From the IMG/VR virus record IMGVR_UViG_3300022752_000016: a stretch of 64,000 bases of DNA. One strand, written 5' to 3'. This document shows positions 1 through 64,000 of the stretch, piece after piece. Position numbers and translations under genes: made by a program. The notes beneath the pieces were generated by a model. That model had not been told where the DNA came from and did no database searches. It saw nothing but the letters and a program-made list of their open reading frames with translations. How positions within the stretch are numbered: position 1 is the stretch's first letter; each line of letters begins with the position of its first letter. This DNA comes from a virus. Taxonomy: Duplodnaviria > Caudoviricetes.

Positions 1-172
1 AGATACAGATGATGATCGAGCTGATGATGAAGTTGTTGAAAGTAATGATGCAATAATAGAAGATACAGATGATGATCGAGCTGATGATGAAGTTGTTGAA
101 AGTAATGATGCAATAATAGAAGATACAAATAATGATCAAAATGATGAAGATAATGAAGTTGTAGAAAATGGT
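1..172 (+). repeat. In-frame 60-bp tandem repeat (2 exact copies plus 1 diverged) encoding DTDDDRADDEVVESNDAIIE
   Basis: Bases 1-60 are identical to 61-120; 121-172 is a diverged copy. Confidence 0.95.
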
Positions 173-1039
173 CCAAATTCACCATATGCTAAAAGTAACA
201 CCAGAGGTATAACTGGTCAGGTTTCAAATGTAAGACAACAATCAATAATACAGCAACAAACTGAATTTTCAAGTACAGGTGATTGGAGAGTAAGATTAAA
301 ATTAGCTCCAGGGGCAAATTATTTGTATGCTGCTGAAAACGTAGAGGACCGAGGAATTTTAGCTCCTTTAGCTGAAACCGACGGCGTAATTTTTCCATAT
401 ACCCCACAAATAAGTGTGGTGTATACTGCAAATTATGAACCTACTTCTATTACTCATAGTAATTATAAAATTGCACAATATCAATCAAGTAGTGTTGACT
501 CTATACAAATAAATTGTGATTTTACTGCACAAGATACTAAAGAGGCTAGTTATTTATTGGCTGTTATACATTTTTTTAGATCAGTTACAAAAATGTTTTA
601 TGGTCAAGACGAAAATCCTAAACCTGGAACTCCTCCGCCTTTATGTTATTTGGTTGGAATGGGATCCTTTCAATTTGATATGCATCCATTAGTCATTACA
701 TCATTTCAATATAATTTACCTGATGATGTTGATTACATACGGTCTACCTCTATTTTAACAAGTGCCGCAGCAGCAACCAATTCACCAAATTCAACAGGAG
801 CTTCAAATTTAAGTGCAATGGGAATACAGCCCGGAGGTTTAGCAACAAATGTTACATTTTCAACACCTCCTACAGGACAGTCAGGAGAACCAACATATGT
901 ACCTACCAAAATGAAAATACAAATAAGTTGTATGCCTATTGTCAGTAGGGCAGATATTAGTAATGTGTTTAGTTTAAGAAATTATGGTTCTGGAAAACTT
1001 TTACAGGGTAGCAAACGGGCAAGCGGGGGGATTTGGTAA
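2..1039 (+). CDS. Baseplate/tail-tube initiator-like protein (T4 gp48/gp54-like), 5'-truncated by the window; acidic repeats at the N-terminal end
   Basis: The frame of track ORF 323..1039 is open back to base 2 (DTDDDRADDEVVE...DWRVRLKLAPGANYLY...), so the TTG at 323 is not the real start. Motifs GVIFPYTPQIS, FTAQ, YLLAVIHFFRSVTKMFYG and GTPPP resemble jumbo-phage tube initiators; it lies just before the gp53-like gene. Confidence 0.65.
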   Translation, partial: DTDDDRADDEVVESNDAIIEDTDDDRADDEVVESNDAIIEDTNNDQNDEDNEVVENGPNSPYAKSNTRGITGQVSNVRQQSIIQQQTEFSSTGDWRVRLKLAPGANYLYAAENVEDRGILAPLAETDGVIFPYTPQISVVYTANYEPTSITHSNYKIAQYQSSSVDSIQINCDFTAQDTKEASYLLAVIHFFRSVTKMFYGQDENPKPGTPPPLCYLVGMGSFQFDMHPLVITSFQYNLPDDVDYIRSTSILTSAAAATNSPNSTGASNLSAMGIQPGGLATNVTFSTPPTGQSGEPTYVPTKMKIQISCMPIVSRADISNVFSLRNYGSGKLLQGSKRASGGIW

Positions 1040-1356
1040 TGTCAAACCAAAATACAATTTATCCATCAACAAGTCCATATTACAATACAAATATAGTTGA
1101 TGCAAAATACTTAGATGTTTTAATTAATAGGTCTATACCAAGACTTAGTAGCGATGTACAAATAACATTAATTAAAACATACGAATATAGGCCTGATTTA
1201 TTAGCCTATGATTTATACAATGATAGTAGATTATGGTGGGTTTTTGCTGCCAGAAATCCAAACAAATTGGGGCAAGATCCAATTTTTAATTTTGTAACAG
1301 GAATTAACATTTATGTCCCTAAGTTGGACACCTTAAAACAAGTTTTAGGTATATAA
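1039..1356 (+). CDS. Baseplate wedge protein, T4 gp53/LysM-like
   Basis: YEYRPDLLAYDLYNDSRLWWVFAARNP motif. ATG at 1039 overlaps the upstream TAA (TAATG) and is a better start than TTG 1033. Confidence 0.8.
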   Translation: MSNQNTIYPSTSPYYNTNIVDAKYLDVLINRSIPRLSSDVQITLIKTYEYRPDLLAYDLYNDSRLWWVFAARNPNKLGQDPIFNFVTGINIYVPKLDTLKQVLGI

Positions 1357-3563
1357 TGGCAAATGAATTAGAAGGGTCAGATGATGATTTAACAGGTTTG
1401 ACCCAAACAAACCAAGATAATCAAACTACGACTACTAATGGTCAGCAAACACCCGGAAGACGATTATATAATCCGTTAAGCACATTCGCTAGTTATACAT
1501 ATAATATTTCTCTTTATATGATAACTCCTGAAGCATATGATGCATTTATACAATCTGGAAGGAGAAACATATACGCCTTGTCTGATGCGTCCACAGATAC
1601 TACCTCAGCAGGTGACACATCAGGAGTATATTTAATTGCACAAAGCGGTGGAATTAACAACACAGTGAATACTAGAGCTCCTGGTTTTCAATTTGATTAC
1701 TACATTGATAATTTAAAAATAATTTCCCATATTTGTGCTAAAGCATCTGGAGGAGCTGCAAATACAAGTGCAATTACTTTTAATGTTTATGAACCATATG
1801 GTTTTAGTTTTGTTTCAAATTTAAAAAGAGCCCAAGACAGTTTACAAGCCTATATGGATCAAACTGGAAGGTCACAAAAAAATTTAGCCAATCCTACACG
1901 ACAATTTTTTATACTAGGGATAAGATTTACTGGATATGATGTAAATGGTGAAATTTTAGTAGGAGAGAAAGGAAAATTTTTAGATCCTACTGCAACTGAT
2001 AATGGTTTATTTGAAACTTTTTATGATGTAGCAATAACCGAAATTAAATTTAAGTTAACTGGTAAATTAGTTACTTATAATGTAAAAACTCAAACATTAC
2101 CTAGTAAAGAAGCTTTTGGCACTAAAAGAGGTTTAGTAGATTTGGGAGCAACCATTGAAGCAGGTTCAGTTTATGATGCCTTACTTGGGAATAAAGGGTT
2201 AATTAAAAAATTGAATGATGAACAGCAAAGATTACTGGATGCAGGAAGTATAGGAAAAAAAGACACATATAATATTCAATTTCTTTCAGATATGGAAGAA
2301 CGTGCCAAAGCTGCACAGATAGTTAGCCCAAGTGATTTAGACAAATATAAATGGGGGTCATCAGGGGCTTTAAAAACAATTGAGTCAAACGATGCTACAG
2401 CAAATAAGGCACCACCAAATAATAATGTAAGAAATGTAGTCATTCAAGGTGCCACTCCAATAATGCAAGCAATAAATCAAATTTTTTCTCAAAGTAGTTA
2501 TTTGGAGGACGCTCTCAAAGTTGTTTATACTACTAGTTTACAACCTAATCCAAGTAAAAAAACAGAAAACGAAATTAAGTCTGATAGCAAAGCTTCGGTT
2601 AGTTGGTATAATATTAGTGCACAAGTTAGTAAAGCACAATGGGATGATAAAAGATCAGATTTTGCACTAGAAATCGTATATATGATTGCTCCGTATGATA
2701 CTCCTGTCATACAAAATGCATATAGTAATCCAGGTGTAAAATATTATGGACCACATAAAAGGTATGAATATTGGTATACGGGAAAAAATTCAGAAATATT
2801 AAGTTATGAGCAATCTTTAGACACAGCTTATTATAATGTTGCATTAGTGCCTAGTAGTGCAGGAAGTGAAGCTAAAGGTGGTCCTGCTGCAATACCTTTA
2901 AAAGCAAATCAAAGAACTCCTATGCCTAGAACAGGTAGAACAGATGTTGGAGCTGAAGCACAAAACTCATACTTAACTAGCTTATATGATCCTAAATCTT
3001 TTGCTACAGCTAAAATAAACATTTTAGGTGATCCAGATTATTTAATACAGGATGCAGAGGATATTGGGGGAGTCGGAAGTGTTTATAATAAATTTTATGG
3101 AAATAATGGATATACAATTAAAGCAAATGGGGGTCAAGTTTTTATTGAGATAAATTTTAAAGAAGCTATTGACTATTATCATGACACAGGAACATTAGAT
3201 ATAAATGATAGTATTTTATTTTGGGCTTATCCACAAAGTATTAGTAAATTAGTAAAAGGTATAAGTTACCAAGTTGTAACAGTTGAAAGTAATTTTTCAA
3301 GTGGAAAGTTCAGTCAAATATTGACCTGCAATATTAATACTTTTGGAGATGTAACGGGTGAAGAAGGTACAGGTAGAGAATCAAATACTGGTTCTAATGC
3401 AAGTCAAACTGATACTACATCTTCTACAGGCTTAAGGTCTGATGATCCTACAGTAACTAATTCTAACATTGTAGCAGGAAGTCCCAATGCTTCAAACACA
3501 AATCTTCAACAAACTGATAGTAAGGGAGTAGCAAATGACGATGCAGGAACAACAAATGATTAA
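1356..3563 (+). CDS. Baseplate hub-like protein (gp27-like position)
   Basis: 735-aa ORF between the gp53-like and gp5-like genes; late INILGDPDYL motif; low-complexity termini. Confidence 0.55.
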   Translation: MANELEGSDDDLTGLTQTNQDNQTTTTNGQQTPGRRLYNPLSTFASYTYNISLYMITPEAYDAFIQSGRRNIYALSDASTDTTSAGDTSGVYLIAQSGGINNTVNTRAPGFQFDYYIDNLKIISHICAKASGGAANTSAITFNVYEPYGFSFVSNLKRAQDSLQAYMDQTGRSQKNLANPTRQFFILGIRFTGYDVNGEILVGEKGKFLDPTATDNGLFETFYDVAITEIKFKLTGKLVTYNVKTQTLPSKEAFGTKRGLVDLGATIEAGSVYDALLGNKGLIKKLNDEQQRLLDAGSIGKKDTYNIQFLSDMEERAKAAQIVSPSDLDKYKWGSSGALKTIESNDATANKAPPNNNVRNVVIQGATPIMQAINQIFSQSSYLEDALKVVYTTSLQPNPSKKTENEIKSDSKASVSWYNISAQVSKAQWDDKRSDFALEIVYMIAPYDTPVIQNAYSNPGVKYYGPHKRYEYWYTGKNSEILSYEQSLDTAYYNVALVPSSAGSEAKGGPAAIPLKANQRTPMPRTGRTDVGAEAQNSYLTSLYDPKSFATAKINILGDPDYLIQDAEDIGGVGSVYNKFYGNNGYTIKANGGQVFIEINFKEAIDYYHDTGTLDINDSILFWAYPQSISKLVKGISYQVVTVESNFSSGKFSQILTCNINTFGDVTGEEGTGRESNTGSNASQTDTTSSTGLRSDDPTVTNSNIVAGSPNASNTNLQQTDSKGVANDDAGTTND

Positions 3564-3572
3564 GGATGATTA

Positions 3573-6500
3573 ATGGCTGAGGATGTTTTTAAACCTGCTG
3601 GAGTTTTAAAGGCAGCTAAGCCAGATGCAGGTGGTGCAGCGGTACGTAACGTTCCGTTATTTGGTATAGTTAAAGATAATATTGATCCTAATAGATCAGG
3701 TAGAATTTTCGTATATATTTCTGATAATAGTGGAAAAGATCCTGACAGTAGAGATAGTTGGACTCCTGTAAGTTATTTGAGTCCCTTTTTTGGGAGAACT
3801 ACACCCAGTGCTCCTGATACAGGATATGGAAAATTTGTAGAAAATCCAACTTCCTATGGTTTTTGGAATAGCCCACCTGATATAGGAACAACAGTAATTT
3901 GTTTTTTTGTAAATGGTGATATGAATTATGGTTTCTATATAGGATCTATACCTGACCCAGAGACTTTACAAATGGTTCCTGCTATAGGTGCAACAGAAAA
4001 TATTGTTGCAAATGAAAGTGAAGCTTCAGGTTACGGGGGCGCAACACGATTACCAGTAAGTAATATTAATGTAAACAATGCTGGTATTGCCGATAGTCCG
4101 TTATATTTAGATGAAGCCAAACCTGTACATAGCTATAGTTCTGCAATATATACAAAGCAAGGATTAATAAGGGATCCTATTCGTGGACCAATTAGTTCTA
4201 GTGCTAATCGTGAAAGTCCAAGCAGAGTTGGTTGGGGAATCTTAACTCCGGGCAGACCTATTTATACAGGCGGATATACAGATGAAACAGTTTCCGAAGC
4301 AATAACCTCAAAAAGTAATAGTATAGGTTTAAAAGTCATTTCTCGCAGAGGTGGACATAGTATTGTTTTAGATGATGGAGATACCATTGGGCGTGATCAA
4401 TTAGTAAGAATAAGGTCTTCCTCAGGCCATCAAATATTAATGAGTGACGATGGGCAAACTCTACTAGTAATTCATGCCAATGGACTATCTTATATTGAAT
4501 TAGGGAAAGAGGGTACAGTTGATGTTTATGCAACCAATAGTATTAATTTAAGAACACAAGGAGATTTAAATTTACATGCCGATAGAAATATTAATATAAA
4601 TGCTAAAAAAGACCTTAAAATTAAAGCTGAAAATATAAAAATAGAATCTGAAAAAAATACGGATCAGAGAGTAGGAGAAAAGTTTCAACTTTATGCTTTA
4701 AATAATTACACAGTAAAATCTGATGCTAGTATAAGTCTAAATTCACAAAGTGACATAAGTGTTGCAAGTAGTGCAGTAGCATATGTAAACGGAAGTAAAG
4801 TTAATCTTAATACAGGTTCTACCCCTGTTAATCCACAAACTGTAGAAATTATTCCAGTTATATCACACATTGATACAGCTTATGATTCAGTAACAGGGTT
4901 CACAGCAGCACCTGGTAAATTATTAAGTGTAACCAGTAGAGCCCCGGCACATATGCCATGGGCTAATGCTGGTCAAGGAGTAGATGTTGAGGTTGATTTA
5001 TCGGAGTCGGCTAATAGTCCACAGGCTCCTATTGATAATGTAGCAAACGTAAATGATGCGTCTAATTCTGTAACACCAATAACTATTACACCTACCCAAG
5101 CAGCAACTATTCCTAGTGTACAACCTATTAGTGCAAGTTTAGATGTAAATAGTTCAGGAGCTTTATTAGCTGCCAGTGCTGCAACTGCTGCTGAAATTAT
5201 GCCGAAATCCTCTCCACTTGAGGGATATGGGATTATTACAAGTAATAATGCTAAAATTCCTGTTATAGGATCTTTTGCACAAACTCCTGATAATATTCAA
5301 CAAGGAGGTTATACAAAACCTGGATCAGCAGCATTACTTAACAGTTTAGCAGAACGAGGCTATCAAGTGCCACGTATTTTTACAGAAAACATGTTTACAG
5401 GTAAACCAGGGGGAGAAAATTTTAATCGATTTGTTACAAATACGTCAGCACAGGCATCTAATCAAATTAATAATTTTCAAAGGACACAAAGTTTGCTAAC
5501 AAAAACAGGTTTAATATCAGGAAAAGAATCCGCTTCACAAATAGGTGGAATATTGTTAGCAGGAAGTAATTTTGGAATAAAATCAACTGTAAATCTTTTT
5601 CAAGGCGTTGGTTCCAAATCTGCTAGTGCAATAAAGGGTAGTTTAAACTCAAATAACCCTGTGTTACGGGCTATAAGCACAGGCAATAATGCACTAAAAA
5701 TTGTAAATACAGTAGGTTCATTCGGAGGCCTATCAAAAAGTATTGATGCATTGCAAAAAGCAGGTAGTGGTATTTCATCTATATATAAAGACAAAGGAAT
5801 TGTAGCAAGTGCGTTTGGAGCTGTAAGCGGTACATTTAAAGCCTTAACGCCAGGAGTACCTCAAAATTTACGAAAAATTAGTGAACTTAATAAATCTTTT
5901 GGAGCAGTGGCAGGTCAAGCTGGAACAAAGACAAATTTGAACAATTTAGTAAACGCATCAAAAAGTGCAATAGGCGGTATCGGAGCACAGGCGTCAGCAC
6001 TAGCAAGTGGTATTTTAAATATGCCAGGAGGTATGGCAGGGATGACAAATATAATAAATAAGTTACCAGGAGCTAGTTCAATTAATGTTCCTGGAGTTGA
6101 TAAATTAACAGGTACCATAACAAGTGCACTTAATAGTGCATTTACAGGAAAAGGTACTCCTAATATTCCTAAAGGATTAAATGGATTAGTTTCGGCAGCA
6201 AGCACTAATTTAGGCGCAGGAGACATGGCACAGCTACTTACAAGTATAACGGGTCTGACAGGTGGAGGTAATCAAAAAATTCGACCACCTAATTTAGGAT
6301 TCAATACTGTCAATGTATCAGGTTTAAACAATCAAGTAAATAATTTATTAGGGGATCCTAGGATTCCTAGTCCAAATAATATAGGCCAAATACAACCTTC
6401 TACAGTGTCTTCATTTCAAAATACTCAATCAGAATTAGAAAAAAATAGACAGGATATTGCAAAATTGAACGAATTTAGCAAAAAAATTTCTAAGGCTAGA

Positions 6501-6632
6501 CAAGAATATGAAACCTTAAAGGCTACATTACCTGCTGGAGATCCTGAAATACAAGCAGCTAAAGAAGCTTGGTTCAAAATAGTTGACGATCCAGAACGTA
6601 AGGCTATTTTAGCTAGAATAGACAAACTATAA
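3573..6632 (+). CDS. Baseplate central spike, T4 gp5/VgrG-like (OB fold plus beta-helix) with ~600-aa C-terminal extension
   Basis: OB-fold motifs GIVKDNIDPNRSGRIFV and PPDIGTTVICFFVNGD; beta-helix GHSIVLDD/GHQILMSDD...GDLNLHADRNININA. Confidence 0.8.
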   Translation: MAEDVFKPAGVLKAAKPDAGGAAVRNVPLFGIVKDNIDPNRSGRIFVYISDNSGKDPDSRDSWTPVSYLSPFFGRTTPSAPDTGYGKFVENPTSYGFWNSPPDIGTTVICFFVNGDMNYGFYIGSIPDPETLQMVPAIGATENIVANESEASGYGGATRLPVSNINVNNAGIADSPLYLDEAKPVHSYSSAIYTKQGLIRDPIRGPISSSANRESPSRVGWGILTPGRPIYTGGYTDETVSEAITSKSNSIGLKVISRRGGHSIVLDDGDTIGRDQLVRIRSSSGHQILMSDDGQTLLVIHANGLSYIELGKEGTVDVYATNSINLRTQGDLNLHADRNININAKKDLKIKAENIKIESEKNTDQRVGEKFQLYALNNYTVKSDASISLNSQSDISVASSAVAYVNGSKVNLNTGSTPVNPQTVEIIPVISHIDTAYDSVTGFTAAPGKLLSVTSRAPAHMPWANAGQGVDVEVDLSESANSPQAPIDNVANVNDASNSVTPITITPTQAATIPSVQPISASLDVNSSGALLAASAATAAEIMPKSSPLEGYGIITSNNAKIPVIGSFAQTPDNIQQGGYTKPGSAALLNSLAERGYQVPRIFTENMFTGKPGGENFNRFVTNTSAQASNQINNFQRTQSLLTKTGLISGKESASQIGGILLAGSNFGIKSTVNLFQGVGSKSASAIKGSLNSNNPVLRAISTGNNALKIVNTVGSFGGLSKSIDALQKAGSGISSIYKDKGIVASAFGAVSGTFKALTPGVPQNLRKISELNKSFGAVAGQAGTKTNLNNLVNASKSAIGGIGAQASALASGILNMPGGMAGMTNIINKLPGASSINVPGVDKLTGTITSALNSAFTGKGTPNIPKGLNGLVSAASTNLGAGDMAQLLTSITGLTGGGNQKIRPPNLGFNTVNVSGLNNQVNNLLGDPRIPSPNNIGQIQPSTVSSFQNTQSELEKNRQDIAKLNEFSKKISKARQEYETLKATLPAGDPEIQAAKEAWFKIVDDPERKAILARIDKL

Positions 6633-6635
6633 ATA
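6628..6635 (+). promoter_or_regulatory. T4-type late promoter TATAAATA (gp25-like gene)
   Basis: Exact T4 late consensus, 4 nt before ATG 6640. Confidence 0.7.
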
Positions 6636-6639
6636 CATT

Positions 6640-7092
6640 ATGCCAAATTATATAGGATTCAGCACAATCAATTCCAATAAGCCAAAAACCACTAATAGAC
6701 CTCCAGGTGAGGCAGGAGGTTTCGGAAGTGTTTTACAACCTATTGTATATGGGAAAAAATTTAGAATGCTTGATCAACAATTGGTTATTCAAGATTTAAT
6801 AAATGCTTTTAATATAAAAAAAGGTACTAAAGTTGGACAGCCAGAATATGGCACAACACTTTGGAATTTTCTATTTGAACCAAATACTGCTGACATTCAA
6901 TTTGCTATACAAAACGAAGTTCGTAGAGTTTGTAGCCTTGACCCTAGAATCATATTAAATTCTGTAACTTCATATCCTAAAGAAAATGGAATATTAATTG
7001 AAGTACAGCTGGCTGTAAATCCTTTTAAACAAGAAGAATTATTAAGCGTATTTTTTGATGCAACTTCTAATAATGCAAGTATTGTATCCTAA
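6640..7092 (+). CDS. Baseplate wedge subunit, T4 gp25/GPW-like
   Basis: QDLINAFNIKKGTKVGQPEYGTTLWNFLFEP...DPRI motif. Confidence 0.85.
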   Translation: MPNYIGFSTINSNKPKTTNRPPGEAGGFGSVLQPIVYGKKFRMLDQQLVIQDLINAFNIKKGTKVGQPEYGTTLWNFLFEPNTADIQFAIQNEVRRVCSLDPRIILNSVTSYPKENGILIEVQLAVNPFKQEELLSVFFDATSNNASIVS

Positions 7093-7136
7093 ATATTATA
7101 CTATTATTATTTGATAAATAATTAAAAGAGATATTT

Positions 7137-10100
7137 ATGGCTAATTCTAGAACATCGAACATAGTTGGGGTAAACGATTGGAAGGCAATTTATCAAACTT
7201 TTCGTGAGGCTGATTTTAGAAGTTATGATTACGAGACTTTACGCAAAAGTTTTATTGACTATTTAAGAGTTTATTATCCTGAAACTTTTAATGATTTTAC
7301 CGAAAGTAGTGAATTTATTGCATTATTAGATGTTATGGCCTTTATGGGGCAAGGACTTGCTTTTAGAAATGATTTAAATAGCCGTGAAAATTTTATTGAT
7401 ACTGCTGAAAGAAGAGATAGTGTTGTAAAATTAGCTAATTTAGTTAGTTACACTCCTAAAAGAAACATAGCAGGGCAGGGATATTTAAAGATTACCAGCA
7501 TTAGAACAACTGAAAATGTTTTAGATATAAATAACTTTAATCTTTCAAATATTCCTATTTTATGGAATGATCCAGCTAATCCTAATTGGCAAAATCAATT
7601 TAATGCAATAATTAATGCAACGTTAATAAATTCACAAAGAGTTGGTAATCCTGGAAACACTGCTGAAATAATAGGTGTTGATACAGAGGAATACACAATT
7701 TCAATACCTAATACTGCACTTCCTATTATACCATTTACTTCTACAATCGACGGTATTACAATGAACTTTGAATTGGTAAGTGTGTCAAGTATTGACACAG
7801 ATTATATTTATGAATTGCCCCCTGCCCCTTTTGGAAGATTTAATATATTATATAGAAATGATAATTTAGGTTTTGCAAGTCCTAATTCAGGTTTTTTTAT
7901 TTATTTTAAACAAGGTACACTAACATCTTTAGATTTTAGTTTACAACAACAAATTGCAAATCAAACAATTGATATTGATATACAAGGTATTAATAACACA
8001 GATACGTGGTTGTTTCAACTTAATAATAATAACGGCGGACGAACCTTGTGGGAAAAGGTTGATAATGTTTACGCTGATGCATACTTACAGACTGAAACTT
8101 CTAGACGTAGAGTATTTTCTGTAACTTCTAGATTTAATGATCAAGTAACTTATGTATTTGGTGACGGTGTTTTTTCAGCTATTCCTGTAGGTAATTTTAG
8201 AGCCTATGTAAGAGCAGGTAATGCTCTAACTTACACTATAGAACCTAGTGAAATGCAAGGTATCAGTGTAAGTTTTGCCTATATTAGTAGAATAGGAAAG
8301 GTAGAAACATTATCATTTACTTTAGCTTTACAAACTAGTGTGAGTACTGCCCAAGTAAGAGAACCCATAGAACAAATTAAACAACGTGCACCAACTAGAT
8401 ATTATACTCAAAATAGAATGGTTAATGGCGAAGATTATAATAATTTTCCATATACTTTATATAGTTCTATTATAAAAAGTAAAGCTATTAATAGATCAAG
8501 TGTAGGAGTAAGCAAAAATTTAGACCTATTAGACCCAACAGGCAAATATTCAAGTATAACTAGCTATGGCAGTGATGGTGCTTTATATCAACTAACAGAT
8601 GAAAGTTTTTTAACAACAGTTATCAATAATACAAACGATATAAGAAATTTTTTAACAATTTTAACTACAGCTTTAGGAACTATACCTCCAAATCAATATT
8701 ATGTAGCAAATTATCCAAGATATGATGTTAACCAAAGCACTGGCGATGATACCACATATTGGCAAACTAGTACAGTCAACACATCAAGTGAAACTGGATT
8801 TTTTTACAAATTTGTAAACTTAAACAAGACGCCTGTTCCTACTGGCACCTTTTCAGCAACAAGTATGAAATATGTTATTGAAGGGTCAATGATAAAATTT
8901 TTAGCTCCAATTGGTTTTTATTTTGATAATGACAATCGTCTAGTAGCAGGGTTGCCAGGACCAACAAATAAAACTTATTTTTGGACTACTGTTTTACAGG
9001 TTGTGGGTGATGGTTTTAATAGCGGGGATGGGCAATTTGCTAACGGTCTAGGACCTGTTACAGTAAGTGGGTATGTACCTTCAGGAGCTATTATAACCAC
9101 TGTAATTCCTCCCTTTTCAAATAGATTTAACACAATCGTAATTGATGAAATTCAAAGAAGGATGGAATTAAATCAAAACTTTACTTTAACATATAACAAT
9201 TCATTACAAACAAATCAGAATCCATGGTCTATAGAATTAGAAACTGAACCTGATTACTTCATTCTTTTTACAAACACAGGAGTAAATCGTTATATTGTTC
9301 AATATAAATCATTAAATTATTATTTTGGTAGTGTATCTGACACTAGGTTTGCATTTAGCCAAGACGAATTAGTTTACGATCCATTTACAGGAAAAACGAT
9401 ACAAGATAATATAACTATTTTAAAAATAAATAATCAACCTAATTCATCTTATCCTTATGGATATGATATAAAAGTTAATATAATAGGACAAAATATTGCT
9501 AGTGATGGATATGTTAATGATTATGAAATTAAAGTAGCTTCAACTGATATAAATAATAGGAACCTAATTCTAAACCCTGATTTTTTTTATGAAATAACTG
9601 GTTACCAAATAAACAGTTCTAATGTTGGTAAATATGTTTTTTTTGAATTAATAGAAAATCCCATTACACTATCATTTTTACAAATTATACCTACCTCAAC
9701 CGTAAATTATCAATATCAAAATTTATCACAAATTGAAATTGTAAAGTATGATTACCCATTAGGTCAATTGTTTTTTGCTTATGTAGAAAATAAATTTTAC
9801 AAATCCTTTCAAGATAATACAAAAATAACTCCATTTTTTGTAATGAGGGAACAACCACAATATTCAGTTAGATTTGGTAGACAAGGTTTAAATTTTCAGT
9901 ATAAACATAATAGTAATAATACAACTAGAATTGATCCTGCTACTACTAATATAATAGATTTGTATATAGTAACACAATCATATTATACAGCTTATAGTAA
10001 TTACATACAAGATACAACTAATACTATTCCTAAACCAGAAGTTCCTAGTATCACTGAATTATCCACGACATATAGTGAACTAAATAATTATAAAATGCTT

Positions 10101-10502
10101 AGTGATAATATAGTTTTAAATAGTGTCGTTTTTAAACCTTTGTTTGGCCCAAAAGCTGATTCTGCACTTCAGGCTACTATAAAGGTAATTAAGGCATCAT
10201 TTACTAATGCAAGTGACAGTGAGATTAAAAGTGCAGTGCTTACAGCTATGAATAATTATTTTAATATTAATAATTGGAATTTCGGAGATACTTTTTATTT
10301 TGATCAACTAAGTGCATACTTACATGCAACGATTGGTGAATTTATAAGTTCAGCAGTTTTAGTTTCTAATAATCCAAGTTTACGGTTTGGAGACTTGTAT
10401 GAAATAAGGTCTATGCCTTATGAGATTTTTGTTAATGCTGCAACAACAAGCGACATACAAGTGATAGCTGCATTGACTCAATCACAACTTCAAATAAGAT
10501 AA
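7137..10502 (+). CDS. Baseplate wedge subunit, T4 gp6-like
   Basis: DFRSYDYETLRKSFIDYL...NDFTESSEFIALLD...ENFIDTAERRDSV...YTPKR; FGDGVF; TQNRMVNGEDY. Confidence 0.85.
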   Translation: MANSRTSNIVGVNDWKAIYQTFREADFRSYDYETLRKSFIDYLRVYYPETFNDFTESSEFIALLDVMAFMGQGLAFRNDLNSRENFIDTAERRDSVVKLANLVSYTPKRNIAGQGYLKITSIRTTENVLDINNFNLSNIPILWNDPANPNWQNQFNAIINATLINSQRVGNPGNTAEIIGVDTEEYTISIPNTALPIIPFTSTIDGITMNFELVSVSSIDTDYIYELPPAPFGRFNILYRNDNLGFASPNSGFFIYFKQGTLTSLDFSLQQQIANQTIDIDIQGINNTDTWLFQLNNNNGGRTLWEKVDNVYADAYLQTETSRRRVFSVTSRFNDQVTYVFGDGVFSAIPVGNFRAYVRAGNALTYTIEPSEMQGISVSFAYISRIGKVETLSFTLALQTSVSTAQVREPIEQIKQRAPTRYYTQNRMVNGEDYNNFPYTLYSSIIKSKAINRSSVGVSKNLDLLDPTGKYSSITSYGSDGALYQLTDESFLTTVINNTNDIRNFLTILTTALGTIPPNQYYVANYPRYDVNQSTGDDTTYWQTSTVNTSSETGFFYKFVNLNKTPVPTGTFSATSMKYVIEGSMIKFLAPIGFYFDNDNRLVAGLPGPTNKTYFWTTVLQVVGDGFNSGDGQFANGLGPVTVSGYVPSGAIITTVIPPFSNRFNTIVIDEIQRRMELNQNFTLTYNNSLQTNQNPWSIELETEPDYFILFTNTGVNRYIVQYKSLNYYFGSVSDTRFAFSQDELVYDPFTGKTIQDNITILKINNQPNSSYPYGYDIKVNIIGQNIASDGYVNDYEIKVASTDINNRNLILNPDFFYEITGYQINSSNVGKYVFFELIENPITLSFLQIIPTSTVNYQYQNLSQIEIVKYDYPLGQLFFAYVENKFYKSFQDNTKITPFFVMREQPQYSVRFGRQGLNFQYKHNSNNTTRIDPATTNIIDLYIVTQSYYTAYSNYIQDTTNTIPKPEVPSITELSTTYSELNNYKMLSDNIVLNSVVFKPLFGPKADSALQATIKVIKASFTNASDSEIKSAVLTAMNNYFNINNWNFGDTFYFDQLSAYLHATIGEFISSAVLVSNNPSLRFGDLYEIRSMPYEIFVNAATTSDIQVIAALTQSQLQIR

Positions 10503-10503
10503 T

Positions 10504-13500
10504 ATGACTAGAATACGCACATTAGAATTTCTACCAGAAATATTTCAAACACCAACTAATGCACAATTTTTAAATGCAACATTGGATCAACTTGTAAATC
10601 CACCTGTCACTCAACCTGTACAGGGTTATGTAGGTAGTAAACTAGGTTATGGTATCAATCCTAAAGATTATTATGTTATAGAACCTACCAAAGAAAGAAC
10701 AGATTATCAATTAGATCCTGCATTAATTTTTACAAAAAATAATAATGTTACAGCAAATGATTTTATAACCTATCCAGGAATAATTGATGCTTTGGAGTTA
10801 GAAAATAGTATAGTAAATAATAATTCAGAATTATTCGAAAGTCAAATTTATTCCTTTGACAGCTTTACAGATTATGATAAGCTAATAAATTATAATGAAT
10901 ATTATTGGTTACCAAATGGGCCCCCTGCAGTTGAGGTAAGTTCCGACACAATTTTTAAAACAGCAGAATTTATTGTTGAAGATGAATCAAGTTATTATAA
11001 TATAAAAGAGGGTAATAAAGAATTTAAGAATCCAACTTTAACATTATTACGACAAGGTAAATACCGATTTATAGTAAATCAGGATTCTAATTTTTGGATA
11101 CAAACCCAGCCTGGATTATCAAGTATATCATCCCTTCCGCCATACTATAATATACGAGATGTTTTTGGTGTTGAAAATAATGGTGCAGATCAAGGAGTAG
11201 TTACCTTTAATGTACCAGAAAAAACACAACAAGATAATTTTTTATTTCCTGGATTAAACAATGTAGATGTTGTAAGTTCTATGCCATTTTCAAATATTAA
11301 TGGAAAAGCATTATCTACGTTTAATAATATTGATGGAGTAACATCTTTAAATGGCATGCGGGTTTTATTTTATAATACAGGAATTGAAGATGAGATTGGT
11401 TACGTGCAAAGTTTTTATGGTGAAACAGGATACGATACTAATTCCAATAGTTTAGTTAGTCCTGTAGTACTTTATGTATCATCAACCACAATTACTAATT
11501 TGGTTTTGGCAACAGGTTATGATACAACAAATCTAGTAATAGGTCAAACAGTTACTTTTGGAAGTACCTCACTAGGCGGAATCATTCCTAACAATATTTA
11601 CTACATTTCACAAATTATAAATTCTACAGAATTTAGAATAAGCGATACATTAGGAGGAATTCACTTAACTTTATTTTTTGATTCAGGGTATATGCCTGTA
11701 TACGCCAATCAAGGGTTATTTGAAGAAGGTTATTATTCAGAGGTCAATAGTAATTTTTATAGAATAGAATATGTAGGTGATGTTAATGATCCTATTATTA
11801 GGTTAGTTAATGATGGTGTAATACCAATTAATCAAAAAATTACTGCAAAATATGGTATTGAGTATATTGAAAGGAATTTTTTTAAAAACTTAGTTGGTGA
11901 AATAAATTTAATACCTTATTTAACTGCTCCACTTGATGTTTTATATTACCAAGACGGACAAAATCCTGATAAAGTAGGAATAATAAACTTAATTGATTCT
12001 AATTCAACAAATTCAATAAATGTTAATACTGATATTATAGGACAAAAAAATTATACATCAAAAAATGGGGTTGTGTTTACAAATGGACTAAAAATATTTT
12101 TTGATGGTGATGTAACTCCTGCAAATTATTTACAAGGCGAGTATTATGTTGAAGGAGTAGGAACTTCAATAAATTTAATACCTACTGTAAGCACAGTATG
12201 CCCTGAAATTTTTACACAAACCCAATTTTTACCATATGATGTGACCCCGTATGATTTTGGAAATTATGACACAAACTTATATGTTCCAATATATCCTGAT
12301 TATATTACAATTAATAGAAATGCAAATAATTTAAATGCTTGGTCAAGAAGTAATCGTTGGTTTCATTCACAAGTTATAAATGATACAGCAATATATAATA
12401 ATGATCCCTCTATTGTAACATTGTATGGCACTTATCAAAACAAAGCGAAAAGACCGATTATAGAATTTTTTCCAAATTTAAAATTATTTGAGACAGGAAC
12501 CTTAGAAACTAGTCCAGTCGATTTTATTGACTTTAGAACAACCGATGCATTTTTAGAAGTAGCAGGGCAAGAAACATATTATCCTGATGTTGCTGTATAT
12601 ACAAATAATACTGTAACTATTGCAGCTACGACTACAAATTCAACTACAATTACAGTGTTAAAACAAAATGTAATTGGAACATTTATAATTGGACAATATG
12701 TAGTAGATAGTTTAGGTGTATTACCAATTAACACAAACATTAAAAATATTAATCAAACAAATACATCCTTTATACTTACAGTAGGTTGGGAAGATCCTGA
12801 AGTCATTAATTTAACTACAAATGATAGTATAATTACTACAAAAATTCAACCAGATGGTTATAAATTATTTTCAGGTGCTCACATAATTTTTGCTAATGAT
12901 AATAATATTGAAGTTAGAAAAAAAGTTTATGAAGTTTCTTTTTCATCAATTAATTCAGGTCCATTATTAATTACTCTAACACCTGTACCAGATTTAATCT
13001 TAGATGCTGATTATAATATTATAGTATTGAAAGGTAATAATTATGAAGGAAAAAGTTTTTATTTTGATGGAGTTGATTGGCTTTTAGGTCAACAAAAAAC
13101 AAATATTAATCAAGCACCTTTATTTGACGTATTTGATCAAAACGGTATAAGCTTTAGTGATAACACAATATACCCAGGCACTTCATTTATTGGAAGTACA
13201 TTGTTTGCATATGGTATTGGTAGTGGAACTGATGATAGCATTTTAGGCTTTCCTTTACGTTATAGTTCAGTTGAAAATTTAGGCGATATTAGTTTTGATG
13301 TATCCTTTAATAAAGATACTTTTAATTATGTAGAATTAAGTTCTCCACAGACTAAAAAAATTAACACTGGATATGTACATAACTACTTTACGAGAACAGA
13401 ATATACTAGACAATTAGGTTGGCAAACTTCTATTTCTCCAAGTATACAATATCAAATTTTTGAATTTAATTATAATATTGGAGAAACAAAAAATGAATTT

Positions 13501-16500
13501 ATTTGTGATGTAGCACCTGCTAACGATAGCACTAATAAGTGGCCAAAAGTGCAGGTATTTATTAATAATGTTTGGCAAAATCCTACAACATATACCATTG
13601 CAACAACATTTTCTACAACCACAATAATTTTGGGTAAAGTGCCAACATTTGATACTGTAATAGAAATATATATTTACAGTAATCAAGTTAGTAAGAAAGC
13701 ATACTATACTATTCCTATTAATTTATCAAATAATCCATTTAATACAGATATCGAAACTGTACAAATGGGAGATTTAAGACTTCACTATGAAAGTATCTTT
13801 GTAAATACTCCTAATATAGAAGGTAAAGTATTTGGTAGTAATAATTATAGAGATTTAGGGAATTTAATACCATATGGTAATAAAATTATTCAAAATAGTG
13901 CTAGCCTTGTATTACCTAGTGTATTTTTAAGAAAACAAAACCAAAGTTTATTTAATAGTTTACAGTTTAATTGTCAACAATATTTAAATTATAAACAACT
14001 TATAGTTAATACCGTTGACAAGTTAGATATTGGACAAACATTTACACCTAGTATTGTTTTAGATGCAGCTATTGAAATAATTACAAAAGAAAAAAACAAT
14101 ACGCAATCATTTTTTTATAGTGATATGTTGCCTAGTAAAGCTTCATATATTACAAATTCATACATTTTTAAAAATGATTTAAATGTAACAATATATCCTT
14201 TAAGTAAAATTTACAATTTTGATACTGCTAATTATAATGGAGTTTTAGTATACTTATTAAGAGAAAAAAATAATTTATTATTAGAGACTTTATGTATAAA
14301 AGATATTGATTATACTATTAGTAAAACTGCACCTAGCCTAATTATCAATGTGCCTTTACTTGATAATGACATAATTGTTATTAAAGAATATAATCAAACT
14401 TATGGAAGTTTTGTTCCAAATACACCAACTAAGTTAGGTTTGTATCCTGCGTATTTACCAGAAGTTGTATATGATACAACTTATAATACACCAACTTGGT
14501 TTATAAAAGGACATGATGGTTCATACACAAAATTATACGGAGAATACAATACTGATTTAGAAATATTAATTGATTTTCGTGATCAAGCACTTTTTGAGTT
14601 TGAAAAAAGAATTTATAACAATTTAAAACTTGAAGGTTTTAGTATACCTATTTTACCAAATCAGGTCATTCCAGGTTATTTTAGACAAACCAATTTGTCA
14701 TTTGAAGAATTTAATGAAATATATTCTTTTAATTTTCTTAATTGGGTAGGACAAAATAGGTTAGATTATTCTACGCAATTTTACAATGTTAATAATAAAT
14801 TTAGTTATAATTATAGAGATCAAGAAAATAAACTAGATGACAAGCCTTTCTTACAAGGAAATTGGAGAGGGCTTTATCAATATTTTTATGATACCTCTGA
14901 GCCTAATTTAACTCCATGGCAAATGTTAGGCATACCAAATAAACCAAATTGGTGGGAAGAAAGATATGGGCCCGCACCATACACAAGTGATAACTTTATA
15001 CTTTGGAATGATTTGGCTCAAGGAATAAATTACAACAACGGTAATCCAGTTGTAATACCAGAAGCAATAAGACCACAATTATTTGAAATAATTCCTGTAG
15101 ACGGTAATGGAAATTTATTGAATCCTTTTGAAGTTATGCTTGCAGGATACGATATTAATACATTTCAAAAAAGTTGGATAGTAGGAGATACAGGTCCTGT
15201 AGAATTTAGTTACAAGCGAAGTAGTACATTTCCCTATGATTTAATTAAAATTTATGCTTTAACACAAACAGCTAATTTCTTTAATTTATTTGTTGACGTT
15301 GACAATTATAGATATAGTTCTGAATTTAATCAATATTTAGTAAACAATCAAAATCATCTTATTCCTAATCAGATACAAATTTATGGTAATGGTATAGCTA
15401 AAACTAGTTATTTAAACTGGATAGTTGATTATGAAAAACAGTTTGGGTTAAATGGCACAAACAATATTTTAACACTATTAAATAATTTAGATGTTAGATT
15501 AGTTTACAGGATGGCAGGATTTAGTGATAAAAAGTTTTTACAATTTTTTGTCGAAAAAGGTTCTCCAAATGATAATAATGCAAGTTTATTGATTCCTGAT
15601 GAAAGTTACGCTTTATTATTATATGACAACCAACCACAAAGTAGGATTATATATTCCAGTATAATTATACAGAAAATACCATTTGGATATGCAGTTTTTG
15701 GTAATAGCCAAGATAAAGCATATTTTATTATTTTAAATCCTTTAAACGATGGAAAGTATGAAAATATAACAGTAGAAAAATTGAGTGTAAAAGTTCCTTT
15801 AAATTACAGTAATACTGAATCGATTATACCTTATGGTACAATTTTTTATACTGTCCAACAATTAGCTGACTTTTGTAATGGATATGGTGCAAAATTAAAT
15901 CGTGATGGTTTAGTATTTGATTCTGTTGAAAATGGGCTTGAAATTAATTTTAGACAACTTATTGGAGAATTTTTATATTGGGCACAAACAGGATGGGAAG
16001 ATGGAAGTATAATTACATTAAATCCTACTGCTAAAGAATTAAAAATTAATAAAACAAATGAAATAGTACAACCTTTAACGGTACACAAAAATAATTTTGT
16101 TTTGAATCAAAATTTTTATCCTATCCCAGTAAATAATCTGTCAATAGTTCGAGAACAAACTATTTTTAGTGTAACAGCACTTAATAACGGAGATACAATA
16201 AGTTATGGCCAATTTAATTTAAGTAATTTTGAAAATGCAATTGTTTTTGATAACAATACTGTGTTTAATGATGTAATTTATGACCTAATCACTGGTTTAA
16301 GACAAAATAGAATTTACGTTCGGGGAGTAAAATCTGCGGAATGGAAGGGCACAGTGAATGCTTCTGGTTTCATTTTAAACCAAGACAATATTGAAGAATG
16401 GAATAAAGATTTAGGATATACAAAAGGTGTAATAGTTTTATATAAAAATAAATATTGGACAAGTATTCGTAAAATTGAACCTAGTGGAATATTTAACGAA

Positions 16501-19500
16501 AATGATTGGAAGGTTACAGAATACGACGAAATACAAAAAGGTTTATTACCAAATTCAAGTACTAGATCATATGAAAGTACCTTGTATTATGATATTAATA
16601 AAGTTAATTTAGAACAAGATGCTGACTTATTGAGTTTTAGTTTAATAGGATATAGACCAAGAGATTACTTAACATTGGTTGATTTATCAGATATCACTCA
16701 AATTAATGTTTATAAAAACTTTATAAAACAAAAAGGCACACAAAATTCCTTATTGGCATTTAAAGGAAGTAATTTGCCACAAGGAGGAATAGACTATGAT
16801 ACATACGAAAATTTTGCTATTAAAATTGGTGAATTCGGAGCCGTAACGAACAATAACTTTGTTGAATTTAAACTTAAACAAAATTTATTAACAGGCACAC
16901 CTAGTATAGTTAGTTTAACTAAAGGAGTTGCTACAGAAGGTTCACAACAGGAAGTTCCATTAACTTCATTATTTAATTATAATAGACCAATAACTGATCC
17001 TAATATATTGTTAACAATACCTAGCTCAAGTTTAAGTTATGTATTTCCAAATGCAGGTTATGTAAATTTTAATGATGTGAAAATGTCAAGTTATTTTTTT
17101 ACTAATCTGTCAACAGCAACAAATAGCGCAGGAAGTATAGTTCCTATAACAAATTTTTATGTAAGAAATTATGTATGGTTGGCCAATTTTCTTGAGAATT
17201 GGCAAATATATACTTGGAAATCAGTGGGACAAATTATAACTATTATTCCTAATATTAATAGCACATGTATTGTAAGATTTTTACAACCTCATAATTTATC
17301 TAGATTACAACCTATTAGTATAATAAACTTTGGACAAAATATTGACGGGTATTATTTAGTATTACAAGTTAATAATGATTATGAAATTATAATAAATTTA
17401 AATTTAATAACTGCTGTTCCTGAAGTAATAGGCCAAGGCATAGGATTAACATTTGTTTCACAACGTGTTGACACAACTAAAGATATAGAAAACCTTAATC
17501 TTATTGATGCAGAATTTATTAAAAATACAATTTGGGTAGACTCAGACAGTGATGGACAATGGGCAGTACTACAAAAATCAATAAATTATAAATATATTGA
17601 TACATTTACGATTCCAAATACTCATCGTTTGGGAACGAGTGTAGCCTATAATGACAAAGCAGGATATTTAATAGGAGACACTGAAAATATTATTCAAGCC
17701 AATAATATAGTTGTAGGAGAAACATATCAAATACAAACATTAGGTAATACAAATTTTACGACCTGTGGCGCTAGTTCTAATACATTAGGTACTATTTTTC
17801 TTGCAACAAGTATTCCAACTGGAAACGGAACTGTTATCCAAGGAAAAGTATATAGATACAAACAAAATAAGGTAACCCAAGAATATGAAGTAGTACAATC
17901 TTTATCTGGACCAAAATCTTTTGGGAAAACTATAAAATATACAGGACAAATGTATTATATATCAGATAATAATAGTACAAGACCTGCTGTATACATTTAT
18001 AACATTAATCCCAGTATTGTTAATACTAATTTAATACTTAATCAAGTTATATTAGCTCCGAATTCTCAAATAGTAAATTTTGGAGAAGATATAGCTATCA
18101 GTCAAGATCAAAATTGGTTGTATATAAGCGATATAAATAATGACCCTAATAATTACAGACAAAATGTTTATGTTTACTACAGACAAAATATTCAAATGTC
18201 TGCAGGATTTTTTGTAATAGGTGAAACTTATGTCATAACTGAAATAGGAACAACAAATTTTATATCCTTAGGTGCCATTGAAAATACAGTTGGAATTATT
18301 TTTGTAGCCACTGGTAGTGGTACAGGCACAGGAAAAGCCAATAAAATATCTTATAAATTATCTACTATAATTGACGGTACAAATTACGGAAATAATTTTG
18401 GTAAAAGTTTAGCAACAAATTATACTGGTGATAGAATACTTATAGGAGCTCCTGGTAAAGTTATTAATAATCTTGACAATGCAGGCCAGTCATTTTTATA
18501 TTATAGAACATATCAAAACATTGAAGTTTTAAATAAGTTCACTCAAGAATTTAATTTAGGGTGGAATACAGATAATTTATTAAAGACAGCAGTTAGTTTT
18601 GATGGAGTTAACAATTTCGTACTTTTAAATAATGTTAATGGAATAAGCATTAACGATCCTATAATTTTTAGTGGAGTAGGATTGACAGGTTCATTAGTAC
18701 AACAATATAAAACATATTATATTGGTAGTATTTTTGGTAATAATATTACCCTCAAAACGTCACGAAGTACCAATAATTTCTTATCAATTAATACCGTTTC
18801 AGGTCCGTTAAGTGTAATAGCCTCAGTTCAAACCTGTCCATTATTAGTAATGTTAAATGGAAACACTTTATATGATGATAGTTATGGTTGCATATTAAAC
18901 AAATTTTATTATACAGGGTCATTGAATCCTGGAGATATTATAAACATACAGGATAATCAATTTACTTTACTTAATACATTTACAGGAATCAATAATGAGC
19001 GAGTAGGTGCACACTTTGGTAATGCAGTAGGAATGAATAAGCTTGGAAGTGAATTGATGATCGGGAGTCCTTTTGAAATTGATAATAATAATTTAGAAGG
19101 AAAAGTTTATAGATACACCAATGGTGGAGCGAAGTATGGTATACTAGTAGGTAATACTATCTGTAACGTAAAAACACAAAGACAAATTTTTATAAATGGT
19201 TTTTTGGTACAAATTCCTGCAGGCAATGCTGATGTAGTATCCTATGCTATAACTCAAGCAGGAATACCAAATATCACAGCTAAAAGTATTGATGGTAGGT
19301 TAGTAATAAGTACAATTAATAACAATATGGCTGTACCAAATCAAAAATGTATAGTTTTTGTAACAAATCCAATTATTTTAAATGAATTAGGACTAAGTCT
19401 TTATAATTTTACTCAATTAATATCAGCACCACATAGTGAAGGGTCTACACAGTTTGGTTCAAATTTAAAATTTAATGAATTTGATAGTGTAGTAATAAGT

Positions 19501-22500
19501 GCACCAATAGGATCCAGATACGAAGCCACAACTTTTGATTTTACAGATGATTTAAATTTTGATAATGATACAATATTTGATAATAATGCAACACAATTTA
19601 TAGACAGTTATCCAAATGCAGGAGCTGTTTATATGTTTGATTATATAGCTACCTATAATGAATCAATTGATAATGTTGGAAAATTCATATATGCTCAAAG
19701 CGTTAATTCAATAGATCAAGTTTATGGATCTTTACCATATTATGGATACAGTTTAGACTTTAATGATTATAATGTAATAGTAGGTAGCCCAACTTTTAGT
19801 ACAGGTGGATTCACCATATATATTAATAATGAAAAGGTTAAAGATTGGATTCCATATCGTAAAAGTGCTCCTATAGTTAATACAGAAAAAATACAAAATG
19901 TACAAATATTTGATTCAGAAACAAATAATACTTTAGTAAATTTAGATTATTTTGATCCATTGCAAGGTACATTGTTGGGTGTTGTTAGAGAAAATATTGA
20001 TTATATAAGTAATGTAGATCCAGCCAAATATAATAGTCCAGAAAGTTTTCAATTAGGACTTCTATGGGGTAAAAATCAAGTAGGACAAATATGGTTTAAT
20101 ACAAATAATGTAAGATATGTTAATTACCATCAAAATGATAATGTTTACAATGGTAAGTATTGGGGAACTGTATTTCCAGGTAGTCAACCTGAAATGTATA
20201 CTTGGATTGAAAGCACTGTGCCACCTGATCAATATATTGGGCAGGGACAAATATTTGATCCTACACTTTACGTTGTCCAAGTAGTTATTAATAGCACAGG
20301 ATCATTAACACCAGTTTACTATTTTTGGGTAAGAAATACAGGTTTTATAGGTGTGAATGCAGGAAAAACTTTATCAGATACCACACTAGAAGAATACATT
20401 TTAAATCCAACCGCATCTGGTGTAAGTTATATAAGCACATTATTACCAAATAGTATTGGTTTATATAATGTTGAAAATTTTATTAATGGTAATAATAGTG
20501 TATTTCATATAGGATATTTAAGTGGTAATAATTTTGAACTTGCTCATAATGAATACACTTTAATAAGAAGCGATTTTGCTGACGATTTTTTACCAGGTGT
20601 TCCTAATTTGGGCACCAATGAATTACCTGACAGTTTATATGATAGATTTTTAGATAGTTTATCAGGAGTTGATGAAAATGGTTCGGTAGTCCCTAACCCT
20701 TTTTTACCTCTTGCAGTTCAATCAGGTGTTCAAGTAAGACCTAGACAAAGTTTTTTTTATAATCGTTTTACCGCCTTAAAAAATTACTTGACATATGCTA
20801 ATGTAATAATTAAACAATTTCCTATCGTAGAGACAAAACCATTTGCGTTTAGAGATTTCCTGCAATTAAAAAATAATTCAACTTCTGTTTTTACAGAAGG
20901 AGATCAATTTGATGTAAGTTTATATTGGGAATACATTAATTGGTGGGCGTTAGGGTATAGTGATAATACTAAAGCTGCATTTGAAGTGAAATATTATTCT
21001 GATCTTTCAACTTTAACTGTTGAACCTAATACAATAGTAAATGTAGGATATAATTTAGATGGAAACAGAGAAACTTACATATATGAAGGTAATAACAAAT
21101 GGACAAGAATTGGTTTACAAAATGGTACTATTCAATTTAAACCAACTCTTTGGAATTATAACATAGCAAAATTTGGATTTGGGGATAATTTTTATGATAC
21201 TACTAGGTATGATATTTATCCGAGTACAGAAACCAGACTTATAGTAAGAGCCCTTGTAGAAAGAATTTATACAAATGAATTATTAATTTTTAGAAATAAA
21301 AGTTTAATTTTGATTTTTAATTATATACAAACAGAAACTATTGAGTCACAGAACTTTTTGCCATGGTTAATGAAAACTTCATTGGTTGATGTTTCTCATA
21401 AAATACGTGAATTGTATCCATATGAAGTTTATCGTAGCGATAACCAAGAGTTTTTAGAAGGTTATTTGAATGAAGTAAAACCATATCATGTGGTAATTAA
21501 AGATTATTTGTTAAAATACACAGGAGAAGAAATATTTGAGGGTGACTTAAGTGATTTTGATTTACCTGCAAAATATAACAAAACAGTTGAGAAATTTATA
21601 AGTCCTGAATTAGTTCTCGACATTCCTAACAATGAATATGAATTTCTGCCAACCAATCCAATTTGGCAAGAAAATAGCTATTCTCAATGGTTCAAAAATC
21701 GTGGACTAAGTTTATCAGGAATTGATAACTACAGTTTAACAACTCTAGCAGCATTTGTAAATATATCCAGTACAGTTATTTTTCTTGACAATGTAGCAGG
21801 ACTTCCAGTAACTGGTTATATTTTAATAGATAGAGAATATATAGGTTATAGTTATGTTGATAGAGCATTAAATTTTATTGGTAATTTACAACGTGGTTTA
21901 TATGGTACAGAAATAGTTGATCACATACCAGGCGAAACAGTAATCATAGATTTACCAGGAGTGGTCGTTTTAGATTCAGGTAGAGGATACATTTCAGCAC
22001 CTAAAATTACTGCTTACATCGATCCTTTATTATATCCACAACCTATAACTCAGGCTGTTTTAATACCTATTATGAGCTTAGACAAAGTTATAGGTGTTGA
22101 TATAATTGATCCTGGTTTAGGATATTTAACACAACCTGAAATAATTATAGAACCATCTAACGTTACCATATTTTCAAGTGAAAATATTGATACAGAATTT
22201 AGTACTATAACAATATATGCACCTACTTTAATTACAGGAGATCTAGTACAATTTATAGTAGAAGGAAATAGTAGCCCAATCAAAGGACTTAAAAATAAAA
22301 ATTGGTATTATATAAATGTTTTAGAAATTGATCCAAACTATATATTTGGTTTATACTATAGTTATTCAGACGCAATAAATGATGATAATCGTGTAAAAAT
22401 ATTAAGTACAGGCAATGGTACATATAGTCTAAATTTAGGAGCACAAGCCTATTCTATAACCACTGCTCAACCAAAACGTGAGGAAATTACAACATTAAGG

Positions 22501-25500
22501 TATGATAGAACAACTTATAGACCACAGGTTACTGACTGGATAGCAGGCACGTATTATGGTGCATTTTTTGCCGGACTTTATAGTAACAGTGAAAAAATTT
22601 CAAGTTCAAGTACTAAATTACAAAGTGTATTACCTTCTATCAGTAATATTTTAGCAAGTGCACGTGGTGTGGTTTTTGAAATTGATAACGTTGTTAATGA
22701 TCAAGTAATAACCTATAGTAGTTTTGTGCGTTTTGCGAGTCAAACAGTCGCAGCTAGCAATTGTATTAGACTAATTCCACAGGATGGAAATAATGATCCT
22801 TTAGTAACTAATCCAAACTCAGCAAGTGGATTAACTTTAGGATTTTATTCTACTATGCCAATTAAGTTCTCAGGAGATGTTGGACCTATTATAGTACAAA
22901 ATCAAGTTTATTATGTAAAAGACATAATTAATAATTATGACTTTTCAATATCCACTACACCTAATGGTCCTACTTTACTTTTAAGTAATTACACCGTATC
23001 GGAAGTTTGCAGTTGTTTTGTAGGAGAGGTTACAAATACAGCTTTGATTACTGTAAACTATCCTGATATATTAAATGTAACAAAAATTACATCAGGTATT
23101 AATAAAATAACAGTTCCTTTAAATAGCACAGGTACAGGTGGTACAACAAATATGTATATTAACGTACCTGTAGAATTTGTTGGTAGTATGTTTGGTGGAT
23201 TAGTTAGTAATTTTATCTATTATGTTACAACCATTATTGACGAAGAAAATTTTACTATTTCTAAAAATACAGATCCTATTAGAACAACTGTTACAAATAC
23301 TTCTAATAGTAATGTAATTACTGTTGAAACCACTAGTGGTTTTAATATAAATGATCCTGTAATTTTTAATGAGATGAAAGTAGCAATAGGTAATCTTAGC
23401 GTAGGGCAAACTTATAAAATTTTACAATTAAATGGAACAGATTTTACAACTCTCGGGGCTTCGGAAAATATTATTGGATTAGAATTTATTGCAACTAGTA
23501 ATGGTATAATAAACGCAGGTCTTACCACAATAGGATTAATTTATTATATTACCTCTTTAGGTAATACTGATTGGAATAGTTTAGCGAATACCACTGGATT
23601 AGTCTATGCAGTTGGTGATGAGATTTTAGTGCATGATCCTTCTTTAGTAACAGGATCGACTGGTACATGTGTACAAGGATCAGGAGTTGTAACAACAAAG
23701 TACTTTGGAAATATTTATTCAGGAAGACTATACTTTGTTAGAGAAATTATAAATCCAACATCCTTTACAATTTCAAGTGAAATAAATGGATTAGAGTACG
23801 TTTTAACCAGTCAAATTGGTACTGCACTTGTTACAAACCAAAGTGATGTAGTACCACTTATTGATAGTGTTGGTAATTGTACATGTAACCTATCTTTGCC
23901 AGTAAGTCCTGGCCAAGTAAATGGACAAATATTTAATTTTTATAACACCAGTAAGAATTTTATAAGTCCTAAATTAGGACCAAACGAAAACTTAATAGTA
24001 AAAACGATTCCTGCATCTTTAGGCAATGGTACTATGTCAGGAGAAAATAAATTTCCTATCGTAACAACTGCTACTGGTTTAGGTAATTTTTACGTAAATA
24101 TGCCTATTGAGGTCAGTGTAGACCAAGGTGAAGCAACATTTTCAGGTTCAATAAATTTTGGATATTTAACAGTGTCAGCGTTGCCTGCTCCTATTGGCAA
24201 TATTAACTTAGGTGGTTTAATAACTGGAAACGGTATAGTCGTTTCTGATAATGTCAGAATCGTTGGACAAACAGACGGAGTTCCAGGAGGACCGGGCGAA
24301 TATTTGCTTAATCAAGCTATCAGTGGTCCTAGTGGTACTTACAACATAGAACCTAATTTAAACACCTCAACCACTTACTATGTTATAAACTACACAGGTA
24401 GATTAAACCCAAGCACAAATATAATTGAACCTAAGTTAACAGCTACATGTTCCGCTACAGTGGCAACTGTTAATTATATAATTTGTGATACTACGTCACA
24501 ATTATATGAAGGAATGCCAATTGTATTTTCATTGTTTAGTTTAGGAGGTTTGTTGCTTGATACAGAATATTATGTAAAAAATATTATTTCATCAATTGAA
24601 TTTACTATTAGTAATATTAAAAATGGCCCAATAGTAGAATTGAATACAGAGTTTGGAACTATGATTTGCACAGGTCAGGATTGGATACAACTATCAACTT
24701 CAATAAACGGAGATTCTTTAATTTTATCCAACTCAGTTGACGAAACAATTGCAACACAAACTCCACAAGGTGCCCAACCAGATTTTGACATAAGTTATAT
24801 TTTAGGAGGTTATAGAGCAATCATTACAGCCCAGGGATCAGGTTATGCTATAAACAATACTATTACTATAGAAGGTGTTGATTTAGAAGCAGTAAGTCCT
24901 AAAAATAATTTAACTTTGACAGTTAATGGAATAGATAGTTTAGGTCAAATTACAGATGTTATTTGTTCAGGTACAGTTCCTGGTTTAGAATTAAGTTATT
25001 TTTGTAAAGTATATTCTGGTAATCAATTTTACGTATATAATAATCCTTTACTAACAGTACCAGTTAGTGGAATAGATTTTCCGTATGTTGGTATTACAAA
25101 AACAACTGCGGTATCATTAAAGCAAACATCTACTGTTATTTCTCCATCAGTTCCTGTTGTCACTGTTTCTAGTACCTCAGGCTTTGAGCAAGGTGATTCT
25201 GTTAATTTTACAGGAAATATTATAAAGGCACAGGCAGAATTTACAGGTTCTATAGCTGGTTCAACTTTAACAGTAAGTTCAGTAACAGCTGGTGAAATTT
25301 TAATAGGAATGGAACTAAATGGCAGTGATGGAAACGGAAATATTGTTATTCCAGGCACATATATACAAAGTGGTAGTGGTATAACTTATACATTAAGCAT
25401 TAGTCAAACTCTTGTAGCTGCAAATTTCCAAGCAAGCAAACATACAATTAGCAATAATTTAACGTACTATATTTTAGAAATTGATAGTGTTAATAATGAA

Positions 25501-28500
25501 ATTTCTATAAGCACAGAACCATCAGGACAAGCTGTTGAAGTGGGTGAGGGTACAGGGTCAATGACAATGGCTAAGTTAGGTAGTACAATATTTTTACCTG
25601 AACCATTTTATTTTAATCAAAGTATTGTAAAATTTAACAACCGTGTTTATAGTTGTGTAGTTAGTAATAATGATCAAGAATTTATTTTAGGCAAATGGGA
25701 AGAAATAAGATCAGATAGTTATAGACTCAATGCGCTTGATAGAGTGACAGGGTATTATCAACCTACAAGTGATATGCCAGGTAATGATGTTACACAAATA
25801 TTCGAGGGTGTAACTTATCCAAATAGTACATATTTTGGTAATCCATTTGCTCCTGCACAACAGTATCCTATAGATACAATTTTGCAAGACGTTCCATTTT
25901 ATCCTACCCAAGTTAATATTACATCAATTCTATACAATGATGCAATCTATTTTGGATCAGCAAATGTTACAGATAGCTATTCAGGAGTAATTCTAAGTGA
26001 CAATGGTAATGACTGGGAAATTTATAAAATTTCTGATGTTGGTATTAACACAACTGATATTATATTTGGTGACAATGTTTATGTAATGACTTCAAGAAAT
26101 CAGGCTACTCCTATTTTTAGAAGTAATGATGGTATTTCTTGGACTACAAATGGATATTATGTACCATATGGTTCAGGTCCATATGATACTAATCCGTATG
26201 ATTTAACAGCAATTTATATAGCAGCACTTTCTTTAAATTCAGTAGCATTTGGAAACGGGGTTTTTGTAGCAGTAGGGCAAGAAATAGTAACTAGCAAAGA
26301 TACATATATATGGCAATCAACTTATAAATTTCCAACCGTCGGCTGGAATAATGCTACCTTAGTAAATGAATTATATGGGGTAACCTACGTTACTAATAAT
26401 AATTTTACAGGTTTTGTAGCAGTTGGTAAAGGTCAAACTTATGATTATTCTTCAGGATTTTCTGAAATAATTGATGTAGGAATAATTTTAACAAGTATTG
26501 ACGGCACGAACTGGAACCAAGTTGTAAATTTAAGTAATAAAGGATTATATGGTGTAAGTTCTGATGGTACTAAAATTGTAGCTGTTGGTGAAGATGGAAT
26601 CATATATTATAGTTTGAATGGAACTGTTTGGTTCGGAATCACACAAACACAAGTATTAAGCACTATTTCAATAGACAATGTTATAAATGTAGATAGTACT
26701 ATTGGATTGAATATTGATGATGCAATTAGATTTAACAACAGCTTTTCCAGTGTTATAGCTAATACAACCTATTATATTAGCTCGATTGTAAGTAATACTC
26801 AAGTTAAAATTAAGACCGGAATACTAGATCCTGTACTTACTTTAACTGTTGGTTCTATACCATCTAACACTTACTTAGAAAAGTATCCATTAACAAATAC
26901 ATTAAATGACATAATATTTGCAAATAACTTTTTCTTAGCGGTTGGAGACGGCGGAATTATAAGAAGCTCACTTGATGGTTTTACTTGGACTGATGAAACC
27001 TCAGGTACAACAGAAAATTTAAATGGTATCACATATAAAGTAGTTGCTTCGGGCTTATATTTAGAATTAGATGGTTTGCCTGCTAATTCTTATATGACTA
27101 CAGAAAATGACTTAACAATGACCACAGAAACAACAGGTGCCGGATTACCTAATCAAGTATTGTTTGTTGTAGTAGGTGATAATAACACAATCATAGAAAG
27201 TATTGATAATGGCATTACATGGAAATCAATTTCATTGTTTAGAGTGCCTGCAACATTATATGATGTACAAGGTGAATCATTTGATTCAGGATATAGTCCT
27301 GAAGAACTGGTTTCAGGTGTAGTTAAAGATAATTTAACTATGGTTATTACAACCAAACCAGGAAGCAATTGGCCTGCTTATGAATATGCCAATGTTGGAT
27401 ACAACGTAGTGAGTATAGAATTAACGCCTATTAATGCATTCCAATTTGTTTATTCTTTTAGAGATACAGTTCAATACCCAGCACAAATATCTTTGTTCAT
27501 TATTGATAGAGATACAGGGTTGTGCACAGGTTTGTTACCATCACAATATACTATAAATTGGATAAGTGAAACAGTTACATTAGCAACTCCACTACCATTC
27601 TTTCCTATTCCCAGCAAGTTACGTATTGATGTATATGAAGTTGGTAACGGCAATCAACTAATCAGATCAAGCACAAAAACTGATCCTATTTTATTAAATA
27701 GTGTAACAGGTTGGCAAGAAATATTTTTAAATTGTAATTATAGTGCTGATATCTTTAATGGTAGTGGTGTTCTAAGACCAGATGAAGTTGTTACCGATGT
27801 GATAGCAACACGTACTCAAAGCAGTAATGATTCAATTTTTGTAAGTGATGCTAGTAAATTTATTATTAATGGTGTAATTTATTTTCAAGGGACAACATTT
27901 GGTAATATTTTAGAAGATACACCATATTATGTTAAAAGTATCAGTTTGCTTACAAATAGTATAACAATTAGCGATAATTATAGTATTGCTACAGGAGTAG
28001 CAGGTGCTATCTTTAATTTATCAAATGCCACCGGGTCAATGGGAGTAATTATAGCAAGTGGTTCTAGCTCTGTATGGACAGATCCTATTATTCTACATAA
28101 TGGAGTTAAACTTGCTTTAGGAGTTGTTGGTAATATTTTTAGAACCAAATCATCAAATAATGCAATAACAACAAATAGTACAGCAGGCTTAATTGAAAAT
28201 AGTCCAATTAAATTTGCAAACTATAGTTTTGGAGTAATTGTACCCCAACAAACTTATTATATTAAAAATATATTGGATAGTAACGAATTTACGATTAGCT
28301 CAACAGTTATAAATGGGATAGCTGGTCCAGTACTTCCACTAACTGATGAATCGGGTACAGGTACATTTATCACAAGTGATTTTGCATTTACACAAGTACC
28401 TAATGGTGCAGGTACTAATTTAGTATTTTCACGTAATGATTATGATAAGACATATGATTACATTACATATACAGTTTTTGGTGAAAGCGAACCAATTCAG

Positions 28501-31500
28501 TATGGATATACTATTCCTGAATTTCAAGGTTTTACTGCAATTGCAGGACAAAGTATTTATAACCTAGACAATTTTGTAGGTGGTTTAAACCCTAATAATG
28601 CTGTAGTAGAAATTAACGGGGTAAGACAATTAAACAACATTTATATTATAAGTGGTAATAATCAAAACATTACATTTTTAAATCCACCAAATAACGGAGA
28701 TATTATAACAATTACTAGTTATAGTAATACAGATAGACAATATTTAAACACACAGTTTGGTATCACAGGCAGTCCATTGATAGAATTTAACGGTGTAACA
28801 GTTGCAGATACTTATAATGATACTTACATATTTGATGAAACACAAAACGCACAACAGCTTGTAAATCTGAAACAATATCAAATAGCATATGTTAATGACA
28901 ATGAATGGCCAGTCGCAGGTGACTCTACTGATTTTAGTTTACTTGGAGCCACAACAGTAAATGTAGGAAGTTTGGTAATAGGTACAACTTATGTAATTCA
29001 ATCGTTAGGACTTACAGGCATAACTGATTTTACATTATTAGGTGCACAAACAAATACATATGGATTAAGTTTTACTGCTACAGCAACAGGTTTAATTACA
29101 GTGGGTAATTTTACACCTTCTTTATCATATAAAATAGTAAGTCCAGGTACAACTAATTTTACATTGTTAGGTGCAGTAGATAATAATATAGGAACTGAAT
29201 TTATAGCTATTGGCACAGGTGTATATGCAGCAGGGCAAATTATAGGTGGAGAAACCTATACTATAGCTACGCAAGGATCCACTGACTTTACACTTATCGG
29301 TGCAGCCAATAATAACGTTGGTACAACCTTTATTGCGACAGGTTCAGGTACAGGTACAGGCACTGCAATACAAGGCAATGGCACTGCCACTCAAGGTACT
29401 GGTTTTACTTGGGAGAAACTTTTTGTTGCCAATGGAGTTCCTAGTGCAGAGACAGGTAGTGTAGTATTAAATGGTAACGGTTTTGATAGTCAATTGGTTG
29501 AAATGGGATATTTAGTATATAACCAAGTTTATACCATTATTGATATTGGAACAACAACTAATGCTCAATGGAATGCCATAGCAGGAACTAGTGATATTTC
29601 TTCTAGTAGCCTAATTGTAGGTACTTATTATGAAATATCTGTTTTGGGACTAACTAATTGGAATTTTATTAGTGATCCAGCCTCTAGGTCTTGGGGTATG
29701 GGGTCTCCTAGTGTGGGAGATACTTTTCAAGCCATTGGTAATTCAGGAGGAGGTGGATTCGTTACAATTTATTACCAAGTTGGATATGAATTTACATGTG
29801 TAAATGATGGATATAACTATGGAACTGGATTAGTTTACGGAGCAGGTCTATTTGATGGCGAAATAAATAATTTAGTGTGTGACGCTAATACTTCAACAAG
29901 CATTTTAACCATAAATGATCCTATTTTATTTAAAGAACCTGTAATAGGTGGAGTACTCCCTGAAATAACATATTTTGTCACACAAATTTTAAACAGTAAA
30001 ATATTCCAAATATCTGAAAGTGTGGGAGGTTCTACGTTCATTGTTAGTAATGATACAGGTGCTATGAATTCCATAATAAACACAATACAAGTTAATAATA
30101 TTACTGGAATTAATAATACGTTAACTCCTGTTTTAGGTACTAGTTATGCAAATGCAACTATTAATACAAGTGTTACTATGAATAGTTCTAGTATTTCAGG
30201 AACAGTTTTAACAGTAGGAACAGTGACAGGTACTATTCAACTTGGCATGGAGCTTACAGGTACAGGAGTTCAATCAGGTACTATAATTATATCAAATGTT
30301 AGCGGAAGTGGTTCAGGGTCAGTGTGGACAGTAAATAACAATCAAACTGTATTTTCTACAACCATAACAGGTACTCAGAATTGTATAGAATTAGACGATA
30401 CAATAGGATTTATTACAGGTCAAACAGTTGAATTTAAATCTCCTTATATTGATGTAGGAACACTTGAAGTAACAAAAGAGTACTATATTTTTTCATTAGG
30501 TACTACAACAAATAATCAATGGAATACTATTGCAGGCACAACAGGGGTAATTTATGAAGTTGGTATGACATTTACCTGTTCTGATCCTGGAATAGGATTC
30601 GGTACAGGAATAGTTTTACTTGCGAATTTTGGTGGACTAAATTGTTTAGGACAAGTTTATTTTGTTTATTATAAAACTCCAACAAAATTGGTTGTTGCTG
30701 ATGAAAATAATAATATAATACCATTATCAAATTCTACCTTTTCTCCATTAATAAAAGTTGTAACAGGAGGAGTACCATCTATAAGAATTACAACTTTATT
30801 ACCTCATAACTTTTTAACTAACCAATATGTAAGAATTGATGGGGTAGAGGGTGCAATTCAATTAAATAATAATACATACTTTGTACATGTTATAAGTGAA
30901 AAAGTATTTGATATATATTTTACACCATATAATTTTGCAGCCACAGCAGTTAATAATTACGTGGAGGCAGTCTCCACTTATATAGGAGGAGGTTTCGTTT
31001 GGTTAGATACTTTATTTACCATATCTGATACAGCAACTTATTCTACTTCAAATATAAACAAAAGAATTTACGTTAAATCCACCGATAATTTTATAATAGG
31101 AACTCCTGTATATTTTAGTCAACCAGGTAACTTAATAGGTGATTTGATTATAGGTAATTTAGAAATGGGAAGAGAATATTATATTAGAGAAATTTTTGAC
31201 ATTGAAGTGGGAGTTCCACCTAGTGCTTTAATTTTAGGAGCTACCTATAAAATTACGGAGTTGGGGAATGCAAATTGGAATTTCATTAACGGTACATCTG
31301 GTGTACAATATAAAATTGGATCAATAATTTCTGTTAAAAACACTGTTTCAACTGGGACAGGGTTAGCAGATAGTGTACCGTCTTTCACTGTAAATGTAGA
31401 AAGAAATGGATCATTATTTTCTGTATCCACAGACTATTTTACCACATTTGTAACTCAATGGGAACAAACAAATGTTGATAGATTATGGGTAACAATAAAT

Positions 31501-32274
31501 GGATTACGAGTACCTTCTAGTTCTTTAAGAATTAATGCTAATAATAATTTAAGTATTTTATATCCTATTAATGCAGGAGACGAAGTTACAATAGGAAGTA
31601 TGGTTCCAAATGCTACTCCTAACGAAGAAATTTACATTCTTAATGTAAATCAAACAAATGAACCTAGCGTATATAGAAACAATCGTTATAGAAAAACATA
31701 TGTAACTCAAACATTATACCCTATGATTGATGTTCTTTTTGTTGATGATGTTACAAGAGTATCGAAAGTTTATGTAGAAAATACAGTTGCTCCTACTCCT
31801 ACAAATAATATTTACACGATTGGCTTAATTGCTGAAAAAACAATTATTGCTAGTGTCACTGTTTATAATAATACAAAATCATTATTATTAGACCAAGATG
31901 TATATTCAGTTCAAATTGTAGATTCTAGTCCAATGTTAGAAATATTAGACGGAAGTTATATTGATGTAGGGGATAATTTGACAATTACTACTTTAGAGGG
32001 TAGAACAATATTAGTGAATGGAGAAATTATACAGTTTTCAGGTATTGATTTTGCAAACAATGCACTTCTTGGATTGTCCAGAGCATCATTTGGCACAGGA
32101 GAAAGAGTTATAATTCCTAAATATAGTGTAGTTTATGGTTTATTATCCCAGGACAAACTTTCTGATAATCAATATAATTTAACTTGGAACTCATATACAT
32201 TTAATACTGTGGAAGGAGATCCATTACAAATTAGTACAACTGATCCAGCTTTATTCCTTGAAAGTACTTCTTAA
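10504..32274 (+). CDS. Giant 7,256-aa modular virion protein (baseplate wedge gp7-like core plus FG-GAP and Asp-box propellers and many repeated beta modules)
   Basis: Uninterrupted 21.8-kb ORF directly after gp6-like. FG-GAP-like blades (NFGKSLA...LIGAPG, HFGNAVG...IGSP) at ~17.6-19.8 kb; Asp-box/BNR-like blades (SDNGNDW, SNDGISW, SIDGTNW, SLDGFTW, SIDNGITW) at ~25.9-27.2 kb; EVKPYH wedge-type motif at ~21.47 kb. Confidence 0.75.
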   Translation: MTRIRTLEFLPEIFQTPTNAQFLNATLDQLVNPPVTQPVQGYVGSKLGYGINPKDYYVIEPTKERTDYQLDPALIFTKNNNVTANDFITYPGIIDALELENSIVNNNSELFESQIYSFDSFTDYDKLINYNEYYWLPNGPPAVEVSSDTIFKTAEFIVEDESSYYNIKEGNKEFKNPTLTLLRQGKYRFIVNQDSNFWIQTQPGLSSISSLPPYYNIRDVFGVENNGADQGVVTFNVPEKTQQDNFLFPGLNNVDVVSSMPFSNINGKALSTFNNIDGVTSLNGMRVLFYNTGIEDEIGYVQSFYGETGYDTNSNSLVSPVVLYVSSTTITNLVLATGYDTTNLVIGQTVTFGSTSLGGIIPNNIYYISQIINSTEFRISDTLGGIHLTLFFDSGYMPVYANQGLFEEGYYSEVNSNFYRIEYVGDVNDPIIRLVNDGVIPINQKITAKYGIEYIERNFFKNLVGEINLIPYLTAPLDVLYYQDGQNPDKVGIINLIDSNSTNSINVNTDIIGQKNYTSKNGVVFTNGLKIFFDGDVTPANYLQGEYYVEGVGTSINLIPTVSTVCPEIFTQTQFLPYDVTPYDFGNYDTNLYVPIYPDYITINRNANNLNAWSRSNRWFHSQVINDTAIYNNDPSIVTLYGTYQNKAKRPIIEFFPNLKLFETGTLETSPVDFIDFRTTDAFLEVAGQETYYPDVAVYTNNTVTIAATTTNSTTITVLKQNVIGTFIIGQYVVDSLGVLPINTNIKNINQTNTSFILTVGWEDPEVINLTTNDSIITTKIQPDGYKLFSGAHIIFANDNNIEVRKKVYEVSFSSINSGPLLITLTPVPDLILDADYNIIVLKGNNYEGKSFYFDGVDWLLGQQKTNINQAPLFDVFDQNGISFSDNTIYPGTSFIGSTLFAYGIGSGTDDSILGFPLRYSSVENLGDISFDVSFNKDTFNYVELSSPQTKKINTGYVHNYFTRTEYTRQLGWQTSISPSIQYQIFEFNYNIGETKNEFICDVAPANDSTNKWPKVQVFINNVWQNPTTYTIATTFSTTTIILGKVPTFDTVIEIYIYSNQVSKKAYYTIPINLSNNPFNTDIETVQMGDLRLHYESIFVNTPNIEGKVFGSNNYRDLGNLIPYGNKIIQNSASLVLPSVFLRKQNQSLFNSLQFNCQQYLNYKQLIVNTVDKLDIGQTFTPSIVLDAAIEIITKEKNNTQSFFYSDMLPSKASYITNSYIFKNDLNVTIYPLSKIYNFDTANYNGVLVYLLREKNNLLLETLCIKDIDYTISKTAPSLIINVPLLDNDIIVIKEYNQTYGSFVPNTPTKLGLYPAYLPEVVYDTTYNTPTWFIKGHDGSYTKLYGEYNTDLEILIDFRDQALFEFEKRIYNNLKLEGFSIPILPNQVIPGYFRQTNLSFEEFNEIYSFNFLNWVGQNRLDYSTQFYNVNNKFSYNYRDQENKLDDKPFLQGNWRGLYQYFYDTSEPNLTPWQMLGIPNKPNWWEERYGPAPYTSDNFILWNDLAQGINYNNGNPVVIPEAIRPQLFEIIPVDGNGNLLNPFEVMLAGYDINTFQKSWIVGDTGPVEFSYKRSSTFPYDLIKIYALTQTANFFNLFVDVDNYRYSSEFNQYLVNNQNHLIPNQIQIYGNGIAKTSYLNWIVDYEKQFGLNGTNNILTLLNNLDVRLVYRMAGFSDKKFLQFFVEKGSPNDNNASLLIPDESYALLLYDNQPQSRIIYSSIIIQKIPFGYAVFGNSQDKAYFIILNPLNDGKYENITVEKLSVKVPLNYSNTESIIPYGTIFYTVQQLADFCNGYGAKLNRDGLVFDSVENGLEINFRQLIGEFLYWAQTGWEDGSIITLNPTAKELKINKTNEIVQPLTVHKNNFVLNQNFYPIPVNNLSIVREQTIFSVTALNNGDTISYGQFNLSNFENAIVFDNNTVFNDVIYDLITGLRQNRIYVRGVKSAEWKGTVNASGFILNQDNIEEWNKDLGYTKGVIVLYKNKYWTSIRKIEPSGIFNENDWKVTEYDEIQKGLLPNSSTRSYESTLYYDINKVNLEQDADLLSFSLIGYRPRDYLTLVDLSDITQINVYKNFIKQKGTQNSLLAFKGSNLPQGGIDYDTYENFAIKIGEFGAVTNNNFVEFKLKQNLLTGTPSIVSLTKGVATEGSQQEVPLTSLFNYNRPITDPNILLTIPSSSLSYVFPNAGYVNFNDVKMSSYFFTNLSTATNSAGSIVPITNFYVRNYVWLANFLENWQIYTWKSVGQIITIIPNINSTCIVRFLQPHNLSRLQPISIINFGQNIDGYYLVLQVNNDYEIIINLNLITAVPEVIGQGIGLTFVSQRVDTTKDIENLNLIDAEFIKNTIWVDSDSDGQWAVLQKSINYKYIDTFTIPNTHRLGTSVAYNDKAGYLIGDTENIIQANNIVVGETYQIQTLGNTNFTTCGASSNTLGTIFLATSIPTGNGTVIQGKVYRYKQNKVTQEYEVVQSLSGPKSFGKTIKYTGQMYYISDNNSTRPAVYIYNINPSIVNTNLILNQVILAPNSQIVNFGEDIAISQDQNWLYISDINNDPNNYRQNVYVYYRQNIQMSAGFFVIGETYVITEIGTTNFISLGAIENTVGIIFVATGSGTGTGKANKISYKLSTIIDGTNYGNNFGKSLATNYTGDRILIGAPGKVINNLDNAGQSFLYYRTYQNIEVLNKFTQEFNLGWNTDNLLKTAVSFDGVNNFVLLNNVNGISINDPIIFSGVGLTGSLVQQYKTYYIGSIFGNNITLKTSRSTNNFLSINTVSGPLSVIASVQTCPLLVMLNGNTLYDDSYGCILNKFYYTGSLNPGDIINIQDNQFTLLNTFTGINNERVGAHFGNAVGMNKLGSELMIGSPFEIDNNNLEGKVYRYTNGGAKYGILVGNTICNVKTQRQIFINGFLVQIPAGNADVVSYAITQAGIPNITAKSIDGRLVISTINNNMAVPNQKCIVFVTNPIILNELGLSLYNFTQLISAPHSEGSTQFGSNLKFNEFDSVVISAPIGSRYEATTFDFTDDLNFDNDTIFDNNATQFIDSYPNAGAVYMFDYIATYNESIDNVGKFIYAQSVNSIDQVYGSLPYYGYSLDFNDYNVIVGSPTFSTGGFTIYINNEKVKDWIPYRKSAPIVNTEKIQNVQIFDSETNNTLVNLDYFDPLQGTLLGVVRENIDYISNVDPAKYNSPESFQLGLLWGKNQVGQIWFNTNNVRYVNYHQNDNVYNGKYWGTVFPGSQPEMYTWIESTVPPDQYIGQGQIFDPTLYVVQVVINSTGSLTPVYYFWVRNTGFIGVNAGKTLSDTTLEEYILNPTASGVSYISTLLPNSIGLYNVENFINGNNSVFHIGYLSGNNFELAHNEYTLIRSDFADDFLPGVPNLGTNELPDSLYDRFLDSLSGVDENGSVVPNPFLPLAVQSGVQVRPRQSFFYNRFTALKNYLTYANVIIKQFPIVETKPFAFRDFLQLKNNSTSVFTEGDQFDVSLYWEYINWWALGYSDNTKAAFEVKYYSDLSTLTVEPNTIVNVGYNLDGNRETYIYEGNNKWTRIGLQNGTIQFKPTLWNYNIAKFGFGDNFYDTTRYDIYPSTETRLIVRALVERIYTNELLIFRNKSLILIFNYIQTETIESQNFLPWLMKTSLVDVSHKIRELYPYEVYRSDNQEFLEGYLNEVKPYHVVIKDYLLKYTGEEIFEGDLSDFDLPAKYNKTVEKFISPELVLDIPNNEYEFLPTNPIWQENSYSQWFKNRGLSLSGIDNYSLTTLAAFVNISSTVIFLDNVAGLPVTGYILIDREYIGYSYVDRALNFIGNLQRGLYGTEIVDHIPGETVIIDLPGVVVLDSGRGYISAPKITAYIDPLLYPQPITQAVLIPIMSLDKVIGVDIIDPGLGYLTQPEIIIEPSNVTIFSSENIDTEFSTITIYAPTLITGDLVQFIVEGNSSPIKGLKNKNWYYINVLEIDPNYIFGLYYSYSDAINDDNRVKILSTGNGTYSLNLGAQAYSITTAQPKREEITTLRYDRTTYRPQVTDWIAGTYYGAFFAGLYSNSEKISSSSTKLQSVLPSISNILASARGVVFEIDNVVNDQVITYSSFVRFASQTVAASNCIRLIPQDGNNDPLVTNPNSASGLTLGFYSTMPIKFSGDVGPIIVQNQVYYVKDIINNYDFSISTTPNGPTLLLSNYTVSEVCSCFVGEVTNTALITVNYPDILNVTKITSGINKITVPLNSTGTGGTTNMYINVPVEFVGSMFGGLVSNFIYYVTTIIDEENFTISKNTDPIRTTVTNTSNSNVITVETTSGFNINDPVIFNEMKVAIGNLSVGQTYKILQLNGTDFTTLGASENIIGLEFIATSNGIINAGLTTIGLIYYITSLGNTDWNSLANTTGLVYAVGDEILVHDPSLVTGSTGTCVQGSGVVTTKYFGNIYSGRLYFVREIINPTSFTISSEINGLEYVLTSQIGTALVTNQSDVVPLIDSVGNCTCNLSLPVSPGQVNGQIFNFYNTSKNFISPKLGPNENLIVKTIPASLGNGTMSGENKFPIVTTATGLGNFYVNMPIEVSVDQGEATFSGSINFGYLTVSALPAPIGNINLGGLITGNGIVVSDNVRIVGQTDGVPGGPGEYLLNQAISGPSGTYNIEPNLNTSTTYYVINYTGRLNPSTNIIEPKLTATCSATVATVNYIICDTTSQLYEGMPIVFSLFSLGGLLLDTEYYVKNIISSIEFTISNIKNGPIVELNTEFGTMICTGQDWIQLSTSINGDSLILSNSVDETIATQTPQGAQPDFDISYILGGYRAIITAQGSGYAINNTITIEGVDLEAVSPKNNLTLTVNGIDSLGQITDVICSGTVPGLELSYFCKVYSGNQFYVYNNPLLTVPVSGIDFPYVGITKTTAVSLKQTSTVISPSVPVVTVSSTSGFEQGDSVNFTGNIIKAQAEFTGSIAGSTLTVSSVTAGEILIGMELNGSDGNGNIVIPGTYIQSGSGITYTLSISQTLVAANFQASKHTISNNLTYYILEIDSVNNEISISTEPSGQAVEVGEGTGSMTMAKLGSTIFLPEPFYFNQSIVKFNNRVYSCVVSNNDQEFILGKWEEIRSDSYRLNALDRVTGYYQPTSDMPGNDVTQIFEGVTYPNSTYFGNPFAPAQQYPIDTILQDVPFYPTQVNITSILYNDAIYFGSANVTDSYSGVILSDNGNDWEIYKISDVGINTTDIIFGDNVYVMTSRNQATPIFRSNDGISWTTNGYYVPYGSGPYDTNPYDLTAIYIAALSLNSVAFGNGVFVAVGQEIVTSKDTYIWQSTYKFPTVGWNNATLVNELYGVTYVTNNNFTGFVAVGKGQTYDYSSGFSEIIDVGIILTSIDGTNWNQVVNLSNKGLYGVSSDGTKIVAVGEDGIIYYSLNGTVWFGITQTQVLSTISIDNVINVDSTIGLNIDDAIRFNNSFSSVIANTTYYISSIVSNTQVKIKTGILDPVLTLTVGSIPSNTYLEKYPLTNTLNDIIFANNFFLAVGDGGIIRSSLDGFTWTDETSGTTENLNGITYKVVASGLYLELDGLPANSYMTTENDLTMTTETTGAGLPNQVLFVVVGDNNTIIESIDNGITWKSISLFRVPATLYDVQGESFDSGYSPEELVSGVVKDNLTMVITTKPGSNWPAYEYANVGYNVVSIELTPINAFQFVYSFRDTVQYPAQISLFIIDRDTGLCTGLLPSQYTINWISETVTLATPLPFFPIPSKLRIDVYEVGNGNQLIRSSTKTDPILLNSVTGWQEIFLNCNYSADIFNGSGVLRPDEVVTDVIATRTQSSNDSIFVSDASKFIINGVIYFQGTTFGNILEDTPYYVKSISLLTNSITISDNYSIATGVAGAIFNLSNATGSMGVIIASGSSSVWTDPIILHNGVKLALGVVGNIFRTKSSNNAITTNSTAGLIENSPIKFANYSFGVIVPQQTYYIKNILDSNEFTISSTVINGIAGPVLPLTDESGTGTFITSDFAFTQVPNGAGTNLVFSRNDYDKTYDYITYTVFGESEPIQYGYTIPEFQGFTAIAGQSIYNLDNFVGGLNPNNAVVEINGVRQLNNIYIISGNNQNITFLNPPNNGDIITITSYSNTDRQYLNTQFGITGSPLIEFNGVTVADTYNDTYIFDETQNAQQLVNLKQYQIAYVNDNEWPVAGDSTDFSLLGATTVNVGSLVIGTTYVIQSLGLTGITDFTLLGAQTNTYGLSFTATATGLITVGNFTPSLSYKIVSPGTTNFTLLGAVDNNIGTEFIAIGTGVYAAGQIIGGETYTIATQGSTDFTLIGAANNNVGTTFIATGSGTGTGTAIQGNGTATQGTGFTWEKLFVANGVPSAETGSVVLNGNGFDSQLVEMGYLVYNQVYTIIDIGTTTNAQWNAIAGTSDISSSSLIVGTYYEISVLGLTNWNFISDPASRSWGMGSPSVGDTFQAIGNSGGGGFVTIYYQVGYEFTCVNDGYNYGTGLVYGAGLFDGEINNLVCDANTSTSILTINDPILFKEPVIGGVLPEITYFVTQILNSKIFQISESVGGSTFIVSNDTGAMNSIINTIQVNNITGINNTLTPVLGTSYANATINTSVTMNSSSISGTVLTVGTVTGTIQLGMELTGTGVQSGTIIISNVSGSGSGSVWTVNNNQTVFSTTITGTQNCIELDDTIGFITGQTVEFKSPYIDVGTLEVTKEYYIFSLGTTTNNQWNTIAGTTGVIYEVGMTFTCSDPGIGFGTGIVLLANFGGLNCLGQVYFVYYKTPTKLVVADENNNIIPLSNSTFSPLIKVVTGGVPSIRITTLLPHNFLTNQYVRIDGVEGAIQLNNNTYFVHVISEKVFDIYFTPYNFAATAVNNYVEAVSTYIGGGFVWLDTLFTISDTATYSTSNINKRIYVKSTDNFIIGTPVYFSQPGNLIGDLIIGNLEMGREYYIREIFDIEVGVPPSALILGATYKITELGNANWNFINGTSGVQYKIGSIISVKNTVSTGTGLADSVPSFTVNVERNGSLFSVSTDYFTTFVTQWEQTNVDRLWVTINGLRVPSSSLRINANNNLSILYPINAGDEVTIGSMVPNATPNEEIYILNVNQTNEPSVYRNNRYRKTYVTQTLYPMIDVLFVDDVTRVSKVYVENTVAPTPTNNIYTIGLIAEKTIIASVTVYNNTKSLLLDQDVYSVQIVDSSPMLEILDGSYIDVGDNLTITTLEGRTILVNGEIIQFSGIDFANNALLGLSRASFGTGERVIIPKYSVVYGLLSQDKLSDNQYNLTWNSYTFNTVEGDPLQISTTDPALFLESTS

Positions 32275-32305
32275 AGTAGGAAAATAATAAATGATAAATA
32301 AAAAT

Positions 32306-32455
32306 ATGAATAATTATAACCAAAACAAAAAGGTAAAATCTATTAAAAAAAATGTTAGACCAAATGAAGTAAGTGGATTTTACTTTTCCTCGACGTTAAA
32401 AATTTTTGATCCTAATACCAAAGAGGTTTTAGTTCAAAAAAGAGGTGATATTTAA
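32306..32455 (+). CDS. Small 49-aa protein not in the ORF track (MNNYNQ...PNEVSGFYFSSTLKIFDPNTKEVLVQKRGDI)
   Basis: Translated by hand. Follows GATAAATA; its TAA overlaps the next ATG (TAATG); LKIFDPNTKEVLV resembles VKIHDPNTKQIFV in the next gene. Confidence 0.7.
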   Translation: MNNYNQNKKVKSIKKNVRPNEVSGFYFSSTLKIFDPNTKEVLVQKRGDI

Positions 32456-33075
32456 TGTCAAGTCTAAATTTATCTTTAAAAATTGATGGATTTGTAAAAA
32501 TACATGATCCTAATACTAAACAAATATTTGTTGATAAAAAAAATGCTATTAATTATGAAAATATAAGTGTAGCAATGGCTGATACATTAAGTGGAAGAAA
32601 TTACGGTGAGATATTTGAAATGGCTTTTGGAAACGGTGGAGCCAGTGTTTCCGAAACAGGAATAATAACATATCTTCCTCCAAATGTAACTGGTCAAAAC
32701 GCTGCGTTATATAATCAAACCTATCAAAAAATTGTAGATGACCAAAGTGTTTTAAATACTGATCCTACTAGAAATAAAATGACAGTATTACATACTGTTG
32801 GAAAATATTATACGGATATATTAGTACAATGTTTATTAGATTACGGTGAGCCTCCAGGACAGGCTGCTTTTGATAACAGTACTCAAACAGATTCTAATTT
32901 TGTATTTGACGAATTAGGTTTATTGGCAAATTATGGTACGGATAGTAATGGGGAAATAATTACAAGACTCTTAACTCATGTAATATTTCACCCCGTACAA
33001 AAATCATTAAATCGTCAAATTCAAATTGATTACACTTTAAGAATACAAAGTTTAACTAATTTGGTAACTATTTAA
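32455..33075 (+). CDS. Putative virion structural (baseplate/fibre-associated) protein
   Basis: 206 aa; MAFGNGG, DELGL and LLTHVIFHPVQKSLNRQIQIDY motifs; located in the tail module. Confidence 0.55.
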   Translation: MSSLNLSLKIDGFVKIHDPNTKQIFVDKKNAINYENISVAMADTLSGRNYGEIFEMAFGNGGASVSETGIITYLPPNVTGQNAALYNQTYQKIVDDQSVLNTDPTRNKMTVLHTVGKYYTDILVQCLLDYGEPPGQAAFDNSTQTDSNFVFDELGLLANYGTDSNGEIITRLLTHVIFHPVQKSLNRQIQIDYTLRIQSLTNLVTI

Positions 33076-33105
33076 GATAAATAAAATAACGGAGAGTAAT
33101 AAGAA

Positions 33106-34320
33106 ATGGCTTATACAATAGTTAAAAGTAACGGTACTGTATTAACGACAATTGCAGATGGCACTATAAATACAACAAGTACATCGTTAGGACTTCCAGG
33201 TAGAAATTATGCAGGGTATGGACAAACTCTAGACACAAACTTTGTTCATATATTAGAAAATTTTGCAGATACATCTCCTCCTAGTAATCCTCTTGAAGGG
33301 CAATTATGGTACAATACTAATACAGGAATTTTATATGTTTGTCCAAACGATGGGGAAACAAATGCTGCAAATTGGCTAGCTTTAACAGCTACGGCAACTG
33401 GTGGAACAACTACCTTTGGCCAAATAGATGTAACTGGAAATGTTACAGCAAATAATCTTTCTATTGTTAATTGGGCAAACGCTGCCAATGCAGCTTTTGA
33501 TAATTTAACTGTTACAAATAATGCCAATATAGCAAATGCTAATTTACAAGGTGTAACTACTGTTGCAAGTCTTAATACAACTTTAATTACAACGGGAAGT
33601 ACTACCACACCAGGCACTATGATTGGTACATGGACTGTAAATGGTGCAGTTTCAGGAAATGCGTTGGTATTAAATGGAAACCTATATATCGCAAACGCAG
33701 GTTCTGGGTATTACGGAATTAAAACAGACAATTACATGTATGCTAATGGTACACCTATTTCATTTGCAGGAACATATAATGACGCTAATGTAGAGGCATT
33801 GTTGCAAACTTATAATGGTCCAATATTGGCAAACACTATAACTGTAACAAATATAACAACAGGAGCTAACACTACTCCAGGTAATATAACAGGTAATTGG
33901 ATATTAACAAGTGGATCAAGATTACAAGCAACATATGCTGACTTAGCTGAACGGTTTGAATCGGATACTTCTTACGATCCTGGTACAGTTGTAGAATTAG
34001 GAGGTTCAAAAGAAATAACAGCAGTTAAATTTGATTTAAGCGAAGATATATTTGGTGTAATTAGTAGTACTGCTGCATATTTATTAAATGCAAGTGCTGG
34101 AAACGATAATACTCACCCTGCTGTAGCAGTAAGTGGTAGAGTGCCTGTAAAGGTCACTGGAAAAATTAAAAAGGGTGATAGATTGGTAAGTGCAGGTAAC
34201 GGTATAGCCAGAGCAGCAAAAGACAATGAAGCTACAGCATTTAATACAATAGGACGATCATTAAGTTCTAAGGAAACTTTGGATATGGGTTTTATTGAGG
34301 CAATAGTAAGTATAAGGTAA
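33106..34320 (+). CDS. Tail fibre/spike-like protein with gp10-like N-terminus and C-terminal Peptidase_G2-like intramolecular chaperone
   Basis: GRNYAGYG...LENFA...P.NPLEGQLWY; C-terminal ADLAERF...GTVV...GRVPVKV...KGDRLVS; SD GGAG. Confidence 0.7.
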   Translation: MAYTIVKSNGTVLTTIADGTINTTSTSLGLPGRNYAGYGQTLDTNFVHILENFADTSPPSNPLEGQLWYNTNTGILYVCPNDGETNAANWLALTATATGGTTTFGQIDVTGNVTANNLSIVNWANAANAAFDNLTVTNNANIANANLQGVTTVASLNTTLITTGSTTTPGTMIGTWTVNGAVSGNALVLNGNLYIANAGSGYYGIKTDNYMYANGTPISFAGTYNDANVEALLQTYNGPILANTITVTNITTGANTTPGNITGNWILTSGSRLQATYADLAERFESDTSYDPGTVVELGGSKEITAVKFDLSEDIFGVISSTAAYLLNASAGNDNTHPAVAVSGRVPVKVTGKIKKGDRLVSAGNGIARAAKDNEATAFNTIGRSLSSKETLDMGFIEAIVSIR

Positions 34321-34325
34321 AAAAT

Positions 34326-35276
34326 ATGTCATATGCACAATTTAATTTAATTGAAGCTTCAGATTTTAATGGTTTAGTAGGAAATTCTGTAACTACAACA
34401 TCAGGAGAACTTAATACTGTTTGGTCTACAGGAGGATCAGCCGCTGGATATGGTCAAACAGCAGTACCTAAGGTAGGACAGGGTAATAGTGTTGTTTTTA
34501 ATGATTGGGCAAATTTAGTAAATAGCACCTCAAATTCTGCTTTACATCAAGGAACAACAATAACTAGTGTTACGGTGCCTACACAGGGAGTAACTGTAAC
34601 ATATGTTAGTGCAATACAAACAAATTTAACGACAATTTATAATGGCAGACGAAATGCAGCAGCACAAGGATCAACTACTTCAAATACAGTAACCAGGGGT
34701 ACTTCATGGCAGAATGAAATAACCTTTACTAATATAGTAAGTTTTGCGAACGGGGATGCAGCACGTTATTTTTTTAATGCAGGTGGACAGATTGCTATGA
34801 CTGTAAGTCACCCAGGATCAACAGGAATTGACTTATTATTTAATAATTTAGCAAGTAACGTCGGAACAATTGTATTAAGTAGTATTTCAACAGGTACTGT
34901 TAGTATAGCATCCACCAACTATGCTGGTGTTACAAAAATTGGTGGTGGAGGAGCTACACCAACTATTGATGCTACTAAAGGTTATTATGGACTTACTACC
35001 AGTAACAGCAATATATTTACACAATTAGCTACCACAGGTTCTAGTAGTTACTTAAATTCATATATAAGGATGATTGCTAAAACGAATGGTACACAGGGTG
35101 GGAATGCTGACAATGGAAATGTAATCACAATTTATACACTTTGGGATGAGGTTCCTAATGGATTAACAGTTTCTTCTGGATCAATTACAACTTTGACAAT
35201 TCGTCCTCCTAGTACTGCACGTATTGCAAATACATGGGGAGTAATTACTTTAGCAGGGTCAGTTACTGGATCATAA
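34326..35276 (+). CDS. Putative virion structural protein (Thr/Gly/Ser-rich, beta-rich)
   Basis: 316 aa; MSYAQFNLIEASDFN start; ARYFFNAGG; follows the fibre-like gene. Confidence 0.55.
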   Translation: MSYAQFNLIEASDFNGLVGNSVTTTSGELNTVWSTGGSAAGYGQTAVPKVGQGNSVVFNDWANLVNSTSNSALHQGTTITSVTVPTQGVTVTYVSAIQTNLTTIYNGRRNAAAQGSTTSNTVTRGTSWQNEITFTNIVSFANGDAARYFFNAGGQIAMTVSHPGSTGIDLLFNNLASNVGTIVLSSISTGTVSIASTNYAGVTKIGGGGATPTIDATKGYYGLTTSNSNIFTQLATTGSSSYLNSYIRMIAKTNGTQGGNADNGNVITIYTLWDEVPNGLTVSSGSITTLTIRPPSTARIANTWGVITLAGSVTGS

Positions 35277-35298
35277 AAAAAATCTCATTAATATTTTA

Positions 35299-35306
35299 TA
35301 TAAATA
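35299..35306 (+). promoter_or_regulatory. T4-type late promoter TATAAATA (start of modification cluster)
   Basis: Exact consensus in the intergenic gap, upstream of SD AGGAG. Confidence 0.7.
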
Positions 35307-35324
35307 TTAGCAGGAGATTAATAT

Positions 35325-35633
35325 ATGAACACAGAGCAATTATTAAAAGATTCTAAAGCAAGATTTAGTCATAATTCTGCAAAATTTGCACTTAGTGAAA
35401 AATATGCAAATAAATTAATTATAGTTGAACAACATGGATTATGGAAGATTACTCCTGAAATTATTGCATATCTTAATTCTTTAGGTAATACAGAAGAAAC
35501 AATTATATTGGACGAATATAAAGATCCTAAAAAGGTTAAAGTTACTAATTTAAGAAAAAAATTTACAGAAGTTTATAATGAAGTTATGCAAGAATGGTAT
35601 AATGAATGGTCTATGTTAGAAGGTAAAAAATGA
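35325..35633 (+). CDS. Hypothetical protein
   Basis: 102 aa; SD AGGAG; downstream of TATAAATA 35299-35306. Confidence 0.75.
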   Translation: MNTEQLLKDSKARFSHNSAKFALSEKYANKLIIVEQHGLWKITPEIIAYLNSLGNTEETIILDEYKDPKKVKVTNLRKKFTEVYNEVMQEWYNEWSMLEGKK

Positions 35634-36433
35634 AAGGAGTCGTGATTTTTTGCCATAATAACGGTAGTTTTGATTATTTAGCAATGGCAAAGTTTTGTGC
35701 TAAACGTGTAAATAAATTTTTAAGTTTACCTGTAACATTAATTACAGATAAAGAAACATTTAAAAAAAGCAAAACATATTTGTTTGATAAAGTTTTATTT
35801 GTTGAACCAAATAAAAATAACTTTAAAGAAAATACAATTTGGATAAACAAGGATAGATTTAAAGTTTTTGAATTAACTCCATATGATGAAACAATATTAT
35901 TGGATAGTGATTACATCGTAAATTCAACAAAATTATTAAAAACTTTTGATATTTGTAAAGACATTTGTGTGCATAATAGTGCCTCATATATAATGCAACC
36001 TAAATTGGAACAAGAATTAGTAAGTCCATATATGGATGTAACAGCTTGGGCCACTGTAATTACTTTTCAAAAAACTAAAAAGGCTAAACAGGTATTTGAA
36101 GTAATGGAAATGATTCAAAAAAATTATAATCATTACGCTAATTTACATAATTTTATAGCAGGAACATTTAGGAATGATTATGCATTAACATTGGCACTAA
36201 GAATAGTTGATGGACATTTACCTAATATAGCAAATTACATTCCTTGGAACTTACTACACGTAGGTAGAAACACAGTAGTTTATAACTTAAATGATGATAT
36301 TAACAATAATGAGTTTTTGTTTATGTTTGACAACTGGCGTAATAATAAAATAAAAAAAGAATATATTACACTTAAGAATTTAGATTTTCATTTAATGAAT
36401 AAAAACAATTTAAGTGAGCTTATAAATGAATAA
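35630..36433 (+). CDS. GT-A fold glycosyltransferase-like protein (GT8-like)
   Basis: TPYDETILLDSDY (DxD); FRNDYAL. Confidence 0.65.
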   Translation: MKGVVIFCHNNGSFDYLAMAKFCAKRVNKFLSLPVTLITDKETFKKSKTYLFDKVLFVEPNKNNFKENTIWINKDRFKVFELTPYDETILLDSDYIVNSTKLLKTFDICKDICVHNSASYIMQPKLEQELVSPYMDVTAWATVITFQKTKKAKQVFEVMEMIQKNYNHYANLHNFIAGTFRNDYALTLALRIVDGHLPNIANYIPWNLLHVGRNTVVYNLNDDINNNEFLFMFDNWRNNKIKKEYITLKNLDFHLMNKNNLSELINE

Positions 36434-37226
36434 TGGGTTTATAGTTTTAGCACAAAATACCGATAAAGTAGATTATGTAACTTGCGCCGAAGCATTGGCA
36501 ATATCTATTAAACGAGTTATGCCAGATGCTAAAATAAGTCTTATATCAAATAATAATACCAATTATAAACATTGGGACAAAGTAATACCATTACCATATG
36601 GCGATTTGGTACCAAATAGCAAGTGGAAATTACAAAATGATTGGCAAGTGTATGAAGCAAGTCCATATGATTACACTATCAAACTTGAAGCGGACATGTT
36701 TGTGCCAAGATCGCTAGAACACTGGTGGGATATTTTGAAAAATCACGACTTAGTAATTTCTACAACTATAAGAAATTTTAAGCAGGAAATTTCTAATGTA
36801 AAAGTATATAGAAAATTTATAACAGATAACAATTTGCCTGACACATATAATGGATTAACTTATTTTAAAAAATCTACGTTAGCAAATGAATTTTTTAAAA
36901 CTGTAGAAAACATATTCAAAGAATGGGAAAAATACAAAAAAATTTTAAAATGTAATATAAATGAAGAACCAACCACTGATTTTGTATATAGTATTGCGTC
37001 ACATATATTAGGCAAAGAAAAAACTACTTTACCTTCATTTAATGATTTTAGTATGGTTCACATGAAACCGTTTATAAATGAATTTGGGATACAAAATTGG
37101 ACAAAAATATTTACTTATGAACTTTTACCTCATGTTTTTAGAATAACCACGTATCCACAACTTTATCCCTTCCATTATATAGAAAAATCTTTTGCAAAGG
37201 AAATAATTGATGCCTACGGAAAATAA
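36426..37226 (+). CDS. GT-A fold glycosyltransferase-like paralog
   Basis: SPYDYTIKLEADM (ExD in place of DxD); aligns by eye with the preceding gene. Confidence 0.6.
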   Translation: MNNGFIVLAQNTDKVDYVTCAEALAISIKRVMPDAKISLISNNNTNYKHWDKVIPLPYGDLVPNSKWKLQNDWQVYEASPYDYTIKLEADMFVPRSLEHWWDILKNHDLVISTTIRNFKQEISNVKVYRKFITDNNLPDTYNGLTYFKKSTLANEFFKTVENIFKEWEKYKKILKCNINEEPTTDFVYSIASHILGKEKTTLPSFNDFSMVHMKPFINEFGIQNWTKIFTYELLPHVFRITTYPQLYPFHYIEKSFAKEIIDAYGK

Positions 37227-37545
37227 AGATTTTATTGTTATATATGAAGCACCTGTTATTGAAAAACCTGAATTTAGATTATATTATGATGAAAAAGGTA
37301 ATGTCTTATCATACACTACTGATAAACTTGAAGGTAATTATATTGTCATAGATGCTGCAACTTTTGCTGAAGGGCGACCTGATGTAATTGTATTAGACAA
37401 TAAAATAACTAAAAAAAGTTTGACAACAATTTCTTCTAAGTATGTTCCTAGTGATAATCCTGAAGTTATTTGCCATAAGGATGATATATCAATAATAACT
37501 AATAAAAAAGGAAAAGGTTGGGTAATAAAGTTTTATGAATTATGA
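37207..37545 (+). CDS. Hypothetical protein
   Basis: 112-aa ORF overlapping both neighbours in an operon. Confidence 0.7.
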   Translation: MMPTENKDFIVIYEAPVIEKPEFRLYYDEKGNVLSYTTDKLEGNYIVIDAATFAEGRPDVIVLDNKITKKSLTTISSKYVPSDNPEVICHKDDISIITNKKGKGWVIKFYEL

Positions 37546-38497
37546 TAACATTATTGATGTTGCTGATTTAGACTGTATATATCTTAGTTACGACGAACCG
37601 CAAAAAGAAGAATTTTGGCTCAAAATAAAAAATATAGTACCATGGGCTAAAAGGGTGGATGGCGTAAAAGGAAGTGACGCTGCACACAAAGCAGCAGGCG
37701 AAAAAAGTGATACAGAAAGATTTATATTAGTCGATGGTGATAATATGCCAGATGAATCTTTTTTTAATATTCAACTTGATTTTACAGATAAAGATTTAAT
37801 TTACCATAAAGCACAATTTCGTTGGAAGGCAATTAACAGTATAAATGGTTTATGTTATGGTAATGGCGGAATGAGTTCATGGACTAAAAGTTATGTAAAA
37901 AATATGAAAACACATGAAAATCAAACTGAGGGTGACTTAACACGAGTAGTTGATTTTTGTATGGACAGTAGTGATAACATATATTGGGCAATGTGGGATT
38001 GTTATTCTGTTACATATCCAAATTATACACCTTTTCAAGCATGGCGTGCAGGTTTTCGTGAAGGCGTTAAAATGAGTCTTTACAGAGGCGAAAAACCTAA
38101 TGTACAAGATTTTAAAAACAATGTATCATCACGTAATCTTAATAATCTTACTGTTTGGCATAATGTTGGTGCAGATGTTGAAAATGGTTATTGGGCTATA
38201 TATGGTGCACGATTAGGTACTTATATGACTTTATTATCCAATTGGGACCCTAAAAATGTACAGTGGTTCGATAATTACATAGATATGTGGGAAGAATACA
38301 AGAATCTAGATGCAAATGAGTTAAATAATTCAATTGAGAATATAGGTAACATATTGTATGACAAGTTAGATTTGCCTATGTGTATTCTATCACCTTCACA
38401 AAGTAAATTCTTTAAAAGACATTTAAATTCTAATAGGTATAATCGTGGACCTTTAATAAGAGAAATGGATGTTATTCGCCAAATTGAAGGCTGGTAA
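37535..38497 (+). CDS. GT-A-like glycosyltransferase
   Basis: DCIYLSYDEP...RVDGVKGSDAAHKAA...FILVDGDN (DxD)...AWRAGFREGVKM. Confidence 0.6.
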   Translation: MNYDNIIDVADLDCIYLSYDEPQKEEFWLKIKNIVPWAKRVDGVKGSDAAHKAAGEKSDTERFILVDGDNMPDESFFNIQLDFTDKDLIYHKAQFRWKAINSINGLCYGNGGMSSWTKSYVKNMKTHENQTEGDLTRVVDFCMDSSDNIYWAMWDCYSVTYPNYTPFQAWRAGFREGVKMSLYRGEKPNVQDFKNNVSSRNLNNLTVWHNVGADVENGYWAIYGARLGTYMTLLSNWDPKNVQWFDNYIDMWEEYKNLDANELNNSIENIGNILYDKLDLPMCILSPSQSKFFKRHLNSNRYNRGPLIREMDVIRQIEGW

Positions 38498-39882
38498 TGA
38501 TTAATGAAGTAAGTACAATAAAAACCATAATACCTATTACAAACGAAATAAGTCAAACATTTTGTTACGCTAAATGGTATCATACAACAATTTACTTACA
38601 TATGGGAGAAACCCATAGTTGTTATCATCCTGCTCCCCATAAAGTTCCTTTGCAAGAATTAGAAAATAATCCAAGTGCGTTACACAATACAATTCATAAA
38701 AAAAAAGAACGTGCATTAATGCTTGTCGGTGAAAAACCTTCAGGTTGTCAATATTGTTGGAATGTCGAGTCTTTAGGTTCTGATTATGTTAGTGATAGGC
38801 ATATTAGAAATGCAAGTTTACATAGAAATAACTTTTACAACGAAATTACGAGCCAACCTTGGGATCAAAATATTACCCCAGATTATATAGAAGTGAGTTT
38901 TAGTAATGAATGTAATTTTAAATGTGGTTATTGCCATCCTAAACATTCAAGTAGTTATTACAATGAAATAAAATCATATGGGCCTTACTTAGATGTTTCT
39001 AATCATGCAAATAATATCAATTTATTTAAAATTCATAAGGAAGAGGATAACCCATATATTGAGGCATGGTGGAAATGGTGGCCTGAACTTAGCAAAAAAC
39101 TTAATATTTTACGAATTACAGGTGGTGAACCTCTTTTACATAAAAGCACATGGAGATTATTTGAACATTTAAATAAAGAGCCTAAACCAAATTTAGAATT
39201 AAATTTAAATAGTAACTTTGGAGCTAAAAATCAATTTATTTTAAAATTATCGGAAAACGTTAATAATCTTTTAAATAATAACAAAATAAAATCATTTAAA
39301 ATTTTTTCTAGTATGGAAACTTGGGGCGATAGGGCTGAATATATACGTACTGGTTTAGATATTAATTTATGGGAAAAGAATTTAGATTCTTACCTACAAA
39401 TTACAAAAAATCCAATTACTTTTATGTGTACTTTTAATATTCTTACAGTAACTTCTTTTATATTATTTTTAGAAAAAATATTAGAATGGAGATATAAGTA
39501 TAAACACTTGTTTAATAACTATGAGGATAAAAAACAAAAAATTAAATTTGACACTCCATACCTAAAAGAACCATTACAATTTGATATGCTTATATTACCA
39601 AAAAAAGAATTTTTGCCTTATTTTGATAAAATATTAAAATTTATATCTGATCATAAAGATGATAGTGATTTTACAAAATTTAGTGAATTAGAATATGAAA
39701 GGTTTCGTAGGATTCGTGATTACTTTGCCACAAAAGAATACTCAATTGAAAAAATTGTAGAAGGAAGAAATGATTTTTACAATTGGTTTAATCAATATGA
39801 CGAACGAAGGAATTTGAATTTTAAAAAAACTTTTCCTGAAATGGTTAATTTTTTTGAAGAGTCTGGAAATCTTACTAAGTAA
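38497..39882 (+). CDS. Radical SAM enzyme with N-terminal twitch/SPASM-like Cys cluster
   Basis: CNFKCGYC (CxxxCxxC); ITGGEPLL; N-terminal FCYAKW...SCYHP...GCQYCW. Confidence 0.9.
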   Translation: MINEVSTIKTIIPITNEISQTFCYAKWYHTTIYLHMGETHSCYHPAPHKVPLQELENNPSALHNTIHKKKERALMLVGEKPSGCQYCWNVESLGSDYVSDRHIRNASLHRNNFYNEITSQPWDQNITPDYIEVSFSNECNFKCGYCHPKHSSSYYNEIKSYGPYLDVSNHANNINLFKIHKEEDNPYIEAWWKWWPELSKKLNILRITGGEPLLHKSTWRLFEHLNKEPKPNLELNLNSNFGAKNQFILKLSENVNNLLNNNKIKSFKIFSSMETWGDRAEYIRTGLDINLWEKNLDSYLQITKNPITFMCTFNILTVTSFILFLEKILEWRYKYKHLFNNYEDKKQKIKFDTPYLKEPLQFDMLILPKKEFLPYFDKILKFISDHKDDSDFTKFSELEYERFRRIRDYFATKEYSIEKIVEGRNDFYNWFNQYDERRNLNFKKTFPEMVNFFEESGNLTK

Positions 39883-40624
39883 TAAAATGAATAATTTAAC
39901 AGAAATATTTTCACAAAATGTGTTAATCGATGAAAATACAAAAATTCTAGATGATCCTGTACGACATTGTATAAAAAAGAATTTTTTACCATATGATGTA
40001 GCGATTGGGATGTATAATGAAATTAAACAAATTGATAATACTTTATTAAAACATTTCACCAGAAATGGTAGTAATATGTATGAACTTATAGGAAATTATA
40101 ATGTGATTCCAATCGCATTTAACCTAATAGGTTATCTAAATAGCGGAAGTTTTCTCAAATCACTAGAAGATGTTACAGGTATTAAAGGATTGATATCCGA
40201 TCCATATATTTTAGGTGCTGGATATAGTAAGATTTATAATGGAGATAGAATAAAAGTTCATACTGATTTTAATTGGAATGATAACTTAAAATTACATAGA
40301 GCATGTTCTTTAATTATTTACCTAAGCCCTGATTGGAAAGAAGAGTATGGTGGAGCGTTAGATTTTTACGACAAATTTGGTGAAAATATTGTATCAACTG
40401 TGCCATGTTTATTTAATACCTGTTTAATTTGGAACTATAATAAATTTGGATTTCATGGCTGTACACAACCAGTACAATGTCCAAGTGATAAATTTAGAGC
40501 AGCATTTAGATTATTTTACTATACCAGTAATAGCACTTTTAAAGAAGATGATCCTCCTCACAGAAGCCAATATTGGAAAGATAACAAAACAAATTTACCC
40601 TATGACATAAAAGGATATAAATGA
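39854..40624 (+). CDS. 2OG-Fe(II) oxygenase (prolyl-hydroxylase-like)
   Basis: HTD...HG...R facial-triad pattern; WKEEYGGAL; PCLFNTCLIW. Confidence 0.85.
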   Translation: MKSLEILLSNKMNNLTEIFSQNVLIDENTKILDDPVRHCIKKNFLPYDVAIGMYNEIKQIDNTLLKHFTRNGSNMYELIGNYNVIPIAFNLIGYLNSGSFLKSLEDVTGIKGLISDPYILGAGYSKIYNGDRIKVHTDFNWNDNLKLHRACSLIIYLSPDWKEEYGGALDFYDKFGENIVSTVPCLFNTCLIWNYNKFGFHGCTQPVQCPSDKFRAAFRLFYYTSNSTFKEDDPPHRSQYWKDNKTNLPYDIKGYK

Positions 40625-41826
40625 AAATTTATACAAAAACAAACGCACACCATGGTTTTTTTGATAGGAAACATTTTTTTGATTTAAAAACATGTAAACA
40701 AGAAAATAATTGTATATATTGGTACGATCAACATGATTCTTCGGTTAGAGGAACACCTTTTCGTGATTTTTTAAATCATGAAAATTGGATTCATTGTTCT
40801 AAAGATCCTACAGCAAAAATTTTAATTTTTTATCCAGATGAGTATTATAATAGGCTTGATGTAGATGATTGGGCAAATACAATTAAAAAATATAATATAA
40901 ATCCAAATCAAATTTATATAGTTGCAATAGATGAAAATTTTAAGAATTGGACAATAAAAACTCTTGAATCATACCAAATAACTGGGGTTAACATTACATC
41001 TTATAATTATTTGCTTCAACGTGTTCAATACTCAGTAGATGCCTATAATATCAATTTAAATATTAATTTTACTAAAAAATTTAGTGCACTTAGTAGAAAT
41101 TACGGAATGTTATCAAAACCATATAGATTATTTTTATTTACAGAACTTTTTTGTAATAACTTACTGGATGATTTTTATTTTACATTCAATATTATAAATC
41201 CATATGGAGAAATTATAACCTATTCAAAAGATAAAATTAAAAATGATTTGGTAGTTGATTTTAATTATACTTTGACTCCCGCTTTACATAATTGGGTGGA
41301 CAATATGCCTTACCAACTTGAAATTGAAAATGTTTTAGATAAAATGTCTAATACCATTTATAAATATATTAATGAATCAGCAATTCATATTACCGTAGAG
41401 TCACACTTTGATCCTTTTTGGATGTTCAGAGGACATGCACACGAAAATATACAAGCATTTAGTCCTGCCTTTCCAACAGAAAAAACCTATAAACCAATTG
41501 CATTAAAAAAACCATTTATTATTTTTTCAACTCCTTATTTTTTACAAGAATTTAAAACTTTGGGATTTAAAACCTTTAGCCCTTATATTGACGAAGATTA
41601 TGATTTAATAGTAAATAACATTGATAGGACTAAGGCTATTGTTAAAGAAGTGCAAAGATTAAATTCTTTATCACAAAATGATTTTATTGCTTTATTAAGA
41701 AATTGTCAAGAAATTTGTGAACACAATTTTAACGTTTTTAAACAAATTTGTAGTAATAATATTTTTATAAATAATTTTGATTTTATAAATCATCTTAAAG
41801 ATAATGGTCAACAAATTCATTTTTAA
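40621..41826 (+). CDS. GT10-like (GT-B) glycosyltransferase-like protein 1
   Basis: ITVES...PTEKTYKPIALKKPFII...LGFKTF...IDEDYD resembles the E..TEK..P motif of GT10. Confidence 0.5.
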   Translation: MKIYTKTNAHHGFFDRKHFFDLKTCKQENNCIYWYDQHDSSVRGTPFRDFLNHENWIHCSKDPTAKILIFYPDEYYNRLDVDDWANTIKKYNINPNQIYIVAIDENFKNWTIKTLESYQITGVNITSYNYLLQRVQYSVDAYNINLNINFTKKFSALSRNYGMLSKPYRLFLFTELFCNNLLDDFYFTFNIINPYGEIITYSKDKIKNDLVVDFNYTLTPALHNWVDNMPYQLEIENVLDKMSNTIYKYINESAIHITVESHFDPFWMFRGHAHENIQAFSPAFPTEKTYKPIALKKPFIIFSTPYFLQEFKTLGFKTFSPYIDEDYDLIVNNIDRTKAIVKEVQRLNSLSQNDFIALLRNCQEICEHNFNVFKQICSNNIFINNFDFINHLKDNGQQIHF

Positions 41827-43243
41827 TTATAAATTATTAAAAAAAAATCCTTATATATATAAAGCACCTTGTATTACATTGTTAGAAAATGAACTTGGTA
41901 AAAATTTTAATACAAATCACTTAATAAGTATTGGGGTCGGTACTAGACCCCAATTATGGTGTAACTTTAATAAAAATTTGTTTAAAAATTTAAGTACTAA
42001 ACAACTTAAAACATTACAGCAAAAAAAATCAATTTTTTTAATAGATCAATCTTTAGAAGGATACTCAACTAGTTGGTTATGGGATTGGTTTCATAAAACT
42101 TGCATTGATTTTAAAGTTAATCCTAATTGTGTAATTTATATTACAGGAGACTTAAATGCAGAACAAAACTATAAAAAATTTGTTTTTAATAATAATATAA
42201 AAGAGGAAATTAAAGTTATATCGTTTTCCTACTTTGAACCATCTTTATATCGAAACTCGCAAAACTTTTTTTTAAATAAACCATTTTGGGATAAAGAACA
42301 TTTCAAAAATTTTAAACCGGTTTATAAACATTTAATAAAAGATAATGTGAATCATTGGTTTATTAAAATTTCATCGTTTGAAAGAAAACTAAGGAATAAT
42401 AAAATTTTAAAATTGTTATATTCTCTTTTAGGTCAATTTGATTTTAGTGAAAGTTTTAGTTACCCACAATTTTTTAAAATTGAACCCATTACAGTAAATA
42501 AAAAACTTCTTAACTACACTACAAATTTACAATTTAAAATTAAAAATAAACCAAGAATTAAAATGTTTGATATTTTGCAGAAACGTCCAAGAAGTCATAG
42601 AATTATTTTTTTTTATAAACTTTGGAAAAATAATTTATTAGAAAATAATATTTGTTCAATGAATACATTTGTTTATAATCCTGTTGATAATAAAAATGAT
42701 TTTGATTTTATTTCTAAAAATGATGTTGAAAATATGAACAAATTATTACCGTTACTTCCTCCTGATCATCCAAATGGGTACGGGGCAGGTAATTTTATGT
42801 CGGAAAACGGCGCTGCTTATATAAATGATATGAACATTAATATTAAGTTGCAATCTTTTTGTTCGGTAATAAGTGAAGTTTTTTATTTTGAAAAAGATGA
42901 TTTTTTTATAAGCGAAAAAACTTTTAAATCAATTGCAAACTCTCAACCATTTATAATTTTGAGCACAAAAAATTTTTTAAAAGAATTACAAAGATTAGGT
43001 TATAAAACTTTTCATCCATTTATAGATGAAACTTATGATGACCTAAATGATAAGGATAGAATGAATGCTATAATAAGTGAAATAATTCGACTGAACAAAA
43101 TGTCTATTGAAGAAAGAATAAATTGGTTTAAGACTTTACAACCAATATTAGAACATAATTATAATCATTTTCAATTTAGATATAATTATACTCTAAATAA
43201 TCTCCATGAGAATATTAAAAAGGCAACAAAAAAATTTTTATAG
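41804..43243 (+). CDS. GT10-like glycosyltransferase-like protein 2
   Basis: VISEVF...ISEKTFKSIANSQPFII...LGYKTFHPFIDETYD. Confidence 0.5.
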   Translation: MVNKFIFNYKLLKKNPYIYKAPCITLLENELGKNFNTNHLISIGVGTRPQLWCNFNKNLFKNLSTKQLKTLQQKKSIFLIDQSLEGYSTSWLWDWFHKTCIDFKVNPNCVIYITGDLNAEQNYKKFVFNNNIKEEIKVISFSYFEPSLYRNSQNFFLNKPFWDKEHFKNFKPVYKHLIKDNVNHWFIKISSFERKLRNNKILKLLYSLLGQFDFSESFSYPQFFKIEPITVNKKLLNYTTNLQFKIKNKPRIKMFDILQKRPRSHRIIFFYKLWKNNLLENNICSMNTFVYNPVDNKNDFDFISKNDVENMNKLLPLLPPDHPNGYGAGNFMSENGAAYINDMNINIKLQSFCSVISEVFYFEKDDFFISEKTFKSIANSQPFIILSTKNFLKELQRLGYKTFHPFIDETYDDLNDKDRMNAIISEIIRLNKMSIEERINWFKTLQPILEHNYNHFQFRYNYTLNNLHENIKKATKKFL

Positions 43244-43253
43244 AATTCTTTCC

Positions 43254-43261
43254 TATAAATA
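43254..43261 (+). promoter_or_regulatory. T4-type late promoter TATAAATA (epimerase)
   Basis: Exact consensus in the intergenic gap. Confidence 0.7.
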
Positions 43262-43278
43262 AATTTAAAGGAGAAAAA

Positions 43279-44280
43279 TTGAAAATATTTATTACAGGTG
43301 TAGCAGGTTTTTTAGGTAGTCATGTAGCTGATAAGTTACTTGATTTGGGTCATACAGTACACGGCTGTGATAATTTGACAGGTGGCTATTTAGATAATGT
43401 AAGTAAAAATGTAAAGTTTTATAAAGGAGATTGTTGTAATCTAGATTTTATGGTAGCAGTAACAAAAGATATTGATATAATAGTACATACTGCTGCTACT
43501 CCGCATGAAGGATTAAGTATTTTTAGTCCATATTTTATTACTACAAATGTTTTTCAAGCAAGCGTAAGTACGATAAGCGCAGCCATTCAGAATAAAGTTA
43601 AAAAGTTTATATATTGTTCAAGCATGGCAAGATATGGATCACAAGAATATCCTTTTGTTGAAACTCAAACTCCGTCGCCCATAGATCCATACGGTATTGC
43701 CAAAGTAGCAGGTGAAGAAGTACTAAAAACGTTGGCTAGTTTAAATAAAATGGATTATATTATTGCTGTTCCACATAACATAGTTGGTCCAAGACAAAGA
43801 TATGATGATCCTTTCCGTAATGTCATGAGTATAATGATTAACAGATGTTTGCAAGGTAAACCTCCAATCATATATGGTGATGGTAGTCAAAAACGTTGTT
43901 TTAGTTATATAGGGGACAGTGTATTTTGTCTAGAGAAACTTATACTTGATAAAACGATTAAAAATGATATTTTTAATATTGGTCCAGATGAAGAATTTGT
44001 TTCAATTAAAGAACTTGCAGAGTTAGTTATTAAAGAATTAAAATTTGTAGGAGATCCTATTTATTTTCCAGATAGACCTAGAGAGGTCAAATATGCTACC
44101 TGTAGTGCAGAAAAAGCAAGAAAAGAATTGGGATATCGTACAAAAACATCACTTGTTGAATGTATACATGAAACTGCGGAATATATTAAAAAGCGTGGGG
44201 CTAAACCATTTGATTATACATATCCATTGGAATATATTAATGACAAAACTCCAAAAACATGGTCAGAAAGGTTAATGTAA
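43279..44280 (+). CDS. NAD-dependent nucleotide-sugar epimerase/dehydratase (extended SDR)
   Basis: ITGVAGFLG (GxxGxxG); SSMARYG; YGIAK (YxxxK); TTG start with SD AAGGAG. Confidence 0.92.
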   Translation: MKIFITGVAGFLGSHVADKLLDLGHTVHGCDNLTGGYLDNVSKNVKFYKGDCCNLDFMVAVTKDIDIIVHTAATPHEGLSIFSPYFITTNVFQASVSTISAAIQNKVKKFIYCSSMARYGSQEYPFVETQTPSPIDPYGIAKVAGEEVLKTLASLNKMDYIIAVPHNIVGPRQRYDDPFRNVMSIMINRCLQGKPPIIYGDGSQKRCFSYIGDSVFCLEKLILDKTIKNDIFNIGPDEEFVSIKELAELVIKELKFVGDPIYFPDRPREVKYATCSAEKARKELGYRTKTSLVECIHETAEYIKKRGAKPFDYTYPLEYINDKTPKTWSERLM

Positions 44281-45674
44281 TGTTATTTGTTTTTGAAAAT
44301 ATAATAAAAGTAGAAGGTCAGGTAGATATAAATTTAAACCTAATAGGTTGTACTGATAAAAATAAATCAGGACATCCTAGATTCAATCCGTCACCTGTTG
44401 TATTTTCTTTACTTCATAAACAGAAAACAGGTCAACTTAAAAAAGTTCATAGAGAACCAATGATTGCATTGCAAACACCTCCTATAGGTCTTCCATATAT
44501 TATTCCAGTTGGTGTTGCACATAATCCTGATGATTGGTGTGGCCCGGATAAGTTTAAAAATGGTTTAAATGCAAATTATCCTGATAGGAAAAATCTTTTT
44601 GAATGGCTAAATGAAGACTACCTAAAAGATTTACAAAATGGTATGGCATATTTATTAATTGATCAAACTCATGAAGGATATCATCCTGATTGGCTATTTC
44701 AATGGTTTCATAACTCATGTGATTCATTCGGAATTCCTGTAAATAGAATTATATATCTTACAGGGGATATGAATGCTGTAAAAAATTATAAATATTGGGC
44801 AGATACTTTTGGATTAGATTCAAGATTAAATATTATTTCTTGGCCACATTTTGAAACAGTTATTTTTGATATTTGTTCAGGTTACCATGGATTTGATGAA
44901 AATATTAAATTTGCAAATGATCATGTATTACCGCCTGGCTTAAAAATTCGTAAAAAGTTTCCGCATTTAATTGATCAATTAAATTATAAAAAAGCAAATT
45001 ACGAAAAAATTAAAACATTTGATATTTTACAAAAAAGAACAAGAAAACATAGGGTACAATTTTATAAGGGTTTGTATGATGCTGATCTTATTAAAGACAA
45101 TATAGTTTCAATGAATACTTTTGACTATGATTCCGATATTTTTCTAAATAAGAATTCGTATTTAGAAATAATTAAAAATCTACCATTATTACCTTTTGAC
45201 AACCCTAAAAATTATGAAAAAGATGATTTTGAATCAAGTGATGGAGCAAACTATATATTATATTTAAATGATGAAACTATGTATAATTCATTTTGTACAG
45301 TAGTAAGTGAAGTATTTTATAATGATGAAGATCCATGCTTTATAAGCGAAAAAACATTTAAACCAATTGCATGTTCTCAGCCTTTTATAATTCTAGGTAA
45401 TTATTTATTTTTAGAAACTTTAAAAGAATTAGGTTATAAAACTTTTCATCCTATCATCAATGAAAAATATGATACTTATGATGACCCTATTAGATTAAGA
45501 GTTATAATATTAGAAATGAAAAGAATTCAAAAGTTAAGTCAAAAAGAAAAATTAGAATGGTATTTAAGTATGCAAGATATTTTACAACATAATTTTGAAA
45601 TTTTTAACAAAAGACAACGATGTGATAACGTGACACATCTAATTAATATGTTACTAAGTTGTACGGAATTTTAA
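44280..45674 (+). CDS. GT10-like glycosyltransferase-like protein 3
   Basis: VVSEVF...ISEKTFKPIACSQPFII...LGYKTFHP; shares YLLIDQTHEGY...WLFQWFH with FLIDQSLEGY...WLWDWFH in 41804. ATG 44280 overlaps the upstream TAA. Confidence 0.5.
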   Translation: MLFVFENIIKVEGQVDINLNLIGCTDKNKSGHPRFNPSPVVFSLLHKQKTGQLKKVHREPMIALQTPPIGLPYIIPVGVAHNPDDWCGPDKFKNGLNANYPDRKNLFEWLNEDYLKDLQNGMAYLLIDQTHEGYHPDWLFQWFHNSCDSFGIPVNRIIYLTGDMNAVKNYKYWADTFGLDSRLNIISWPHFETVIFDICSGYHGFDENIKFANDHVLPPGLKIRKKFPHLIDQLNYKKANYEKIKTFDILQKRTRKHRVQFYKGLYDADLIKDNIVSMNTFDYDSDIFLNKNSYLEIIKNLPLLPFDNPKNYEKDDFESSDGANYILYLNDETMYNSFCTVVSEVFYNDEDPCFISEKTFKPIACSQPFIILGNYLFLETLKELGYKTFHPIINEKYDTYDDPIRLRVIILEMKRIQKLSQKEKLEWYLSMQDILQHNFEIFNKRQRCDNVTHLINMLLSCTEF

Positions 45675-45675
45675 T

Positions 45676-46713
45676 ATGCGTGACATTCAAATACACAGAA
45701 TTAATAAAAAATTAGAAAATACCGATAAAGTAATCATAGCTTTGGGATGTAGTTTTGCTGAAGGACAAGGGGCAATATATGACTCGTTATATGATAACTA
45801 TAAGTGGCATTATCAAGGTATGGGTAAAGGTATGCTTGTTACTGTATCAGACAGCGAAAAAAAAGAAATTATGTATCAATATCCTGACAAAGTAACTGTA
45901 GATAAAGCCTCAGGAAAACTTGATTTTTCAATTATGGAAATAGAAAATAGTTTTTCACACGTATTAGCTGAAAAATACTTTGATAATGAATACGTGGCAA
46001 TAAACATGGGAATAAGAGGTACAGGAAATCGTGGACAAATAAAAGAATTATATTTTCGACCTGAAATCAATTGGCATAGAGTAAAAAAAATTATTGTTGT
46101 TTATTGTGTAAGTGGAATTGAACGATTTGATTTTGTAAATGATTTATGGGACACGCATTACCATTGGAAAGCAATGTGGCCAAAAAAGGAAATTGATGAA
46201 AATGACAGAAAACCTTTATGGGAAGGTTATGGGCAAACTGTATATAGTGAAAAGCAAGCTATAATTGAACAAATTGCTAACGTACAAGAACTTTTAACTT
46301 GGTGTAAACTGCACAATGCAAGTTTAATAATTACTCCAGGTTTTGAACAACGATATACAAAAGAGTATTTTAATGAAAATTTAAATACAATAGTTAATAG
46401 GAATTCTAGACAAGAAATAATTGAAAACTCATTTTTAAAAAATATTTTAGATGTTAAAAAAGTATCACATGATTACCTTTCACTATTATGGCCTTGGAAT
46501 AATATGTTTTATCCAGATGATAATGATACATTTATACGTTTATGTATGTCTCAAGAAAATGACGAGATAAAAAATAGTACAGATTGGTTTTGGCAATTTT
46601 TAGGTAATAGATCCCCTAAAGGATATATTACGGGATGCGCTCATCCAGGCGAAAAAGGTCATGATTTATTTGCAAAACATTTGTATTTTCATATTTTAAA
46701 AAATAACCTATAA
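45676..46713 (+). CDS. SGNH/GDSL-fold protein 1 (esterase or O-acyltransferase)
   Basis: ALGCSFAEG (block I), NMGIRGTGN (block II), HPGEKGH (block V). Confidence 0.7.
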   Translation: MRDIQIHRINKKLENTDKVIIALGCSFAEGQGAIYDSLYDNYKWHYQGMGKGMLVTVSDSEKKEIMYQYPDKVTVDKASGKLDFSIMEIENSFSHVLAEKYFDNEYVAINMGIRGTGNRGQIKELYFRPEINWHRVKKIIVVYCVSGIERFDFVNDLWDTHYHWKAMWPKKEIDENDRKPLWEGYGQTVYSEKQAIIEQIANVQELLTWCKLHNASLIITPGFEQRYTKEYFNENLNTIVNRNSRQEIIENSFLKNILDVKKVSHDYLSLLWPWNNMFYPDDNDTFIRLCMSQENDEIKNSTDWFWQFLGNRSPKGYITGCAHPGEKGHDLFAKHLYFHILKNNL

Positions 46714-46714
46714 A

Positions 46715-47734
46715 ATGCACTATTCAAAAAAAATTTTAGATATTAATGAAAATTTGAAAAAAACTAAGAAATTATTTATTTCTTCAGGGTGTTCATATGT
46801 TGCAGGCAAGGCTGCATGGCCAAAATCTTTTATGGAAGAGTTTAGACCAAATTTTGACAATTATTATTATACTTGGGATCATTTAAGCAATAAACAAAAA
46901 GAATTAGCAATTAAAAAATTTCCAATTATAACAAATAATAATAATGTTTTTGAAACCATTAATTTAGAAGTTGATAATTCATTTACATCAATATTGCACA
47001 AAAATTACATTCCTAATTATACAATAGCTAATCTTGGAGAACAAGCAAAAGGATTATTTTCAAGTGTAATGAATTTATATGTTACACCAATTCAATTTGC
47101 ATTGGCAGATGAAATTATTTTATTTTTTTGTCCCACTGATTTACAACGATTTGATATCTTAAGCGATGAATATGCTTTTACAGACTCAAACGTTGCGGCA
47201 TGCAGATTATTTAACACATTTTGGCCTTTTGATAATGAAAAAAAAGATCCTATAGGACTTTTACAACTTGGGTATTCTCAGGCTGTACATAGTCTTAGAT
47301 TTGAAATCGTACATGCTATTATGTGTTTTAAATTGCTAATTAATTGGATAGAACAGTATAAGGCAAAATTAATTATATTTCCTGCTTTTAACAAGATTTA
47401 TAACAAAAATTATTTTTATGAAAATTTGGATATAACAATACTGCGTGATAAAACATTAAAACAAAAAGAAATAAAACATTTTACATTTAGAGATAGTTCA
47501 AATTTTTATATAGATAATTTTGTTCCATGGGATAATTTTACAACATTTGATGGTTTTAATACTTTTTTTGATTTAGCGTTTGGTCAAGAAAAAAACTATG
47601 ATCCAAATATTGAAATGCAAAGTTTGGTTGGACCAAATGGCGGAACATTAAATCAATTTATTATGAAATGTGGTCATCCAGGCGTTGAGGCACATGAATT
47701 ATTGGCAAAAAAAATTTATGAAAAATATTTTTAA
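46715..47734 (+). CDS. SGNH/GDSL-fold protein 2
   Basis: SSGCSYVAG, NLGEQAKG, HPGVEAH. Confidence 0.65.
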   Translation: MHYSKKILDINENLKKTKKLFISSGCSYVAGKAAWPKSFMEEFRPNFDNYYYTWDHLSNKQKELAIKKFPIITNNNNVFETINLEVDNSFTSILHKNYIPNYTIANLGEQAKGLFSSVMNLYVTPIQFALADEIILFFCPTDLQRFDILSDEYAFTDSNVAACRLFNTFWPFDNEKKDPIGLLQLGYSQAVHSLRFEIVHAIMCFKLLINWIEQYKAKLIIFPAFNKIYNKNYFYENLDITILRDKTLKQKEIKHFTFRDSSNFYIDNFVPWDNFTTFDGFNTFFDLAFGQEKNYDPNIEMQSLVGPNGGTLNQFIMKCGHPGVEAHELLAKKIYEKYF

Positions 47735-48635
47735 TTATTTAAAAGAAAAATATACAATAAAAATTGATACTATTACTAAAAAAGAATCTTTTCATTTTAA
47801 AACATTTGATTCTTTGCCAATCAATTCAAATTTTTATGATTTTATAAATCATCCATTTTATAATTATCTTGATGACAATGTTCAATTAAAAAATTATTGT
47901 GGTAGTGATAATTATGAATTATTAAAAAAAAATATTATCCACCAACCATTGGAATGGAAATATGGTTTAAAAAAAATTACATATAGACTTAATAAAAGTG
48001 GATTCCGTACATATGAATTTAAAGACATTGATTGGAGAAATTGTATTGTTTTATTGGGTTGTAGTAATACGTTCGGAATAGGTGTTGATGAAGACGAAAC
48101 ATTATCGTATTTTTTAGAAAAATTAACAAATAAACAAGTAGTTAATTTAGGGATGGGGGGAATTTCAAATGATGTTATTATTGAAAAGTTAAACATTATT
48201 ATTAATAAATTTGAGATTCCTACTAACATTATTATTAATTGGACTTCACCTGACAGGTTTAGGTATTATTTAAAAAACAAATTCATAGATTGTGGTAATT
48301 GGATCACTGAGGAGAGTGAAAGAGAGTTGCAAAAAAATCAACTTTTTGGAAAAGAATTAGAAACAGTAAATTTAAATACACTTTATTATAATTTAAATGC
48401 CATAGAAACAAATATATATTTTAAAATGCGTAATTTAAGTAATATTTCTAAAGCACTTTCTAAAAATAATTTTAATTTAATTACATTTAGTTGCTTCCCT
48501 GACGCAGCATATTATAGTGAATCAGATTACTTTTTTCCAGATGACTCTAAGGTAAATAAGGCAAGAGATTTAATACACCCAGGCTCGGATTATAACCAAA
48601 TAGTAGCTGAGACAATTGTAGGTAAATTAAAATGA
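47718..48635 (+). CDS. SGNH/GDSL-fold protein 3
   Basis: LLGCSNTFGIG, NLGMGGISND, RDLIHPG. ATG 47718 preferred over the track start 47670 because it reduces the overlap. Confidence 0.7.
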   Translation: MKNIFNYLKEKYTIKIDTITKKESFHFKTFDSLPINSNFYDFINHPFYNYLDDNVQLKNYCGSDNYELLKKNIIHQPLEWKYGLKKITYRLNKSGFRTYEFKDIDWRNCIVLLGCSNTFGIGVDEDETLSYFLEKLTNKQVVNLGMGGISNDVIIEKLNIIINKFEIPTNIIINWTSPDRFRYYLKNKFIDCGNWITEESERELQKNQLFGKELETVNLNTLYYNLNAIETNIYFKMRNLSNISKALSKNNFNLITFSCFPDAAYYSESDYFFPDDSKVNKARDLIHPGSDYNQIVAETIVGKLK

Positions 48636-50146
48636 GTTTTTACAATCAAAATGCAGACCTTGCCGAAAAACAACTTAAATTTATTAGTAAAACTATGTGT
48701 TATGCTAAATGGGCGCAAGTTAGCATTCATTTAACAAATGGTATGACACAAAGTTGTTACCATCCACCTTTACATAAAATTGACACAAAAGAAATAAAAA
48801 ATAATCCAAGTGCACTTCATAATACAAAACAAAAGAAACAAGAAAGAAAATTAATGCTTCAAGGAGAAAGACCTGAAGGGTGTAATTATTGTTGGAAAAT
48901 AGAAGATAGCGGTGCAAGAAGCGATAGAATTTATAGATCAGGTGAATATTGGGCTCAAAATGCACGTATCGATATCATTGAAAATTTAGATACAGGTGAC
49001 ATAGATCCAAGATATGTAGAAGTAAATTTTAATCAGGCTTGTAATTTTAAGTGTATGTATTGTAGTCCTCATTTGAGCACAGCATGGGAAGATGAAATTA
49101 AAAAATATGGACCCTATTTATTAACTCATAATGAAAATACTAAAAAACATAATGATTTACATTCTTTAAAAAAACTTGGTCTTATGCCGTTAAAAATCAA
49201 ACAGAACGAAAATCCTTATGTAGATGCTTTTTGGCAATGGTGGCCTAAACTTTACAACAGTTTGGAAGTTTTTAGGCTGACAGGAGGCGAACCATTAATG
49301 GATATTAATACATATAAAATTTTAGATTATATTTATAATCATCCAAATGCTTGGTTAGAGTTAAGCGTTACTAGTAATTTTTGTCCGCCTAAACAGGAAT
49401 TAATGGAAAAATTTATTGAAAAAGTAAAAAAATTAGAAGAAATACAAATTTGGAATGATCCTAATAGGTTTAATTCGGGCTCGGGTAATAATTGGTATGT
49501 TAATATGGCTTTAAAACATTTTAGTTTATTTATAAGCCTTGACAGTGTAGGAAAACAGGCAGAGTATATTCGTTATGGCTTAGATTTTAATCTAATGACC
49601 GAAAACATATATCAATTTTTAAACAATACTAAAAACACAAATTTAACCTTTATTAATACATTTAATGCTTTAAGTGTTATAAAAATTAAAGAATTTCTAG
49701 AATATATTCTAGACTTACGTTCAATTTATAGTAAAGACAATCAAGGAGTTCAGTATATACCAATAAGCGATCCATATACAAAACATCCTGATTACGTTAT
49801 AAACCCAAGGCAAAGAATATGGTTCGATTTACCTATTTTACGAAATCCAATTTGGCAAAGTTTTCTTATTTTACCGAAAAAATATGATACATACATTGTT
49901 GATGCGATTAATTTTATGGAAAAGCATAAGGATACTGATAATTTTGTTGGTTTTTATGATTTTGAAATAGATAAACTAAAAAGAAATTTAACTATTTTAA
50001 AAGAAAATCGTTTTGTTGATAATGATGCTAAAAATCATAGAAAAAACTTTATTGAATTTTTTAAACAGTATGATGCAAAAAAAAATATTTCTTTTAGTAA
50101 AGCTTTTCCTGAATTTGAAAACTTTAAGGAAGAATTATGTTTATAA
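48632..50146 (+). CDS. Radical SAM enzyme with N-terminal twitch-like Cys cluster (paralog of 38497)
   Basis: CNFKCMYC; LTGGEPLM; MCYAKW...SCYHP...GCNYCW. Confidence 0.9.
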   Translation: MSFYNQNADLAEKQLKFISKTMCYAKWAQVSIHLTNGMTQSCYHPPLHKIDTKEIKNNPSALHNTKQKKQERKLMLQGERPEGCNYCWKIEDSGARSDRIYRSGEYWAQNARIDIIENLDTGDIDPRYVEVNFNQACNFKCMYCSPHLSTAWEDEIKKYGPYLLTHNENTKKHNDLHSLKKLGLMPLKIKQNENPYVDAFWQWWPKLYNSLEVFRLTGGEPLMDINTYKILDYIYNHPNAWLELSVTSNFCPPKQELMEKFIEKVKKLEEIQIWNDPNRFNSGSGNNWYVNMALKHFSLFISLDSVGKQAEYIRYGLDFNLMTENIYQFLNNTKNTNLTFINTFNALSVIKIKEFLEYILDLRSIYSKDNQGVQYIPISDPYTKHPDYVINPRQRIWFDLPILRNPIWQSFLILPKKYDTYIVDAINFMEKHKDTDNFVGFYDFEIDKLKRNLTILKENRFVDNDAKNHRKNFIEFFKQYDAKKNISFSKAFPEFENFKEELCL

Positions 50147-50235
50147 TTAAATTTATTAAAAAGATTATAAAAGAATACAAATATAGAAAAAGAATTAAAG
50201 AATTACGAAAACGTGATCCTTTTATATATAAATAA
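50137..50235 (+). CDS. 32-aa basic peptide (MFIIKFIKKIIKEYKYRKRIKELRKRDPFIYK)
   Basis: Translated by hand; SD AAGGA at 50126-50130; fills the gap before the carbamoyltransferase. Confidence 0.65.
   Translation: MFIIKFIKKIIKEYKYRKRIKELRKRDPFIYK
50227..50234 (+). promoter_or_regulatory. T4-type late promoter TATAAATA (carbamoyltransferase)
   Basis: Exact consensus, 3 nt before ATG 50238; overlaps the end of the 32-aa ORF. Confidence 0.55.
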
Positions 50236-50237
50236 TT

Positions 50238-51719
50238 ATGCAATATATAGGAATTTCAAGTCATTTTCATGACGCTGCAATAACTCTTTTGTCCAATAAT
50301 GGGGATATATTATTTGCAGGACATAGTGAAAGATATAGTAAAACTAAACATGATTCACTATTAAATATTGATTTAATTAATGATCTGTTATACTATGACA
50401 ACAAATATGATAAGTTTTCAATTCATTATTATGAAAGACCTTTTATAACACAATTAAGACAAATTAGAGCAGGTCAAAAACTTGATTTTGTTACAACTAA
50501 AAGTCGTATAGGCAAACCAATTTTACAAATGTTAGGCAATCCTGATATAAAAAATTATAATCACCATTTAAGTCATGCAGCCGCGGGTTTTCAAACCAGT
50601 CTATTTGATAATGCTACAGTTGTTATAATAGATGCAATTGGAGAATTCGATACAATATCAATTTATGATGCTTATTATAATGATAAAGGATATGCAAAGT
50701 ATAAAAAACTATATAGTCAAAAATATCCTAATAGCATTGGATTATTTTATAGTGCAATGACTAAAAGAGTTGGATTGAAACCTTTAGATGAGGAATATAT
50801 TTTAATGGGCATGTCAGCTTATGGGATAGATAAACATAGTGGGGAAATGTTAAAATTCTTTAATGATATAAAAAATATTGAAATGAATACTAATTTGCAT
50901 ATAGGGGTAGATGATAATTTTTTATTTGGTGCTGATTTAATGGATATTGCATGTAGTACTCAAGTGGTTGTTGAGCAGTTGATTGAAATAGTTATGAGTA
51001 AAGCAAAATTACTAGGACGAAGTAATAATCTAGTTTATGGAGGAGGCGTGGCTTTAAATTGTTTAGCAAACAGGAAATTAGGAAATTTTTTTGATAAAAT
51101 TTGGATAATGCCGAATCCTGGTGATGCAGGGAGTAGTCTAGGTGCTGCTGCATTAGGATATGGAAAAAGATTAAAATGGGAAAATGCATTTTTAGGATAT
51201 GATATTAAAGGTGTGTATCCAATAGATAATATTCTTAAAGAACTAAACAGTAATAAAATAGTAGGTGTTGCCAATGGGCGTGCAGAATTTGGACCAAGAG
51301 CCTTAGGTAATCGAAGTTTATTAGCTGATCCACGCGGTAATTTAATTAAGGATAAAGTTAACGAGATTAAGCGTAGACAAAAATTTAGACCATTTGCTCC
51401 TGTGATACTTGAGGAATATGTAGATGAGTATTTTGTAATGCCAAAAGGATTTAGTATCAGTCCATATATGCAAGTAGTTGCAAAATGTAAACAACCTGAA
51501 TTATTACCAGCTATTATACATCATGATGGTACGAGTAGGGTACAAACAGTAGGTAAGGACAATACGGGAATAAGAAAACTTTTAGAAAAATGGTATGATT
51601 TAACAAAATGTCCTTTGTTATTAAATACATCACTAAACATACGCGGTGAACCTATGGTTAATGATAAAAAGGATGCAGTTAGATTTGAAAATCTGTACGG
51701 AGTTAAAGTTTTTTCATAA
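50238..51719 (+). CDS. Carbamoyltransferase (NodU/CmcH/TobZ family)
   Basis: FHDAA; HHLSHAA; GGVALNC; GRAEFGPRALGNRS; RQKFRPFAP; NTSLN. Confidence 0.93.
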   Translation: MQYIGISSHFHDAAITLLSNNGDILFAGHSERYSKTKHDSLLNIDLINDLLYYDNKYDKFSIHYYERPFITQLRQIRAGQKLDFVTTKSRIGKPILQMLGNPDIKNYNHHLSHAAAGFQTSLFDNATVVIIDAIGEFDTISIYDAYYNDKGYAKYKKLYSQKYPNSIGLFYSAMTKRVGLKPLDEEYILMGMSAYGIDKHSGEMLKFFNDIKNIEMNTNLHIGVDDNFLFGADLMDIACSTQVVVEQLIEIVMSKAKLLGRSNNLVYGGGVALNCLANRKLGNFFDKIWIMPNPGDAGSSLGAAALGYGKRLKWENAFLGYDIKGVYPIDNILKELNSNKIVGVANGRAEFGPRALGNRSLLADPRGNLIKDKVNEIKRRQKFRPFAPVILEEYVDEYFVMPKGFSISPYMQVVAKCKQPELLPAIIHHDGTSRVQTVGKDNTGIRKLLEKWYDLTKCPLLLNTSLNIRGEPMVNDKKDAVRFENLYGVKVFS

Positions 51720-51727
51720 GTAGACTT

Positions 51728-54700
51728 ATGATTAGAGATGTTTTTTATTATGGCAAGAAGCCTAACATTCATCCAAGAGAAAGATTTGCTAAAAACCTTG
51801 AAGAAGCAAGAGAGTTATCAAATACAGAGCATTTTTGGATAATAAATGAATTTTGTGATTATAAAAATTTTGATTGGGATTTCGATTACGAATTTTTACC
51901 AGACGAGGATGTATGGGCGCAGGATCATATAAATATATGGCCAAGTTTATATCAAAAAGATAGTGGAACATGGTTAGTTCCAAATAATAATAGTTTAGTG
52001 AGAATTTACAGAAATGATGTACAACCTGTAGATAGAAAAATAATTAAAGATAATTGGATTATTTATTCACAAATAGACAGTAAAAAATTTGATTTAAAAT
52101 GGCATCCTGATCCACTTGATCCGCCCTTTATTTATGTATGGGGGAATAAATTTATACCAGCAGAACTGCAACCTACAATAGAATATTATACACCTAGTGC
52201 TGTTGAACGAAAATACATGGGTGAAGTTGAGGTATTACCACAAATGGAACGTTGGGTAATGGTTCAAGATATAACTGAGGATTTTGATTTAACTTGGAGA
52301 CCTGATCCAAGAGAACCTCCGTACATTTACGTTTGGGGAAACAAATATATACCTGGAGAGTTACAATCTACAATTGAATATCATACTCCTAATGCAATCA
52401 ATAAAAAATATATGGGTAATGCACCTGTTTTACCTGATAAAAATTGGAAAATTATACAGGAAATTGATAAAACTAAATTTGATTTATCTTGGAGACCTGA
52501 TCCACGTGAACCTCCATACATTTATACTTGGGGAAATAAGTTTATTCCTGCTGAAATAATGCCTACAATTCAATACTTATGTCCAAACGCTACTGAACAT
52601 AAGTACATGCAAGAACCATTAGAGGTATTACCTGAATATGAAAAATGGGTAGAAGTACAGGCTATCGATAAAACTAAATTTGATTTATCTTGGAGACCTG
52701 ATCCACGTGAACCTCCATATATTTACGTTTGGGGAAACAAATATATACCTGGTGAATTATTACCTACATTGCAATATAATTGTATAGGAGCAAAAGAATA
52801 CAAATATATGGGTGATGTTGAGGTTATTCCAGAACACGAAAAATGGGTAGAAGTACAGGCTATCGACAAAACAAAATTTGATTTATCTTGGAGACCTGAT
52901 CCACGTGAACCTCCATACATTTATACTTGGGGAAATAAATATATACCTGGTGAATTAATGCCAACTTTAGAATATAGATGTATTGGAGCAACAGAACGCA
53001 AATATATGGGTGATGTTGAGGTTATTCCAGAACACGAAAAATGGGTCGAAATTCAACTAATTGATAAGACAACATTTGACATGACATGGAGACCTGATCC
53101 AAGAGAACCTCCATATATTTACGTTTGGGGGAATAAGTTTATTCCTGCAGAATTAATGTCAACTTTAGAATATAGATGTATTGGAGCAAAAGAATACAAA
53201 TATATGGGTGATGTTGAGGTTATTCCAGAACACGATAAATGGGTCGAAGTGCAGTTAATTGATAAGACAAAATTTGACATGACATGGAGACCTGATCCAA
53301 GAGAACCTCCATATATTTACGTTTGGGGGAATAAGTTTATTCCTGCAGAATTAATGCCAACTTTAGAATATAGATGTATTGGAGCCACTGAGCGAAAATA
53401 TATGGGAAATATTGATGTATTGCCTGAGTTTAATAGATGGGTCGAAGTTCAAACTATTGATAAGACTAAATTTGATATGACATGGAGACCTGATCCAAGA
53501 GAACCACCTTATATCTATGTATGGGGAAACAAATATATACCAGGCGAATTAAAATCAACAATTGAATACCATACCCCTAATAGTACTGAACGTAAGTATA
53601 TGGGAGATGTTGATGTTTTACCAGAAACAGAACGTTGGAATATTGTTCAAAAACCTAAGGATTTTGATTTAACATGGAGACCTGACCCAAAAGAACCACC
53701 ATACATTTATGTATGGGGCAATAAATATATACCTGGGGAGATACAATCTACAATAGAATATCATACACCTGACGCTCAAGAAATAAAATATATGGGTGAC
53801 ATAGAAGTTGTACCATATTATGAACATTGGAATATTGTGCAAGAAGTCGGTGATGATTTTGATCTTTGTTGGAGACCTGATCCAAGAGAACCACCATACA
53901 TTTATGTATGGGGGAACAACTATATACCTGGCGAGGTTAAAGCTACAATTGAATATCATACACCTAATAGTATTGAACGCAAGTATATGGGTATTGCCAG
54001 TGTTAAACCTGACAAAAATTGGAAAATTACACAGGATATTGATATTGAAAAATTTGATTTATGTTGGAGACCTGATCCTAGGGAGCCTGCATACATTTAT
54101 ACTTGGGGTAATAAGTATGTAAGTGCTGAACTAGTACCAACCATTGAATATTATACTCCTAACGCCACTGAACGTAAGTATATGGGTGAAGTAGACGTTA
54201 TTCCTGAATTTGATCGTTGGGTAGAAGTACAACCAATTGACAAATCAACATTTGATATGACATGGAGACCTGATCCAAGAGAACCACCATACATTTATGT
54301 ATGGGGTAATAAACATATTCCCGCCGAACTAAAACCCACGCTAGAATATTATACTCCAAACGCAACAGATAGAAAATATATGGGTAATGTTGAAGTTTTA
54401 CCAATAAACGAAAATTGGAAAATTACCCAAGAAGCTATAAACTTTGATTACACATGGAGACCGGACCCAAGAGAACCTGATTATATCTATGTATGGGGTA
54501 ACAAGTATATACCTGGCGAGTTAAAACCTACAATTGAATACATTTGTCCTAACGCTATTGAAAAAAAGTATATGGGGAATGTTGAAGTAGCCTCTGAATG
54601 GGACAAATATAGAATACTGATCCCTGTTGATAAGAATAGTTTTGATTTTAGTTGGAGACCTGATCCAAGAGAGCCTCCCTATATTTACGTTTGGGGCAAT

Positions 54701-57556
54701 CAAACTAATAGTGCCACTATAGAACCTACGATAGAATATCATTGCACAGGTGCTGTTGAACGCAAATACATGGTTGACAGAGTAGCTACAACGTTACCAG
54801 ATATTGAAAAATTTAAAATTTTAATTTCAGTAAAAGATTTTGATTTTAGTTGGAGACCAGATCCTCATAGTCCTCCTTATATCTACGTGTTTGGTAACCA
54901 ATGGCATGATGCAATGACTGAACCTACAGTAGAATATCATGTACCTGGTGCGAAAGAAAAAAAATATATAACAGATATTATAGCGAAGGTAAGTCCTACA
55001 CAGGAAAATTGGAAAACACTTATCCCTGTTGTAGATTTTGATTATAGCTGGAGGCCTAACCCACACAGTACTCCATACATTTATGTATTTGGAAATCAAT
55101 GGAATCCTATTGAATTAGAGCATACAGTTGAATACCATACACCTGGGGCAAAAGACTACAAATATATAACAGATATTGTAGCAAATCTTAAACCAACTAA
55201 CACTGAAAAACATTGGAAAAGGTTGTTACCTGTTGAAAGTTTTGATTATAGTTGGAAACCTGATCCAAGAGAACCTGCATTAATATATGTATTTGGAAAT
55301 AAATGGAATGATTCTAAGACTGAGCCTACTATTGAATATCATTGTGAAGGTGCTACAGAACGAAAATACTTAGATTTTCCTGTAGCTAAACCCACAGTTG
55401 AATTTAAATATTGGTCCATATCAAATAATTACGATCTAGAATCATTTGATTTTAGTTGGAGACCTAATCCGCATAGTCCACCACAAATTTATCAATGGGA
55501 AAATAATGGTCCAAGATATAATGTACCAGGTGCTACAGACGTTGTATTAATGAAAAGAATTGATACTGACTATGCACCGAAAATTAATAAATATTTTATT
55601 AAAACTAACCTTACCGATTTGATTAGTGAACATCCAAATGAAGTATTTTGGGCTTTAAATCCTGATCTAAATTATGATAAGTTTGACTTTACATGGAAGC
55701 CTAATAAAGAAAATTTTACACACATAAATGTTTTTGGTAATGAATATAGTAAAAATACCCACACATATTATATAAACGGGCCAATGTATAACTTGGGATA
55801 TAGGCAATATAATTATATAAATAATCAAAAATTTAGTGGGGATACAAACCTTTCAATGTTTTTTATTGATAGGGGTAATGATTATAGTCAAAAAAGATTC
55901 GATGCACTTAAAACAAAGTACCCACAATTACAAAAAACAAGATTTCTAAATTCTTGGGTAGATACTATTAATCGTTGCACTCAAAAATCTTATACAAAGT
56001 TCCTTTGGGTTTTAAGTAGCGAATTAGATTATAGTGAATTTGAGTTTGACTTTTATCCTAGTCCATGGCAAGAAAAAATGGTACATGTGTTTGGTACACA
56101 ATGGAGTCATTGGGGTAATACATACCTAATAAACAAGGAAACATTTGCAAATGATACTAAGTATATAAAAATTATTGAACATTTGTCATGTTTAAATTTT
56201 GTCAAAACTAAACGTGCAAAAGCTGTGGACATTATTTATGATATTGTCTATATTGACCACAAAAATACAAAAGTGGATAGTAATAAATTTAAATATGTGA
56301 TTGAGTATGAGGATAATTATTATAAAACTTTTAAAAAATTAATTGATGTTTTACCTAAAAAGAAAGAGCATTATATTTGGATAATAAGTTCAATCTGTGA
56401 TTATACAAACTTTAATTTTACTTACATTTGTGACCCATTTGCTAAAGAACAATTACACGTTTTTCCAAGCGATAAACAAAAATATGGTGACACATTTTTT
56501 GTAGACGTTAATAATTTACGTGAACAAATTGAAAATATTGAAAAACTTAAAAATTTTACAAAAATAAATTTTAATAATCATCAAACAGTAAAAAGATTAG
56601 ATTGTCCTAAATTTGTAATAGAGGATGATACTTTTGTAAATTCAATTAATGTTGAATTTAATTTTCCCTATGCAAATTTTGTAACGGTAGATAATTGTAC
56701 ATTAAATGTTGTGGACGATGATCCAATCAATTTGTGGGAAGAAGAAACAAAAAATATTATAGTGCAAAGTACAGGTAATACAAATATTATTATACCCAAA
56801 GAAGTAAAGAAATATGTAAAAAAAGAATTGTATGATTATCCTTATATCACTAAACGTGATAAATTACAATCAAGTTTTCCATTAGATATTGTTTTTTTAA
56901 GTAATGGTGAAAAAAATGCTGATGCAAACTATGAACATCTATTATCTGTAATAAAAAATAAACCAAATAGAGTAATAAGAGTTGATGGTATTAATGGTAG
57001 AAAAAATGCAAATTACGCAGTTGCAGATATTAGTAATACTCCTTGGATGTTTGTAGTATTTGCAAAGTTAAAAGTAAAAGAAAACTTTGATTGGGATTGG
57101 CAACCTGATAGAATGCAATTACCAAAACATTATATTTTTTATGCTAGGAATCCTGTTAATGGTTTGTTTTACGGACACCAAGCAATGATAGCATGGAATA
57201 AAAATATAGTTTTACAAACACAAGGAGTAGACTTAGATTTTACAATGGAAGGTAACCATGAAGTTGTTAAGATAGATAGCGGAACACCTTATTATAATAC
57301 AGATGAATATAGCACATGGAGGACTGCTTTTAGAGAGGTTATAAAATTGAAGTATTACAACAATAAAGAAAGTCAGCATCGTTTAAAAGTATGGTCAAGT
57401 ATAGCAGAAGGTGATTTTGCCCAATTTAGTTTACAAGGAGCAAAACATGCTATAGATTACTTTAATGCGGTTGATGGTAATATTGATAAATTAAAATTAA
57501 GTTACGAATGGGCTTGGTGTAAAGAATATTTTCTTAAAAAGTATGATAGAATTTAA
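51728..57556 (+). CDS. 1,942-aa tandem-repeat protein with degenerate GT-A-like C-terminal modules
   Basis: 18 copies of FD.(S/T)WRPDPREPPYIYVWGNK. The C-terminus LDIVFLSNGE...RVDGING...WRTAFREVIKL parallels 37535..38497. Confidence 0.8.
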   Translation: MIRDVFYYGKKPNIHPRERFAKNLEEARELSNTEHFWIINEFCDYKNFDWDFDYEFLPDEDVWAQDHINIWPSLYQKDSGTWLVPNNNSLVRIYRNDVQPVDRKIIKDNWIIYSQIDSKKFDLKWHPDPLDPPFIYVWGNKFIPAELQPTIEYYTPSAVERKYMGEVEVLPQMERWVMVQDITEDFDLTWRPDPREPPYIYVWGNKYIPGELQSTIEYHTPNAINKKYMGNAPVLPDKNWKIIQEIDKTKFDLSWRPDPREPPYIYTWGNKFIPAEIMPTIQYLCPNATEHKYMQEPLEVLPEYEKWVEVQAIDKTKFDLSWRPDPREPPYIYVWGNKYIPGELLPTLQYNCIGAKEYKYMGDVEVIPEHEKWVEVQAIDKTKFDLSWRPDPREPPYIYTWGNKYIPGELMPTLEYRCIGATERKYMGDVEVIPEHEKWVEIQLIDKTTFDMTWRPDPREPPYIYVWGNKFIPAELMSTLEYRCIGAKEYKYMGDVEVIPEHDKWVEVQLIDKTKFDMTWRPDPREPPYIYVWGNKFIPAELMPTLEYRCIGATERKYMGNIDVLPEFNRWVEVQTIDKTKFDMTWRPDPREPPYIYVWGNKYIPGELKSTIEYHTPNSTERKYMGDVDVLPETERWNIVQKPKDFDLTWRPDPKEPPYIYVWGNKYIPGEIQSTIEYHTPDAQEIKYMGDIEVVPYYEHWNIVQEVGDDFDLCWRPDPREPPYIYVWGNNYIPGEVKATIEYHTPNSIERKYMGIASVKPDKNWKITQDIDIEKFDLCWRPDPREPAYIYTWGNKYVSAELVPTIEYYTPNATERKYMGEVDVIPEFDRWVEVQPIDKSTFDMTWRPDPREPPYIYVWGNKHIPAELKPTLEYYTPNATDRKYMGNVEVLPINENWKITQEAINFDYTWRPDPREPDYIYVWGNKYIPGELKPTIEYICPNAIEKKYMGNVEVASEWDKYRILIPVDKNSFDFSWRPDPREPPYIYVWGNQTNSATIEPTIEYHCTGAVERKYMVDRVATTLPDIEKFKILISVKDFDFSWRPDPHSPPYIYVFGNQWHDAMTEPTVEYHVPGAKEKKYITDIIAKVSPTQENWKTLIPVVDFDYSWRPNPHSTPYIYVFGNQWNPIELEHTVEYHTPGAKDYKYITDIVANLKPTNTEKHWKRLLPVESFDYSWKPDPREPALIYVFGNKWNDSKTEPTIEYHCEGATERKYLDFPVAKPTVEFKYWSISNNYDLESFDFSWRPNPHSPPQIYQWENNGPRYNVPGATDVVLMKRIDTDYAPKINKYFIKTNLTDLISEHPNEVFWALNPDLNYDKFDFTWKPNKENFTHINVFGNEYSKNTHTYYINGPMYNLGYRQYNYINNQKFSGDTNLSMFFIDRGNDYSQKRFDALKTKYPQLQKTRFLNSWVDTINRCTQKSYTKFLWVLSSELDYSEFEFDFYPSPWQEKMVHVFGTQWSHWGNTYLINKETFANDTKYIKIIEHLSCLNFVKTKRAKAVDIIYDIVYIDHKNTKVDSNKFKYVIEYEDNYYKTFKKLIDVLPKKKEHYIWIISSICDYTNFNFTYICDPFAKEQLHVFPSDKQKYGDTFFVDVNNLREQIENIEKLKNFTKINFNNHQTVKRLDCPKFVIEDDTFVNSINVEFNFPYANFVTVDNCTLNVVDDDPINLWEEETKNIIVQSTGNTNIIIPKEVKKYVKKELYDYPYITKRDKLQSSFPLDIVFLSNGEKNADANYEHLLSVIKNKPNRVIRVDGINGRKNANYAVADISNTPWMFVVFAKLKVKENFDWDWQPDRMQLPKHYIFYARNPVNGLFYGHQAMIAWNKNIVLQTQGVDLDFTMEGNHEVVKIDSGTPYYNTDEYSTWRTAFREVIKLKYYNNKESQHRLKVWSSIAEGDFAQFSLQGAKHAIDYFNAVDGNIDKLKLSYEWAWCKEYFLKKYDRI
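52050..55560 (+). repeat. Coding tandem array, 18 units of 192-204 bp (mode 198 bp / 66 aa)
   Basis: TGG of the W-x-P-D/N-P core at 52100, 52295, 52490, 52691, 52889, 53087, 53285, 53483, 53675, 53870, 54065, 54263, 54455, 54653, 54851, 55049, 55253 and 55457. Confidence 0.95.
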
Positions 57557-57561
57557 AAAAT

Positions 57562-57696
57562 ATGTTATTACTTTTTTCATCTCATTTAAATCATTCTATT
57601 TTACAAAATTTATCACAGGAAGAAAGATTTGTAGTTGCTTTTAATTTTTTTATGAAGGGAAATATAGGTACTAATGAATGGATGTTAAAACTATAA
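57562..57696 (+). pseudogene. C-terminal remnant of a 2OG-Fe(II) oxygenase (TIGR02466-like)
   Basis: MLLLFSSHLNHSILQNLSQEERFVVAFNFFMKGNIG matches the LxLFPSxLxHxVxxNxSxxxRxxxAFN tail. An in-frame TAG at 57547-57549 means the HxD half is absent. Confidence 0.65.
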
Positions 57697-57699
57697 ATA
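57692..57699 (+). promoter_or_regulatory. T4-type late promoter TATAAATA (tmRNA precursor)
   Basis: Exact consensus just upstream of the acceptor piece. Confidence 0.7.
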
Positions 57700-57709
57700 A
57701 AGAATAAAG

Positions 57710-57774
57710 AATTGTTGTATGAAGTTGAAGGAAAAGTGCTGCGGACGCGGGTTCGACTCCCGCCTGGTCCACCA
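57710..57774 (+). ncRNA. ssrA: Permuted tmRNA, acceptor piece (T arm, 3' acceptor strand, ACCA)
   Basis: GGAC-GCGGG-TTCGACT-CCCGC-CTGGTCC-A-CCA ends at 57774. The 5' boundary is approximate, just downstream of TATAAATA 57692-57699. Confidence 0.92.
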
Positions 57775-57813
57775 TAAGGAAATATCCATAAGGAAATATC
57801 CATAAGGAAATAT
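57772..57813 (+). repeat. Three tandem 14-bp copies of CCATAAGGAAATAT
   Basis: 57772-57785, 57786-57799 and 57800-57813; the first copy begins with the tmRNA CCA and the last abuts ATG 57814. Confidence 0.95.
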
Positions 57814-57999
57814 ATGAGAGTTACAAACACAGAATCAATTCAACTTACACCTAAAGATGGTAAATGGTATGCTATGCCAAATGACCAATACATTAGATGG
57901 AATTTTGATGAGAGAATTTGGGATTATATGATCACAAAAGAAGGGGACACAAAGCCTAGATTTTGGGATCAATTACCGGATGGTACGGTTTCCTTATGA
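57814..57999 (+). CDS. 61-aa Trp-rich protein encoded inside the tmRNA intervening segment
   Basis: SD TAAGGA upstream of ATG; the ORF fills the segment and its TGA ends 1 nt before tmRNA G1 (58001). Confidence 0.7.
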   Translation: MRVTNTESIQLTPKDGKWYAMPNDQYIRWNFDERIWDYMITKEGDTKPRFWDQLPDGTVSL

Positions 58000-58087
58000 T
58001 GGGCCAGACATGGTTTCGACGGGGTAAAGAGTACGGATATGGACAACACGGTAGGCGAAGACCGCAAATCTAGCAAAGCAAATAGAC

Positions 58088-58132
58088 GCAAATGACGACT
58101 ATTTTTATCAGGATCTCAAGCTAGCCGCTTGA
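58088..58132 (+). other. tmRNA tag reading frame ANDDYFYQDLKLAA*
   Basis: gca aat gac gac tat ttt tat cag gat ctc aag cta gcc gct tga; the stop lies in hairpin CTCAAGC/GCTTGAG. Confidence 0.92.
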
Positions 58133-58171
58133 GCCTGACGGGGTAGGAAAGACCTTGTAACCAAACAAACC

Positions 58172-58193
58172 TAGGCTCTACGGAGCCTATTTT
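58172..58193 (+). terminator. Hairpin/terminator at the end of the tmRNA coding piece
   Basis: TAGGCTC-TACG-GAGCCTA-TTTT (7-bp stem, C-UACG-G tetraloop). Confidence 0.75.
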
Positions 58194-58328
58194 ACCCAAT
58201 ATCTATAGACATTGCGTAAAAAAGTGTTATAGTTTGCACTAATACTTTAATTAATTAGGTTAGATTATATGCACTAAATATTAATCTACACCTGATTTTT
58301 ATCAGGTATTATTTTATAAGGAACTAGA

Positions 58329-59342
58329 ATGAAAAAACTTTTATTAGCGTCACTTATTGCAGGTGCTACATCAGTTGCAGTTGCACAAACAACTGTATAT
58401 GGTTTGGCTGATGCATATTATGGACATCAAACAAATGCAAAAAATAGCAATCAAGTAAATGCTGGTGGTATGACAACTAGTTACATTGGTATCAGTGCAT
58501 CTGAAAAAATTGGCGATCTACAAGCTAGAGCAGTATTAGAGACATTTTTGCGTCCTGATACCGCACAACAAGGTCGTTTTAATAATGATACTTTTTATGC
58601 AAGAAACGCATATGTTGCACTATCATCTAAAGCAGGTGAAGTACAACTTGGTCGTGTAACTACACCATACTTTATCTCAACAATTGCATTTAATGCATTA
58701 GGTGATAGCTTTGTATTCAGTCCAACAGTAACATCAAGGGTTGGAGTTAATAACTTTAATCTTGGTGGTGGTGGAAGTGATACAGGATGGAATAACTCAG
58801 TTTTAGTAAAAACTAGTATGGCTGGTTTAGCACTTACAGGTGTCTATAGTGCAGGAGTTACTGATGATAGCAACGCAAAATTATCAGGTAAAAGCGTTGG
58901 CGCCATGTACTTTCAAGGTCCAATTGGTTTAACTGCAACTTGGCAAGACGTAGAGCAAGGCGCAGGTAAAGCAAGTATGTCATCAACAATCGTTGGTGCA
59001 AGTTATGATCTTAAAGTAGCAAAGGTGTTTGCTCAACATGAGACTGTTAAAAACAGCGATAATGTAACAAAAGAAGATAGAGGTTATACAGTAGGCGCAA
59101 CAATGCCAATGGGTAAAAATACTCTAATGGCAAGCTATGCAAAGAAAGACCATGATTTCACAAATGGTAGAACTGCTGAAACAGCAAGCTGGGCAGTAGG
59201 TGTAAGCCATGCACTAAGCAAGCGTACTGATTTATATGCTGCTGTACGTGATACAAATTATACTAATGACGGTTTAAATAGAACAAATGCAAACTTCGTC
59301 GATACCCGTGTAACAGGTGTAGGCGTACGTCATCGTTTTTAA
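58329..59342 (+). CDS. Outer-membrane porin (Gram-negative/Neisseria-Burkholderia-type)
   Basis: Signal peptide MKKLLLASLIAGATSVAVA-Q; TVYGLADAY; GASYDLKVAK; LSKRTDLYA; C-terminal HRF (BAM-type Phe). Confidence 0.92.
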   Translation: MKKLLLASLIAGATSVAVAQTTVYGLADAYYGHQTNAKNSNQVNAGGMTTSYIGISASEKIGDLQARAVLETFLRPDTAQQGRFNNDTFYARNAYVALSSKAGEVQLGRVTTPYFISTIAFNALGDSFVFSPTVTSRVGVNNFNLGGGGSDTGWNNSVLVKTSMAGLALTGVYSAGVTDDSNAKLSGKSVGAMYFQGPIGLTATWQDVEQGAGKASMSSTIVGASYDLKVAKVFAQHETVKNSDNVTKEDRGYTVGATMPMGKNTLMASYAKKDHDFTNGRTAETASWAVGVSHALSKRTDLYAAVRDTNYTNDGLNRTNANFVDTRVTGVGVRHRF

Positions 59343-59364
59343 TATATACTTTAGTTGTATAAAC

Positions 59365-59388
59365 AAAGGCACATATTGTGCCTTTTTT
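59365..59388 (+). terminator. Intrinsic terminator after porin
   Basis: AAAGGCACA-TAT-TGTGCCTTT-TTT. Confidence 0.85.
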
Positions 59389-59439
59389 ATTTTGTGCTAA
59401 ATAAAACTATGAATAAAACTCTTATAGCATTAATGTTTT

Positions 59440-59461
59440 TGCCCGAAAGGGCATTTTTTTT
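59440..59461 (+). terminator. Intrinsic terminator immediately upstream of an RBS
   Basis: TGCCC-GAAA-GGGCA followed by 8 T, then GGAG at 59462-59465. Confidence 0.8.
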
Positions 59462-59472
59462 GGAGAAATATT

Positions 59473-59577
59473 ATGTCATGGTTTAGACACTTTAGACCCA
59501 AGCACCCACCTTTCCCACCGTATAAGCAACCTGTTCCTATACCAAAAAATAAGGAGCCAGTGAAACCTAAATCATAA
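59473..59577 (+). CDS. 34-aa Pro/Lys-rich peptide (MSWFRHFRPKHPPFPPYKQPVPIPKNKEPVKPKS)
   Basis: Translated by hand; SD GGAG 7 nt upstream; stop abuts the next late promoter. Confidence 0.65.
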   Translation: MSWFRHFRPKHPPFPPYKQPVPIPKNKEPVKPKS

Positions 59578-59580
59578 ATA
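59573..59580 (+). promoter_or_regulatory. Late promoter variant CATAAATA (NTase-kinase)
   Basis: One mismatch to consensus, 4 nt before ATG 59585. Confidence 0.6.
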
Positions 59581-59584
59581 CTTA

Positions 59585-61681
59585 ATGGACATTAAAGAAC
59601 TACACTCATTTAGATTAAGTGACGCAGTAAAATTTCAGGATAAACTTAACCCAAAATTATTCTTGGGAAACCGTTTAGATCCTGCTGTAAAAAATCAATT
59701 AATTACAATTGCTAAAGATTTTCTTACAGAATTAGGGATAGGTGATGTAAAAGTTAAAGATATAACAATATCAGGTAGCAATGCAGCATTTACTTATACA
59801 CCACATAGCGATTTAGACTTACACATAGTTGTTGATTATAATCAATTTTCCAATGATAGCGTTTACAAAGAATTGTTTAACGCTAAGAAAAATTTATACA
59901 ACGATAGTCATAACATTACAATACGTGGTATTCCAGTAGAAGTATATATGGAAGATAGCAATGAACCAGTCATTAGTGTTGGTGAATACAGTATACTAAA
60001 GGATAAATGGAATCAAATTCCAACTAAACGTAGAGCAAACTTTGATCAAACTGCCACTAAGGCGAAGTATGGTAAACTAAATGATTTTATACTAAGAGCA
60101 TTAAAAGAAAAAAGTAGCAAAAAGATAGCCAAAGCATTAAAAATAATTAAGCGTTACAGACAAGCAGGGTTAGATAAAGGTGGTGAGTTTAGTCCTGAAA
60201 ATTTAGCATACAAAGCTTTACGTAGTCAAAAAGCAATTGAAAAACTATATAAGTTGCGTGATGAATTACATAGTAAAGAATTAAGTATTGAAAACATGTA
60301 TCAGGAACAAAAGCTAAATCGATTCGATGAAGACATTCCAGTTCAAAAAGGACCAGCGCGGTTAAAAAGACAAAGTGAATTAGAAAAGACACAAGACGAA
60401 TTAGGATCAGGTTTTTTTGGTACAGTTTATGATGAACCAAAAAGTAAAACTGGTGTAGGCACTGCTAGAAAAGTTTCTACATTTGATAGAGATGAGATGA
60501 CTGCTGACGGGTATTATGCTTATATCAATAAGATTATTGATCTTAAAAATGAAACTAATAATCCATACTTACCACAAGTATATGATGCTAAAGTTGTAAA
60601 ACCAAAGTCAGTAGGAAGTGAGCCATACTTTGAATTAGAACTTGAAAAATTAAGTAAATGGGAAGATTTAAGTGGTAATCAATTACGAGCAATACTAGAA
60701 AAAATGCTTGATGAAAGTTTTGAAAATGAAAAGAAACTACAAGATGTTTTGAAATTTTTAGGGCATTCAGGTGCGTCAGATACGAGTGACGAATGGTTAA
60801 TGTATGTAATTTTATATTTTATTAGGCTTACAATTAAAAATCCAAACTTTAGTTTAATGGGTATGAAAATTCGTGACCCACAACTTCTTGAAGTCACTGA
60901 TATGTTAAGATATCTGTCTAAGTCAGGGTATGGTATGGACTTACATGATCAAAATATCATGGTAAGAAATAGTAAATATGGCCCACAATTAGTTATTACA
61001 GATCCTTTAAGCTTTGGTGAAACTAGTCAGATACGAAAATTTAAACAAGGCAATATGAAAATGGATGTAAGGGGTGTAACTATACCACCTAATTACATAA
61101 TTTATGACATACATGATAAAGATAGACCAGTATTGCGTGGCTATGGCAGTTACGAAGAAATCTACCAACAATTCATAGAATTAAAGAATAAAAAACCATA
61201 TAATGATTATGAAATAGCTCCAATGAATCAAAAAGCTTCGGATGAAATGGATGCGAAGCAAGCAAGTGTAAAAGCAAAGTATAAAGAAAAACCACCTGCA
61301 AATCCTAAATATCAGCTTAAACCAAAATATACTTATGCTGTTTATGATAAAGATAAAACAAGCAATATGCTAATTGGTTATGTTAATGCTAACCATGATT
61401 CTGAAGCATTGGGATTGGCAAGAAAAAAATTCCCCGATGTAAAAAATATTAATGTGTTGCCTGATTTACTTGGTGATCCAAATGATAAATTTGCTGGTAT
61501 GTTAGAAGAAGCATTGGGTGAAAGTGCCTCGGGATATATCCCAAGCAAAAAACAAGCTAATGACCCAAGATTTAAGACTGCCTTGACAGTAGACATAAAA
61601 CCCGATAGCATCCAAAAGAATGCCAAAGCTTTTGGGTTTAAAGTAAAAAGGTCTGGAATCCCACCCCTGCTAAGACCCTAA
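59585..61681 (+). CDS. Pol-beta-superfamily nucleotidyltransferase fused to a T7 gp0.7-like protein kinase domain
   Basis: ISGSNAAFTYTPHSDLDLHIV (GS...DxD). Kinase motifs LGSGFFGTVY, ARKV, LPQVYD, DLHDQNIM, ITDPLSF. Confidence 0.8.
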   Translation: MDIKELHSFRLSDAVKFQDKLNPKLFLGNRLDPAVKNQLITIAKDFLTELGIGDVKVKDITISGSNAAFTYTPHSDLDLHIVVDYNQFSNDSVYKELFNAKKNLYNDSHNITIRGIPVEVYMEDSNEPVISVGEYSILKDKWNQIPTKRRANFDQTATKAKYGKLNDFILRALKEKSSKKIAKALKIIKRYRQAGLDKGGEFSPENLAYKALRSQKAIEKLYKLRDELHSKELSIENMYQEQKLNRFDEDIPVQKGPARLKRQSELEKTQDELGSGFFGTVYDEPKSKTGVGTARKVSTFDRDEMTADGYYAYINKIIDLKNETNNPYLPQVYDAKVVKPKSVGSEPYFELELEKLSKWEDLSGNQLRAILEKMLDESFENEKKLQDVLKFLGHSGASDTSDEWLMYVILYFIRLTIKNPNFSLMGMKIRDPQLLEVTDMLRYLSKSGYGMDLHDQNIMVRNSKYGPQLVITDPLSFGETSQIRKFKQGNMKMDVRGVTIPPNYIIYDIHDKDRPVLRGYGSYEEIYQQFIELKNKKPYNDYEIAPMNQKASDEMDAKQASVKAKYKEKPPANPKYQLKPKYTYAVYDKDKTSNMLIGYVNANHDSEALGLARKKFPDVKNINVLPDLLGDPNDKFAGMLEEALGESASGYIPSKKQANDPRFKTALTVDIKPDSIQKNAKAFGFKVKRSGIPPLLRP

Positions 61682-61689
61682 CCCAAAAC

Positions 61690-61718
61690 TTGACAATAAT
61701 TACCCGAAATGCTATACT
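61690..61718 (+). promoter_or_regulatory. sigma70-type early promoter
   Basis: TTGACA-17 nt-TATACT. Confidence 0.9.
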
Positions 61719-61746
61719 ATGGGTATAGTAAATCAACGGGGTAAGT

Positions 61747-61830
61747 ATGCAAGATTTGAAAGACTTATTGTTAGGGATCGCAAGTTCTACTACTTTAGTA
61801 CTATTGGTAAGTGCTTTGAAAGCATTGTGA
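61747..61830 (+). CDS. 27-aa hydrophobic peptide (MQDLKDLLLGIASSTTLVLLVSALKAL)
   Basis: Only sensible ORF between promoters 61690 and 61834; GGGG upstream as SD. Confidence 0.5.
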   Translation: MQDLKDLLLGIASSTTLVLLVSALKAL

Positions 61831-61833
61831 GAC

Positions 61834-61862
61834 TTGACAATAAATCAAATCGGCTTTATAAT
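61834..61862 (+). promoter_or_regulatory. sigma70-type early promoter
   Basis: TTGACA-17 nt-TATAAT. Confidence 0.9.
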
Positions 61863-61893
61863 ACTCACATACACTCAAAAAACAGGAGTTTTT

Positions 61894-62148
61894 ATGCGTA
61901 GGTCTCAAGTCATCAAGGGTCTTAATAATAGTCAAAAAGTACGTGTTATTGTCAATGGTGTAGGTTTCTATACTACGGTGCAGAGTGCGTTAGATATGTG
62001 TTTCACCCGACAGCGTAGTGCCGTAGAAATGGCTTTGACTACGATTGGTCTTAGTAAGATTGCAAAAAAGCCAATTACAGGCTTTGCAAGCAACTATGAC
62101 TTTGCAGGTACCTCACAACCTGTTGAAGTTCAAGTTGACCTAATCTAA
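61894..62148 (+). CDS. Hypothetical early protein (84 aa)
   Basis: ATG 61894 follows SD AGGAG. The track start at 61834 is the TTG of the -35 box. Confidence 0.75.
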   Translation: MRRSQVIKGLNNSQKVRVIVNGVGFYTTVQSALDMCFTRQRSAVEMALTTIGLSKIAKKPITGFASNYDFAGTSQPVEVQVDLI

Positions 62149-62158
62149 GGAGTTGTAT

Positions 62159-62377
62159 ATGGGATATAAGGTACTTGCCGATAAGTCTCAAATGGATGAA
62201 ATGCGACAAAAGTATGGACCACGCAAAGGTTTAGAAGGTCCATTTAACTTTTCGGGTAGAGTGTTGTATTATGACAACAAAGAAGGGTTGTACTACGATC
62301 CTAAAACGGACTTTTATGTTGAGCAATCAGAAATGGATCTAATCCATAATGGTTTAGTCCAAAAACTAATCAAATAA
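62159..62377 (+). CDS. Small phage protein with GLEGPF and YYD..EG.YYDP (OCRE-like) motifs
   Basis: SD AGGAG 62148-62152 and ATG 62159. Confidence 0.75.
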   Translation: MGYKVLADKSQMDEMRQKYGPRKGLEGPFNFSGRVLYYDNKEGLYYDPKTDFYVEQSEMDLIHNGLVQKLIK

Positions 62378-62385
62378 GGAAACTT

Positions 62386-62655
62386 ATGGCATTTATTGTA
62401 CGTGACAATGAAATAGTCCCAATCGCTATTCCCTTGGGAAAACGTATAAAGATTGGGTCCAATTACACTGCGCCTTATGAAAATTATGTAGCCAATGACC
62501 AACTTTGGATACAGGACGTATTTACATTTAAGAATATTCCATGGTATGCCATACGTAATCGCTTTGAAAAATATTTGGTTGTTGGGGTTATCTATTGTGC
62601 AATCGTATTGATCCTATCAATGATAGGACGGTATTATTTGGGTGCTCCAAGTTGA
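62386..62655 (+). CDS. Hypothetical protein with C-terminal transmembrane helix
   Basis: SD AAGGA; hydrophobic YLVVGVIYCAIVLILSMIG. Confidence 0.7.
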   Translation: MAFIVRDNEIVPIAIPLGKRIKIGSNYTAPYENYVANDQLWIQDVFTFKNIPWYAIRNRFEKYLVVGVIYCAIVLILSMIGRYYLGAPS

Positions 62656-62680
62656 CAATAAATGGACTTGGTAGTATACT
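62652..62680 (+). promoter_or_regulatory. sigma70-type early promoter
   Basis: TTGACA-17 nt-TATACT. Confidence 0.9.
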
Positions 62681-62710
62681 ATATGTATGTTGAATAACAA
62701 GGAGTTGCAA

Positions 62711-62971
62711 ATGGAATACGTAGTTTATCACAAAGCAAGTACAAAGATTCTTAAAGTGTTCAATGCAAAGGCTTCAGCCAAGCGTAGTGCTACTTGTATG
62801 AATCGTAAAGCAGGTGATGTATACTACACTTTTGCTGATCGTGAAACCTACGAACGCCGTGTTGTAACCCGTAAAACTGTAAAAAATTTGTTGACTGGGC
62901 AGGATGTTGAAATTGATAGTAACACTCCACATTGTTGTGATCCTTCCAGCGAAACCTATTGGTCAATGTAG
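62711..62971 (+). CDS. Small phage protein ending NLLTG...TPHCCDPSSETYWSM
   Basis: SD AGGAG before ATG 62711 (track start 62687). Confidence 0.75.
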   Translation: MEYVVYHKASTKILKVFNAKASAKRSATCMNRKAGDVYYTFADRETYERRVVTRKTVKNLLTGQDVEIDSNTPHCCDPSSETYWSM

Positions 62972-62974
62972 TGT

Positions 62975-63003
62975 TTGACAATAAATCACATATTTTGTAC
63001 AAT
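62975..63003 (+). promoter_or_regulatory. sigma70-type early promoter
   Basis: TTGACA-17 nt-TACAAT. Confidence 0.85.
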
Positions 63004-63035
63004 AGAATTTCTTAAATAATTCGATAGGAGTTTAT

Positions 63036-64000
63036 ATGACTAAAGTTTCTGATAACCACACTGTAACTAGTGTTCAAGCACGTAAGGCTTTGCTTAAGGC
63101 TTTTGATGCTAAACGCCCCATTTTCTTGTGGGGTCCTCCCGGTATCGGTAAATCTGAGGTAGTTGCAGAGGTTACTGAGGAACTTGGCGGTTTTATGATT
63201 GATTTGCGTATGGCGCAAATGGAGCCTACTGACATTCGAGGCATTCCGTTCTTCAATCGTGACCTTAACAAAATGGATTGGGCTCCACCGATTGATCTTC
63301 CCGATGAGGAGCTTGCAAGTCAATATCCACTGATTGTGTTGTTCCTTGATGAAATGAACAGTGCACCGCCCGCAGTACAGGCTGCAGGTTATCAACTTGT
63401 TTTAAATCGCCGTGTGGGCAAGTATGTGTTACCTGACAATGTTGTGATTGTTGCGGCAGGTAATCGTGATAGCGACAAGGGTGTTACTTATCGTATGCCA
63501 ATGCCCCTTGCTAATCGTTTCATTCACCTTGAAATGCGAGCCGACTTTGCAAGTTGGCAGAACTGGGCAGTAAACAAAGGCATTCATAAAGATGTGGTTG
63601 GTTACTTGTCATTCAGTAAACAGGACTTGTACGAGTTTGATAACAAAAGTTCTAGCCGTGCATTTGCTACTCCGCGTAGTTGGGTCTTTGTTTCAGATTT
63701 ACTCAATGATGAGGAAAGCGATTACGATACCCTGTACAACTTGGTAGCAGGTAGTGTCGGTGACGGATTGGCTGTAAAGTTTATGGCACACCGTAAGGTT
63801 GCAGGTAGCATGCCTGAACCAAGTGACATTCTTAGCGGTAAAGTTAAGGATCTCAAAGTTAAAGAAATTAGTGCTATGTATTCGCTAACCATCTCAATGT
63901 GTTACGAATTGCGTGATGCATTGGATAACAAGAAAGTGGATAACAAGAAATTCCACGATATGGCAAACAATTTCTTTACTTACATTATGGCTAACTTTGA
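63036..64000 (+). CDS. MoxR-like AAA+ ATPase, 3'-truncated by the window (absent from the ORF track)
   Basis: SD AGGAG; MTKVSDNH...IFLWGPPGIGKSE (Walker A)...LFLDEMN (Walker B)...AAGNR...PLANRF (Arg finger). Confidence 0.92.
   Translation, partial: MTKVSDNHTVTSVQARKALLKAFDAKRPIFLWGPPGIGKSEVVAEVTEELGGFMIDLRMAQMEPTDIRGIPFFNRDLNKMDWAPPIDLPDEELASQYPLIVLFLDEMNSAPPAVQAAGYQLVLNRRVGKYVLPDNVVIVAAGNRDSDKGVTYRMPMPLANRFIHLEMRADFASWQNWAVNKGIHKDVVGYLSFSKQDLYEFDNKSSSRAFATPRSWVFVSDLLNDEESDYDTLYNLVAGSVGDGLAVKFMAHRKVAGSMPEPSDILSGKVKDLKVKEISAMYSLTISMCYELRDALDNKKVDNKKFHDMANNFFTYIMANF

Follow-up and report, generated by a model that had tools for sequence, protein, structure and literature searches.

How does a protein-coding gene come to lie inside a structural RNA gene, in the very segment that is expected to be removed from the RNA? 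The question is raised by a stretch of DNA of 64,000 nt (the window) from the IMG/VR virus record of a freshwater phage, in which the two pieces of a circularly permuted tmRNA gene are separated by an intervening segment (IVS, or spacer) carrying an ORF of 61 amino acids, here called P0001. Two-piece tmRNAs of aquatic myophages have been published, including those of Melnitz and the pelagimyophages, and isolate genomes contain 53 (PMC9004378). As unusual contents of the IVS, the tmRNA database paper of 2025 names a tRNA-Ala and a repetitive element; it also describes homing-endonuclease genes in T-loop group I introns and mentions no spacer ORFs (PMC11915505), and a full-text literature search found no paper on a protein gene in a permuted-tmRNA spacer. 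New here is a permuted tmRNA of a phage in which the spacer predicted to be excised appears to be an exchangeable slot for small genes that encode proteins. Our preferred reading, to which we assign a probability of about three in four, is that the 61-aa gene was captured in this slot and is exchanged between phages as a cassette.

Architecture of the tmRNA locus

The record that carries the window is 137 kb in length with a CheckV completeness of ~40%, and the G+C content of the window is ~30%. The large genes of the window are all on one strand and include a baseplate hub and a baseplate wedge gene (PHROG matches on the same contig at E = 1e-39 and E = 1e-253, respectively), while a Porin_4 gene sits downstream of the tmRNA. 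Since the baseplate hub and wedge genes share the contig, the tmRNA locus is phage-borne, as the original prediction had proposed.

ARAGORN called a permuted tmRNA at 57682-58223 on the plus strand with the tag ANDDYFYQDLKLAA, and the Rfam model RF04321 (tmRNA_permuted) matched positions 57713-58132 with 114.9 bits, against a gathering score of 47, over model positions 1-213 of 213. The relatives L003, L005, L007, L008, L004 and L164 also matched this model end to end above gathering. With the model of the betaproteobacterial-type two-piece tmRNA (RF01850), the window scored 36.8 bits, under the gathering score of 84, which was passed by the relatives L168 (119 bits), L241 (103.5) and L163 (87.8). 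As listed in Table 1, the permuted order is present, in that the acceptor 5' strand comes only after the T arm, the acceptor 3' strand and ACCA. The strands CTGGTCC and GGGCCAG have 7-bp complementarity that includes a G3:U pair (alanine identity), and the tag frame has an alanine resume codon and the hydrophobic end ..LAA in the ARAGORN call. The permuted tmRNA had been read from the bases with its 3' end at 57774, its 5' end at 58001 and a G3:U pair, and every one of these coordinates holds. The same is true of the 226-nt IVS nearly filled by a 61-aa ORF that is led by a Shine-Dalgarno (SD) sequence and ends 1 nt before G1; the single base between the TGA and G1 is T58000. Overall, the locus appears from its sequence to be a functional-looking phage copy of a circularly permuted tmRNA, and the IVS is predicted, as in bacterial permuted tmRNAs, to be absent from the mature two-piece molecule.

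Table 1. Features of the permuted tmRNA locus and its spacer, in window coordinates.
Feature	Position	Strand	Evidence
Octamer TATAAATA, 14 nt upstream of tmRNA body	57692-57699	+	Sequence
tmRNA acceptor piece (3' part of tRNA-like domain)	57713-57774	+	RF04321 alignment, ARAGORN
P2 strand TGTTGT	57713-57718	+	RF04321 alignment, ARAGORN
T arm	57747-57763	+	Sequence reading
Acceptor 3' strand CTGGTCC	57764-57770	+	Sequence reading
ACCA	57771-57774	+	Sequence reading
Three perfect tandem copies of 14-nt CCATAAGGAAATAT	57772-57813	+	TRF score 84, 100% matches
Intervening segment (IVS), 226 nt	57775-58000	+	Unaligned insert between RF04321 model positions 86 and 87
Shine-Dalgarno AAGGA of third repeat copy, 5 nt before ATG	57804-57808	+	Sequence
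61-aa cargo gene P0001, small all-beta protein	57814-57999	+	ATG 57814, TGA 57997-57999; translation
Closing-stem 3' strand GTTTCCTTA	57988-57996	+	Pairs with TAAGGAAAT directly after ACCA
tmRNA coding piece	58001-58195	+	RF04321 alignment, ARAGORN tag
Acceptor 5' strand GGGCCAG, G1 = 58001	58001-58007	+	Sequence reading
Tag frame ANDDYFYQDLKLAA, stop TGA	58088-58132	+	ARAGORN
3' hairpin followed by TTTT	58172-58189	+	Palindromic stem and TTTT read from the plus-strand sequence; flagged by a hairpin scan on the minus strand only

No intron family was found in the window, and neither the window nor the related loci showed a group I intron. A blastn search with the locus returned only T-arm-sized matches, and SmpB (PF01668) was not found on the 137-kb record, a fragment estimated to be 40% complete. 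A scan of genome contigs for the tmRNA-body pattern gave 120 loci, of which the filter retained none as tmRNA; these were set aside as chance matches that give no clue to the host.

Probable exchange of the spacer between related phages

More than 130 related phage tmRNAs were gathered by pattern scans of IMG/VR. The last 198 nt of the window IVS are identical (198/198) in two relatives, L004 and L007, in which the tmRNA pieces are only ~60-74% identical to those of the window and the neighbouring genes differ too. Comparison of L070 with L007 gave the complementary picture, since the acceptor piece is 97% and the coding piece 93% identical, yet L070 has an unrelated ORF-less IVS of 88 nt. The tmRNA backbone of L007 thus occurs without the gene, and the spacer gene appears to be dispensable for the tmRNA. 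Near-identical backbones with unrelated spacers were also seen for L130 compared with L101/L153, L221 with L120, L183 with L231, and L264 with L078/L161. Spacers with different cargos are bordered alike, by ..TCCACCA-TAAGGAAGTTTAATG.. on the 5' side and by ..AGTTTCTTTATGAT-GGGCC.. on the 3' side, and the exchange breakpoints fall within ~12 nt of the RNA processing sites.

An assembly chimera was considered as the source of the identical IVS and rejected. Both flanks of L007 differ from those of the window and yet pair with each other, the acceptor stem being CGGGTCC/GGGCCCG in L007 and CTGGTCC/GGGCCAG in the window. This compensatory change from U:A to G:C argues that the flanks belong together and that a chimera is unlikely, and a chimera is also disfavoured by the recurrence of the same junctions in independent RNA-library contigs. 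Overall, these comparisons indicate that the spacer is probably swapped between tmRNA genes as a unit. We infer that exchange takes place in co-infections, with the conserved borders providing short arms of homology; the conserved flanks, at ~14-20 nt, are short for homologous recombination, and a site-specific or nuclease-driven exchange, for example via the HNH-like ORF of the L130 spacer, is an alternative route.

The same comparisons bear on the possibility that the spacer and its ORF form a purely selfish element, which would home into tmRNA spacers by means of a nuclease acting in cis or in trans and would bring the phage no benefit, its excision from the RNA making the insertion harmless. 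The lack of any divergence over 198 nt across such different backbones, with breakpoints so close to the processing sites, is consistent with such an element, as is the HNH-like ORF of 152 aa found in the slot of L130/L082 and absent from the near-identical backbones L101/L153; homing-endonuclease genes in tmRNA T-loop group I introns are a precedent (PMC11915505). However, the HNH-like ORF scored 20.0 bits, under the curated Pfam cut-off of 21.4, and P0001 has no nuclease motif and no Pfam or PHROG match. Furthermore, the P0001 family and other cargo ORFs are under purifying selection, and the thioredoxin and GNAT-like cargo described below resemble ordinary accessory genes. We consider a purely selfish origin unlikely.

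The closing stem of the spacer

The ends of the spacer are complementary in most relatives though their sequences differ, a pattern of covariation. The resulting closing stem has a mean of 7.8 contiguous pairs, compared with 2.4 for mismatched partners in which the 5' and 3' ends of different spacers were combined, with the pairing counted without the conserved xGAU leader before G1. This stem is AAAGCAUAU/AUAUGCUUU in ORF-less spacers and UAAGGAR/UYCUUA in ORF-bearing ones. In the ORF-bearing group, the 5' strand UAAGGAR is the SD and the 3' strand UYCUUA is the last two codons, followed by a UGA that precedes G1 in nearly all members; in the window, GTTTCCTTA doubles as the last codons ..V-S-L ahead of the TGA. 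The layout ACCA-TAAGGA..ATG recurs in more than 30 other cargo-bearing IVS.

Since the SD on the one hand and the last codons and stop on the other are the two strands of the closing stem, the ORF might act in cis, with its translation timing the formation of the closing and acceptor stems and the maturation of the tmRNA, and with the peptide being secondary. The stop lies 1 nt from G1, so that a ribosome at termination has to sit over the acceptor 5' strand; moreover, the layout is constant while the identity of the cargo is highly variable. Against such a role, ~85-90% of the related tmRNAs manage with short ORF-less spacers, several cargo ORFs end 12-13 nt short of the spacer end, and the cargo ORFs show constraint at the protein level and include recognisable enzymes. 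A primary function in cis seems quite improbable on this evidence.

Contents of the spacer in related tmRNAs

Most of the related spacers are 55-100 nt in length, start with AAAGCATAT.., end with ..ATATGCTTTTGAT and contain no ORF. When loci were drawn with patterns from the tmRNA body only, an ORF of at least 30 codons was present in about 1/7 to 1/10 of the related spacers, in line with the ORF-less proportion given above. A search of phage permuted tmRNA loci therefore does find IVS ORFs beyond that of the window, and those of different relatives are unrelated to one another. Within Rfam-confirmed permuted tmRNAs (87-136 bits), the encoded proteins include a thioredoxin (84 aa, motif WCGPC, Pfam 4e-21), a GNAT-like protein (111 aa), a PGDYG protein and several unknown proteins (39-68 aa). 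Membrane peptides of 32-45 aa are further candidates for cargo at this position. The two longest spacers hold the HNH-like ORF (L130/L082) and an ORF of 101 aa (L174/L206); both are below Rfam gathering, and their tmRNA was assigned by an acceptor-pairing rule. Spacers of such length are outside what Rfam and ARAGORN were designed to handle. Pairs of the other IVS ORFs gave dN/dS values of 0.11-0.34.

A word-indexed protein search with P0001 found only the identical protein, on 8-11 freshwater contigs, whereas an exhaustive HMMER search found small homologues of 63-68 aa that are 40-58% identical. HMMER matches to the long proteins P0007-11 and P0013 were discarded as unrelated repeat proteins (TPR, beta-propeller, LRR and Ig), and tblastn of P0001 against 50,697 phage records returned no match. 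Members of the P0001 family are 60-68 aa in length and have a conserved T-P-K-D-G-x-W-Y, W29, W36, M39 and a D-G near the C-terminus; across the alignment of P0001, P0002-6 and P0012, ten residues are invariant (TPKDGxWY, two more Trp, a Met and DG). Additional members are encoded by L406, L407/L279 and L408. The closest homologue, P0002 (56-58% identical), lies in the spacer of the permuted tmRNA of L164 (Rfam 120 bits) with the same layout. In contrast, P0003-P0006 and the members from L406, L407/L279 and L408 are encoded by genes that stand on their own among tightly packed small phage ORFs, and their loci lack a tmRNA. The C-termini differ between the two settings, being ..DGTELxGV.. in the free-standing members and ..DGTVSL in both spacer copies, in which the final codons coincide with the closing stem. 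Ends of the ..DGTVSL type would be expected if a free-standing gene had been captured by the slot.

The original prediction had left two functions for the protein, a cofactor of tmRNA or trans-translation and a passenger in a neutral site. Unrelated genes in the same slot, mostly ORF-less spacers and free-standing homologues together favour the passenger over the cofactor, and the data fit a spacer gene that would be cargo. In its strong form, the first function would make P0001 a dedicated partner of tmRNA, directed at SmpB, the ribosome or ClpXP and co-expressed in stoichiometric amounts from within the precursor. It draws on the location of the diverged P0001 and P0002 in tmRNA spacers alike and on the finding that database and fold searches gave P0001 no function. 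We hold it to be highly improbable, given that at least six other family members stand free of any tmRNA, that elsewhere the slot holds thioredoxin, GNAT-like, PGDYG, HNH-like and membrane-peptide genes, that most related tmRNAs have ORF-less spacers, and that the L007 backbone does without the gene in L070. Most probably, P0001 is a moron-like accessory protein of the phage and has no relation to trans-translation.

Coding constraint on the 61-aa ORF

Because the identical IVS copies carry zero substitutions, selection on the window copy was assessed only through the 58% identical homologue. Between the P0001 and P0002 (L164) genes, synonymous differences number 30 at 34.7 sites (pS 0.87, saturated) and non-synonymous differences 39 at 148 sites (pN 0.26); as with the other pairs of IVS ORFs, the ratio is that of a protein gene under purifying selection. 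An ATG-ORF of at least 61 codons occurred in 91 of 20,000 dinucleotide shuffles of the IVS (~0.4%); among 20,000 antisense segments of 226 nt drawn at random, 70 contained one. AF2 with an alignment of seven sequences predicted a four-stranded beta meander for P0001 with a pLDDT of 88. Diverged homologues, a pN far below pS and a confident fold together indicate that the spacer ORF is in all probability a real protein gene under selection. That it is a chance open frame, in a spacer conserved as structured RNA only, is barely credible: the identical copies are without substitutions, so that the window copy alone cannot reveal coding constraint, and the IVS does fold with a strong closing stem, but the chance of such an ORF is ~0.004, homologues of 40-58% identity keep its length and its ten invariant residues, pN is far below pS with a confident fold prediction, and typical ORF-less spacers have a different stem (AAAGCATAT../..ATATGCTTT) without an SD.

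Pfam, PHROG, PDB and BFVD gave no assignment for P0001: fold searches of PDB and BFVD had no match at E <=0.001, and Pfam at E up to 5 with seven members of the family gave nothing beyond two chance-level matches. An exact 31-mer of the ORF was not found in a metagenome contig collection that may not include the records of the window itself. Among the Atlas structures, the neighbours of P0001 are Tad2-like and DUF551 proteins (TM 0.5-0.6, from a low-confidence Atlas model and with no Pfam support), and these are unproven leads from a structural model.

A model for capture and expression of the spacer gene

In the preferred reading, the excised spacer would serve as a slot for a small accessory gene. 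The limits of the slot would be the invariant tmRNA ends, ..TCCACCA and TGAT-GGGCC.., together with the closing stem, to which either end of the spacer would contribute 8-12 nt. Where the spacer bears a gene, TAAGGAR on the 5' side of the stem would provide the SD, and TYCTTA-TGA on the 3' side the last two codons and the stop. The 61-aa gene would derive by capture from small phage genes that normally stand free, and the ancestral ending ..DGTELxGV.. would have given way to the stem-encoded ..DGTVSL; the whole spacer would be exchanged by recombination across the short conserved flanks in co-infection. Expression would presumably be from the tmRNA transcript. Ribosomes would load while the SD is free, at a stage when neither the acceptor 5' strand nor the 3' strand of the closing stem has yet been transcribed, an interval that probably covers the transcription of roughly 200 nt of ORF. 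After the last ribosome leaves, the stem and the tRNA-like domain would fold, and RNase P together with 3' trimming would then free the two tmRNA pieces.

A broader proposal is that in aquatic T4-like phages the excised tmRNA spacer is a general, integron-like expression slot. The tmRNA ends and the closing stem with its SD and stop would be the borders of the cassette, and RNase P and 3' trimming would yield a ribosome-rescue RNA and a released mini-mRNA that ends 1 nt after the stop. The output of the cargo would be coupled to, and possibly policed by, the tmRNA that is its source. We regard this generalisation as tentative, and rather doubtful at present.

Relation to known systems and significance

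Like the phage two-piece tmRNAs described previously, the window locus has the order acceptor piece, IVS and coding piece, a G3:U pair and an ..LAA tag (PMC9004378; RF04321, PMC11915505), and it lies on a low-GC aquatic myovirus-like genome (PMC9004378). Unlike the described two-piece tmRNAs, in which spacers are treated as short non-coding loops, its spacer holds a protein gene that appears to be under selection. The layout resembles that of the S23p ORF in the 23S rRNA IVS of Coxiella burnetii (PMC4990558), where an ORF likewise lies in a segment that is closed by a stem and cut out of the precursor of a stable RNA. The RNA concerned is a different one, and the enzyme is RNase III there, whereas RNase P and 3' trimming are expected for the tmRNA spacer. 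The 23S rRNA IVS with S23p is regarded as selfish and mobile, and S23p is reported to be probably not made in vivo (PMC4990558); several cargo families of the tmRNA spacer, in contrast, are under purifying selection. P0001 is unrelated to the S23p family (no Pfam match), and the likeness is one of layout only.

T-loop group I introns with homing-endonuclease genes (PMC11915505) also nest a protein gene in a removed segment of ssrA, and the HNH-like ORF in the L130/L082 spacer parallels their homing-endonuclease genes. Unlike these introns, the spacer lies between the CCA end and G1, involves no intron, would be removed by tRNA-type end processing and has mostly non-nuclease cargo. Another parallel is with the PeSL (promoter-early stem-loop) cassettes of T4-type phages (PMC2839356, PMC4122927), in which small accessory ORFs are bounded by short stem-containing flanks. 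In both systems, close relatives differ by the gain, loss or replacement of such ORFs, and recombination at the motifs is the presumed cause. Unlike PeSL cassettes, which lie between protein genes, the tmRNA spacer is flanked by the tmRNA ends and its own closing stem and is part of a structural RNA gene.

A segment of a stable-RNA gene that was assumed to be disposable thus turns out to be coding, and automated annotation will miss either the spacer genes or the tmRNA; L004 and L007 escaped ARAGORN, and the longest spacers escaped Rfam. The locus offers a natural case of a single transcript that would be both the precursor of a folded RNA and an mRNA, with the SD and the stop built into the closing helix, and a testable model for the competition between translation and RNA processing. 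As a gene-exchange hotspot of co-infecting phages, the slot is worth searching for small accessory, host-takeover or anti-defence genes, and the layout could be borrowed where a peptide and a structured RNA are to be expressed together.

Transcription of the locus

The locus had been proposed to yield one late transcript, and the octamer TATAAATA ahead of the tmRNA body may be a candidate promoter of the T4-late type. Its distribution lends the late-transcript proposal no support: in the AT-rich window, 19 occurrences were found against 25 expected from shuffles, with no enrichment, and the octamer lies upstream of only 5 of 115 related tmRNAs. Deep short RNA contigs that end near 57772-57774 were set aside, since their 1-3 mismatches assign them to other tmRNAs. 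Metatranscriptome contigs from three riverine runs contain the ORF at 100% identity joined to L007-type tmRNA flanks; these contigs are assembled, have a depth of 2-3, and represent unprocessed junctions only and possibly DNA carry-over. Among the RNA contigs, no end particular to the phage of the window was seen.

A tandem repeat at the start of the window spacer

One further feature of the window copy, absent from the original prediction, is the array of three 14-nt tandem repeats CCATAAGGAAATAT that runs from the end of the acceptor piece to the ATG. Each copy contains both the SD and the 5' strand of the closing stem, and alignment with the relatives L004 and L007, which have the identical gene, shows a single copy in these two. 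In the minimum free energy fold of 57704-58195, the first copy pairs with the GTTTCCTTA strand and directly continues the acceptor stem, while the third copy, before the ATG, is largely unpaired. In the window variant, the triplicated SD unit would therefore allow copy 1 to form the stem while copy 3 stays free, and the predicted fold suggests that the triplication may unmask the SD.

Detection of permuted tmRNAs by annotation software

When the two related contigs that carry the last 198 nt of the window's spacer within diverged tmRNAs (L004 and L007) were analyzed, ARAGORN gave no call for their permuted tmRNAs, and the Rfam scores of these tmRNAs were 79 and 115 bits, respectively. At the gathering threshold, Rfam made no call for the tmRNAs with the 342-nt (L174) and 531-nt (L130) spacers. 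Under-calling of permuted tmRNAs such as these is to be expected from annotation pipelines.

Spacer contents, tRNA genes and neighboring genes

Both the 101-aa and the 111-aa spacer cargos have GAATAAATA preceding their start. A hairpin resembling a T arm (GCTGG-TTCGACT-CCAGC) is present in the 107-nt spacer of L025, which lacks an ORF. The tmRNA of L174 is embedded in a phage tRNA gene array. The neighboring tRNAs of L280, labeled tRNA-Pyl by ARAGORN, lie just 5' of a homologue of the 61-aa gene that is itself located outside any tmRNA, and they look like amber-suppressor tRNAs on a phage contig.

In the window, the gene immediately 3' of the tmRNA is a phage-borne porin of the Gram-negative type (Pfam Porin_4, E = 1.3e-40), whereas this slot in L004 is occupied by a periplasmic solute-binding protein gene. 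The carbamoyltransferase genes of the upstream block matched Pfam Carbam_trans_N/C (E = 1e-31 to 1e-50), and the 1942-aa ORF 3' of the block showed only weak domain matches. Downstream of the baseplate genes lies an uninterrupted 7256-aa reading frame, which is extremely large for a phage.

Coordinates of features in the window and on related phage contigs
Feature	Location	Coordinates	Strand	Detail
101-aa spacer cargo	L174; also L206	1935-2237 (L174)		N-terminus MRIKELTE..
111-aa spacer cargo	L126	3185-3517	-	N-terminus MQINEIMP..
tRNA pair	L280	1331-1405; 1412-1483		anticodon CTA
tRNA gene array	L174	199-637; 4752-5638		
7256-aa ORF	window	10504-32274	+	
Radical-SAM-like and carbamoyltransferase gene block	window	38497-51719	+	
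1942-aa ORF	window	51728-57556		
Porin gene	window	58329-59342	+

Follow-up and report, generated by a model that had tools for sequence, protein, structure and literature searches.

Protein-coding messages can lie in segments that are cut from, or bounded by, stable-RNA structures, as with the S23p open reading frames (ORFs) in the excised 23S rRNA intervening sequences of Leptospira and Coxiella and with the "tRNA punctuation" of mitochondrial mRNAs. Tandem repeats that re-copy a CCA end can also follow directly after a tRNA-like 3' end, on a precursor that includes a small ORF. In the E. coli tyrT operon (RtT RNA, RF00391; small Tpr ORF) such units are ~178 nt long and copy ~19 nt of the tRNA. 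Sharkady and Williams reportedly described the betaproteobacterial-type permuted tmRNA (RF01850) in 2004.

The intervening segment (IVS) of a permuted tmRNA is excised by tRNA-processing enzymes (PMC11915505). Among phages, a permuted ssrA gene that runs from acceptor piece through IVS to a coding piece with the tag frame is carried by aquatic T4-like phages such as the OM43 phage Melnitz and the pelagimyophages (PMC9004378). The account of Melnitz covers two-piece tmRNAs of phages and mentions no IVS genes (PMC9004378), and the IVS contents named in the 2025 tmRNA database paper are a tRNA gene and a repetitive element, with no protein genes (PMC11915505). Neither an IVS protein gene nor tandem CCA/ribosome-site units are described for the Melnitz and pelagimyophage tmRNAs in PMC9004378, PMC11915505 or PMC4131195, and our full-text literature searches yielded no description of protein genes inside phage tmRNA spacers. 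With regard to translation, a ribosome-binding site held in a stable helix limits initiation and an accessible or standby site relieves that limit (PMC3936740), while dinQ is a case of processing-activated translation (PMC5066626).

The locus analysed here has the gene order of the aquatic T4-like phage tmRNAs, but it carries both an IVS protein gene and tandem CCA/ribosome-site units, and its tmRNA is of beta type whereas theirs are of alpha type. It shares gene order and tRNA-like domain with the betaproteobacterial type, from which it differs in belonging to a phage lineage (its 32-nt acceptor end occurs at no fewer than 119 phage loci) and in using the IVS as a gene slot. Compared with tyrT, the tandem units are 14 nt long, copy the CCA only and sit inside a permuted tmRNA gene. 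Compared with S23p and tRNA punctuation, the message is bounded at both ends by one acceptor stem, and its ribosome site and stop codon lie within the closing helix. As in ribosome-site sequestration systems, a buried site appears to be relieved by an unpaired copy or a single-stranded upstream stretch; here, however, it is the processing helix of a stable RNA that sequesters the site, and a natural duplication of one arm would relieve it, rather than a ligand, an sRNA or cleavage.

A permuted beta-type tmRNA gene in a phage record

The window, by which we mean the whole 64-kb stretch analysed, is part of a 137-kb IMG/VR viral record with an estimated completeness of 40% and a G+C content of ~30%; all features below lie on its plus strand unless stated otherwise. 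Positions 57713–58132 match the Rfam model of circularly permuted two-piece tmRNA, RF04321, over model positions 1–213 (114.9 bits against a gathering score of 47; E 1.1e-21), and ARAGORN places a permuted tmRNA at the same locus. The acceptor piece comes first (57713–57774) and contains the T-arm, the acceptor 3' strand (57764–57770), the discriminator base A57771 and the CCA (57772–57774). It is followed by a 226-nt IVS (57775–58000), predicted to be cut out during tmRNA maturation, which corresponds to an insert between RF04321 model positions 86 and 87 and was compared with 69 other IVSs. The coding piece (58001–58195) starts at G58001 with the acceptor 5' strand (58001–58007) and includes the tag frame ANDDYFYQDLKLAA (58088–58132), which ARAGORN reads from an Ala resume codon to a hydrophobic -LAA plus stop. 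It ends in a terminal hairpin (58172–58189) and a T run; the hairpin was listed on the opposite strand by the scan, and the palindrome and the TTTT were read from the sequence. The alanine identity elements of tmRNA are all present, comprising a 7-bp acceptor stem, a G3:U70 wobble (G58003 opposite U57768), the discriminator A and an encoded CCA.

Upstream, we propose with low confidence a candidate promoter region for the tmRNA precursor (57692–57712), consisting of a T4 late-promoter-like TATAAATA box (57692–57699) that overlaps a 7-nt tandem repeat, AATAAAG ×2.4. The repeat was found by Tandem Repeats Finder at 57696–57712, immediately before the acceptor piece, and may be a duplicated promoter element. 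The box is not enriched in the window (19 found vs 25 expected), and a simple sigma-70 scan gave no plus-strand promoter ahead of the tmRNA gene. An Rfam scan of the window gave no riboswitch match, and blastn of the locus against a phage GenBank collection gave no match. A search of the 137-kb record, itself an estimated 40% complete, for SmpB (PF01668) gave no match either, and host SmpB would presumably serve the phage tmRNA.

When the last 32 nt of the acceptor piece were scanned against IMG/VR, at least 119 phage loci were recovered. Among 185,579 species genomes this 32-mer occurs on two small MAG contigs and nowhere else, and this near absence indicates that the tmRNA belongs to a phage lineage. 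One of the two contigs, labelled Clostridiales, holds a standard one-piece tmRNA (L131:4479–4833; 156 bits), and the other, labelled Bifidobacterium, a beta-type permuted tmRNA (L130:3658–4085); both are probably misbinned phage DNA. The assignment to beta rather than alpha type is seen on RF01850, where L130 scores 132.5 bits and L007, a relative considered below, 76.6 bits.

A helix that closes the intervening segment

We extracted 71 distinct complete IVSs of 31–405 nt from 127 loci and computed pairing statistics on the 69 that are at least 40 nt long. They share a common design, in which the first 10–15 bases after the CCA pair with the bases ahead of a terminal TGAT or TAAT, and this tetranucleotide precedes G1. 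Among the first 11 positions, 10.3 are paired within an IVS's own arms, compared with 6.8 when arms are swapped between IVSs, and the 69 distinct IVSs have 51 different 5' arms; the helix is thus kept by covariation. Because the helix covaries in the relatives, the stretch of the window that had been taken for an "anti-repeat" (57989–57998) is the 3' arm of a conserved closing helix, for which we use the interval 57988–58000. This arm also codes for the final (V)SL and the TGA of the nested gene, and its last U pairs with the discriminator base.

With a strength of -14.4 kcal/mol, the closing helix of the window is typical of gene-bearing IVSs. These have slightly weaker helices than non-coding IVSs (-14.1 vs -16.3 kcal/mol), a difference that is not significant (p 0.057). 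Two non-coding IVSs of 72 nt, those of L025 and L086, hold a GGTTCGATTCC-like stretch that resembles a tRNA T-arm, and a tRNA-derived fragment may lie within them.

A tripled 14-mer between discriminator base and start codon

Tandem Repeats Finder reports a repeat of period 14 at 57772–57813, with 3.0 copies, 100% matches and a score of 84. The array begins at the first C of the tmRNA CCA (57772) and stops one base short of the ATG at 57814. Each unit opens with CCA and includes TAAGGA, both of which the sequence-only reading had noted in every 14-mer, and the first CCA is the encoded 3' end of the acceptor piece. The 10-nt complementarity claimed in the same reading also holds, since 57989–57998 is the exact reverse complement of positions 2–11 in all three units. 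Elsewhere in the 64-kb window the 14-mer does not recur; a single match with two mismatches is within chance expectation.

The three copies occupy different structural positions. Copy 1 (57772–57785) comprises the CCA end and the 5' arm of the closing helix and is the partner of the 3' arm. Copy 2 (57786–57799) is surplus to the helix and largely single-stranded, and may be a ribosome standby site or leader. Copy 3 (57800–57813) lies outside the closing helix and places AAGGA (57804–57808) 5 bases ahead of the ATG.

Three copies are also present in seven further contigs with separate sample accessions and in a 270-nt contig of a public DNA run, so the array is no assembly artefact. The three-copy contigs are 99.2–100% identical over up to 6 kb, encode an identical nested protein and represent one phage genotype. 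They therefore confirm the sequence and do not count as independent relatives, and for the same reason the persistence of the triplication tells little about selection.

The nested gene and other genes in tmRNA spacers

A 61-codon ORF (57814–57999, with its TGA at 57997–57999) fills nearly all of the 226-nt IVS. An exhaustive HMMER search found relatives of 61–68 aa with 40–58% identity and 10 invariant residues. Some are free-standing homologues in tight arrays of small phage genes (P0003–P0005 and L132), with longer ends of the form -DGTELxxx. The homologue with 58% identity (P0002; loci L133 and L134) lies again inside a tmRNA IVS, on a third backbone, and has the identical -DGTVSL end. An AlphaFold2 model of the 61-aa protein predicts four beta strands with a mean pLDDT of 90.1. 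Judged by the free-standing homologues, the invariant residues and this confident model, the nested ORF is a real gene and a member of a small phage protein family. The protein falls into no family of Pfam or PHROG, and comparison of its predicted fold with PDB and BFVD gave nothing significant (best E about 0.2–0.3). The ESM Atlas neighbours, Tad2-like and DUF551, derive from an Atlas model of low confidence.

We found that the arrangement recurs in other gene-bearing IVSs, where the 5' arm is the ribosome-binding site and the 3' arm provides the last codons and the stop codon. The 5' arm reads TAAGGAG, TAAGGAA or TAAAGG, and the ATG follows ~13 nt after the CCA. In 16 of 19 such IVSs the ORF ends with the terminal stop, a TGA or in two cases a TAA, which lies one base before G1; the remaining three are run-through or unresolved families, one of which continues into the coding piece. 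ORFs that stop at the terminal stop codon finish -(S/L/F)-(L/F)-stop, because the 3' arm sets the last codons. The gene contents comprise membrane-type peptides of 23–32 aa, ORFs of 25, 49, 55, 64 and 122 aa, and a 128-aa IscU. The complete IscU gene (L110:1388–1771; NifU_N, 186 bits) occupies a 405-nt IVS whose 5' arm supplies the ribosome site and whose terminal TGA serves as the stop, and the 122-aa ORF (L032:538–906) has the same arrangement.

Folding of the precursor

In the minimum-free-energy fold, 57989–57998 pairs with copy 1 (57773–57782). A G-U pair (57988/57783) and a U-A pair (58000/57771) lengthen this helix, which has one A-C mismatch opposite the first C of the CCA and continues straight into the 7-bp acceptor stem (58001–58007 with 57764–57770) to give a composite helix of ~19 bp. 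Constrained folds with the 3' arm placed on copy 1, 2 or 3 have energies of -86.6, -81.3 and -79.6 kcal/mol, so that a move from copy 1 to copy 2 or copy 3 carries a penalty of 5.3 or 7.0 kcal/mol, respectively. Pairing with copy 1 is preferred because this helix stacks on the acceptor stem, while pairing with the other copies creates a bulge of 14 or 28 nt. Ensemble folding of the 420-nt precursor, a thermodynamic treatment that leaves aside ribosomes, proteins and the kinetics of co-transcriptional folding, gives a mean pair probability of 0.988 for the copy-1 register and ~0 for those of copies 2 and 3.

Accessibility of the ribosome site was compared with that in the natural one-copy relative L007. 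The ribosome-site core is unpaired ~45% of the time in copy 3 and ~51% in copy 2, compared with 0% in the one-copy L007 precursor; both G bases of the copy-3 site are mostly paired in the ensemble, within weak local structures. From the coordinates we infer that, in all forms, a ribosome can reach the TGA only by unwinding both the 3' arm and the acceptor stem.

Folding the precursor was one of the checks that the sequence-only reading had itself suggested, and it strongly favoured the copy-1 register. The structural part of that reading is borne out by this fold and its ensemble, in that pairing with copy 1 prolongs the acceptor stem across the IVS ends and leaves the Shine–Dalgarno (SD) sequence of copy 3 free. 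Pairing with copy 3 does hide that SD when it is imposed in the constrained fold. The further proposal, that alternative registers gate processing versus translation, is not supported: those registers are 5.3–7.0 kcal/mol worse and have probabilities near zero, and the relatives have a single copy. We found neither structures of comparable stability nor conservation of the alternative partners in relatives; with no near-energy alternative, no conservation and no visible trigger, the switch fails the tests applied to it.

Copy number in relatives

The most informative relative is L007 (1132–1511), which has the same 198-nt IVS at 100% DNA identity with a single copy of the 14-mer. Its tmRNA backbone is distinct, being 67% identical to that of the window in the acceptor piece and 66% in the coding piece, with a different T-loop and the tag ANDEVFALAA. 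L133 and L134 likewise have a single copy, as does each of the 19 other gene-bearing IVSs examined. A dedicated pattern scan of IMG/VR for a duplicated CCA-arm after an acceptor stem matched only unrelated coding sequences. In IMG/VR apart from the window's own record, neither the 61-aa protein nor the single-copy junction was found. Since the independent relatives all have one copy, comparison of these sequences indicates that the single-copy state is ancestral and the triplication private to this phage genotype. According to the sequence-only reading, single-copy relatives with identical behaviour would refute a switch; the copy-number half of this is what we observed, with one copy in L007, L133 and L134.

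Contigs of three riverine RNA libraries have an L007-type acceptor piece joined directly to the single-copy gene, and the end of the gene joined to an L007-type coding piece. They confirm the single-copy L007-type form. In these contigs, which resolve neither strand, RNA ends nor expression level for the phage of the window and whose gaps in cover were given no weight, related acceptor pieces stop near the CCA and the L007-type precursor is unprocessed. This weakly suggests that an unprocessed L007-type precursor is present as RNA, and the contigs may instead stem from contaminating DNA. A loose end with Illumina adapter at 57772 in one RNA run and high depth over the shared acceptor piece were likewise set aside as evidence on this phage; both belong to related tmRNAs and not specifically to it.

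Apparent exchange of spacers between tmRNA backbones

IVSs and tmRNA backbones are found in many combinations. A single acceptor-piece sequence occurs with 22 different IVSs, and a single non-coding IVS of 74 nt occurs in 10 backbones. L058, whose backbone is the nearest to that of the window, has a non-coding IVS of 70 nt. The nested-gene IVS of the window is itself linked to three backbones, if the hybrid or chimera L004 is included. The block of identity between L007 and the window begins GGTCCA-CCA and ends T-GGGCC, with just ~9 nt of flanking shared sequence per side. A fully identical IVS in backbones that are 66–67% identical implies, as far as the alignments go, that the 198-nt cassette moved laterally between them, recently and precisely. 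L005 and L008 are otherwise 100% identical to the window and have replaced patches in the coding piece (window 58040–58125); the patch in L008 alters the tag to ANDDYFTQEFKLAA. On these comparisons, recombination in this phage population seems to be concentrated at the tmRNA gene.

L004 (1–454) has the 61-aa cassette of the window between an L007-type acceptor piece and a coding piece of yet another, third type, and its tmRNA scores 78.9 bits. Mismatches in the tmRNA helices suggest that this contig could be a chimera created where assembly crossed the common 198 nt; it may also be a natural hybrid, and we use it as a hint only.

Probable origin and proposed role of the triplication

The reading we favour, with a probability of roughly 0.6, is that the triplication arose by slippage and sets translation of the nested gene free from the processing helix. 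In this lineage, replication slippage would have tripled the 14-nt stretch between discriminator base and start codon, which consists of the CCA end and the 5' arm of the closing helix and doubles as the ribosome-binding site of the nested gene. Copy 1 would retain the structural job by pairing with the 3' arm and prolonging the acceptor stem, in a precursor shape common to all relatives and presumably the one that tRNA-processing enzymes handle. Copies 2 and 3 would be surplus to that helix, and copy 3 would offer an unpaired ribosome site 5 bases ahead of the ATG. Initiation on the nested gene would then no longer compete with the processing helix, unlike in the single-copy relatives, and after the cut at the CCA end the released message would keep a 28-nt leader. 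Since a ribosome can occupy copy 3 while copy 1 stays in the helix, competition would be relieved and not exploited. We infer higher translation, any selective benefit and the processing steps from this arrangement. As for its origin, the exact head-to-tail units, placed in the only interval harmless to both the tRNA-like domain and the ORF, argue for slippage followed by purifying selection on the boundaries. The perfect tandem units agree with slippage, one of the simpler explanations that the sequence-only reading had offered beside its switch, and the second short tandem repeat (7 nt ×2.4), 60 nt upstream of the array, fits a local tendency to slip.

Slippage may also have been neutral, an account that we hold to be rather unlikely but the strongest of the alternatives. 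The triplication would then have no meaningful effect on translation or maturation and would persist because the sampled population is nearly clonal. The near identity of the three-copy contigs (99.2–100% over up to 6 kb) is as expected from this account, as are the presence of another short tandem repeat nearby and a closing-helix strength, -14.4 kcal/mol, typical of gene-bearing IVSs. The identical gene, moreover, works with one copy in L007, and its retention by single-copy relatives makes a buried ribosome site evidently workable. Against neutrality, the ribosome site goes from fully paired to a place outside the ~19-bp composite helix, which should alter the translation rate (cf. PMC3936740), and the array fills exactly the sole interval where duplication harms neither the tmRNA nor the ORF. 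A regulatory role of the kind first proposed, with the 3' arm toggling between copy 1 and copy 3 to gate tmRNA processing versus nested-gene translation, is very unlikely. The same 10-bp pairing is on offer in all three copies, pairing with copy 3 would bury an active ribosome site in the constrained fold, and a terminating ribosome, which by the coordinates would open the 3' arm and the acceptor stem, would make translation and tRNA-like folding interfere on one molecule. The energetic penalty of 5.3–7.0 kcal/mol and the ensemble probability of ~0 nevertheless weigh heavily against such toggling. No trigger is apparent, the triplication is absent from every relative and thus no conserved regulatory device, and the compatibility of a ribosome on copy 3 with the helix on copy 1 removes the competition that a switch needs.

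Given that IVSs behave as exchangeable cassettes and that foreign tmRNA patches occur in otherwise identical genomes (L005, L008), the extra CCA-arm units might instead be leftovers of repeated cassette exchange or of integrase action at the tmRNA 3' end. We consider this highly improbable, as identical units abut one another in perfect tandem, a distal copy is lacking, and none of the ~70 other exchanged IVSs has kept such a mark. Classic integration leaves kilobases of island DNA between direct repeats of the 3' end of the gene; here the repeats are head-to-tail with no insert, a distal copy is absent from the 64 kb, and just 3 nt of the mature RNA are repeated, so the integration scar named in the sequence-only reading drops out. 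Quite unlikely, in our estimate, is a broader scheme in which the IVS would be an integron-like cassette slot. Entire gene cassettes of the form CCA-arm/arm'-TGA would move between unrelated tmRNA backbones, tandem units would arise as by-products or intermediates, and their copy number would tune message against tmRNA use. If this were true, the number of tandem CCA-arm copies would be a tunable setting of how far the precursor serves as message or as tmRNA.

By itself, the triplication is a modest lineage-specific variant, and the unusual part is the gene slot inside a stable-RNA gene. The permuted tmRNA spacer, regarded as waste, is a slot for real genes in a large aquatic phage lineage. 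As ribosome site and stop codon are built into the processing helix, one transcript is shared between ribosome rescue and protein synthesis. Returning to uncoupling by slippage, the tripled arm amounts to a natural experiment, with the same gene as in one-copy L007 and a ribosome site released from the helix. The pair formed by the three-copy form and L007 bears on two questions, repression of the nested gene by the helix and competition between translation and tmRNA maturation.

Genes around the locus

Upstream of the tmRNA gene, 51728–57556 encodes a 1942-aa protein with ~25 tandem repeats of ~65 aa (motif WRPDPREPPYIYVWGNK) and a non-repetitive C-terminal part; its Pfam matches are marginal. 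Directly downstream lies a Gram-negative porin gene (58329–59342; Porin_4, E 1.3e-40) whose product has a signal peptide. In the L004 contig, a gene for an SBP_bac_1 solute-binding protein stands in place of the porin gene. A further gene (59585–61681) encodes a protein of 698 aa, in which an N-terminal phrog_36119 region with a weak nucleotidyltransferase signal precedes a central region resembling the T7 gp0.7-type protein kinase (phrog_15752, E 5e-9). The ribosome-site motif TAAGGAA also occurs ahead of the porin gene in this phage.

Follow-up and report, generated by a model that had tools for sequence, protein, structure and literature searches.

In a 64,000-nt stretch of DNA from a giant T4-like lake phage of the jumbo-phage clade (this whole stretch is the window), the + strand encodes a 698-residue protein, P0001 (59585..61681, stop codon included), whose open reading frame was confirmed as real and which combines known polyvalent-protein and T7-kinase themes in a new form. 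The reading that we favor, at a probability of roughly 55%, is that P0001 is a phage effector of the polyvalent type, in which a constant nucleotidyltransferase (NTase) and a constant tail form a carrier for an inserted kinase cassette. The carrier, ~295 aa long, would consist of a Pol-beta NTase with a helical domain and then a 52-aa conserved peptide, and the linker between NTase and tail would be a hot spot at which unrelated enzyme cassettes are inserted and exchanged by recombination. In the window phage, this slot would be filled by a compact T7K-type Ser/Thr kinase and two small alpha/beta domains. What the analysis itself shows is which domains are present, that their catalytic residues are intact, how the family is built, and that its cassettes are mosaic.

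The middle of P0001 is a compact Ser/Thr kinase of the T7 gp0.7 (T7K) type (aa 253–487, 60341..61045, + strand), as judged from its sequence and model. First, the PHROGs family of T7 gp0.7 (phrog_15752) matched aa 273–486 (E 5.4e-9), and a profile of 69 kinase homologues aligned in hhalign with T7 gp0.7 residues 65–220 (probability 97.6%, E 4.5e-12), pairing exactly the motifs that an earlier note on this DNA had listed for the T7 protein. The motifs themselves, LGSGFFGTVY (273–282), ARKV (294–297), LPQVYD (329–334), DLHDQNIM (452–459), and ITDPLSF (471–477), lie at 60401–61015, where the note had read a kinase. Second, the kinase residues G274xG276, K296, E354, D452xH454xxN457, and D473-P474-L475 are present in P0001, and the 69 homologues keep G274xG276, K296, D452xH454xxN457, and D473-P474 without exception or nearly so. 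Third, the AF2 model has a confident kinase fold, with pLDDT >90 across aa 253–480, and every one of its top 50 Foldseek matches in the PDB was a protein kinase of the eukaryote-like kind (probability 1.0, E about 2e-5). Among Pfam kinase models, only Pkinase matched P0001 (E 0.11), and Kinase-PolyVal (PF18762) did not match it at E up to 10. Two relatives, P0005 and P0121, have a second kinase with weak, sub-threshold PF18762 matches.

In the comparison with T7 gp0.7, the G-loop, the Lys, the catalytic D-x-H-x-x-N, and the DP(V/L) that replaces DFG align by profile, with sequence identity of only about 23% in the aligned core. P0001 has DPL where T7 has DPV, and the V of this motif is less conserved in jumbophage T7K homologues (PMC13645617). 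The T7 kinase stands alone and carries a DNA-binding shutoff (SO) domain, whereas that of P0001 sits mid-chain in an NTase protein of 698 aa and is followed instead by two small alpha/beta domains; no C-terminal SO/DNA-binding domain was found in P0001, the hhalign match stopping at T7 residue 220. Jumbophage T7K homologues also lack the SO domain (PMC13645617), and its absence is thus compatible with membership of P0001 in the kinase-domain family. T7 gene 0.7 is early, whereas the P0001 gene belongs to a T4-like jumbo phage and is preceded by a late-type box. T7K counters bacterial defence as a hyperpromiscuous kinase, disarming many systems through pervasive phosphorylation (PMC13645617); by analogy, the P0001 kinase would most likely phosphorylate host proteins broadly, for takeover or for disarming defences.

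The "further small domains" seen behind the kinase in the earlier note resolved into two beta-beta-alpha-beta modules and the 52-aa conserved tail. Domain 1 (aa 504–566, 61094..61282, + strand) has beta-beta-alpha-beta(-alpha) secondary structure in the AF2 model (pLDDT 63–82); in P0005 and P0121 the kinase and domain 1 are co-inherited. Domain 2 (aa 582–626, 61328..61462, + strand; pLDDT 84–94) is conserved in the same two proteins, and an Atlas structure search returned just a weak PaaB-like resemblance for it. By sequence comparison, the kinase and the two small domains are one cassette and travel together, and the idea that kinase and small domains are separate units is not supported. When five complete relatives were searched with the kinase profile, zero stand-alone T7K-type kinases were found, the sole match being to the tail.

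Ahead of the cassette lies the constant NTase module (aa 1–245, 59585..60319, + strand), a Pol-beta NTase core with a helical domain, recognized by a match of phrog_36119, a virus-only, uncharacterised family, to aa 15–234 (E 1.4e-41). Its motifs are where the earlier note had read them, SGSNAA at aa 63–68 (59771–59788) and DLDLH at aa 76–80 (59810–59824). The catalytic residues G64-S65 (59774–59779), D76 and D78 (59810–59818), and E119 (59939–59941) are invariant in alignments of 46 and of 75 family members, so that the triad is intact and the hG[GS], DxD, third-carboxylate signature of the Pol-beta superfamily is complete. Pfam NTP_transf_2 (PF01909) gave 17.4 bits, below its cut-off of 21 (E 0.006), and the superfamily assignment therefore rests on motif and fold. 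With its catalytic residues in place, the module is a Pol-beta nucleotidyltransferase by sequence, predicted to add a nucleotide to a substrate.

At the other end, the constant tail (aa 647–698, 52 aa; 61523..61678, + strand) follows the pattern SASGYIPS..NDPRFKTALTVD.KPDSI.KNAKAFG...R.GIPP. Of 230 family members, 206 have it, 196 of them at the extreme C-terminus; AF2 modeled it with low confidence, and tblastn found zero matches to it in cultured phages. Together, NTase and tail frame what is new here, a virus-only family, defined by sequence, with a constant NTase and a constant tail around a cassette insertion site. The family numbers >1400 metagenomic proteins, whose NTase modules (about 245 aa) are 65–90% identical and whose middles differ, with 0–850 aa inserted between NTase module and tail. 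Minimal relatives of 288–305 aa join the NTase straight to the tail, which answers the earlier note's question of whether orthologous NTases lack the kinase: they do, and the kinase is an insertion. Cassettes in the slot include DUF5661, DUF6934, GNAT, deaminase, ART-PolyVal, NT5C, and a second NTase, as well as unnamed ones (DYDPNGPPPGPEF.., MQFAAEK.., and AFDQPYPLKW..); the T7-type kinase is rare. Because the same slot in related phages holds other host-modifying enzymes, the family resembles a carrier whose effectors can be swapped. Mosaicism is evident in identities by module: P0121 is 90% identical in the NTase and 42% in the kinase, P0002/P0003 are 81–83% identical in the NTase and 95% in kinase plus tail, and the window and the relative L003 share 76% identity in the NTase and 98% in the tail. 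The gene is single-copy in the 137-kb record of the window phage, and each of the five complete T4-like jumbo-phage genomes examined has the carrier once, except for one that has it twice.

This layout resembles that of polyvalent proteins (PMC5512222), which place several unrelated conflict-type enzyme domains in one phage polypeptide with cassette-like variability. P0001 likewise unites at least two such unrelated domains, NTase and kinase, in a single chain, and the ART-PolyVal, GNAT, kinase, and NTase themes are common to both groups. Packaging in the capsid has been predicted for polyvalent proteins that carry ART, kinase, GNAT, and NTase domains (Iyer, Burroughs, Anand, de Souza, Aravind 2017, PMC5512222). 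In that survey, however, the Pol-beta NTases are minimal, fused to ArdC-N, and found only in proteins of conjugative elements; its kinases belong to a different clade, Kinase-PolyVal; and the variable part of the P0001 family is internal, between two constant parts. Pfam searches of P0001 and 75 family members gave zero matches to hub or processing domains (zincin-like MPTase, MuF, DarA-N, and the like).

The DNA directly upstream bears on when P0001 is made. A T4-late-promoter-like box, CATAAATAC (59573..59581, + strand), precedes the ATG by 12 nt, overlapping the stop codon with which a 34-aa ORF upstream ends; boxes occur at a matching distance in the relatives L003 (CATAAATAC), L005 (CTAAATAC), and L010 and L011 (GATAAATAC). 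Of 35 starts, 7 have ATAAATA ≤30 nt upstream, starts of baseplate genes among them, and the + strand has 26 copies in total. The CATAAATAC box starts with C rather than T, and the intergenic DNA here is AT-rich. With moderate support, the box suggests that P0001 is transcribed late.

The boundaries of the modules bear on a further step. The cut motif of T4-type head proteases resembles the [VIL]-x-E found at cassette edges and at the tail start, and the consensus for T4 gp21 is reportedly [L/I]-x-E. P0001 begins MDIKE (59585..59599, + strand; family pattern M-x-[IL]-K-E, then L6), with M1 and L6 invariant and E5 at least 90% conserved. The left edge of the kinase cassette is F-D-E↓D-I-P-V (aa 247–253, 60323..60343, + strand; the arrow marks the edge), with F rather than L/I/V at P3. 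The edge is conserved in relatives, [FIV]-[DE]-E↓DIPV(Q/T)xGP being kept in six proteins (P0001–P0005 and P0121), and its upstream neighbor varies among three contexts: NTase, DUF5661/GNAT, or NT5C. The junction MLEEALGE (aa 639–646, 61499..61522, + strand), with three overlapping [LM]-x-E motifs, directly precedes the tail. Of 142 distinct junctions, 133 have [LIVM]xE 0–3 aa ahead of SGYIP, the background rate being 1.6% per position. Of the Glu-containing linkers proposed in the earlier note, then, FDEDI (247–251) stands as a conserved cassette edge and LEEALGES (640–647) as the tail junction. We rejected FGETS (477–481) as a linker or cut site: relatives have FGQIS or FGSQ there, it marks no boundary, and the kinase and small domains on its two sides move together. 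The motif fell at 113 of 379 homology breakpoints compared to 72 ± 7 at random positions; this enrichment is modest, and BLAST ends are fuzzy.

Cutting of P0001 after Glu is consistent with these boundaries but unproven. Related head proteases cut after Glu, cleavage after Glu being all that is stated there (PMC5694885), and gp21 trims small N-terminal peptides off T4 Alt and internal proteins (PMC9958956). Neither a gp21 nor a gp23 gene was found in the record of the window phage; that record being a fragment, about 40% complete, the question was put to the five complete relatives that carry the family gene, and all five have both Peptidase_S77 (T4 gp21 type, above cut-off) and Gp23. The capsid protein of these relatives reads ..KKQLLAE↓SSAG.. 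where T4 has its LTE↓A site. The short N-terminus of P0001 (MDIKE↓L), ending in I-x-E followed by L, resembles that of T4 Alt (MELITE↓L), and the T4-like phage, late-type promoter box, host-modifying enzyme, and gp21-type protease in relatives are further likenesses to Alt and the internal proteins IPI–III. Alt, however, is an ADP-ribosyltransferase with zero sequence homology to P0001 and is packaged, gp21-trimmed, and injected, whereas packaging of P0001 is a proposal and its candidate sites lie inside the chain and toward the C-terminus as well. The internal proteins carry an N-terminal capsid-targeting sequence of 10 aa; none is seen in P0001, in which only 5 aa precede the first putative cut. 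By analogy with Alt, and with weaker support than for late transcription, P0001 may be loaded into the prohead, trimmed by a gp21-type protease after I-K-E5, F-D-E249, and L-G-E646, and injected with the DNA, in which case the phage would have a ready-made kinase at entry.

A bolder version of our reading, which we hold only tentatively, is that T4-like jumbo phages of a large freshwater clade use NTase plus tail as a dedicated cargo chassis, that its ends are loading or propeptide signals, the M-x-I-K-E start and the C-terminal tail being taken off by a gp21-type protease, and that the cassettes are packaged, cut at [VIL]xE, and injected. Several observations count against our main reading: the F at P3 of the left cassette edge and the modest breakpoint enrichment, the promoter box that begins with C in AT-rich intergenic DNA, the departure of the N-terminus from the internal-protein type, and two further features, the gene neighborhood and the distribution of the tail. 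P0001 sits among auxiliary genes, with a tmRNA and a porin upstream, a MoxR-type AAA downstream, and no head module; in the window as in relatives, the family gene has as neighbors tmRNA, porin, and MoxR-AAA/DUF2201, or ClpB/ferritin, and not portal, terminase, or head genes. (A pattern scan of genome contigs for the host of the porin gene found zero relatives.) In the five complete relatives, the tail occurs only in NTase ORFs, 1:1 with the NTase, which rules it out as a general packaging tag in these genomes and means that it may simply belong to the enzyme. A second role that we considered for the tail, as a DNA-level recombination connector, was also rejected, as its same-codon fraction (0.24–0.67) is no higher than that of the NTase (0.39–0.59). 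A predicted complex of aa 1–245 with aa 640–698 scored 0.00 and is uninformative either way.

These features would suit a cytoplasmic multi-enzyme with the same domains that is never packaged, in which fusion only co-expresses host-modifying or nucleotide-metabolising activities, [VIL]xE is a feature of linkers or recombination joints, and the tail extends the NTase functionally. We regard this alternative as doubtful, if the most serious. In its favor are the auxiliary rather than structural gene neighborhood, the strict 1:1 tie of tail to NTase, conservation of the tail at the amino-acid and not the DNA level, as for an enzyme under selection, and a distant, tail-less homologue in cyanophage S-CRM01 that adjoins primase and nrdAB. 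It leaves unexplained, however, why unrelated cassettes start after [VIL]xE, why a late-type box precedes the gene, and why the cassettes (ART-PolyVal, GNAT, kinase, NTase) match the repertoire of polyvalent proteins that are predicted to be packaged.

The affiliation of the NTase bears on two other alternatives. AF2 modeled the minimal relative P0302 with pLDDT 67 overall and 70–89 in the NTase core, for which the best Foldseek matches were ANT(9)/AadA (E 3e-4), the CD-NTases CdnE/CdnD, FAM46, and MNT, all with TM of only 0.2–0.26 and 10–15% identity. VIA gave Z 6.0–6.6 for the core against 1ylq, 2rff, and FAM46, and in a wide VIA search generic matches of helical bundles to aa 153–242 predominated. 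Attempts to place the NTase in a known family by PDB sequence profile, NCBIfam, and PADLOC returned MntA, DrrA, 2rff, and PDC-S09, all sub-threshold. P0001 shares the hG[GS]...DxD...E core with minimal Pol-beta NTases such as the MntA antitoxin and the DrrA/SidM N-domain, to which, as to 2rff, it has weak sequence matches, and its modeled two-domain layout of NTase and helical bundle resembles that of ANT(9)/AadA, but every match falls below family thresholds. As no characterised family is matched with confidence, protein NMPylation, the activity that the earlier note had proposed, is a guess.

The T7 kinase acts on initiation and elongation factors, and P0001 might correspondingly be a translation-takeover module rather than anti-defence cargo, in which the NTase is an RNA 3′-end enzyme for tmRNA or tRNAs (CCA-like repair or tailing) and the kinase tunes the translation apparatus. 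The window, L003, L009, and L010 do have a permuted tmRNA upstream of the family gene, the fold matches include the poly(A)-polymerase-like FAM46/TENT5, and the family member P0053 has a weak MTPAP-like match. We nevertheless consider this improbable: in a second synteny group (L005, L011, and L012) the family gene is present with no tmRNA close by, the fold matches are weak at the TM values given above, and neither a class-II CCA-adding signature nor an RNA-binding domain was detected. Least probable of all is a metabolic or signal-interfering protein, with an ANT/AadA-like small-molecule NTase or a CD-NTase-type nucleotide-signal synthase or decoy and a kinase that also acts on small molecules, since the ANT(9)/AadA and CdnE/CdnD matches that favor it, along with a cyanophage homologue annotated as aminoglycoside nucleotidyltransferase and the nucleotide enzymes (deaminase, NT5C) among other cassettes, are set against the low TM and identity of those matches and a kinase that belongs specifically to the T7K protein-kinase family and matches protein kinases in fold.

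In P0001, a kinase of the T7K type occurs as an interchangeable cassette within a virus-only family that is very abundant. Jumbophage T7K homologues have been left uncharacterised (PMC13645617). Were the carrier packaged in the virion, such a kinase could arrive ready-made from a giant phage, and the slot would be a guide to new counter-defence enzymes among cassettes of unknown function (DUF5661, DUF6934, and the unnamed ones). Should the cargo-chassis version hold, the T7K-type kinase would act before any phage gene is transcribed, and the 1400-plus variants would form a natural catalogue of pre-packaged anti-defence and takeover enzymes. Even without packaging, the layout of constant ends and variable middle offers a clean natural experiment in modular effector exchange among uncultured lake phages.

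The 698-residue protein P0001 is encoded by a single unbroken plus-strand ORF (59585–61681), in which every motif quoted in the earlier note was found in place. Because PHROGs matches and a profile alignment lie far beyond chance, they confirmed the observation that this ORF joins a Pol-β nucleotidyltransferase (NTase) to a kinase like T7 gp0.7. Residues 15–234 matched phrog_36119, which has no annotated function (E 1.4e-41), and residues 273–486 matched phrog_15752, the T7 gp0.7 kinase family (E 5.4e-9). In a domain-wise check, a profile of 69 kinase homologs aligned with T7 gp0.7 (sequence from NC_001604) at 97.6% probability (E 4.5e-12), pairing LGSGFFGTVY with LGNGHFSAAY, LPQVYD with IPNVYD, DLHDQNIM with DMHSGNIM, and ITDPLSF with ITDPVSF. 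NTase relatives lacking the kinase, sought as a sign of insertion, do exist; members of 288–305 residues consist of the NTase joined directly to a constant C-terminal tail of ~52 residues. We assign a probability of about 0.9 to these domain identities and to the family architecture.

That architecture combines constant ends with a variable middle. A homolog search recovered >1400 metagenomic proteins that are 65–90% identical to P0001 over the first ~240 residues and divergent in the remainder. In a BLAST survey of 230 members, 206 carried the tail, 196 of them at the extreme C-terminus (consensus ..E-A-S-G-Y-I-P-S-x-K-x-K-N-D-P-R-F-K-T-A-L-T-V-D-V-K-P-D-S-I-K-K-N-A-K-A-F-..-S-R-A-G-I-P-P); the NTase abuts the tail in the shortest members, and an insert or cassette of 50–850 residues lies between them in the rest. 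Pfam searches of 75 members identified DUF5661 (15/75), DUF6934 (14/75), cytidine/dCMP deaminase (6), GNAT (6), and ART-PolyVal (5) cassettes, as well as a second Pol-β NTase and NT5C; many cassettes had no Pfam name. Within the NTase family, the kinase cassette occurred only in P0001–P0005 and P0121. Identity to P0001 was 90% in the NTase and 42% in the kinase for P0121, 81–83% in the NTase and 95% in the kinase plus tail for P0002/P0003, and 76% in the NTase and 98% in the tail for the ortholog at locus L003. These mosaic identities indicate recombinational exchange of cassettes. Conservation of the tail holds at the protein rather than the DNA level; the tail was absent from all cultured phages searched, and in five complete relative genomes was confined to NTase ORFs, including two paralogs in a 525-kb genome. 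This confinement indicates that NTase and tail form one functional unit, interrupted at an insertion hot spot. A distant tail-less homolog in cyanophage S-CRM01 terminates exactly at the end of the constant NTase module.

NTase residues G64-S65, D76, D78, and E119 and the helical-domain motif RYRQAGL..GGEF.PENLA.K.LR were invariant in an alignment of 46 family members, as confirmed on 75. Pfam gave a sub-threshold NTP_transf_2 match (residues 56–98, E 0.006), and profile searches of PDB, NCBIfam, and PADLOC returned MntA, DrrA, and 2rff, all sub-threshold. An AF2 model of P0302, a natural minimal relative of 298 residues, had pLDDT values of 70–89 in the NTase core and helical domain and <50 in the last 65 residues. 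The best Foldseek matches were ANT(9)/AadA adenylyltransferases, CD-NTases, FAM46/TENT5, and MNT antitoxins, at low TM scores (0.2–0.26); VIA gave the core a Z of about 6.0–6.6 to minimal NTases and FAM46. In the ESM Atlas, the family falls in virus-only clusters of hypothetical proteins. Thus, P0001 apparently contains an active Pol-β NTase of a viral family without a characterized member, and we place low confidence in any specific substrate.

The window comes from a 137-kb IMG/VR virus record with an estimated completeness of 40%, which would put the whole jumbo phage at roughly 340 kb; every gene is on the plus strand, and GC content is about 30%. T4-type baseplate hub and wedge genes and radical-SAM and carbamoyltransferase genes lie upstream of the P0001 gene. 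Also upstream are a single ORF of 7256 residues (10504–32274), directly 3′ of the baseplate wedge gene and presumably a giant fiber or adhesin, and a 1942-residue ORF (51728–57556) with weak partial Pfam matches only, in which >20 copies of a ~65-residue repeat (..FD.(S/T)WRPDPREPPYIYVWGNK(Y/F)IP.E..TIEY..P.A.E.KYMG..) precede a non-repeat C-terminal half. These are followed by a circularly permuted phage tmRNA (57713–58132; Rfam RF04321, 115 bits; ARAGORN 57682–58223) with the tag peptide ANDDYFYQDLKLAA; permuted tmRNAs with different tags (ANDNSTMELALAA, ANDNYYNEELRLAA) also lie upstream of the NTase-family gene at L003, L009, and L010. A Gram-negative Porin_4 gene (58329–59342, E 1.3e-40), with a signal-peptide-like start and locally GC-richer DNA, precedes two hairpin-plus-T-run terminators (about 59365–59390 and 59440–59461). 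The same porin lies upstream of the ortholog at L003 and L004, and a pattern scan of genome contigs found no close cellular relative. A 34-residue proline-rich ORF (MSWFRHFRPKHPPFPPYKQPVPIPKNKEPVKPKS, 59473–59577), conserved at L003 and L004, is directly 5′ of the P0001 gene. On the downstream side are small ORFs and a gene for a MoxR-type AAA ATPase (63036–63998). One synteny group, to which the window and L003, L009, and L010 belong, conserves a MoxR-type ATPase gene and then a DUF2201 (VWA/metallopeptidase-like) gene a few kb 3′ of the NTase-family gene. In a second synteny group (L005, L011, L012), the flanking genes are instead ClpB on the upstream side and ferritin on the downstream side.

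A CATAAATAC box at 59573–59581, 12 nt 5′ of the P0001 ATG, overlaps the stop codon of the proline-rich ORF, and equally spaced CATAAATAC, CTAAATAC, or GATAAATAC boxes occur in relatives with other upstream genes. The box resembles the T4-type late promoter, TATAAATA, a sequence that also precedes the tmRNA at 57692. ATAAATA occurs ≤30 nt upstream of 7/35 starts in the window, including those of two baseplate-block genes and a structural-protein-like gene, where about 0.4 would be expected in 1050 nt from the 26 plus-strand copies in 64 kb, although AT-rich intergenic DNA inflates these counts. For this reason late expression of the P0001 gene, as the earlier note proposed, is something we infer, at even odds. 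(T/G)ATAAATA boxes at 6628, 7113, 33076, 35299, 43254, and 50227, 9–30 nt before gene starts that include those of carbamoyltransferase and baseplate-block genes, are candidate late promoters, unusually near the ATG.

Glu-containing linkers had been proposed to separate the domains. This proposal held in part: F-D-E at 247–249 is the cassette edge, and the cluster M-L-E-E-A-L-G-E at 639–646 precedes the tail. FGETS was ruled out as a boundary, being unconserved among relatives. Among flexible regions of P0001, [LIVM]xE occurs in this cluster and as I-K-E at 3–5. The T4 gp21 cleavage consensus is reportedly [L/I]-x-E. Ahead of SGYIP, the 142 distinct junctions had V/I/L/M at −4 (73%), E at −2 (73%), and A at −1 (89%), and [LIVM]xE lay 0–3 residues before SGYIP in 133/142, against a per-position background of 1.6%. 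In six proteins, regardless of upstream neighbor, the kinase cassette has the left edge [FIV]-[DE]-E↓D-I-P-V-(Q/T)-x-G-P (arrow, putative cut after Glu); further recurrent cassettes (AFDQPYPLKW.., ..MQFAAEK..) likewise begin after [ILV]xE, and the motif was present at 113/379 homology breakpoints versus 72 ± 7 at randomly placed ones. Family members begin with M-x-[IL]-K-E-L, in which M1 and L6 do not vary and E5 is conserved in at least 90%, a start similar to that of T4 Alt (MELITELFDED); gp21 trims small N-terminal peptides from Alt and internal proteins (PMC9958956), and the head proteases of T4, phiKZ, and SPN3US all cleave after Glu (PMC5694885). The five complete relatives (335–525 kb), which carry members of this protein family, all have genes for a prohead protease of T4 gp21 type and a capsid protein of gp23 type, and relatives' capsid proteins have ..KKQLLAE↓SSAGTTTAGN.. 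where T4 has its LTE↓A maturation site. The capsid N-terminus in these five genomes (MSKVLLESRWDETKEALLEGLKG..VILENTKKQLLAE↓SSAG) resembles the T4 gp23 propeptide in having four L-x-E motifs within residues 1–45. The edge motifs and capsid site are compatible with processing at module edges without proving it. If cut, P0001 would yield the NTase (6–249), the kinase with two small domains (250–646), and the tail, rather than one fragment per domain. Packaging, proteolytic release, and injection, as suggested in the earlier note, seem rather doubtful; T4 Alt, the closest functional analog for delivery, has no homology to P0001.

P0001 fits the definition of polyvalent proteins (PMC5512222) but differs from the classes described there, whose Pol-β NTases are minimal forms linked to ArdC and occur only in conjugative elements and whose kinases belong to a different clade (PF18762); P0001 also lacks an MPTase or MuF hub, and its variable part is internal. 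Searching residues 250–500 against 1.8 billion representatives gave 696 relatives, almost all stand-alone proteins of 210–260 residues, with fusions rare. Tandem kinase domains occur in P0005 and P0121 (NT5C, kinase 1, small domains, kinase 2) and, without the NTase, in P0122 and P0123; no kinase of the T7 gp0.7 (T7K) type was found in the five complete relatives. Two small ββαβ modules 3′ of the P0001 kinase (about 504–566 and 582–626) are co-inherited with it in P0005 and P0121, and a fold search gave no informative match for them.

In the 69 kinase homologs, G274xG276, K296, E354, D452, H454, N457, D473, and P474 are invariant or nearly so. An AF2 model of residues 246–698 had pLDDT >90 across 253–480, and its top 50 PDB matches were all eukaryote-like protein kinases (CDK12, DAPK1, MEK1, PINK1; probability 1.0). 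The domain stops ~ten residues after ITDP and thus lacks the activation segment and distal C-lobe, in keeping with the compact T7K type. T7K is hyperpromiscuous, disarms diverse defense systems, and has DPV in place of DFG; its jumbophage homologs have lost the shutoff domain, and their third motif residue is less conserved (PMC13645617, 2026 Nature). P0001 likewise lacks the shutoff domain and has DPL, not DPV. By profile P0001 belongs to the T7K kinase-domain family, and it should work like T7K; its kinase is probably an active, host-directed takeover or anti-defense enzyme.
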